32,000 nt of DNA from Candidatus Lokiarchaeum ossiferum (GCA_025839675.1 CP104013.1:4440001-4472000); one strand, 5' to 3'. Counted from the stretch's first letter, positions 1 to 32,000 are shown. A program made the numbers and translations. The notes: generated by a model from the sequence alone, not told the origin.

Positions 1-756
1 TACTGAGTAACCATGCTGTAATCCCCATCGAAGAAGTAATTGAGCTTCTGATACATCAAGTTTCTTAGCAATTTCTTTGATGATCAACTGTCCTTCTTCT
101 TTTTTCTCTGCAAGCACTTCCCCTCCTTGTCCTTTTTCAACCCTCCAAGTGGAAAGAGGTGCTAACGAGCTATAGGCAATCGGTTCAATGGAATTTTCCT
201 TCATGTACTTTGTCAAATTAATCTGGGCGCAAATCGGGTGGAATTCCACCTGGTTTGCTTCAGGTTTTTCCAGACCTTTGTCAAGTATTTCTCGTATTCT
301 ATCTTCATTATAGTTTGAAACTCCAATATATTTAGCTAACCCTTGTTTTTTAAGTTCAATTAAAGCTTTCCATTGTTCAATCCTCAATTCAGAAAGTGGA
401 GCATGTATTAAGTAAAGATCAACATAATTAAGCTGGAGCTGCTTTAGCTGCCTTTTTAATGTTTCAATGGTTTGATTGTAGTCTTTTTCTGTGGATCCCC
501 ATTTCTTATACCCTGGGAAAAGCTTCGTGGTGACAAAAATATCATCCCTTGAAACACCCGTTTCTTTCAGCCCTTTTTTTATTCCTCTACCGGTTCCTTC
601 TTCATTTTCATAGCCTTCAGCAGAGTCTATATGTCTAAATCCTGCTTTAATTGCTTCACTTACACAGAATTCTGCTTGTTTAATTGATAATTGATATGTG
701 CCAAATCCCATAAGGGGCATACCAATTTTATTGCATGTTGATTTTGATATTTTCAT
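1..756 (-). CDS. Aldo/keto reductase family oxidoreductase; C-terminus lies beyond the left window edge
   Basis: Reverse-strand ORF from ATG at 756-754, open to position 1, so absent from the ORF track. My translation: MKISKSTCNKIGMPLMGFGTYQL...AGFRHIDSAEGYENE...IFVTTKL...LNYVDLYLIHAP...IGVSNY...QVEFHP. This matches the AKR layout, including the Asp/Tyr/Lys/His catalytic context. Confidence 0.85.
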   Translation of the reverse strand, partial: MKISKSTCNKIGMPLMGFGTYQLSIKQAEFCVSEAIKAGFRHIDSAEGYENEEGTGRGIKKGLKETGVSRDDIFVTTKLFPGYKKWGSTEKDYNQTIETLKRQLKQLQLNYVDLYLIHAPLSELRIEQWKALIELKKQGLAKYIGVSNYNEDRIREILDKGLEKPEANQVEFHPICAQINLTKYMKENSIEPIAYSSLAPLSTWRVEKGQGGEVLAEKKEEGQLIIKEIAKKLDVSEAQLLLRWGLQHGYSV

Positions 757-822
757 TTTCCATATTCCTCTAAATAATAATTTAAGTTAGTTTCCTTTAA
801 GTACTAAATAAGGTTTAATTAT

Positions 823-861
823 AAGGTAACAAAAGATTACATTTATACTATTTGTAACCTT
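823..861. promoter_or_regulatory. Imperfect inverted repeat AAGGTAACAAA-N17-TTTGTAACCTT in the divergent AKR/HxlR intergenic region; candidate operator
   Basis: The arms match at 10/11 positions as reverse complements. The repeat sits about 20 nt upstream of the HxlR ATG (881), between two divergent genes. An SD-like AGGTGAT lies at 871-877. Confidence 0.3.
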
Positions 862-880
862 AAAGAAACCAGGTGATTTC

Positions 881-1246
881 ATGGTTACTGATAAAATACG
901 ATGTGAAGCGATATTTTCAGAATTATCTCGAAAATGGTCAATAACAATTATTAAAGATCTTTTTCTGGGATGCAAATCCTTTAGTGATTTTTTGGTAGTT
1001 AATAAAAATTTATCAAATAAAGTCCTTTCAGAACAATTAAAGAGACTAGAAGAGCTGGGTTTCATTAAAAAAGTCATAGTCAGCACCACCCCATTAAAAG
1101 CTAATTATGTTTTATCTGAGATGGGAAAAGACCTTAATAGATTAGTCTATGAGAAGATCATGTTCGGATTACGTAATAAATTATTTGATAGAGATTATCC
1201 CTTAATTGCTGGTAAGAATCTTGAGCATGTATTTGGGATTAAGTAG
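881..1246 (+). CDS. HxlR-family winged-helix transcriptional regulator
   Basis: 121 aa. CEAIFSELSRKWSITIIKDL...FSDF...LSNKVLSEQLKRLEELGFIKK...Y.LSEMGKDL matches the HxlR/DUF24 pattern, including the conserved N-terminal Cys. It is divergent from an oxidoreductase, the classic HxlR arrangement. Confidence 0.8.
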   Translation: MVTDKIRCEAIFSELSRKWSITIIKDLFLGCKSFSDFLVVNKNLSNKVLSEQLKRLEELGFIKKVIVSTTPLKANYVLSEMGKDLNRLVYEKIMFGLRNKLFDRDYPLIAGKNLEHVFGIK

Positions 1247-1459
1247 GCTGTGTACTTTAAAATGATACGCCTCTTAATAAAATGAGGTAAAATCTTTTCT
1301 TTTTCTAATAAATCTGAAATGAATATATCTTCCATATTTTTAAGATTTTATAGGATCAAATTTGACCAACTAAAAGATCTTTTGAAAATTTTAAAGGTAA
1401 TGTGAGTAATATTTTCCATAACTTAGTTACTATAGATTTCTTATTGTAAGGATATAATT

Positions 1460-1984
1460 ATGGAAATTGCAAAAGAACTCATAATTCGGGATATTGAATT
1501 ATCTGATATTCAAAAAATATCCCAAATTAACGTTAATGTATGGAAATCAGCATATAAAGGCGTAATCCCTGTAAGTTATCTTGATTCTATTAATTACCAA
1601 GATAATTTCCAAGCGTGGAAAAAAATATTTAACAATCAAGGAAAGGACGAATTGTTTCTTGTTGCAGAATTAAATTCTGAAGTAATAGGGTTTGTTTGGG
1701 CTGGACCCGAAAGAGAAAAAGGTATAAAAAATCAAAGCGAATTATATGCAATTTATATTAAAGAAATAAATCAAAGAAAAGGTGTTGGAAAAAAACTATT
1801 TACAATAATCTTTGACGAATTTCAAAAGAGAGAATATCAATCAATGGTATTATGGACATTGAAAGAAAATCCCTACCGTTTTTTCTATGAATCACTAGGA
1901 GGAGAACTAAATTCTACTAAAAAAGAGGATTTTAATGGTACTAAACTCTTTTTAAGTGAGTATCATTGGATCTTAATGCCTTAG
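1460..1984 (+). CDS. GNAT-family N-acetyltransferase
   Basis: 174 aa. The acetyl-CoA binding motif A is present: IKEINQRKGVGKKLF (Q/R-x-x-G-x-G/A). Length and beta-alpha pattern are typical of GNAT. Confidence 0.8.
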   Translation: MEIAKELIIRDIELSDIQKISQINVNVWKSAYKGVIPVSYLDSINYQDNFQAWKKIFNNQGKDELFLVAELNSEVIGFVWAGPEREKGIKNQSELYAIYIKEINQRKGVGKKLFTIIFDEFQKREYQSMVLWTLKENPYRFFYESLGGELNSTKKEDFNGTKLFLSEYHWILMP

Positions 1985-2053
1985 ACAAATCCATGGAATG
2001 TCCCTTTACCATTGGAGCTTTTTATTCACCAATAAATTCTTTTATTGGATTCG

Positions 2054-2449
2054 TCAATTCTCTTTAAATTTTAAAGCGGTTGAATTTATACAATAACGCA
2101 GTCCTGTTGGTTTTGGGCCATCATCAAAAACATGTCCTAAATGGGATTTGCATTTTTTACACACAACCTCTAATCTCTTCATACCATGGGATAAATCCTC
2201 TTGTTGCAAAGTTGATGTTTTAGCTAATTCTTTAGAAAAACTGGGCCATCCACATCCGGATTCAAATTTATCCTTTGAATCAAATAGTGGTGAATTACAA
2301 GCACCACAATAATATGTTCCAGATTCAAAATGGTTCCAATATTGACCGGTAAAGGGTCTCTCCGTTCCTTTTTGACGGAGAACATAATATTGGTCCTTAG
2401 TAAGGATATCTTTATAGTGCTGTTCTAAGTCTGATTTTGATTTAGTCAT
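2054..2449 (-). CDS. msrB: Peptide-methionine (R)-S-oxide reductase MsrB
   Basis: 131 aa. Two CxxC zinc motifs (CGAC, CKKC), GCGWPSF, HLGHVFDDGP and the catalytic RYCINS are all present. Confidence 0.95.
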   Translation of the reverse strand: MTKSKSDLEQHYKDILTKDQYYVLRQKGTERPFTGQYWNHFESGTYYCGACNSPLFDSKDKFESGCGWPSFSKELAKTSTLQQEDLSHGMKRLEVVCKKCKSHLGHVFDDGPKPTGLRYCINSTALKFKEN

Positions 2450-2518
2450 ATCCTATTAAAGAGATTCCATTATTAATAGCGTTTTTATTTCCTTTTAGAA
2501 GTGAAATTTCTATTCTTC

Positions 2519-3415
2519 TTATATATTGGAAGTTTCTTTTTGTTGAGTTACAACTGTAATTATTAATCCGGTCAAAATTAAAAGCCCTCCTAGAACAATT
2601 TGCCACGTAATCAATTCTCCACCAAAAATTCCTCCAAAAATCGTGGCAAAAACGGGTTCAATGGAAATAATTATGGCGGCTCGGGAATCCTTGATATACT
2701 GTTGACCCCAGTTCTGCAATAAAAAGGGAATTGTTCCAATAGCAAGTCCCAGATAAATTAACAGACTCCATTCACTCAAGGTTGTAGTTGAGATTTGGTA
2801 GGATGGTTCAAATATTAATGCTAAAATAAAACTGAAACAAAATGCAAAAAAGGTTTGATAAAATGCTAAACAGAAGAAATCTCCTTCTTTAAGCCCTTTA
2901 CCTAGAACTATGATATGCAAAGCGATACATAAAGCGCCTATAAAATTCAGAAACTCTCCTATTCCCACATTGAAAAAACGAATCGTTGGATCATAAAACA
3001 TGATGAATAAACCAATAACAACTATTACAATTGGAATGATGAGAAATCGGGAGATTTTAGTCCGAAACAAGACCCAACTTAATAATGGGGTTATAACAAC
3101 AAATAATCCACTAATAAAACCTGCTTTTCCTGCTTCAATCGATTTCAATCCTTCAGTTTGGGAGACCACTCCCCCAAAGAAAATTAATGCCAGAAAAAAT
3201 CCATATTTTATAGAGTGCAAATCAGTCTTGCGTAATTTCTTAATAAAGGGCAGAAAACCGATCATAGCAAAAAGCATACGAAAACTCGTCATCCAGAATA
3301 CAGGAATTGTTTCATTTGTGATTTTTGCTAAAATATAAAAGGATCCATATAAAATGGGGACACAGAACATAGCGAAATATGGTAATGCACTTGATTTCGG
3401 AGATTCTGTGGTCAT
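2519..3415 (-). CDS. EamA/DMT-superfamily transporter
   Basis: 298 aa with about 10 predicted TM helices arranged as two 5-TM halves. The second half shows an EamA-like motif: RAAIIISIEPVFATIFGGIFGGE. Confidence 0.8.
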   Translation of the reverse strand: MTTESPKSSALPYFAMFCVPILYGSFYILAKITNETIPVFWMTSFRMLFAMIGFLPFIKKLRKTDLHSIKYGFFLALIFFGGVVSQTEGLKSIEAGKAGFISGLFVVITPLLSWVLFRTKISRFLIIPIVIVVIGLFIMFYDPTIRFFNVGIGEFLNFIGALCIALHIIVLGKGLKEGDFFCLAFYQTFFAFCFSFILALIFEPSYQISTTTLSEWSLLIYLGLAIGTIPFLLQNWGQQYIKDSRAAIIISIEPVFATIFGGIFGGELITWQIVLGGLLILTGLIITVVTQQKETSNI

Positions 3416-3434
3416 AAAATGGTTGCTTCCTGTA

Positions 3435-4766
3435 CTACTCTTCCGGAGTATAATATGTACTCGTAAAAGGGCTCATAAAACGATATACAATTTCTTCAAG
3501 CAAAAAGTTCTGAGGACAATCCCCTTCAAGGATTTCTGCATAAAAATTTTCCAGATCCTGGGGTGTTATAGGAATACCCATACTTGATTTTCGGGAAGAT
3601 TCAAAAGATCGAAGATTGGATAAATATGCTCCAGACACGATGGTTTGGATTGTGTGGGCAATTTTTTCATCAGCAATTGATTTTTCCCCTTTTAAAATCC
3701 GATTTACAAAGTCCACTATTTCCAATTGATGACTATCACGGGCTTGAGGAGGAATAGGGTGAGTTTTGGTAGGTTGTCCATTTTTGGCAATTTTAATAAT
3801 AAATCGTTTCATTTCATCTAAATCGAGGTAAGCTTTTCCCAAGCTACCCATAATTTCAACTTCCTGATATGTTTTGGACCAGGATGTGACAATTGTAGCT
3901 TCAACTTCTTTGCTTTCGTTTTTGGAATTTACCTTAGCTTCGTTATTAAACCACACTTTAATTTCAACATCATCCTCAACCATGAATTTATGTAAATAGT
4001 ATTCGTTCGCTCCATCCGAATCACGTAAAGTACGTTCCTTTTGAGTGCCAGAATTCATTTTTATTGATTGAATCTGCTTAAGTTTGAAAGCTGGATCGAG
4101 TATTCCTAATAACAATCCAATTGCGTGAATTCCCATATCTGATAAAACTCCTCCACCCGAAAGTGAAGGATTAAGGAAGTGATTTTGCCATCCCCAAGAA
4201 GGTCCTCCATGTCCTAAACGAATATTGATCTGTTTTATTTCCCCAATTTCCTTCGAGAGAATTAGTTTACGAAATTCTCGAATATATAATTGCCAAAAGA
4301 AGTTTTCATTTACTTGGTAAAAGCCTTTGGAATTTTTGACTGCCGTACAAATATCTTTAGTTTCTAATGAGCATAAAGCAGGGGGTTTTTCAGACATGAC
4401 AGAAATATTTTTTTTTAATGCCCAAATTGCATAGGGGGCATGGGCGTAATTTGGAGCTGAAATATCAATAAGGTCCACATGTTCAAGTAACTCTTGCACA
4501 TTATCGTAGACTTTGCATTCATTTTCAAAGATTTCACATCTTTTTAGATGATTAATATCTTCTTCTTCATGTCTTTCTTTGGCGGCTTCTTTAATTAAAC
4601 ACATATCTTCTGATAGTTGAGCTTTCCATTTTTCTGCTCGACTCCGAATTCGATCATAGAAAGCCGTCACCACCGCATTCGGATGGTCTGGATAAGCTTG
4701 ACTATGACTTTCAAATATTTTTCCGCATCCGATTATTCCTACACGTAAGATCTTTGGTTCCGCCAT
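3435..4766 (-). CDS. Gfo/Idh/MocA-family NAD(P)-dependent oxidoreductase
   Basis: 443 aa. N-terminal Rossmann signature LRVGIIGCGKI, then an EKP motif (SVMSEKPPA), followed by the C-terminal alpha/beta domain typical of the family. Confidence 0.8.
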   Translation of the reverse strand: MAEPKILRVGIIGCGKIFESHSQAYPDHPNAVVTAFYDRIRSRAEKWKAQLSEDMCLIKEAAKERHEEEDINHLKRCEIFENECKVYDNVQELLEHVDLIDISAPNYAHAPYAIWALKKNISVMSEKPPALCSLETKDICTAVKNSKGFYQVNENFFWQLYIREFRKLILSKEIGEIKQINIRLGHGGPSWGWQNHFLNPSLSGGGVLSDMGIHAIGLLLGILDPAFKLKQIQSIKMNSGTQKERTLRDSDGANEYYLHKFMVEDDVEIKVWFNNEAKVNSKNESKEVEATIVTSWSKTYQEVEIMGSLGKAYLDLDEMKRFIIKIAKNGQPTKTHPIPPQARDSHQLEIVDFVNRILKGEKSIADEKIAHTIQTIVSGAYLSNLRSFESSRKSSMGIPITPQDLENFYAEILEGDCPQNFLLEEIVYRFMSPFTSTYYTPEE

Positions 4767-4903
4767 TTAGTCTTCACATCACTGAGAAAAAAGAAATATT
4801 TTCTTCGCTATATTCTTTAATTAGGTTAGTTCAAAAAAAAACTCTTTTTATTTATTTCAAAAACCAATTACTAAATAGGATCGTTTTTTCTCTGTGATTA
4901 TAG

Positions 4904-7654
4904 ATGTCAAAAAAACTGTTGAAGCAGCTATCAGATAAAAGTGAGAAGAAGGCTTTACAAGTCTTAATCTCTCGTCTTTCACTTCAAGAGTTCAATATTG
5001 CCGTAGAAAACGGTCATGTGATTGAATTAATCTTAAAATACAAAAATTTGACATCTATTCCTGTAGAAATCTCTTATTTTCTCTTTCTCAAACGTCTAGA
5101 TTTGAGCCGCAATCGGATCAACTCTATAAGTCGCTTAAACTCTTTGCAATTACTTGAAGAATTATATTTACGGGAAAATGATCTTTCCATACTTGAAAAT
5201 TTTGAAACACTAAGTCAATTGAAAATTCTCGATCTCTCAAATAATCAAATTGATCAGATTGATGGGTTATATAATCAAGTTAATCTCGATATTTTAGACT
5301 TGAGCAATAATAACATTAAAAAAATAGTTGGTTTGGAAAAATGTTATAAATTGACGGAACTTAAACTAAATCGCAACAATATAAAAGAAATTTCTGGTTT
5401 AGATTCATTGGAAGAATTACGAATATTATTCTTAGCAAATAATTCCATTGAAATCATCCAAGGTTTAACTCAATTGGAAAATTTAAAAGAATTGAATCTT
5501 TCTTTAAACAAGATCCGAAAACTGGAAAATCTTGATCGCAATTCCTACTTACGTACTTTGAATTTATCAGATAATCTCATCACTAAAATTGAAAATTTAG
5601 GGCATTTGAACTTTTTACGGGAGTTAAATCTTGCGGGAAATAACTTTTCTGCTGAAGATCAAATCCTTGTCGAAAAAGGGGCCATGACTGTTGTCAACCA
5701 TTGCTTAGAAATGGAGAAAGAGCATTTGCGCCAAATCAATGAAAAACAAAAAATTGCCATCAATAGGGAGTTAAATGTAGATACGGAGATTATGGGAAGA
5801 AATCAAACCAGCTCTTTACGGAAGAAAATGATTGGTTTTTCCGAAAAAAAGAAAAATCCTTTTTTGGAAACACCTCCTTCTGCAGCTAATATCTCCCAAG
5901 ATCCAGTTTCAAGAAATATAAATGCAAAAAAACCTCAATCCTTTTTCCTTCCTAACAAAACGCCGATTTCGGAGAGTTTAGATCAAAATCCCGTTGTTGA
6001 AATACCTTCACTCATTCCCCAAAAAAAACCTTCTCGAATAAAAAAAAAGAAAAAGTTACCCAAAATCAAAACTATAGAGCCGAAACCAGTTCCTGTTCCA
6101 AATCCCCAAATTCTTCCTGTCTTAGATCAACAATTTTCTACTGAAGAAGAATGGATGGAATTTGGAAATACTCTTAATCAAAAAGAAGATTATCGTAATG
6201 CATTACTGGCATATCGCAACGTAATTCAGTTGAATACCAAAAATGTGGATGCTTGGATGAATAGTGGGATTGCGTTCAATAATCGAGGGGATTATAGGAG
6301 ATCAATTCGAGCTTTCAAACAATCTTTAGCCATTTCTGCCAAACACTCTACATTATGGATGTATTTAGGCATTGGTTTCTATAATGTTGGTGATTTTGCG
6401 CAAGCGGTTAAAGCTTTTAATGAGTCTCTTTCGTTGGAATCAACGAATGTATTGTCCTTGGAATATTTGGCGAAAATTCCGGATGAATATAAAAAAGATC
6501 TCAATTTAATGGAGAAACAGGCGGAAGACCTTGCTAAAGAATCCCAGGTTGTTGAAGATCGATTATTCAAACAACTGCAGAAGCTTTCAAAAGCGTATCA
6601 AGAAATTTCTTACGTTGATCTTCTACCTCAGGTTATTAATCCTCCCTATATCACAGATATTCAAAGTTTAAAACATAAAATTTCGGATCTCATAATGCAA
6701 CAAAGATTCAATGCGAAAATGTTTTTAGACCACCTCACTTTTGCCAAAACAGAAATTAAAACTCCAGAACGGGAAGTTGTGAAAATTGGAGAAAAATATA
6801 ATGTCAAGCAACTTTTAGCTTTCACCAATTATTCTAAGTTGTGGTTAGCTGAGGACTTAGACACTCGAGAAAAATATGTGTTAAAGCATATTATCTATAA
6901 GGGAAATTTCTCAACCCGAAAATTAATTGAGCATATGGCTCTTCGTGAAATAACTTTACTTTCAAAAATCAAATCCGCTCAAGTAATTCCCTTGTTAAAA
7001 TCTTTTCTTGGGGAATATCAAGATAATTTTGGATACATTTTACAATTGCCCTATTATCAATATGGAACCTTGGAACGAAGAATTAAAGAAATTGAAGAAA
7101 AAAACCCCACTACCCACAAATTGATGCATCCTTATTCAATTTTGACTATTTTCACAGGTATGGTTCAAGCAATCATACCAATCCATCGGGCTGGAATTGT
7201 TCATCGAGATATCAAACCTTCCAATATTATTATCAACAGTAAAGCAGAAATTCCTAGCCCCCAAGATATTGTCTATATCGATTTTGGGATTGCCACTGCT
7301 CCCGTTCAGATAAGTGGAACCGATTTTACAATTGCTGGAGGATGTGGAACTCATGGTTTTTCAGCCCCGGAGCAATTATCTTCTCCCCATGTAGATTATA
7401 GTGCAGATGTTTACGCTATTGCAGCCACCATCTATTATTCCATGACCTTGCAGAAATACAAAGAAGGTGCTACTTTTTCAGATGAAATTCGCACTTACTA
7501 CCAATCCATTCACTATCTCTTTCCTATTCTCGAACGTATGCTAAATATAGATCCTGAAGTGCGCTGTACTGGGATCAATATGTTAAAACGCATCGTAAAA
7601 AATCTCAATATCATTATTTCGAGAGAAGTGTTCAAAGTTGTAATAAATTTGTAG
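4904..7654 (+). CDS. Multidomain signalling protein: about 10 SDS22-type leucine-rich repeats + Pro/Lys-rich linker + TPR repeats + C-terminal Hanks-type Ser/Thr protein kinase
   Basis: 916 aa. 22-residue LxxLxLxxNxIxxIxxLxxLxx repeats span residues about 38-252. The low-complexity linker includes KKPSRIKKKKKLPKIKTIEPKPVPVPNP. Three TPR-like units span residues about 415-520. Kinase motifs present: YVLKHI (Lys), ALREITLL (alphaC Glu), VHRDIKPSNIII, IDFGIA, FSAPE. No TM segment. Confidence 0.85.
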   Translation: MSKKLLKQLSDKSEKKALQVLISRLSLQEFNIAVENGHVIELILKYKNLTSIPVEISYFLFLKRLDLSRNRINSISRLNSLQLLEELYLRENDLSILENFETLSQLKILDLSNNQIDQIDGLYNQVNLDILDLSNNNIKKIVGLEKCYKLTELKLNRNNIKEISGLDSLEELRILFLANNSIEIIQGLTQLENLKELNLSLNKIRKLENLDRNSYLRTLNLSDNLITKIENLGHLNFLRELNLAGNNFSAEDQILVEKGAMTVVNHCLEMEKEHLRQINEKQKIAINRELNVDTEIMGRNQTSSLRKKMIGFSEKKKNPFLETPPSAANISQDPVSRNINAKKPQSFFLPNKTPISESLDQNPVVEIPSLIPQKKPSRIKKKKKLPKIKTIEPKPVPVPNPQILPVLDQQFSTEEEWMEFGNTLNQKEDYRNALLAYRNVIQLNTKNVDAWMNSGIAFNNRGDYRRSIRAFKQSLAISAKHSTLWMYLGIGFYNVGDFAQAVKAFNESLSLESTNVLSLEYLAKIPDEYKKDLNLMEKQAEDLAKESQVVEDRLFKQLQKLSKAYQEISYVDLLPQVINPPYITDIQSLKHKISDLIMQQRFNAKMFLDHLTFAKTEIKTPEREVVKIGEKYNVKQLLAFTNYSKLWLAEDLDTREKYVLKHIIYKGNFSTRKLIEHMALREITLLSKIKSAQVIPLLKSFLGEYQDNFGYILQLPYYQYGTLERRIKEIEEKNPTTHKLMHPYSILTIFTGMVQAIIPIHRAGIVHRDIKPSNIIINSKAEIPSPQDIVYIDFGIATAPVQISGTDFTIAGGCGTHGFSAPEQLSSPHVDYSADVYAIAATIYYSMTLQKYKEGATFSDEIRTYYQSIHYLFPILERMLNIDPEVRCTGINMLKRIVKNLNIIISREVFKVVINL
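5015..5659 (+). repeat. Tandem array of about 10 units of 66 nt (22 codons) encoding the LRR domain
   Basis: The periodicity is read from the protein: LKRLDLSRNRINSISRLNSLQL / LEELYLRENDLSILENFETLSQ / LKILDLSNNQIDQIDGLYNQVN / LDILDLSNNNIKKIVGLEKCYK and so on. The units are diverged at the DNA level. Confidence 0.8.
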
Positions 7655-7799
7655 ACTTATTAACCTCCCATTAAAAAATTTAAAATGGTATTTCAGAAAA
7701 TCTAGGTTTGTATTGATACTTTATTCGTGAGCAACACAGACTTGATAATTCAGGAATTCTGTTATTCAACATTTTTGAGCTTCCAAGATTTTCTATTTT

Positions 7800-7826
7800 T
7801 TCGAAATAATACGTTCGAAATTAATA
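7800..7826. promoter_or_regulatory. Direct repeat TTCGAAATAATA-CG-TTCGAAATTAATA (two palindromic TTCGAA cores 14 nt apart); candidate operator upstream of the wHTH gene
   Basis: Seen directly in the 314-nt AT-rich intergenic region, about 145 nt upstream of the ATG at 7969. No experimental or comparative support is available. Confidence 0.2.
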
Positions 7827-7968
7827 TTCTTAAACGAATACAATATTATAAATGTTTGTGTTGTAATATTTATAAGGTAATCCTTTAAATACAATTACTG
7901 CCTAATATTAATTAGTAAAAAAAAATAATTTTCTATCAATTTAGAAAAAAATTGGTTTTGAACAATCT

Positions 7969-8667
7969 ATGACCCAGGAAAAAAAAGAAGCTTCCGTGAA
8001 AGATATCTTCAAAAATAATCTCCGATTTCAAATGTGGGGATTATTTAGCATGTATCCAGAATTAACTCTCGCAGATCTGAGTGAAAAACTCGGCAAAAGT
8101 AAATCAACCATTCATCCTCATCTTAAAATCCTCGAAGAACTTGGAATCATTGAAGAAATTCGTGAGGAGAAAGTTAGGGGAAATATTAAAGCGAAAGTTT
8201 ATCAACTGCAACATGATTATGAAGAGAAGCTCACTTCGTGGGAAAAGAAATGCGATTGTCATGAACGAAAAGAAGTCGATAAGGCAATGGGTAAGACTTT
8301 GATTGAAAATACCATTTCTCGAGTTAAAATCATGAAGAAAACCCTCGAAACTGAAATGCGATTTTTAGAAAAACTCCAAAATTCTGGTATTGATGGTCCT
8401 GATGAATATGCCCTTCAAATTCTTAATGATATCTATTCTTTCGATCCCGAACGTCGTTCTCGCACCTACTCTCTTTTTGATTATATGTCACATGATTCTT
8501 ATATGGAGTATATGAAGTTTTATGATAAATTCTTTAAGGAGATAAATATATTCGAACGAGCCGAGATGAAGGCAAATCCAAAAGCTGAAAAACCCTATCA
8601 CGCCTTTACTCATATCATCCCCTTAAAAACTATGCTGGAATATTTATACCCAAAGAAGAAAAAATAA
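7969..8667 (+). CDS. ArsR/TrmB-like winged-helix DNA-binding protein with an uncharacterised C-terminal helical domain
   Basis: 232 aa. The N-terminal segment LTLADLSEKLGKSKSTIHPHLKILEELGIIEE is a typical ArsR-type HTH plus wing. I recognise nothing in the C-terminal 140 aa. Confidence 0.6.
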   Translation: MTQEKKEASVKDIFKNNLRFQMWGLFSMYPELTLADLSEKLGKSKSTIHPHLKILEELGIIEEIREEKVRGNIKAKVYQLQHDYEEKLTSWEKKCDCHERKEVDKAMGKTLIENTISRVKIMKKTLETEMRFLEKLQNSGIDGPDEYALQILNDIYSFDPERRSRTYSLFDYMSHDSYMEYMKFYDKFFKEINIFERAEMKANPKAEKPYHAFTHIIPLKTMLEYLYPKKKK

Positions 8668-8978
8668 ATAGATATCACTACAAACTACTTTTTTTTTGCT
8701 CTGTCTAAAGACTTCATTTAGTTAAAATATTCATGAAGCATAATTTTCTTAATGTTTTCCAATCAATAGTTTCATCACTTCTTACAGTTCAAATTTCTGT
8801 TCAAAGTTAGAAAAGTATCTCTTGTAAAGGTGCAAATTGTAGTCCATTTCAATATTCGTTCATTTAGTATTTTTCAAACATTTTAAACACCAAAGAGGCC
8901 TTCATCTTATTCTCGAATGTACTTAATTAAAATTCTGTACCACTCAAAATTTATCTGCATTTCCCGCAAGAATAATTT

Positions 8979-10289
8979 ATGACAGAATTGGATTTAGAAA
9001 ACATTTCACTACAGAATCGACCTAACCAAAGTAGACTCACTCAAGCAATCATAGGTCGGTTTGTTTTAGCGATTATTGTATCTTATTTAATTGTGAGGTT
9101 GTTTATCGATTTTGATTTTAGTTTTGGGATTGTATTTGGGGCACTATTTCTTTCAGTACTCGTGATTATACCTTTATGGAGCAACATCAATTATCTTCAA
9201 ATTAAAAAAACAAACTATGATTGTGTATCGGTTAAGAAAGATGGGATATCGCTTGAAGAAGATGGCAAATTGATTCATTTCATACCTCAAACTGAATTAT
9301 CTGAAATTAAGTTAACCTTCCACGCTAGTATTTTAGATGAACTGAATATTTTTCGGGATTCATTTAAGACTAAAAGCCAAATTAGAAGTCAAGATCGGAT
9401 TGACCGTCGATTTTATCTGAAAATTTCTGTGAAAGTAAAGACAAGTTCAAAGAAGCAAAATTTTTTTTGCATAGGCTCAGAATATGATGAAAGTCGCACC
9501 CATAAAGTGATGGCAAAGTTGATACCCTATATCTCCCAAAATTATAATATTTCATTCAAGTACAGTCGGAAAAAATGGGTAGATGGAGGTGGAATCCAAG
9601 TAAAACCTGATTTATATGATTTTACTCCAGAGAAAATCATGGAACAAAAGGAAAAAGGGCTTGTACTCACTGTAAAAGATGGGCAAGAATATCTCCATTT
9701 TCGATACAATAAAACACTTAAATTGCCTAATTTAATCTTTATGTCCATTTTTATATCCATTCTAATCGGTGTATTTAGTTTATTTTTCGTATTTTTTAAT
9801 CTTGAAGTCGTACCTGGTCTTTTATCTGGTGATATAAAATCAATCATGGGATTTTTATTACTAAACCCCGCTTTTTTGGTTATTTTAAGTATTTTTGTAA
9901 AAACTATTTTTGATTCCATCGCAAAATATCGTTATCGAAACATTTTGTTTTCATTTACCCCTAAGGGAATTCAAATTCAGGATACCAGAAAGGAAGGAGA
10001 TATTGATTTAGTCCCTGCAGAAAAACTTCAACTAATCCGCCTTTCAAAGCCTTGGTACTCAACTACAAGAGGAAATTCAAGATCGGCTCAAGCTAGAAAC
10101 CAAGTTATATATTATGACTTGACGCTAAGAATATTTACAATCGAAGGTCAAAAAAGAGTCTTTCGCACTTTCCTTACTACAAAAAATGAAGACGAATCGC
10201 GAGAAATGGCTGGTTCCATTGAATCATATGCTCGTGATACTTGGAATGTTCCCGAAATAATCAATCCATATCATAAGGAATTATCCTAA
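8979..10289 (+). CDS. Membrane protein with an internally duplicated (2 TM + soluble beta-rich, bPH/YdbT-like) module; function unknown
   Basis: 436 aa. TM pairs lie at residues about 24-67 and 252-312. Each pair is followed by a similar segment: VSVKKDGISLEEDGKLIHFIPQTELSEIKL versus FSFTPKGIQIQDTRKEGDIDLVPAEKLQLIRL. Confidence 0.55.
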   Translation: MTELDLENISLQNRPNQSRLTQAIIGRFVLAIIVSYLIVRLFIDFDFSFGIVFGALFLSVLVIIPLWSNINYLQIKKTNYDCVSVKKDGISLEEDGKLIHFIPQTELSEIKLTFHASILDELNIFRDSFKTKSQIRSQDRIDRRFYLKISVKVKTSSKKQNFFCIGSEYDESRTHKVMAKLIPYISQNYNISFKYSRKKWVDGGGIQVKPDLYDFTPEKIMEQKEKGLVLTVKDGQEYLHFRYNKTLKLPNLIFMSIFISILIGVFSLFFVFFNLEVVPGLLSGDIKSIMGFLLLNPAFLVILSIFVKTIFDSIAKYRYRNILFSFTPKGIQIQDTRKEGDIDLVPAEKLQLIRLSKPWYSTTRGNSRSAQARNQVIYYDLTLRIFTIEGQKRVFRTFLTTKNEDESREMAGSIESYARDTWNVPEIINPYHKELS

Positions 10290-10327
10290 GTCGTTTTTTT
10301 TTCTTATTTCATATTTTAACCGTGTTT

Positions 10328-11404
10328 TTATGGAAAAGTAAAAGTATGCCATTTTTTAGAATAGTCCATTCCGATCACGATCGATATCTCCTTAGTATTC
10401 ATATTGAAAATATTCGACCATTGCGTTCCTCCCGTAGACCAATCTTGAGCAACATCTTCTAATAAATCCATTGCTTCTTGGGTGGATAGTTCTCCGTTTT
10501 TTTCCTTTAAGACACTTTCTACTAATGAATATCGCCAGCAATTTACTTTATCTGTTGTATCGCTTTCATATAAAAGAAAGTTGGTTGAGGTTTGCCATGG
10601 ATTTTCAGTAAGTATCACTTGCATTTCTCCGTCAGTAAATTCAATAATTGCCGAATTTCCAGATGCATCGGCTATTAAATAATGTAGGGGGGGTCCACCA
10701 ACAAAATCTACACTATAGTTTCGCCATAATAATATTGTCTCATCTACTGATGTGGCATAATCTAATGCTAATCGCATTACTTCCAATGATCCCAGTTTAA
10801 TTTTATTCAAATTTAAGATATTTTCAGAACCAGAAGCGGTCATGCACCCAATAGATAATCCATACTCATTCATCCCATCTAAAGGACAGTATGCGGCTTG
10901 AAGGTATTCATCATACGATGCATCAAGGAAATTTTTCTCTGAAGAAAAACCCAATATTCCCAGATCCACCATTGAATAAGAAGCGTAGGCATTAGTGGCA
11001 TTGGTAAATACTAAAAGTTTAGGTCCATCTTTCCAGTCAAAATTGCGGCCATAAAGAAAATCGTTATTATTATTTAAGGTGGCAAATATCGAACACGCCC
11101 AAGAATTTTGTGATGTTAATCTTTCAGGTTCTGCAACCCATTCATTGATGCCTGCTTGAAGATATTGCTCAAATCCATAATCTCCCCATAATTCGATATA
11201 ATAAAATGGATCTGTGTCCAATTTGACTAAACTCTGGAGAGTTAGTTCCGAATTGGAACAATCAATACATTTTTCTGAATTTTGATTCCAGATTTTTATA
11301 GACCAGGTGGTTGCAACGCCAATTATACAAAGGAGTATTATACCTAAAGTAATTCGTCGAGATGATTTTCTTTTTTTATCTTGGATTGTTGCTTTTTCCA
11401 CCAT
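10328..11404 (-). CDS. Membrane-anchored/secreted Ntn hydrolase of the linear amide C-N hydrolase (choloylglycine hydrolase / acid-ceramidase-like) family
   Basis: 358 aa. N-terminal signal anchor (ITLGIILLCIIGVATTW). A candidate nucleophile Cys sits in NSWACSIFAT, followed by the family-typical YGRNFDW. Confidence 0.65.
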   Translation of the reverse strand: MVEKATIQDKKRKSSRRITLGIILLCIIGVATTWSIKIWNQNSEKCIDCSNSELTLQSLVKLDTDPFYYIELWGDYGFEQYLQAGINEWVAEPERLTSQNSWACSIFATLNNNNDFLYGRNFDWKDGPKLLVFTNATNAYASYSMVDLGILGFSSEKNFLDASYDEYLQAAYCPLDGMNEYGLSIGCMTASGSENILNLNKIKLGSLEVMRLALDYATSVDETILLWRNYSVDFVGGPPLHYLIADASGNSAIIEFTDGEMQVILTENPWQTSTNFLLYESDTTDKVNCWRYSLVESVLKEKNGELSTQEAMDLLEDVAQDWSTGGTQWSNIFNMNTKEISIVIGMDYSKKWHTFTFP

Positions 11405-11592
11405 GGTTGCGCGCCCTATCTTACATACTTATCTTTACTATTTAACATTCTTTAGTTAATACATTGAAATGTTCATTTTCGGATGAACTAACTCTCGTTT
11501 ATTAACATAGTAGTGGTTTGAAGGATAAGGAAAAAAAGGATAACAATTCATAATAGAATTCAAGAAAAAAGACATGAAAATGATTATTTTAT

Positions 11593-11802
11593 TTATTCGA
11601 AGTGCTTATCTTTACAATCGGGACAAATTGAATGAGAAAAGCGCCCAAGAAAGTTATTTAAAGATAAGTTATTTGGAGTGATCCAATTTTCTTCGATTGA
11701 AATTGAATTACACCACGCACATTGCACTAAGTAGGCTCTGTGGTCTAATTTGTAGGGAAAACATGGAGAATTTGTGGATTTTGAGGACATTATTACTTTC
11801 AC
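11593..11802 (-). CDS. Small zinc-ribbon protein (CxxC...HxICPxC)
   Basis: 69 aa. CAWC plus HSICPDC gives four potential metal ligands. It is a stand-alone gene flanked by long intergenic regions. Confidence 0.45.
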   Translation of the reverse strand: MKVIMSSKSTNSPCFPYKLDHRAYLVQCAWCNSISIEENWITPNNLSLNNFLGRFSHSICPDCKDKHFE

Positions 11803-12133
11803 TGCTTATATTTGATTCAAGTATTTAACAATCACTTTTTTTTCTGATTTTTTACTCAGATGGTGTTACTTCTTTGAATGGAAAAAAAGATATGGTCTCA
11901 TGGGAAACCAATTTTTAGCAATTTCTTGTTCGAACTAATGAAATCATTTTCGTAATCTCAATAATTTCTAAAATTTATAAATTAATTTAAAGTCGGACGG
12001 AAAAAAAATCGCTTTTGTATCAAAATTTCATGAACATTCTTGATAGAAAAAAGCTCCCGACAGAAAAATGCGAAAGAAATATAAAATGAATTAAAATTTT
12101 TAACAAATCTATGGTTAGAGTACTTGATACGTA

Positions 12134-13039
12134 ATGGCAAATTTAACAGATGTCAAAGGACCGGTTTTAATTACAGGGGCAAGTTCTGGGATCGGATTCA
12201 GAACAACCTTGCATCTCGCAAGTATGGGGGTTGTTGTCTATGCTGGTGTGAGAAAAGAAGCTGACAAATCGCTTTTTAAAGACACAGAAAATGTCATACC
12301 GGTCATTGTTGATATAACCAAGATAGATCAAATAGAAGATTTGGTGAAATTTATCGAGAAACAAAAGCGCGGATTATTCGGGCTGATAAATAATGCGGGT
12401 GTTGGTGAATTAGGATCGATTACTGAATATTCCGATAAATTGATCCAACATCACTTTGATGTAAATGTTTTTGGACATATGCGCATCACACGAACCCTTC
12501 TTCCCTTCTTGAAAGAATCTCAAGGTAGAATTGTGATTACTGGGTCAATGAGTGGGATTTTGACCTCAAAGATTATGGGGTTGTATTCTATGTCAAAGCA
12601 TGCTATTGAAGCCTTTTCCAATGTTTTACGTGGTGAATTGGCTGAATTTAACATTCAAGTATCCTTAATCCAACCGGGCAATTTTAGATCCAAGGTATTG
12701 ACTAGTATGGTATCGAGATATAAAGAAGGGATTCATAAGGAAGAGCAAAATTCATTTATCCATAGTAAACGTATGGAAAAATTAGCTGAAATGGGTGAAC
12801 AAGATGCGGATCCTGTTCAAGTTGCGAAAGTGATGGAACAAGCTTTATTTTCCGACCAACCAAATGCAAGATATTTTGTAGGGAATAAACAGGAAGCTCA
12901 TGTTATGATTGAAGGCATTATGACTAAAATGTTGCAAATCAATCAAAATGAGCATCAAATGACTCGTGATGAATTGGTTGAACTATTAGATCAGCTTATT
13001 AAAGATTATAATGAACCGAAACCCTATCGGTATATCTGA
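12134..13039 (+). CDS. Short-chain dehydrogenase/reductase (SDR)
   Basis: 301 aa. TGASSGIG cofactor motif, NNAG, and the catalytic YSMSKHA (YxxxK) preceded by a Ser (GSMSG). Confidence 0.9.
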   Translation: MANLTDVKGPVLITGASSGIGFRTTLHLASMGVVVYAGVRKEADKSLFKDTENVIPVIVDITKIDQIEDLVKFIEKQKRGLFGLINNAGVGELGSITEYSDKLIQHHFDVNVFGHMRITRTLLPFLKESQGRIVITGSMSGILTSKIMGLYSMSKHAIEAFSNVLRGELAEFNIQVSLIQPGNFRSKVLTSMVSRYKEGIHKEEQNSFIHSKRMEKLAEMGEQDADPVQVAKVMEQALFSDQPNARYFVGNKQEAHVMIEGIMTKMLQINQNEHQMTRDELVELLDQLIKDYNEPKPYRYI

Positions 13040-13087
13040 TGATTCTTAAATATCAAACAAGTTTTTTCTTTTTCTGTAATTTTTTCA

Positions 13088-13642
13088 TTATCTTTCTGGG
13101 ATATACAGTCTTATTTCTGAAGAAGGCTTCGACCAATGAAAACGGTGATCATAATGCTCTAGATGGTCGATAATAAGTGGAGGTGGTGGGAGTAAAGGCT
13201 CTGGCTCAATATTTTTCTGTCTTTTCTGTTGTGTGATGTGGTCAAGGGTTTCAGGAAGGTGAATAAGGGCTCCCCGATGAATATGTTTTTGACAATGTAA
13301 AGATGGGATTTGAAGACCTACCATAGAAGCAATTTGAAATTTGAGATCTGAAACTTCAACACATGCCATATATTTCAAGATTTTCTGTTGAGTCTCATCA
13401 AATTGATGATAGAGGATTCCCCACTTTTCCCATCCCTTCGTTTTCTTTCGATTCGGAATCTGCTGCAATCGGTGGTTGAATGTTTGCCATAATTGACGAC
13501 TCGCTTGGTATTCAGGAAAAATCTTATGTTCAAAAACAATTTCCATACCGATGACCATCATGGAGGGTAGCTGGATCATATTCATTGGAGGGCTTTTTTG
13601 ATCGATAAAAGAAGAAAGTTTTTGCTGTTTCATACCTTGCAA
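13088..13642 (-). CDS. GyrI-like / AraC-effector-binding-like small-molecule binding domain protein (tentative)
   Basis: 184 aa. The pattern MMVIGMEI...LWQTFNHRLQQIP...WGILY...YMACVEVSD...IPSLHCQKHIHRG resembles GyrI-like domains. The track start is TTG at 13642. An ATG three codons downstream (13633) is an equally good start. Confidence 0.4.
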   Translation of the reverse strand: MQGMKQQKLSSFIDQKSPPMNMIQLPSMMVIGMEIVFEHKIFPEYQASRQLWQTFNHRLQQIPNRKKTKGWEKWGILYHQFDETQQKILKYMACVEVSDLKFQIASMVGLQIPSLHCQKHIHRGALIHLPETLDHITQQKRQKNIEPEPLLPPPPLIIDHLEHYDHRFHWSKPSSEIRLYIPER

Positions 13643-13701
13643 AGGGAAACTTGGGATTTAATCCCAATTGTTAAGTGACTAAGCCATGGAGAAATCTTGA
13701 A

Positions 13702-14679
13702 TTATGACTCAAATTCCATTAAATTTGCCCTTTTTAGTACGTGTAATGCATCTAATGTAACCCATGGGTTCATTTTCCGTTTTGCAACCCCTCCCCAATG
13801 CACGGGAGAATGATTTCGGCCTTCTTTTCCTAAATAGTATCTTATCTCGGCTGGAAAGCCTCCATCAGGTAACCGTTTTGAAACTAAAATATCTAAAGCT
13901 GGTTGACAGCGAGGATCTTTGAGTTTTTCTCCTTCTCCCAGAATTTTTAACGCATTTAAAATATTATAATGCCAGTACGATGGATAGGATAGTTGTATCC
14001 ATTTAGGATGAATTGGGAGTTGAGTATGTTGGCTCACATAAAGTTTTCGTTTGAGGAAGACTTCACTGGCGCGTTCGATGGTTTGAGCTAAGGAAGGGGA
14101 AGGGTGAGTGTGATGATAATGGATCAAAGCTCGATAGGGGATAAGGCTTTCATTATACGATGAGTGGCACGCTTTGGGATGTTTATCACAATTCCATCCT
14201 CCATCCTCCCATTGGTAATCTTGCAAACGTTGGATTAATTGTGCACATCTCCCATCATCCAAACCCAATTTGGTGAGTGCAAAAATTGCATTTCCCTCGA
14301 TAGAAGCACAAAACCGCCGCCGTCCTTCCAAAATGGGTGTTCGTTTCCAGTGGTGATCACTCAGTAACCATTCTAATTCCGCATCACGACTGGGAATCAG
14401 CGTTTTATCCTGAGGCGGATACTCGAGATCTGCCAAGATCGCCATAATCCAATGAGCACCATGCCATTTATGATAAACATCATAAGGCAAAGATGAATTT
14501 CCTTGAGGTAGATCTTTGAACAACTGTTGGACTATGGGCGACTTTTGCTTTAAATCTCTACAAATTTGCTTAACTTCTACAGTATCTAATTCATGATCCA
14601 AAAGGGTTCGATAAGTTTTCAACCGGATCAAAGGTTCTTTGGATTGCAATAATTGCGTGATGATAGGTAAAGTGGTCAT
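13702..14679 (-). CDS. Alpha/alpha-toroid (prenyltransferase/terpene-cyclase-like QW-repeat) protein, function unknown
   Basis: 325 aa. Two QW-like motifs are present: LIQRLQDYQWEDGGWN and ILVSKRLPDGGFP. I see no catalytic DxDD/DDxxD. Confidence 0.45.
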   Translation of the reverse strand: MTTLPIITQLLQSKEPLIRLKTYRTLLDHELDTVEVKQICRDLKQKSPIVQQLFKDLPQGNSSLPYDVYHKWHGAHWIMAILADLEYPPQDKTLIPSRDAELEWLLSDHHWKRTPILEGRRRFCASIEGNAIFALTKLGLDDGRCAQLIQRLQDYQWEDGGWNCDKHPKACHSSYNESLIPYRALIHYHHTHPSPSLAQTIERASEVFLKRKLYVSQHTQLPIHPKWIQLSYPSYWHYNILNALKILGEGEKLKDPRCQPALDILVSKRLPDGGFPAEIRYYLGKEGRNHSPVHWGGVAKRKMNPWVTLDALHVLKRANLMEFES

Positions 14680-14703
14680 TCTTTCGTCCTTTGTAAATCG
14701 GGA

Positions 14704-15483
14704 TTAAGAGTTTAAAATGGTTCGGATTTTTTCTCGGGAGAGTTGATCTGCTTGGAAAACTGGATCGGGTTGACGATGATCTGAGGTAGATTTCAAAGTG
14801 AGTCTGATGGCAAGTTCAATATCTACACGATATCCTTCGCTTATAAAAATGGGTTTTCGTTCATTAGCAGCACATATGGCATATCCAAGAATTTTATTCT
14901 CTTCTCTGTTCGGATCAAGTTCATTTTCATAAACGGGTGTTTTTTCTCCTCTTTGTCGAGTCAACTCTTTCCATGAGGATGTGCCTACAAATGGTGTTTT
15001 CGCAGCACCGAAGGTTGGAATGTCGAATACTACTCCTAATTGGATCGCTTCCCCAAATTGTAATGGATGGATAAGTCCATGACCATCACAAATAATTATC
15101 TGGGGTTTTCGGTGTAATTTAAGGATGGCTTGTGCAATCGGTAAACATTCCCGAAATCCTAAAAAACCGGGAATATAGGGAAAAAGTAAATTTTCTTGAT
15201 GGAATGTGGCTTCTATCAGTTTTCCTTCTTGAAGATCCCAAAGCGTGACACACGCTATTCCCCAAGTCGGATGTTTGTCCGGAGGAAATGAAATATCTAC
15301 TCCTGCAACATATCGTAACGCATCCAAATCTTCAATCTGTAATTTCTTTTGATTCGCATTTTGATAGAAAATTCGCCATTTATTTTGAAGGGATAGTGCT
15401 TCTTTCTCGGTTAAATCGGTTCGCATTAGATCATGCTTTAGAATATGATGTTTTTGTGAACTGTCACACCAACTTGTTTCCAT
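14704..15483 (-). CDS. nfi: Endonuclease V (deoxyinosine 3' endonuclease)
   Basis: 259 aa. Conserved motifs: YVAGVDISF (catalytic Asp), PYIPGFLGFRE, IICDGHGLIHP, GVVFDIPTFGAAK. The N-terminus is about 25 aa longer than typical. Met20 (15426) is an alternative start and would leave more room for the divergent promoters. Confidence 0.9.
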   Translation of the reverse strand: METSWCDSSQKHHILKHDLMRTDLTEKEALSLQNKWRIFYQNANQKKLQIEDLDALRYVAGVDISFPPDKHPTWGIACVTLWDLQEGKLIEATFHQENLLFPYIPGFLGFRECLPIAQAILKLHRKPQIIICDGHGLIHPLQFGEAIQLGVVFDIPTFGAAKTPFVGTSSWKELTRQRGEKTPVYENELDPNREENKILGYAICAANERKPIFISEGYRVDIELAIRLTLKSTSDHRQPDPVFQADQLSREKIRTILNS

Positions 15484-15522
15484 TGGTTTAACTAAGATGT
15501 TTCTCTATTTAATGTACTTGAA

Positions 15523-16845
15523 ATGTCAGAGAGTTCCACAATAACTTCCATGAGTAAAAAGGATCAACATGCATTGGAATCGATATCTTTTGTTCAAAAT
15601 TTTTCCAATGGGTTAATCGCTCCCTATATATCTATGATTGCATTAACTTTAGGTGCTACGGGGATTCATCTCGCTTGGATTTCGAGTATCTCAAATCTCT
15701 TTGTCTATTTCTTCAATCCCCTCTTTGGACGCTTGTCAGATAAAACACGGAAGCGCAAATCTTTCATTATTTTCTCCAATTTAACATGGTTCATTCCCTA
15801 TATTTTGATCCTTTGGGCTAAAACCCCTTTAGCCATTATTGTTTGTGTGGGTTGTGTATATATTTTATTGAGTATCGGTGTATCCCCTTGGAATGCATTT
15901 CAGAATGAACTTTTTCCTGCCAAAAAACGGGCCGAATTATCCAGTAAATTATTTTGGGTGTCAGCTATTGCCACTATGATCGCTACTTTTATCACAGGGT
16001 TTTTTTTGACTTTGGTGTTTGGAGAGATTCCATTCCAACAAATAATCTATTTACCTGTGATCATAAGTTTTCTCATGGCTAGTTTTGCCAGTTTCCGCCT
16101 TTCAAGGGTGGAACAACCCAATAAAAGATCAAATTCTTTGACTTTTGATGCATCTCGTTTGACTAATAGTGAAAAAAATGGGCAATTGAGCGAAAATAAA
16201 ACAGCTTTACAAGGGATACAATCAATATGGAATAATAAACCCTTTCGGAAATATGCCATTTTGAGTACTTTCTATTCGTTATTCCAATCCATGTTTTGGC
16301 CAATGTTCAGTTATAAACAAGTCTCGATCTTAAATGCATCCAACTTAGAGATTGCTCTTCTGGCCATTTCTATGAATTTTGCCATTTTTTTAACTGTGCG
16401 GCCGGGGGCTCGCTTATCAGATAGGTTCGGGCGGAGATACTTCATTTGGTTAAGTCGGATTACTCCGGCGTTCTTTGTATTCTTTTATATTCTTGCCACG
16501 GAAGTGTGGCATTTAGTTTTGATTCATATTGTAGTCAATGGGATCTTTAATCTTTGGGATCCGAGTAATCGGGCTTATTTGATGGATATCATTCCTGAAG
16601 ATGAAGGTGGTACTTATTATGGAGTCTTTAATTTGTTTACTGGAGTGGCATGCTTTTTTGGAGCTTTACTGGGAGGATATATTTTTGATAGTGCTAATGC
16701 ACTATATTCTACCACGACTGCATTCGCGATTGCTGTCGGGATCAGTTTAATTGGGCGTTTTTGTCTTAGTTGGGGTTTTTTAACTATTAAGGATGTTAAA
16801 ACGTTTCCGGATTCCTTTAAAAAAGTGTTAAAAAGAAGACATTAG
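15523..16845 (+). CDS. MFS-superfamily transporter
   Basis: 440 aa with about 12 TM helices in two halves joined by a central hydrophilic loop. The loop 2-3 motif GRLSDKTRKRK and the loop 8-9 counterpart ARLSDRFGRR are typical of MFS. Confidence 0.85.
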   Translation: MSESSTITSMSKKDQHALESISFVQNFSNGLIAPYISMIALTLGATGIHLAWISSISNLFVYFFNPLFGRLSDKTRKRKSFIIFSNLTWFIPYILILWAKTPLAIIVCVGCVYILLSIGVSPWNAFQNELFPAKKRAELSSKLFWVSAIATMIATFITGFFLTLVFGEIPFQQIIYLPVIISFLMASFASFRLSRVEQPNKRSNSLTFDASRLTNSEKNGQLSENKTALQGIQSIWNNKPFRKYAILSTFYSLFQSMFWPMFSYKQVSILNASNLEIALLAISMNFAIFLTVRPGARLSDRFGRRYFIWLSRITPAFFVFFYILATEVWHLVLIHIVVNGIFNLWDPSNRAYLMDIIPEDEGGTYYGVFNLFTGVACFFGALLGGYIFDSANALYSTTTAFAIAVGISLIGRFCLSWGFLTIKDVKTFPDSFKKVLKRRH

Positions 16846-16993
16846 TGTCGATGATAGATTTGTATCCTATCTTTCGAATTTTTTTTGGGGATTTAAATAA
16901 AAAAAAGGGAAAGTGGGTGATTCTTGGACTCCTGATGAGAAATTCACTACTGGTGATCTTTTAGACGCCGATTATCCCTCTTTTCCCTCTTTT

Positions 16994-17482
16994 CTATAGT
17001 GAATGGTAAATTTGTTTGATTTTTGCTAAAACTTTTTTATCATATCTTTTTCTTTGTTCCCAATTATGGAAACACTTATAAAAAATATTCTTTGAAAGGA
17101 GATCTGCTCTTACTAAACCGAGAAGAAAACTCCATAAATAATCACAATTTATTTGATGAGCTTGGCATTGAAGAATCAAATCTCTATCATTTGAAATTAT
17201 TACAGATAGATCCCTATGTCCAGTTATGAATAATTCTTGATCTGCTTGATCTAAATGGTGGAGTAAATATTGATTAACATATTTTTGGCGTTCTTCTTCA
17301 GATATTTCTACTGTAAAATCAATTTGTATTAAGGAATTTAGTTGATAGTGGTGGTATTCTTTGAGTAATTCTGCCGTCACTCCTATTCTAAATGCTTCAA
17401 GATTTTGCTCAAAATGAATCTTTTCTTCTTTCGTCAATCTATTGATTTCAAGAAGCGCACAAGTATCTAAAAATAGAAGCAT
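16994..17482 (-). CDS. PIN-domain (DUF3368/VapC-like) toxin
   Basis: 162 aa. N-terminal LLFLDTCALLE carries the first acidic residue of a PIN active site, with later acidic positions in IISNDRDLIL. It lies 2 nt downstream of the antitoxin-like gene. Confidence 0.65.
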   Translation of the reverse strand: MLLFLDTCALLEINRLTKEEKIHFEQNLEAFRIGVTAELLKEYHHYQLNSLIQIDFTVEISEEERQKYVNQYLLHHLDQADQELFITGHRDLSVIISNDRDLILQCQAHQINCDYLWSFLLGLVRADLLSKNIFYKCFHNWEQRKRYDKKVLAKIKQIYHSL

Positions 17483-17484
17483 TA

Positions 17485-17817
17485 TTAGTCCCTATGTTTG
17501 AGTAATTTTGAAAGATCAAAATTCAAGGCAAAATTTTCTTCTCTCGCTAATAAATTATCTGGAATGATTTCTATAGCATCTCTTTGAGCCCATTCTAAAA
17601 GAAATTTCTCATATGATAACCCAGACAATTTCCACGCTTTTTTAAATCCTATTTCTCCTTCCTTTAATCGTTGAAATGCTAATTCAATTCTTTTTGCTTG
17701 AATTTCTTTCAGTAAACTGCGTTTAGCAATCTCAGATAATGACATACCCTTGCTTTTAGCGACTTCTCGGATAATTTCCATATCCTCGGGATCAATTCGA
17801 AAATTAATTTGACTCAC
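17485..17817 (-). CDS. Antitoxin: ribbon-helix-helix N-terminus fused to a UPF0175-like HTH domain
   Basis: 110 aa. INFRIDPEDMEIIREVAKSKGMSLSEIAKRSL is RHH/CopG-like. AFQRLKEGEIGFKKAWKLSGLSYEKFLLEWAQRD is UPF0175-like. The stop is 2 nt from the PIN gene start. Confidence 0.6.
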   Translation of the reverse strand: MSQINFRIDPEDMEIIREVAKSKGMSLSEIAKRSLLKEIQAKRIELAFQRLKEGEIGFKKAWKLSGLSYEKFLLEWAQRDAIEIIPDNLLAREENFALNFDLSKLLKHRD

Positions 17818-18192
17818 GATAGAAAAAATAGCATCGTATCTTAATAAATCTGTGTATAAAAAATATTACCAATATTTTCTCTATCAAAATTTGGTTTTTT
17901 CTGAAATTTTAGAGGAAACTTAATTTTATTGAACAAATTCTGGTTTATTGGGATTATATTCTCTAGATCACCACTTTTTTTACTTTTTGATTTCATCTTG
18001 AAGTAAGAACCTATTCCACCATTTATGATTACTTAGTTATTACCTAATTTTAAAGATTTAATTTAAAAAGATCTCGCTACGGTATTAAGAATTTCTCCTT
18101 AATATTCATCTTCCTATGCGTTGCTGAGAGCGGTCGATGATCTGATTTAAGTCTTTTCCTTAATCTGAAAGGAATTGTGCCACTTCCATAAC

Positions 18193-18201
18193 TTTTTAAT
18201 A
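18193..18201 (+). promoter_or_regulatory. TATA-box-like element (TTTTTAATA) upstream of tRNA-Asp
   Basis: It lies about 43 nt upstream of the mature tRNA 5' end. This is compatible with an archaeal promoter plus a short RNase P-processed leader. Confidence 0.3.
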
Positions 18202-18243
18202 GGATGGCACACTGATAGAATTACTACTAAACGTAGCATCCGT

Positions 18244-18349
18244 GCCCCGATAGTGTAGTGGTCAGCATGAAGGACTGTCACTCCTTCGACTCGGATTCGA
18301 AAGTTGGCTGAATTTCTCATCCAATACGAAAATTCCGGTCGGGGCGCCA
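18244..18349 (+). tRNA. tRNA-Asp (anticodon GUC), intron-containing, with genomically encoded CCA
   Basis: Hand-folded cloverleaf. Acceptor GCCCCGA/TCGGGGC. D-arm GTGT-AGTGGTCA-GCAT. Anticodon arm AAGGA-CTGTCAC-TCCTT with GTC at 18277-18279, U33 and A37. Variable loop is 4 nt. T-stem TCGGA/TCCGG. Discriminator G is followed by CCA at 18347-18349. The T-loop is 38 nt rather than 7 because of an intron. Confidence 0.9.
18302..18332 (+). other. 31-nt tRNA intron at position 59/60 (T-loop) with a bulge-helix-bulge motif
   Basis: The T-stem (18291-95/18334-38) continues into a 4-bp helix, TTCG (18296-99) with CGAA (18327-30). That helix is flanked by 3-nt bulges AAA (18300-02) and AAT (18331-33), then an inner helix GTTGG/CCAAT (18303-07/18321-25) with one extra unpaired A at 18326. 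Cutting after the second bulge nucleotide on each strand yields the canonical T-loop TTCGAAT. Confidence 0.75.
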
Positions 18350-18362
18350 TTTTTCTTCTTCT
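18350..18362 (+). terminator. T-rich tract (TTTTTCTTCTTCT) immediately after the tRNA
   Basis: The oligo-T run starts directly after the encoded CCA. Archaeal RNA polymerase terminates at oligo-T tracts. Confidence 0.4.
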
Positions 18363-18417
18363 TATTGAATATCTAATTTTCTGCGACAATGTTTTAATTT
18401 TATTTCAAGAATTTCAC

Positions 18418-18449
18418 AAAAAAAATTTTGAATTGGTCATATTATGACC
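18418..18449 (-). terminator. Hairpin overlapping the stop codon of the 1098-aa gene, followed by a U-tract
   Basis: Reverse-strand RNA reads TGGTCAT-AAT-ATGACCA (7-bp perfect stem, 3-nt loop, containing the TAA stop), then ATTCAAAATTTTTTTG. My coordinates are good to about +/-1 nt. Confidence 0.35.
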
Positions 18450-21400
18450 ATTCAGATGGATGAAACCATTCAAATTGATTAATTCTGTTAGTTAAGAGAT
18501 AATACATCATATCTCCAAAAATATCTAATGAAACAGGTTTGCCATATAAATCGTTTAAAAATTGTTTATTAGATTCATCTTTTAAGTAATCAACCAGGTA
18601 TTTATTACTTGATTTCTCACAAACAGAGCCATTCCAACGGGATTTTTCTTTGTTATATAGAAGAGTTTTTGAACTCAGATTTCTCCTAACCAAATTTTCC
18701 CAAGATCGTATCATCATTAGATAAAAGAGTCGCATATCGATAACAATGGATTTTGGAATCCTTTTCATTTTTTTATCAGCATCTAATAAATATTTTTCAA
18801 AATTCCATTCAAATCGTTCCACATTATTTGTTTTTGGATTAACTCCATTACATATTTTGAGCCAATTGTATACTTGCCTCTTCTGCTCTAGATTCAATCC
18901 ATTTTCAATTTGAACATTTATTTCCATTTTTGATCGAGTTTCAATTACAACAGGCTGGTTTATTTGGGGGTTCCACCATGATAAAATAGATCCAAGATTT
19001 TGATCAATAAATGAATTCAGCTCTTGATCATAAACATCTAAATTTTGAATAACTTCAATGTAATCAACATCATTTTTCAATCGCTGAATCTGATTAAACA
19101 ATCTATATATTTCAGCGGTCATTAATGGATTTAATCGACCTTGAAATTTGGAATTAGGGACTGATATTCCAAAGTTTTCAAAGTTATCACATAATGCATA
19201 ATCTTGCCAAGCATCTTGAGATTTTACAATGGAGATTTTCGGTTGACATGCAAAGAAATTGCCCCAAGCAGATTGGATTTTTTCCATATGATATTCTCTT
19301 CCCGATGACGTTCCATCTCCTTCATCAAGATATTCTACCCAAATAAGGTATTTTCCTTGGGCGGATGCTCCAAGTTGCACTAATTCATCTGGTTTTATGA
19401 AAGTGCCCTGATTGCATCGATAAACTTTGAAATTTGGAGTTTGACAAATGGATTGCAACTTTCCTCTACCAAGGACAACATAATATTTATCACTACTTTT
19501 TGTAGGGTTGATCTTTCCTTGTTCATCCACTTTCAATTTGGAGATCATTCCAATTAATTCATGGTTATTTTGAAAATCTAACAATCTTTTGAATTTTTGG
19601 CCAGATGGCGTAAAAGTTGAAGAAATTTGTTTTTTGACAAAAATTGAATTGTCTTTTCCTTGATCTTTGAATTTTGCTGCAATTAATTCAATTGAATTTC
19701 CTATTTCATATTGATAAGAAAAAGCAGTAGGATCTTTGAAGAGATTCATGCGATAATATGATGGGGAATTTCCTCCAAAAAGGTGGATTGGTAGCTTTCT
19801 TTGTGTAAAGAGATTTTTTGAATGCTTGTAAATGAAATCATTGAAATGATCCACATTTTCAAATAACACACAATATCGATCCATCCCAAGCATCCTCAAG
19901 TAAAATTCTTGTAGGTACAAATTATATTCTGATTGTAGTTCAGTCCAAGTTCTCGAATATTTCTTACTTGCTCTTTCTGTTGATCCAGCATATATTTGTA
20001 CATTTTTATTCCCAGTCAGAAAATCAATTGCTGCAAATGAAGCTTTGTATATTTTTCTTTGAACTGATGAGTTGAGAGAAGTTGCCGTGATTTGATCACC
20101 GATCACATTTTTTCCTTCTTGGCATTCTATATTGTATATTCCTTGGAGTTTTTCTAGCCAATTAACTATAGATTCTTGCTTATTGGGATCCCGATTTTTG
20201 AATAATTTCAACCTATTAGATTTTTTACCTAAGAAATCATCTACTGACTCATAGGGAGAATTTTTCAATTTTGCTTTTAAAATGAATTTAGTGAAATCTA
20301 TTTTCTCCATAACTAACCAATTTGGAAAATCTTGGGAAATAGTGTGTTGCTGGAACCAGTTGTAAATGTTGCCTTTAAAAGATGGATATGAACGGTTATC
20401 GGTGATCTGTGAATTGTTTAACACTAATTTGTTCAATAAACTAACAAACAATTCAAATCCTTTACTGTGAACAACTTTCCTTTCTCCTAATGAATTTGTA
20501 AACACTAAATCTGAAAAACCGGCTGAGTGGACAATACCGCCTAAATATCGACAATATTTAAAAACAATCCATAAATTATCTCCCTTTATTCGTTCAGAGG
20601 GAGTTCCTACGATTTTTACAAAATTAAAGTGCTTCATAGAAACATTTTGATCCATTTTTTCAATTAAGTCATGAAATCTCATTGGAACATTGTGTCGATT
20701 ATACATTCTAGATGCATGCCCACCTGAGACCGTTTCAGCATTTCCACAAAGGCGTCCAGTTATACCAATCATTATTAATTCGGTCAAAGCTAAATTTGCT
20801 GCAACTATTTTTCTATATAGTTTATCCAATGAAGAATGATTTGAATCTCGATTTGTGTTTTCAAAGGCTATTTGAGGTATATATTCTTTATTTATTGCTT
20901 GAATATCTGAATTATTTGATCCACGGGATGGAAAGAAGTATTGTATTTTATCCAATTCTAGTAAAATATGAAGAGGTAAAATTAACTGATCATTGAATCG
21001 AATTATGAATTGTGGTGTGATGAAATCCATATTCTTAACTCTGATACCCGGGGTAACTCGCAAATCATTAAACGCTTTCACTGTTGAAATATCATATTTA
21101 ATCAATTGTGAAAGCAATTTTGGATACTTACCTCCAAATAATTCAAGATGTTTTTCATAAATTTGAGTTATATTGGATTCAAGTAACTTTCCTCGTTGAA
21201 TTTCGAGAATTAATTGTTCACAAATATGATTTGAATCCTCGCTCTCCATAAATAAAGTTTCTTCTAAGTGATCTTTGAGTGCTTTTTTTTTTTTAAATTT
21301 TATTTCCTTAGAAATTTTATTGCTTACATAGAAGCCAATTCCTGTGAAAGCAAATCCTCCGATTATTTTGAAATGTGGGTTTGAAATTCCACGAAGTTTG

Positions 21401-21738
21401 ATGCTTTTTTCTTTAATATTAGTTGGTATCTTCATTATTACTTTGTCCTTAATTTTTTTCACATTCTTTTTAACCCTAATAGGGATTTGATTTGTTAGAT
21501 TTGTCTCAATTATGAGTTTTATTTCATTTTCGCAGTTTTTAATAAACTTAGAAATGGCAATTTTTCCTACTTTATCTTCTTTTGAAAAACGATTGGAGAA
21601 AAAATCAATATCGTGTTCTTTGTCAGTTTTAGTTAAAGGATTAAGCCAGTTAATGACAAATTTTCTTGCATTTTCACCTAAATTATTTATATTAACTTTT
21701 TGAAAGGCTTTAGTTATTTTTTTTCTTGTTATTTTCAT
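18442..21738 (-). CDS. Large orphan protein (1098 aa), function unknown
   Basis: A 3.3-kb uninterrupted ORF in about 30% GC DNA cannot be chance. Lys-rich N-terminal about 120 aa, then a Gly/Phe-rich hydrophobic segment (KIIGGFAFTGIGFYV, residues 124-138). The remaining about 950 aa show no P-loop, CxxC pairs, DEAD/DExH, HNH, DxDGD, YxDD or methyltransferase motif that I can recognise. It has its own AT-rich upstream region (262 nt) and a terminator-like hairpin. Confidence 0.8.
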   Translation of the reverse strand: MKITRKKITKAFQKVNINNLGENARKFVINWLNPLTKTDKEHDIDFFSNRFSKEDKVGKIAISKFIKNCENEIKLIIETNLTNQIPIRVKKNVKKIKDKVIMKIPTNIKEKSIKLRGISNPHFKIIGGFAFTGIGFYVSNKISKEIKFKKKKALKDHLEETLFMESEDSNHICEQLILEIQRGKLLESNITQIYEKHLELFGGKYPKLLSQLIKYDISTVKAFNDLRVTPGIRVKNMDFITPQFIIRFNDQLILPLHILLELDKIQYFFPSRGSNNSDIQAINKEYIPQIAFENTNRDSNHSSLDKLYRKIVAANLALTELIMIGITGRLCGNAETVSGGHASRMYNRHNVPMRFHDLIEKMDQNVSMKHFNFVKIVGTPSERIKGDNLWIVFKYCRYLGGIVHSAGFSDLVFTNSLGERKVVHSKGFELFVSLLNKLVLNNSQITDNRSYPSFKGNIYNWFQQHTISQDFPNWLVMEKIDFTKFILKAKLKNSPYESVDDFLGKKSNRLKLFKNRDPNKQESIVNWLEKLQGIYNIECQEGKNVIGDQITATSLNSSVQRKIYKASFAAIDFLTGNKNVQIYAGSTERASKKYSRTWTELQSEYNLYLQEFYLRMLGMDRYCVLFENVDHFNDFIYKHSKNLFTQRKLPIHLFGGNSPSYYRMNLFKDPTAFSYQYEIGNSIELIAAKFKDQGKDNSIFVKKQISSTFTPSGQKFKRLLDFQNNHELIGMISKLKVDEQGKINPTKSSDKYYVVLGRGKLQSICQTPNFKVYRCNQGTFIKPDELVQLGASAQGKYLIWVEYLDEGDGTSSGREYHMEKIQSAWGNFFACQPKISIVKSQDAWQDYALCDNFENFGISVPNSKFQGRLNPLMTAEIYRLFNQIQRLKNDVDYIEVIQNLDVYDQELNSFIDQNLGSILSWWNPQINQPVVIETRSKMEINVQIENGLNLEQKRQVYNWLKICNGVNPKTNNVERFEWNFEKYLLDADKKMKRIPKSIVIDMRLFYLMMIRSWENLVRRNLSSKTLLYNKEKSRWNGSVCEKSSNKYLVDYLKDESNKQFLNDLYGKPVSLDIFGDMMYYLLTNRINQFEWFHPSEWS

Positions 21739-21759
21739 TTAAGATCATTCCATATCGAG

Positions 21760-21774
21760 TTTTTAAATTTTAAA
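21760..21774 (-). promoter_or_regulatory. TATA-like element (reverse strand TTTAAAATTTAAAAA) upstream of the 1098-aa gene
   Basis: It lies 22-36 nt upstream of the ATG at 21738. It sits in generally AT-rich DNA, so specificity is low. Confidence 0.25.
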
Positions 21775-22000
21775 CTCTAACTATGGATTTCACTTAGTTA
21801 ATACCTTTAAATAGAAAATACTAAAAATGATTTTTGATTGAGTGAAAGAACATAGGGAAAAAAAAGGAAAACTTATTCTTAAAATCTTTAATAAACCATT
21901 GTCTAAGGTTATTTTTTATAGTAAGGCACTTTGCTCATACATTAAATTAAGAAAACCAATTCAAAGGGCAGATTAAGTAAAAAATATAAAAAACGGATGA

Positions 22001-24148
22001 TTAATGCTTCTTCATTCTTTGAATTTTTTTAGCTAAATCCACAAGTTCGAAGGGTTTAACCATGACTCCCAAATCGTAGTGATCTTTAGGAGGTATGTCT
22101 TGTTCAGAATAACCCGTGATAAATAAAATTGGTTGCTTTGGATTGATTTTTTTAATCTCTCGATATATATCAATACCATTCATTCCAGGAAGATTTATAT
22201 CGAGAATCACTAAATCGAATTGCTGGGGGAAGGATTTATATAATTTCAATCCTTTTAGGCCTAAACCTTCGGAGTACATTGTAGCACGACATTTTCTTAA
22301 GAATTTTTGGATGGAATTCTTTACCATCTCTTCATCTTCGATTAATAGAAGTGTAAGATCGTGAAAATCAAAGAACAAAGGTTCATCTAAAGTAATAGCT
22401 TGAGATTGGTTTAATTGTGAATGAAATTGACGATTTAGTATTGGAAATGTGAGTGTGAAGGTCGTTCCTTGATTTTCTTTGCTCGTTACTGAAATATTTC
22501 CATCCATCGATTCCATTGAGCTATATACAATGGTAAGCCCTAATCCTGCCCCTTGCCTTGTTTTTTCTTTTGTACTAAAGAATGGATCGAAGATTTTGTC
22601 TTGAATTTCTAGTGGGATACCCATGCCCGTATCCGAAACCTGAATTTCTAAATCGAATTGGGAATCATAAATTTTTGAAGATGGGATATGTAGTTGGTTG
22701 GTTGTTATCCGTTCTGGCGTAGATGGTGTTTTTTTAGGAGCCAATCGACTAGTTACTTGAATTAATCCAGAATTATTTCCAATAGCATCACGAGCATTTA
22801 TCCATAGATTTAGAAAAATCTGATTAAATCGGGAATGATCACCTAACAGATAGATCTCTTCTTCAACAAGTTGAGTTTCCATTGTAATTCTGCGATCTAT
22901 CATTTTTCGGAATCCTTTGAGCAAATCGTCAATCGCAATGTTCGCGTTAATTAGTTTTAGTTCGACAGATGGAGATCTGGAGAATTGGGTGATCTGATTG
23001 ATAATTTTACCTGAATTTTTTATTAGGGATTGAATCTCTTGTAGATCCTCATCGATTTCAAGCAAAGTATCTTGTCTAGATTTCACCAATCCTTCCTTAA
23101 GATCTTTTAAATTCATATCGATTAAAGATACATTTCCTTGAATACCTGCCAAGAGATTATTAAAATCATGGGCCATACCTCCTGCAAGAGTTCCTAAACT
23201 TTCCATTTTTTGTTGCAAGTGCAATTTTTGCATGAGTTCTGCCTTTTCTATAGATGATATGTGAAGAAGGTTGTTTCGATTTATTAGAGATTGTACTAAT
23301 ATCGCCACGACAGCAGCAAGGGTGAATCCTAAAATTAGCGTTGAGCTATTATTCCAAATTGATAATTCTGCAATTAATTGAGCTAATGGGCGTAAAGCAA
23401 TGAGTATTTCAAATGAATCTAAAATGTTTAGTTCTTTGGAAACTGCATAAGGATCACCTTGGGTAAAATTTTCTCCTTGTTGGTAGATTGGTTGGTTGTT
23501 AAAACTAATACTAACGGAATATTGATCAATTCCCACAAAGCCATATTCTGGACGAAGGATTTCCCCACATAAAACACTGAGTTCGAAGACTCCATTTAAG
23601 TATCCTGTTAATGTTGAATTTACTATAAGAGGAATTATTGTTATAAATCCATATCCGCCCTGGTACAAAGTAAAAACGCCCATTGTCCCCATTTTTCCGG
23701 TTTCTTGCGCATCTTTAAATGCGATATTTAAATCACCATTAGCGATATAGATTATGGATTTATTTAAGGCTCCAATATTGTCTTCATATGGATAAATCCA
23801 CCGGATCGTTCCATTAACATCTATCCAATTGATGGCTCTAAATCCAAGTGTAAAATTAAAATATCGGGGGATTTCTGATTCGAAACGGGTCGGTGAATAA
23901 CAATCTTCAATATTATCAACTTTGATCCACGAATCTCTTAACAACATTAAAATATCGACTCGTTTTTCAATTTCACTGTGAATCGCAACGCTGACTTGAG
24001 AAATCATCACTTCAGTTTTTTCATTCTGATGAAATTTCAAATCGTTTATGTCTCTAATGGTTAAATAACTGGAAAAACTTAAAATTAATCCTATCGAAAT
24101 TACCGAAGCATATTTTATAATTTGCTTTTTAAACACAGAATCAGACAT
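22001..24148 (-). CDS. Hybrid sensor histidine kinase: TM - extracytoplasmic Cache-like sensor domain - TM - HisKA - HATPase_c - C-terminal receiver
   Basis: 715 aa. TM1 is at residues about 13-31 and TM2 (TLILGFTLAAVVAILVQSLI) at about 266-290. H-box LAGGMAHDFNNLL. ATPase N/G boxes NLWINARDA, DTGMGIP, GAGLGLTIV. Receiver: LLLIEDEE...DLVILDINLPGMNG...KP. Confidence 0.9.
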   Translation of the reverse strand: MSDSVFKKQIIKYASVISIGLILSFSSYLTIRDINDLKFHQNEKTEVMISQVSVAIHSEIEKRVDILMLLRDSWIKVDNIEDCYSPTRFESEIPRYFNFTLGFRAINWIDVNGTIRWIYPYEDNIGALNKSIIYIANGDLNIAFKDAQETGKMGTMGVFTLYQGGYGFITIIPLIVNSTLTGYLNGVFELSVLCGEILRPEYGFVGIDQYSVSISFNNQPIYQQGENFTQGDPYAVSKELNILDSFEILIALRPLAQLIAELSIWNNSSTLILGFTLAAVVAILVQSLINRNNLLHISSIEKAELMQKLHLQQKMESLGTLAGGMAHDFNNLLAGIQGNVSLIDMNLKDLKEGLVKSRQDTLLEIDEDLQEIQSLIKNSGKIINQITQFSRSPSVELKLINANIAIDDLLKGFRKMIDRRITMETQLVEEEIYLLGDHSRFNQIFLNLWINARDAIGNNSGLIQVTSRLAPKKTPSTPERITTNQLHIPSSKIYDSQFDLEIQVSDTGMGIPLEIQDKIFDPFFSTKEKTRQGAGLGLTIVYSSMESMDGNISVTSKENQGTTFTLTFPILNRQFHSQLNQSQAITLDEPLFFDFHDLTLLLIEDEEMVKNSIQKFLRKCRATMYSEGLGLKGLKLYKSFPQQFDLVILDINLPGMNGIDIYREIKKINPKQPILFITGYSEQDIPPKDHYDLGVMVKPFELVDLAKKIQRMKKH

Positions 24149-24297
24149 GAATTAATTTCAAACAACAGTTTCCTCCTCAATTATTTTTAGTTTTAGTAAA
24201 TTTTCAAGATTTTACTGGAAATATTTCAAATGTCAGACTATAGTTAAAGAGGGGCTTTGGAAGAATATGATTTTAAAAAAAAGATATGCAAATTAGA

Positions 24298-24582
24298 TTA
24301 TACTTGAGCCATAGTGATCAAAGATTGATTTTTTTGAGCTACTTCTTTCAATTTATTGATTACAGTTCCAATGTTTGTTGTTTTTGTTCTTTCCAATCGT
24401 TTTTTTAATGGATCCTCTATTACTTTTATCCATTCATTGAATTTTAAGGTATCGGGATTTTTATCCCCTAATAAATCTTTTACTGAGAGTTTCAAAAGAG
24501 CCCGGTTCAGAATTTGCGTTTTTTTGGTAAATTCAATTAAAGTATCTGCAAGAATGTTCAGGAATTCACTCACTGTCTCCAT
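24298..24582 (-). CDS. Small all-helical hypothetical protein, translationally coupled to the upstream 7TM gene
   Basis: 94 aa with no recognisable motif. Its start overlaps the 3' end of the 7TM gene by 17 nt (24566-24582). Confidence 0.45.
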   Translation of the reverse strand: METVSEFLNILADTLIEFTKKTQILNRALLKLSVKDLLGDKNPDTLKFNEWIKVIEDPLKKRLERTKTTNIGTVINKLKEVAQKNQSLITMAQV

Positions 24583-25342
24583 CCTCCATAAATTTAGCCA
24601 TCAGTTCTTCCTCGCTTAGTTCTTCTTCTGAAGATAATTCCTCTACTTTGGGACTCCACCCTTGATTTAGTTTTTCTTTGAATGATTTGGGCATGACCCA
24701 AATTAAGAAATTGATCATTAGATAGATCAAACTTGACAGAGAGACACCTAGGAATAGAATTGCCGTCCCAACACTATCATAGACTAAAAATATGAAGAAG
24801 CTAAACGCTCCTGTATAGAAAAGAGCGATTGAAGCCACTAAATAGAGTTTGTACCTCTTTTTGATATAGGGTTCAAGTTCAACCTCTTTTATTTTGCGAT
24901 AAGCCTCACGGGCAGTGTAATATTGCCATGAACTAATAATCATCGTTAATAATCCAAATAAAATATCGGACATGGCCCTAAAGAAGGCCGAACCATTCGA
25001 TTCATAAATACCATAAGATATACAGATCAAAATGGTTGACAAGAGTGCGTAACTTAAGTAATACGTGGTCCATTTTTTATTTCCCTTTAAGAACGTCATG
25101 TAATTAAAAATGAGTAACCACGAAATCCCAACCGCTCTAAAAAAGTGATAGATTAGAGTTCCTCCTCCATTTGCTAAGTAGAAAACGAAACAAATGTCAA
25201 TAAAAATAAGCGATATCGCTAAATGAAGTAAGGAAGTCAATCCCGTTTTCTTAGCCCGATAAATAAGATATCCCGCAATTCCAGCGTATAAGGCCATATT
25301 AAAGCCCATCGAAATATATAAGATCAGTAAATAAAATTCCAT
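24566..25342 (-). CDS. Seven-transmembrane protein with an acidic cytoplasmic tail; function unknown
   Basis: 258 aa. Seven hydrophobic helices by eye, starting at residues about 3, 37, 63, 93, 119, 165 and 193. The tail reads EELSSEEELSEEELMAKFMEDGDSE. There is no retinal-binding Lys context that I recognise. Confidence 0.6.
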   Translation of the reverse strand: MEFYLLILYISMGFNMALYAGIAGYLIYRAKKTGLTSLLHLAISLIFIDICFVFYLANGGGTLIYHFFRAVGISWLLIFNYMTFLKGNKKWTTYYLSYALLSTILICISYGIYESNGSAFFRAMSDILFGLLTMIISSWQYYTAREAYRKIKEVELEPYIKKRYKLYLVASIALFYTGAFSFFIFLVYDSVGTAILFLGVSLSSLIYLMINFLIWVMPKSFKEKLNQGWSPKVEELSSEEELSEEELMAKFMEDGDSE

Positions 25343-25479
25343 AAAAATCTCCTAAAAAATGTAATCGTTTTGATCCTATAAATCTCGGTTTAAATCAGTT
25401 TTCCACATTTTTTGAAAAAAATCCCAATAAAAAATGCTAATTCAGAGCTTTTCATATTCTACCTCAAACTGTACTTCAT

Positions 25480-25974
25480 ATGACTAACCCGATAAAGGAC
25501 AGCCATGTTGGCGCTCTCGCAATTTCTCGCAGATATCGAGATTCTAACCCTGATATTGATCTTAAACTGAGCTCATTTTCTTTAGATTTGGAGGATGCTA
25601 CGAGGGATGAATTATCGGTTTTACAACAGCTTCCAGTTTCGATTGAAATGAAGCTAGCCTTGAAATTATTTCGTCATCCATACATTCTGGATGAAATTTC
25701 TGAAGAAGGTGAATTAATCACTGATGAGATCATGATTTCAGATTTCAGTCAGGAAGTGCAAGGTAAAGCAGTATTAATGCATCATTGGCACTCTATCAAG
25801 GATGCTGTTATATGGGGATCATATCTTGATAGAGGATGTGGGTGGCAATATGAAGAACATTCTTTCTCTGAGGATGTGATGCAGGTGTGTTTGGTGAATA
25901 TAGATGACTCTCCGGAAGAGTGGAATATTTTATCCTTTTGGGTAGTTGAAAAAAGTTCGATTTTGCTTGAATAA
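25480..25974 (+). CDS. Acidic hypothetical protein
   Basis: 164 aa with no recognisable motif. It lies 35 nt upstream of, and co-directional with, the metallophosphoesterase gene. Confidence 0.45.
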   Translation: MTNPIKDSHVGALAISRRYRDSNPDIDLKLSSFSLDLEDATRDELSVLQQLPVSIEMKLALKLFRHPYILDEISEEGELITDEIMISDFSQEVQGKAVLMHHWHSIKDAVIWGSYLDRGCGWQYEEHSFSEDVMQVCLVNIDDSPEEWNILSFWVVEKSSILLE

Positions 25975-26009
25975 TATTTTTTATAATTTTCGACAGAAAG
26001 AGGATACTG

Positions 26010-26741
26010 ATGAAAATTCAAATTGTGAGTGATCTCCATCTAGAATTTGGAGACTATACCTTGCCTCAATGTGAACGGGACTTGTTAATCGTTGCAGGTG
26101 ATGTTCATGTGGGAAAAAAAGCTGTATCGTTTTTAAAAGAGCAACTTGAATGGAGTCCCGTGGTGTATATTTTGGGCAACCATGAATTTTATGAACATGA
26201 TATTGAAACGATAACTACTTTCTATAAGGAACTTCATCTTCCAGGATTACATGTTTTAGATAATTCTGGATTTGAAATGGATTGTGTTCGTTTTTTGGGT
26301 TGCACTTTATGGACTGATGCAAATCAACAAAATGCAATAGATATCCAAAATGTAAAAGGAGGTCTCAATGATTTTCGGTTGATTAAAAATGGTGATCGCA
26401 TATTTACAGTCCAAGATTCTATTAATCGTCATCTTGCAAGTGTGATGTGGTTATCTAATGAATTGAAGAAGCCATACAATGGTAAAACCGTGATAATTAC
26501 TCATCATTTACCCAGTTTGAGATCGATTGATCCAAAATATTCTTTCAGTGCATTGAATTATGCTTTTGCGTCTGATTTGGACAATATAATCGTTGAAAAT
26601 GCTCCCACCTTGTGGATTCATGGGCATACTCATGAGAGTGCGAATTATCAGATTGGAGCGACCAAGGTGATTTGCAATCCAAGGGGATATTACAATGAAA
26701 TTAATTCCAAATTTGATCCTCACTTGATTATCAATTTGTAA
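26010..26741 (+). CDS. Calcineurin-like metallophosphoesterase
   Basis: 243 aa. The full metal-binding motif set is present: VSDLHLE, AGDVH, GNHEF, ITHH, GHTHE. Confidence 0.85.
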   Translation: MKIQIVSDLHLEFGDYTLPQCERDLLIVAGDVHVGKKAVSFLKEQLEWSPVVYILGNHEFYEHDIETITTFYKELHLPGLHVLDNSGFEMDCVRFLGCTLWTDANQQNAIDIQNVKGGLNDFRLIKNGDRIFTVQDSINRHLASVMWLSNELKKPYNGKTVIITHHLPSLRSIDPKYSFSALNYAFASDLDNIIVENAPTLWIHGHTHESANYQIGATKVICNPRGYYNEINSKFDPHLIINL

Positions 26742-26863
26742 CTCTCTATATTTGTTATTTACTATATTTTAATAGATTTTGCGACTTATCTGTCATTTTT
26801 CTTCGGTAACTCTAAAGCATTGAAGTGTCCTATCATATATATTGAATTATTCCTATCCCAAAC

Positions 26864-27937
26864 TTGGTGACTACAATTTCACTTAGAGAAATCGAACTTG
26901 GTATCTGGTTGACAATTGCGATAATCCCCTTTGTAGGGTCTCTTCTAAGTGCCAAAGGATATAAAAAATGGCAAATTAAGCCATATTTACTTCTAATTTT
27001 GATGAATGTTTTTATGAGTTTGTATGGGATGCTGTACTTTGTTGGACGTTTGATCAATAACGTTGAATTTATTATGGCTGGGTTTGTTTGCGTGAATGTT
27101 GTTTTAATGCTCAATACCAGTTTTATTTTATCCATTTATAGTCCTCGTATCCCGAAACTTATATTGATTCAAATTCAAATTATTTTTTTAATCTTATCCA
27201 TTCATGCTACTTTTTCTACCCCACCTCAGCTCTCTGATGAACAAATGCTTTTTCCGATAATGGAAAAAATTGGAATGATAGGGGGGTTATTCATCTTTTT
27301 TATAACTATTATAGGTTATTCGGTTTTTTCTTTAAAGAAAGTGAAAACAAGGAATCTGCCAAAAAAATTAAACATTTTTCCAATTACATTATTAATAGGT
27401 ATTTTTTCGACCTTAATTCTCTATCTTCTCGTAATTTTGATCAACATTCCTCTTTTCTTCGCTTTAATTCCTGGTCTACTTAGTTTTTCTTTAGTTGCTT
27501 TTATCCTACTATTTATTCCCTCGTCATTATTTATAACTCCAATTGAACCTTTACATCTTGCTATAATAAGCCATACTGGAAAAACTCTGTTTAGCAGAAA
27601 TTTTCAGCAAGATATCAAAGATGAAGTGATACATGGTGCCATCTCGGCAATTAATGTGATTTTTCAAAAATATTTAGATCCCAAATCACAACTTAAACAA
27701 CTTCTCTTTGAAAATTTAGTATGTTATGTGGAATTTCGTCCACATTATTTTATCATACTCATTGATCGATATTATTTTAAACAAATGGAATCTACTCTTA
27801 GACAATTTGTGAGTTCTGTTGATCCAATAATTTCCAATCTACCTTCTGACTGGGATGGTGATCTTCTCTCTTTGGGATCAGATATACTTCCCATTTTCGA
27901 GCAAAAATTCAAATTTATTCCCGAAATGCTACGTTAA
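26864..27937 (+). CDS. 7TM membrane protein with a C-terminal longin/roadblock-like alpha/beta domain
   Basis: 357 aa with a TTG start per the track (GTG is the next codon). About 7 TM helices span residues 13-224. The C-terminal domain (residues about 228-325, nt 27545-27838) reads LHLAIISHTGKTLFSRNF-...-VIHGAISAINVIFQKYL-...-LLFENLVCYVEFRPHYFIILIDR-...-MESTLRQFVSSV. This gives the beta-beta-alpha-beta-beta-beta-alpha order of longin / sigma-adaptin-like or roadblock folds. Confidence 0.55.
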   Translation: MVTTISLREIELGIWLTIAIIPFVGSLLSAKGYKKWQIKPYLLLILMNVFMSLYGMLYFVGRLINNVEFIMAGFVCVNVVLMLNTSFILSIYSPRIPKLILIQIQIIFLILSIHATFSTPPQLSDEQMLFPIMEKIGMIGGLFIFFITIIGYSVFSLKKVKTRNLPKKLNIFPITLLIGIFSTLILYLLVILINIPLFFALIPGLLSFSLVAFILLFIPSSLFITPIEPLHLAIISHTGKTLFSRNFQQDIKDEVIHGAISAINVIFQKYLDPKSQLKQLLFENLVCYVEFRPHYFIILIDRYYFKQMESTLRQFVSSVDPIISNLPSDWDGDLLSLGSDILPIFEQKFKFIPEMLR

Positions 27938-27948
27938 ATTTGCTTTAT

Positions 27949-29445
27949 TTATATTGAAGGTAAGAATTTTGGAGGATGGCGGACTTTAATTGCTTGCTCT
28001 AAAGCGTAAGCAAAACCTAGTAATTCTTTTTCCGAAAATTTTGGACCAATAAATGAAATTCCTACGGGGAGTTCAAAGACGTATCCCATTGGTATTGTAA
28101 TACTCGGATATCCCGAAATTGCTGCAGGAGATGTGCTGGATCCGGTGTGATGATCTCCGTTTATATGATCAATTGGCCAAGCTGGGCTTCCCGTAGGTGC
28201 AATTATGACATCGAGATTAAATTCTTTCAATGTGGTATCCAATCCTTTTTCTTGGGCAAGAGTTTTACAAGTTTGAATCGCTTTGAGATATTCTTCAGTT
28301 TCTAAGGATTCTTTCTCATGAGCCAATTTTAAGATTTCTTGCCTGAAAAAAGGCATAGTTTCTGTACTGTGGGAAGAATTAAAATCAATTAATTCTTCCA
28401 GTGAGTGTACGGGGAGTTTTGCGTCTAAGTTTACTAAATATTTGTTCAAATCTGTTTTAAATTCATAAAGTAGAGCCAAAAATTCTGCATCGCCAACTTC
28501 ATCGGGAAAATCAATATTCGCAGGATCAACAATGATACCGCCTAATTTTTGGATAGTTTTGATCATTTCTTCCATTAAAGGGTCAACATGATGATTTACT
28601 CCGAAAAAATTTCGAGCAACTCCAACACGCTTGCCTTGTAGAGCATTTAAATTGAGGTTTTGAGTATAATCTGTTTGAAACTTATTAGTTGGATCCATGG
28701 TGCTAGGATCAAGTGGATCTTGAGGTGATGGTCCAACCATCGTTCCTAATAAAATTGCCACGTCTTCAACTGTACGACCCATAGGACCAGCGGTATCTTG
28801 ACTGTGGGCAATAGGAATGATCCCTGTCCGACTTAACAATCCGATTGTGGGTTTTAAACCTACTATTGAGTTGATGTGGGAAGGACAAATTACCGATCCA
28901 TCCGTTTCAGTCCCAATTGCAACAGTGCACATATTTGTGGCTACTGCTACTGCAGATCCTGAACTTGATCCACATGGACTCCGATCTAAAACATAAGGAT
29001 TTTTAGTTTGCCCACCTCTACTGCTCCAACCACTCGCTGAATGGGTTGATCGAAAATTCGCCCATTCACTCAGATTTGCTTTAGCAAGAATAATTGCTCC
29101 CGCATCCCGCAAATTTTTCACAATGAAAGCATCTTTGGAAGGAAAATTGTTTAGTAAAGCTAAAGATCCTGCTGTTGTCATCATTTTATCTTGTGAATCA
29201 ATATTATCTTTTAAAATAACTGGAATCCCATGAAGTTCGCTTCTGATTTTTCCCGTTTGCCTTTCTAGATCTAATTGTTGCGCAATTTTTATAGCATTCG
29301 GGTTGATCTCTAAAATTGCATTAACTTTGGGGCCTTTTTTATCGATTTTTTCTATTTGTTTTAAGTAAAGATCAACCAGTTTTTCAGAACTGAGTTCATT
29401 TGTCTTAAATAGTTTTTGTAATTCCGTAATTGAATATTCTTTCAC
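27949..29445 (-). CDS. Amidase-signature family amidase (GatA-like fold)
   Basis: 498 aa. Contains LHGIPVILKDNI (catalytic Lys context) and the Gly/Ser-rich signature GGQTKNPY...SPCGSSSGSAVAVA...GTETDGSVICPS. Confidence 0.9.
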   Translation of the reverse strand: MKEYSITELQKLFKTNELSSEKLVDLYLKQIEKIDKKGPKVNAILEINPNAIKIAQQLDLERQTGKIRSELHGIPVILKDNIDSQDKMMTTAGSLALLNNFPSKDAFIVKNLRDAGAIILAKANLSEWANFRSTHSASGWSSRGGQTKNPYVLDRSPCGSSSGSAVAVATNMCTVAIGTETDGSVICPSHINSIVGLKPTIGLLSRTGIIPIAHSQDTAGPMGRTVEDVAILLGTMVGPSPQDPLDPSTMDPTNKFQTDYTQNLNLNALQGKRVGVARNFFGVNHHVDPLMEEMIKTIQKLGGIIVDPANIDFPDEVGDAEFLALLYEFKTDLNKYLVNLDAKLPVHSLEELIDFNSSHSTETMPFFRQEILKLAHEKESLETEEYLKAIQTCKTLAQEKGLDTTLKEFNLDVIIAPTGSPAWPIDHINGDHHTGSSTSPAAISGYPSITIPMGYVFELPVGISFIGPKFSEKELLGFAYALEQAIKVRHPPKFLPSI

Positions 29446-29578
29446 AATGATCCATCCTAAGAGTAAGAAAACCTAACAACCTAAGAAATAAAAGTTTTTT
29501 TGGATGAGGGAGTGATATCTTTTCTCCTGGCAACGAAAGACTGATTTATTTGAATTAATAGAAAAAATTAAACGATTT

Positions 29579-30211
29579 TTACCCCGTCCGTAAATCTGTA
29601 GGAATATGGGAAATTACGTTGAATTGATGTAATTGAAAACTCTGAAGTGTGGAATTATGTTGGATTCTCGTAATACTGCAATTGTAGACTGGAAATCCCA
29701 TGTTAAATCGATGACCGAAGGGTATATTCAATAATCCACATAAAATTACTCGTATAACTCCTCCATGGGCAACAAGTGCTACTTTTGAATCATTATTTTG
29801 AATAAGTTGCTTTATTAAAGGGGATAATCTTTGAAAAACTTCGTAACCACTTTCTCCGTTAGGATAATTGAAATCTGTGTTTCTTCTACAATATATCCTA
29901 AAAATCTCTGGCGAAATCGTTGTAAAATTCTCCCATCCCCCTGTTTCTAAATCACCAAAATAAATTTCCCTTAATTCTGGTTGTGGAGTTACTGGTAGCC
30001 TTATTTCCTGTGAGATCTGTTCAGAGGTCTGGATGGTTCTTAACATGTCACTTGAATATATTTTGTTTATAGATTCGGATTTTAAAAATTTTCCCGTAAG
30101 TTGAGCTTGTTGTTTTCCACGTTTGGTCAGAGGAGGATCATTTCTTTTATTTATGGGATTAAACTGGGCTATTTTCTGTTTTTCACCATGTCGTATTAAA
30201 ATTAGTTCCAC
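29579..30211 (-). CDS. Histidine phosphatase (phosphoglycerate mutase-like) family protein
   Basis: 210 aa. N-terminal LILIRHGE (RHG motif), SDMLRTIQT, and the second catalytic His in LVAHGGVIR. Confidence 0.85.
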   Translation of the reverse strand: MELILIRHGEKQKIAQFNPINKRNDPPLTKRGKQQAQLTGKFLKSESINKIYSSDMLRTIQTSEQISQEIRLPVTPQPELREIYFGDLETGGWENFTTISPEIFRIYCRRNTDFNYPNGESGYEVFQRLSPLIKQLIQNNDSKVALVAHGGVIRVILCGLLNIPFGHRFNMGFPVYNCSITRIQHNSTLQSFQLHQFNVISHIPTDLRTG

Positions 30212-30580
30212 AAGAAAATAAGATATAAAATTCCATATAAAGTTTATAAAATATGATTAAAGTCAAGAAACCTATTGAATCAAGTATTAATTGAATTGAT
30301 GGATGATTCTAATTAATTTTGTCCTTTATTTTTTGCATAGAGGGTTGTTCAATTTTAGGCTCTCTTATTTCCATTGGTTACCAGAATTATTATGGGAAAA
30401 TTCATTGCTCTGATTCCTTTCTTTGATTAATGGATGAGAAAAAACTTCTTTGTAGAAATTGAATACAATTTTTTAATACATATCTATAATATTTACTTGA
30501 GAGCAATAACTTCAATTTTCAGACAAAAACCACCACAAATGTAAAAATATTTTTTTAGTTTTCATGGAAGAATTAATAGG

Positions 30581-30605
30581 TTGCAAAGCTTCCCTCCGTT
30601 TGCAA
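30581..30605. promoter_or_regulatory. Perfect 7-bp inverted repeat TTGCAAA-N11-TTTGCAA upstream of the IscU-like gene
   Basis: Seen directly, about 55 nt upstream of the ATG at 30662, within a 450-nt intergenic region. It could be an operator or an RNA hairpin. Confidence 0.2.
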
Positions 30606-30661
30606 ATTAGATTAATTACTGCATAATCATTCAATTTTTAAGGAAATATTCTAATATATCA

Positions 30662-31096
30662 ATGATGGATGAGTTTGATGATTTAGTTAATGATTTACAA
30701 AACCAGGTGAACCAAAAAGATCAAGCTGATTTTTCACCTTATGCTTTAAGTCTGGCCCAAAATCCTTATCATAACATGAAATTGGACCCTGAACCTGACG
30801 TATACATCCACGAATGGCAAGGTCCATGTGGAGATTCTGTATGTTGGTATTTAAAAATTGTTGATAACTTTATCCAAGAAGCATATTTTAGCACGAATGG
30901 ATGTATGACTGCAATTATCGCCAGTTCTCAGACGGCGAAAATGGTTCATCATCAATATATTGCAGATGTTCGTAAGTTAACCCATGAACAAGTGCTTCAT
31001 GCTTTAGGAAAATTTCCTGAGGCAGATCATCATTGTATTACTTTAGCTCTAAATTCTCTCAATTTAACTTTAAATCTATATTGTAAAACACTTTAG
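30662..31096 (+). CDS. IscU/NifU-N-like Fe-S cluster scaffold protein
   Basis: 144 aa. The three conserved Cys contexts are present: GPCGDSV, NGCMTAIIASSQ, HHCITLALNSL. The 3' end overlaps the convergent neighbouring gene by 4 nt. Confidence 0.75.
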   Translation: MMDEFDDLVNDLQNQVNQKDQADFSPYALSLAQNPYHNMKLDPEPDVYIHEWQGPCGDSVCWYLKIVDNFIQEAYFSTNGCMTAIIASSQTAKMVHHQYIADVRKLTHEQVLHALGKFPEADHHCITLALNSLNLTLNLYCKTL

Positions 31097-32000
31097 ATTA
31101 GTTTTTGTTTCTTTAATGCTTTTTTTTTCTGTTTGATTTCTTTTTTAAGGAGTTTCAATTCCAATTTCCAAGATTTTAATCTTGTTTTGATTTCTTTCTT
31201 CTCTTCCTTGGATTTCCCTTTCTGTTTTTTTAAAGTATTAATATTATTTGTAATTTCGGTAAATTTCATCACCAATTCATTATACTTATCTAAAGGAGAT
31301 TTTTGAATTTGCTGTTCTTCCTTCTCTTTTTTAGTTGAAATTGGTATTTCGGGCGATTTATCAAGAGATTCAAATTCTGGTTTAATTATCGGTATAGTTT
31401 CAAGTAATTGTTGTTGTTTCATCTGTTTTTGATCAATGGTTTCTTGTTTTCTTTGTTCTCTTGCAATTTCTTCCTGTTCTTTTTGTTTTAATTGTTTCAA
31501 TCGTTCACTTTCTAATCTTTCATGTTCTAATCGCATATGTTCTTGATGCTGTTGTTCGATTCGTTCTCTTTCCAGTTGTATTTCCTTTTGCTTTTCCAAT
31601 TCGATTTGTTCTTTCTCTCTTTGAATTTGTTCTAAGCGTTCTTGTTCCTTTTGTTCTTCTGTTTCTATTGCTTGAATCCAAGAGTGCACATCTTCTAAAT
31701 ACTTTTCTTTATCTCTTGGGTTCAAACCAAAACCAAATTTTTCCTTTTGCAAAATATTTGCAATTTTACTCATATTCCAGATATAATCGGTATGTAGTTT
31801 CAAATCCTTAATTTTGTCCCTGACTTCACTAAACGCATTTCCAATCTCAATCATTTCGTAATCTTCGATGATCAATCTTTCCAAATATCTTAACATCGCT
31901 TTAATAGAATCTTGCGGCATCGGAGGTAGAATTCTTTGTTGTACGCGAGGATTTTTTTGAAATCCAAACTGAAATGTTGAATTAGATTCTGTCGGCCCTT
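31093..32000 (-). CDS. Glu/Lys/Gln/Arg-rich coiled-coil protein; true start may lie beyond the right window edge
   Basis: The track ORF is 31093-31920 (275 aa). My translation of 31921-32000 in the same frame (...GPTESNSTFQFGFQKNPRVQQRILPP-MPQDS) has no stop, so the ORF is open to the edge. The central about 120 aa are heptad-like charged repeats (EQKEQERLEQIQREKEQIELEKQKEIQLERERIEQQHQEHMRLEHERLESERLKQ). Confidence 0.55.
   Translation of the reverse strand, partial: GPTESNSTFQFGFQKNPRVQQRILPPMPQDSIKAMLRYLERLIIEDYEMIEIGNAFSEVRDKIKDLKLHTDYIWNMSKIANILQKEKFGFGLNPRDKEKYLEDVHSWIQAIETEEQKEQERLEQIQREKEQIELEKQKEIQLERERIEQQHQEHMRLEHERLESERLKQLKQKEQEEIAREQRKQETIDQKQMKQQQLLETIPIIKPEFESLDKSPEIPISTKKEKEEQQIQKSPLDKYNELVMKFTEITNNINTLKKQKGKSKEEKKEIKTRLKSWKLELKLLKKEIKQKKKALKKQKLI

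Follow-up and report, generated by a model that had tools for sequence, protein, structure and literature searches.

A strain-specific gene of a small, Lokiarchaeum-only family in a variable slot at a tRNA-Asp gene with a predicted intron in Candidatus Lokiarchaeum ossiferum

What is a reading frame of 1098 codons that resembles no described family, and how did it come to lie beside a tRNA gene in an Asgard archaeon? We addressed this question in a window of 32,000 nucleotides of Candidatus Lokiarchaeum ossiferum B35 (GCA_025839675.1, CP104013.1:4440001-4472000), to which all positions below refer. The ORF occupies 18442..21738 on the minus strand (stop included), starts with ATG and corresponds to NEF87_003819 (UYP47534.1), which is annotated as a hypothetical protein. 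An earlier, sequence-only reading of this DNA had regarded it as certainly real, and we agree: the coding frame contains the terminal stop only, compared to 50-115 stops in each of the remaining five frames, the chance probability of 1098 stop-free codons at the GC content of the ORF (~31%) is about 1e-39, and the identical 1098-aa protein is also encoded in an independent Logan assembly. The codon usage is host-like, and the GC content (0.305; GC3 0.238) lies at the AT-rich end of the genes of the window, still inside their range. Neither the locus tag nor the accessions of the ORF are mentioned, and no expression data are given for them, in the literature and supplements that were searched.

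The ORF also appears to have transcription signals of its own. Its start is preceded by an AT-rich spacer of 262 nt (21739..22000, minus strand) with T-runs after the stop codon of the histidine-kinase gene, and a TATA-like TTTAAAAT element is found at 21767-21774, 29-36 nt ahead of the ATG; both features, pointed out before, can be read directly from the sequence. At the other end, a hairpin (18430-18453) spans the stop codon and is followed by AAAA and T8 (18418-18429), the whole element covering 18418..18453 on the minus strand. The stop-overlapping hairpin and the U-tract noted earlier are recognizable, but the fold z-score is only -1.37 and a scan for bacterial-type terminators returned nothing. 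Judged by its sequence, an archaeal oligo-T terminator is plausible.

No recognizable enzymatic signature had been seen in the protein, and the searches uphold this. Nothing significant was obtained for the ORF with Pfam-A (best E 0.25 at 12 bits, where the cut-off is 27), with the defence HMMs of PADLOC-DB 2.0 (best E 0.1) or with phmmer against PDB sequences (best E 0.019), and NCBIfam and PHROGs gave 0 matches each; none of the profile searches pointed to a housekeeping family. Regular expressions for Walker A, DEAD/DExH, HExxH, YxDD, GDD, CxxC, HKD and GxGxG motifs likewise found none of them in the ORF. A PD-(D/E)xK nuclease was considered on account of the conserved residues Asp784, E802..D805 and K820, of which Asp784 is preceded by Pro in two of three family sequences, and was rejected because these residues are neither spaced nor arranged as in such a motif and the regular expression had no match. 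Structure prediction with AF2 from a three-sequence alignment reached a mean pLDDT of 31.5 for the full ORF and 32.7 for its C-terminal module, and a Foldseek search of PDB with the latter, low-confidence model gave no match at E <= 0.001 and TM-scores <= 0.09, the model being too poor for this search to be informative; the rows labelled 'serine integrase' and 'colicin' in this output are noise by the same measure.

The ORF had been described as impossible to place in any family, and it remains so apart from two relatives that share its C-terminal half. An exhaustive phmmer search of 1.84 billion representatives returned only two proteins, P0002 (E 9e-23) and P0003 (E 7e-21), whose alignments cover residues ~590-1017 of the ORF, while a search by word index over 5.8 billion clusters gave back the ORF protein itself alone. 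Viral contigs, metagenome contigs, IMG/VR, and phage and plasmid collections, searched also by tblastn, contained no further relatives, and the same was true for a genome contig collection, outside of which L. ossiferum (B35, B36) seemingly falls. P0002 is XEO76971.1, a protein of 723 aa from L. ossiferum B36 (CP163304). P0003 is a stand-alone module of 475 aa on NODE_1007 of a Lokiarchaeum MAG (ENA ERZ26802894), and its contig matches a Lokiarchaeum contig syntenic with the window in sample and coverage (~9.6x). Neither relative has a match in Pfam; in PADLOC-DB 2.0, P0002 reached an insignificant E of 0.0063 (13.6 bits) and P0003 had no match. We conclude that the ORF belongs to a three-member family seen in Lokiarchaeum only.

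The part common to all three proteins is the module at residues 590-1098 (18445..19971, minus strand), of which ~480 aa are conserved. Identity to the ORF is 26-27% for P0002 and P0003 and 26-31% among the family as a whole, and 60 or more positions, including Trp, Cys and Gly, are invariant over the three proteins; conservation is highest in the blocks WW[DN]P, W..CNG.[ND]P.T and IDMR[ML][FY]Y. A profile of the module had 0 matches in PDB. The sequence ahead of the module is not conserved and consists of 590 orphan residues in the ORF, 290 unrelated residues in P0002 and none in P0003. Every genome has its own member of the family, at a locus that is not syntenic with those of the others, and identity is as low as 26-31% although two of the host genomes are 97% identical. 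The family is tiny and fast-diverging.

For the N-terminal ~590 aa of the ORF, phmmer found no relatives among the 1.84 billion representatives. This region (residues 1-589; 19972..21738, minus strand) begins with ~120 basic, Lys-rich residues, as had been noted, with 24 K+R compared to 11 D+E in residues 1-100. It includes a G/F-rich segment at residues 124-138 that is hydrophobic, as stated before, but its best 19-residue Kyte-Doolittle mean is 1.04 (residues 125-143) and the maximum of the whole ORF is 1.46. Since both values are below the usual transmembrane cut-off of 1.6, the membrane hairpin or anchor that had been suggested is unsupported.

The relatives differ from the ORF in their length and surroundings as well. 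Both are shorter, and each is directly followed by a gene for an LRR protein, whereas the locus of the ORF has no LRR gene and the ORF has a unique N-terminal extension of 590 aa. The two LRR partners share a conserved C-terminal tail of ~70 aa (40% identity, E 5e-10). The possibility that the N-terminus of the ORF represents a fused LRR partner or another fused neighbour was tested and rejected, as its first 600 aa match no ORF at the loci of the relatives. The gene for P0002 comes immediately after one for a BrxH/HamB-like helicase, and genes for a TIR protein and for Lamassu LmuB and LmuC are found further upstream; the neighbourhood of P0003 is not defence-like.

In order to see how the locus of the ORF varies, we compared the window with B36 (97.2% ANI to B35) and with the related Lokiarchaeum MAG. 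Positions 4704-15535 match B36 at 98.7% identity and positions 22008-29523 at 94.9%. Between these stretches, blastn found no match for 18302-22007 at the syntenic locus of B36 or the MAG, homology to both ending already at 18301, where the predicted tRNA intron described below is reached. For the B35-specific block proper (18350..22007), B36 and the MAG offer no counterpart. It contains the ORF as its sole long reading frame and extends from the first base past the CCA of a tRNA-Asp gene into the final codons of the histidine-kinase gene. Upstream of the ORF, this kinase gene directly adjoins it and is a conserved flank in B36 and the MAG; the other conserved flank is an MFS-EndoV-SDR block. 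tRNA-Asp and the histidine-kinase gene are separated by 137 nt in B36, compared to 3.65 kb in B35. The 20 nt that follow the tRNA are common to B36 and the MAG, and B35 differs from the first base past GCCA. Because the ancestral 137-nt spacer has been lost, the block points to a replacement rather than to a clean insertion.

The contents of the slot differ in all three genomes (B35, B36 and the MAG). The slot between the histidine-kinase gene and the MFS-EndoV-SDR block is therefore hypervariable and anchored on tRNA-Asp, and the ORF is a strain-specific accessory gene of B35. The sequence-only reading had anticipated accessory cargo in a variable region by a tRNA, and the syntenic loci of B36 and the MAG, which keep the flanks and lack the ORF, bear this out; they also show that the ORF is not a universal gene of the syntenic core. 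Elsewhere in the window, an LRR-TPR-kinase gene is located 11 kb from the ORF, and the remaining genes are ordinary metabolic and regulatory ones.

The adjoining tRNA gene is real and encodes tRNA-Asp(GTC) with an encoded CCA (18244-18349, plus strand, convergent with the ORF). ARAGORN and Rfam at its gathering score both miss it, because a predicted 31-nt bulge-helix-bulge intron of the hBHBh' type (18302..18332, plus strand) interrupts the T-loop at tRNA position 59/60. The minimum free energy fold of the predicted intron shows the T-stem and two further helices, UUCG/CGAA and, as the inner one, GUUGG/CCAAU, with bulges of the sequence AAA and AAU. Deleting 18302-18332 yields a 75-nt allele as in B36 and the MAG, both of which lack the insert, and ARAGORN then calls tRNA-Asp(GTC). 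An archaeal bulge-helix-bulge intron is defined by two 3-nt bulges on opposite strands, a 4-bp helix between them and a canonical tRNA after excision, and the insert, as far as its predicted fold goes, has all of these properties.

On the far side of the tRNA, 0.6 kb from the ORF, a PIN/RHH toxin-antitoxin pair had been proposed. The antitoxin half is confirmed as an RHH/DUF6290 antitoxin-like gene of 110 aa (17485..17817, minus strand; E 1e-7), which is B35-specific and missing from the two syntenic loci compared. Its partner of 162 aa (16994..17482, minus strand), 2 nt apart and also B35-specific, shows a PIN-like acidic pattern by eye only; no PIN match was found in Pfam, PHROGs, PADLOC or PDB, and the toxin half of the proposal is left without HMM support.

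Which history and function would fit these observations? Our preferred reading, held tentatively and with a probability of about 0.4, is that the family of this strain-specific ORF is part of a conflict gene pool, and that the ORF arrived by recombination as a block. The family would serve in defence against viruses and mobile elements or be carried by them. The conserved C-terminal module would be the working core, and target specificity might come from the variable N-terminal region or from the separate LRR partner, a division that we infer from the architecture of the three sequences. The source of the block was probably foreign Lokiarchaeum DNA, acquired through recombination, and one crossover would have fallen within the tRNA-Asp gene; this would explain why the new intron, the 3' end of the tRNA and the ORF lie together in a single stretch specific to B35. 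A conflict or defence role, as put forward before, is plausible on circumstantial grounds, namely the defence island around P0002, the LRR pairing of the relatives and the RHH gene near the ORF, whereas no defence HMM matches. Known defence genes accompany one of the three family members (P0002), and the ORF itself is near the RHH gene only. A preprint (10.64898/2026.02.13.705702) describes defence and mobilome genes as the main difference between B35 and B36.

Alternatively, the ORF could be relic cargo: a virus or plasmid would have entered the chromosome at the tRNA-Asp 3' end, its integrase and attR and the ancestral spacer would later have been deleted, and one large element gene (structural, for replication or anti-defence) would be left without a host function. 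We consider this somewhat unlikely. Archaeal integrative elements that target tRNA genes classically have their boundary at the tRNA 3' end, and B35 diverges exactly there; the replaced spacer fits as well, and so does the orphan N-terminal half, as would be typical for genes from virus or element pools not yet sampled. There is also a precedent in Caldiarchaeum subterraneum, where a tRNA gene was disrupted by mobile-element integration and intron gain has been linked to integration (Sugahara et al. 2012, PMC3293823). An inverted repeat of 18 nt (18427-18444 / 21948-21965; 83% complementary) with the perfect 10-nt core TTTGAATTGG is found near both ends of the block and is the only candidate for terminal repeats, but part of it falls within the terminator hairpin and it may be due to chance; no target-site duplication was seen at the block ends. 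Further hallmarks of the mobile-element relic that had been suggested are missing from the window: no integrase is encoded in the block or among its neighbours, nor does the ORF match one; the 19-nt tRNA 3' end occurs only once (<=3 mismatches), leaving no att repeat; and local alignment of the mature tRNA across the window never exceeded shuffled controls, giving no displaced tRNA fragment. The tRNA-Asp 3' half and the intron were found on no viral contig, and neither IMG/VR nor the phage and plasmid collections nor PHROGs contain a match to the ORF. Moreover, P0002 (2.43-2.45 Mb) lies outside the B36 provirus (4.36-4.37 Mb), and the intact frame of 1098 codons argues for continued selection.

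A bolder form of the conflict reading, which we regard as unlikely, would place the C-terminal module, as effector or core, in an Asgard-specific immune system not described before. Its sensor would be the separate LRR protein in P0002 and P0003 and the fused, fast-evolving N-terminus in the ORF, and it would pass between strains in a tRNA-linked cassette that brought the new intron with it. Doubtful to a similar degree is a lineage-specific cellular protein without a conflict role, for example in signalling or as a scaffold with LRR proteins, whose variability would reflect fast gene turnover in Asgard archaea. LRR proteins are very abundant in Lokiarchaeum, and the LRR partners beside both relatives, the histidine-kinase gene directly upstream, the LRR-TPR-kinase gene and the lack of a defence signature are compatible with such a role. 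However, the ORF is missing from a sister strain of 97% ANI, the family is strongly diverged and scattered over non-syntenic loci with one member inside a defence island, and such turnover exceeds what one would expect of a cell-biology component. A chance, decaying or very young frame with no biological role, with which the relative-free N-terminus, the lack of a confident AlphaFold structure and of any expression record in the literature searched would agree, is highly improbable in view of the length of the open frame, the invariant positions of the C-terminal half, the host-like codon usage and the promoter- and terminator-like signals.

Very few Asgard archaea have been cultured, L. ossiferum among them. 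B35 and B36 represent a tractable strain pair, and for B36 a virus of the Fylgjaviridae is in cultivation. A large gene that separates the two, has no relative beyond the genus and resisted structure prediction is a testable candidate for new Asgard biology, be it immunity, an LRR-coupled function or a mobile-element function. In addition, the locus records a very recent gain of a predicted tRNA intron contiguous with apparently imported DNA, which bears on the origin of archaeal tRNA introns. Even if the ORF were inert cargo, a recombination hotspot at tRNA-Asp would have been mapped, which is potentially useful for genetic tools.

Compared to known systems, the locus resembles SSV-type and pNOB8-type elements in that strain-specific DNA starts exactly at the 3' end of an intact tRNA. 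It differs from them in having no integrase, att direct repeat or tRNA fragment, in its size of only 3.65 kb with one gene, and in a spacer that was replaced rather than split. The insert in Caldiarchaeum encodes a recombinase, has left a tRNA 5' fragment and is found six times in that genome, whereas the B35 block has no recombinase, known second copy or fragment; in both cases, one tRNA locus varies in the population and a new bulge-helix-bulge intron, predicted in B35, lies beside a strain-specific insert (PMC3293823). Unlike STAND/Avs-type systems, the ORF has no NTPase (no Walker A), recognizable effector domain or PADLOC match, and its likeness to single- and two-gene defence systems (STAND/Avs-type with LRR/TPR sensors, PADLOC 'PDC') is one of context and architecture only. 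Like these, it is large, strain-specific and placed in a variable slot by a tRNA and an antitoxin-like gene, and its family has one member inside a Lamassu/TIR/helicase island. Finally, a conserved module combined with a variable N-terminus or a separate LRR partner is analogous to the organization of sensor-effector defence systems.

We retrieved the syntenic loci of L. ossiferum B36 (L011) and of a related Lokiarchaeum MAG (L009, EndoV 83% identical) with EndoV as anchor and compared the window with both by blastn. B36 matches window positions 4704-15535 (98.7% identity), 18088-18301 (94.4%), and 22008-29523 (94.9%), and positions 18302-22007 have no match in B36 or in the MAG. The distance from the 3' end of the tRNA to the stop codon of the histidine kinase gene is 137 nt in B36 compared to 3.65 kb in B35. 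The 20 nt following the tRNA are common to B36 and the MAG, and B35 departs at the first base past CCA. The ancestral spacer is kept at neither end of the block, so that the event was a replacement rather than a clean insertion. The variable slot (window ~15536-22007; L011 7890-9949; L009 2054-8636) differs in content in all three Lokiarchaeum genomes, while its borders are conserved, with the histidine kinase on one side and an EndoV-325aa-Cass2-SDR block on the other. On the other side of the tRNA, B35 carries an RHH gene and its partner and the MAG SnoaL and SBP genes, and on the kinase side the MAG carries MFS_2 and glycosyltransferase genes. B36 has a 291-aa gene where the MFS transporter would be. 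The comparison with B36 and the MAG shows that the ORF is B35-specific and occupies a tRNA-Asp-anchored hypervariable slot. Its presence among close relatives, about which the sequence-only reading had asked, is indeed patchy, since it is missing from both syntenic loci with the flanks conserved.

Upstream of the tRNA, an 84-nt stretch (18004-18087) has no B36 counterpart; the matches on either side of it abut in B36 at L011 8269/8270, which makes the stretch another small indel in the hotspot. In the RHH/PIN pair previously proposed for this side, the 110-aa gene (17485-17817) is RHH/DUF6290, while the 162-aa partner had no PIN match in any library. The right-hand breakpoint lies within the last codons of the histidine kinase gene (window 22001-22010, reverse strand; L011 5741-7903). 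The length of the kinase differs accordingly (B35, 715 aa; B36, 720 aa; MAG, 718 aa), so that its last residues and stop codon come from the putatively imported block. The remaining genes of the window are a metabolic and regulatory mix. A 916-aa multidomain LRR-TPR-protein kinase (4904-7654, forward strand) is conserved in position in B36 and the MAG; its signalling architecture is eukaryote-like, as is typical for Lokiarchaeum.

The ORF itself (18442-21738, reverse strand; 1098 aa, ATG start) corresponds to the hypothetical protein NEF87_003819 (UYP47534.1) on the 6.03-Mb chromosome of Ca. Lokiarchaeum ossiferum B35. Its frame contains only the terminal stop codon, compared to 50-115 stops in each of the remaining five frames; the chance of so long an open frame at 31% GC is ~1e-39, and an identical protein is encoded in an independent Logan assembly. 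The sequence-only reading had regarded the ORF as apparently its own transcription unit, and promoter- and terminator-like signals that would fit this are recognizable by eye: a 262-nt AT-rich spacer with T-runs after the histidine kinase stop codon, a putative TTTAAAAT element 29-36 nt ahead of the ATG, and a predicted hairpin (18430-18453) overlapping the stop codon, followed by AAAA and T8. The N-terminus, described as Lys-rich, is basic (24 K+R compared to 11 D+E in residues 1-100), and none of the catalytic motifs listed as missing is present. A G/F-rich segment exists at residues 124-138; however, a membrane anchor is not supported, as its hydrophobicity (1.04) and the maximum of the protein (1.46) are both below transmembrane level.

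The neighbouring tRNA gene is a tRNA-Asp(GTC) at 18244-18349 (forward strand), convergent with the ORF. Neither ARAGORN nor Rfam at gathering score called a tRNA in the window. Rfam in E-value mode gave a sub-threshold tRNA match at 18244 (22.3 bits), and ARAGORN calls tRNA-Asp(GTC) once ~29-32 nt of the T-loop are removed. The alleles of B36 and the MAG are 75 nt long and intron-less; that of B35 has 31 additional nt (18302-18332, forward strand). Their predicted fold is a canonical hBHBh', comprising the T-stem, a 4-bp UUCG/CGAA helix placed between an AAA and an AAU bulge of opposite strands, and, farther in, a GUUGG/CCAAU helix. If each bulge were cut behind its second base, exactly the intron-less allele would result. 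Judged by this predicted structure, the insert represents a genuine intron (tRNA position 59/60), and, since the outgroup lacks it, parsimony suggests a gain in the B35 lineage. A sub-threshold Rfam match to the C/D-box sRNA sR60 (18268-18324, reverse strand; 19.5 bits compared to a gathering score of 50, E 0.065), antisense to tRNA and intron, is probably spurious. An 80-aa ORF (18147-18389, reverse strand), which the Logan annotation lists as a gene of 67 aa, overlaps the tRNA on the opposite strand; almost certainly, it was called falsely because the intron-containing tRNA had gone undetected.

Intron, tRNA 3' exon, and 3.65-kb block form a single contiguous B35-specific stretch. Most simply, this would reflect one recombination event with Lokiarchaeum DNA of foreign origin, one crossover lying within the 5' part of the tRNA and the second where the kinase gene ends. 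Such an event fits the lower B35-B36 identity adjoining the slot (94-95%, compared to 98.7% farther off). The intron gain looks very recent and, joined as it is to the imported block, is a small additional finding in its own right; a similar tie of tRNA intron gain to element integration was proposed by Sugahara et al. 2012 (PMC3293823). Close to the two block ends (18427-18444 and 21948-21965) are the arms of an inverted repeat of 18 nt (83% complementary, with a core of 10 perfectly paired nt, TTTGAATTGG), which may be due to chance, as one arm belongs to the terminator hairpin. The window contained neither an integrase nor an att duplicate, and neither a tRNA fragment nor a convincing terminal repeat; viral contigs contained neither the tRNA-Asp 3' half nor the intron. 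That the ORF is cargo left behind by a degraded integrated element is a rival reading of rather low probability.

In line with its earlier description as unplaceable, the protein had no match in Pfam, PADLOC, NCBIfam, PHROGs, or PDB sequences. A word-indexed search of 5.8 billion clusters returned only the query, and exhaustive phmmer against 1.84 billion representatives gave two relatives, aligned over query residues ~590-1017: P0002 (XEO76971.1; 723 aa, E 9e-23) from B36 (CP163304; ANI to B35 97.2%) and P0003 (475 aa, E 7e-21), whose metagenome contig equals in sample and coverage a Lokiarchaeum contig syntenic with the window. P0003 is a complete stand-alone protein, as shown by an upstream in-frame stop codon. 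All three share 26-31% identity across ~480 aa (the C-module) with at least 60 invariant positions. For its N-terminal ~590 aa, the query had no match in the phmmer scan or among ORFs surrounding the two relatives. Viral, metagenome, phage, and plasmid collections yielded no additional members; nor did a genome collection, which carries little weight as it apparently lacks L. ossiferum. The 90%-identity cluster of P0002 contains only the B36 sequence, so that an orthologue is apparently absent from B35. AlphaFold2 gave no confident model (pLDDT 31.5 for the full protein, 32.7 for the C-module), and Foldseek with the C-module model returned only noise.

Directly upstream of P0002 lies a BrxH/HamB-like DEAD helicase, followed farther upstream by a TIR protein and Lamassu LmuB and LmuC. 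The defence island (L004 1153-9897; CP163304 ~2.43-2.45 Mb) comprises LmuB (649 aa), LmuC (193 aa), DUF4238, a TIR_2/bSEFIR-like protein, and the helicase; aEF1A is located 2.3 kb downstream. The B36 preprint does not mention 'Lamassu' in its main text. Immediately downstream of both P0002 (L004 12308-13399) and P0003 (L002 1655-3103) is an LRR protein, and the common C-terminal tail of the two (~70 aa, 40% identity, E 5e-10) suggests that C-module and LRR proteins form a conserved two-gene module. The query has no LRR partner, but a unique 590-aa N-terminal extension. A lineage-specific non-conflict protein acting with LRR proteins seems somewhat less probable than relic cargo.

We favour, at a probability of roughly 0.4, a role in a conflict system, in which the conserved C-module would be the core and the variable N-terminus or LRR partner would confer specificity. 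This reading draws on contextual evidence: the defence island at P0002, the LRR partners, the N-terminal extension of the query, and the B35-B36 differences, reported mainly in defence and mobilome genes (10.64898/2026.02.13.705702). A non-functional ORF is very improbable. We found no expression data for the ORF in the literature, and the functional case for its family is circumstantial. In Asgard genomes, large orphans specific to one strain are no rarity. Compared to known systems, the query family is unlike anything described and fits no known kind.
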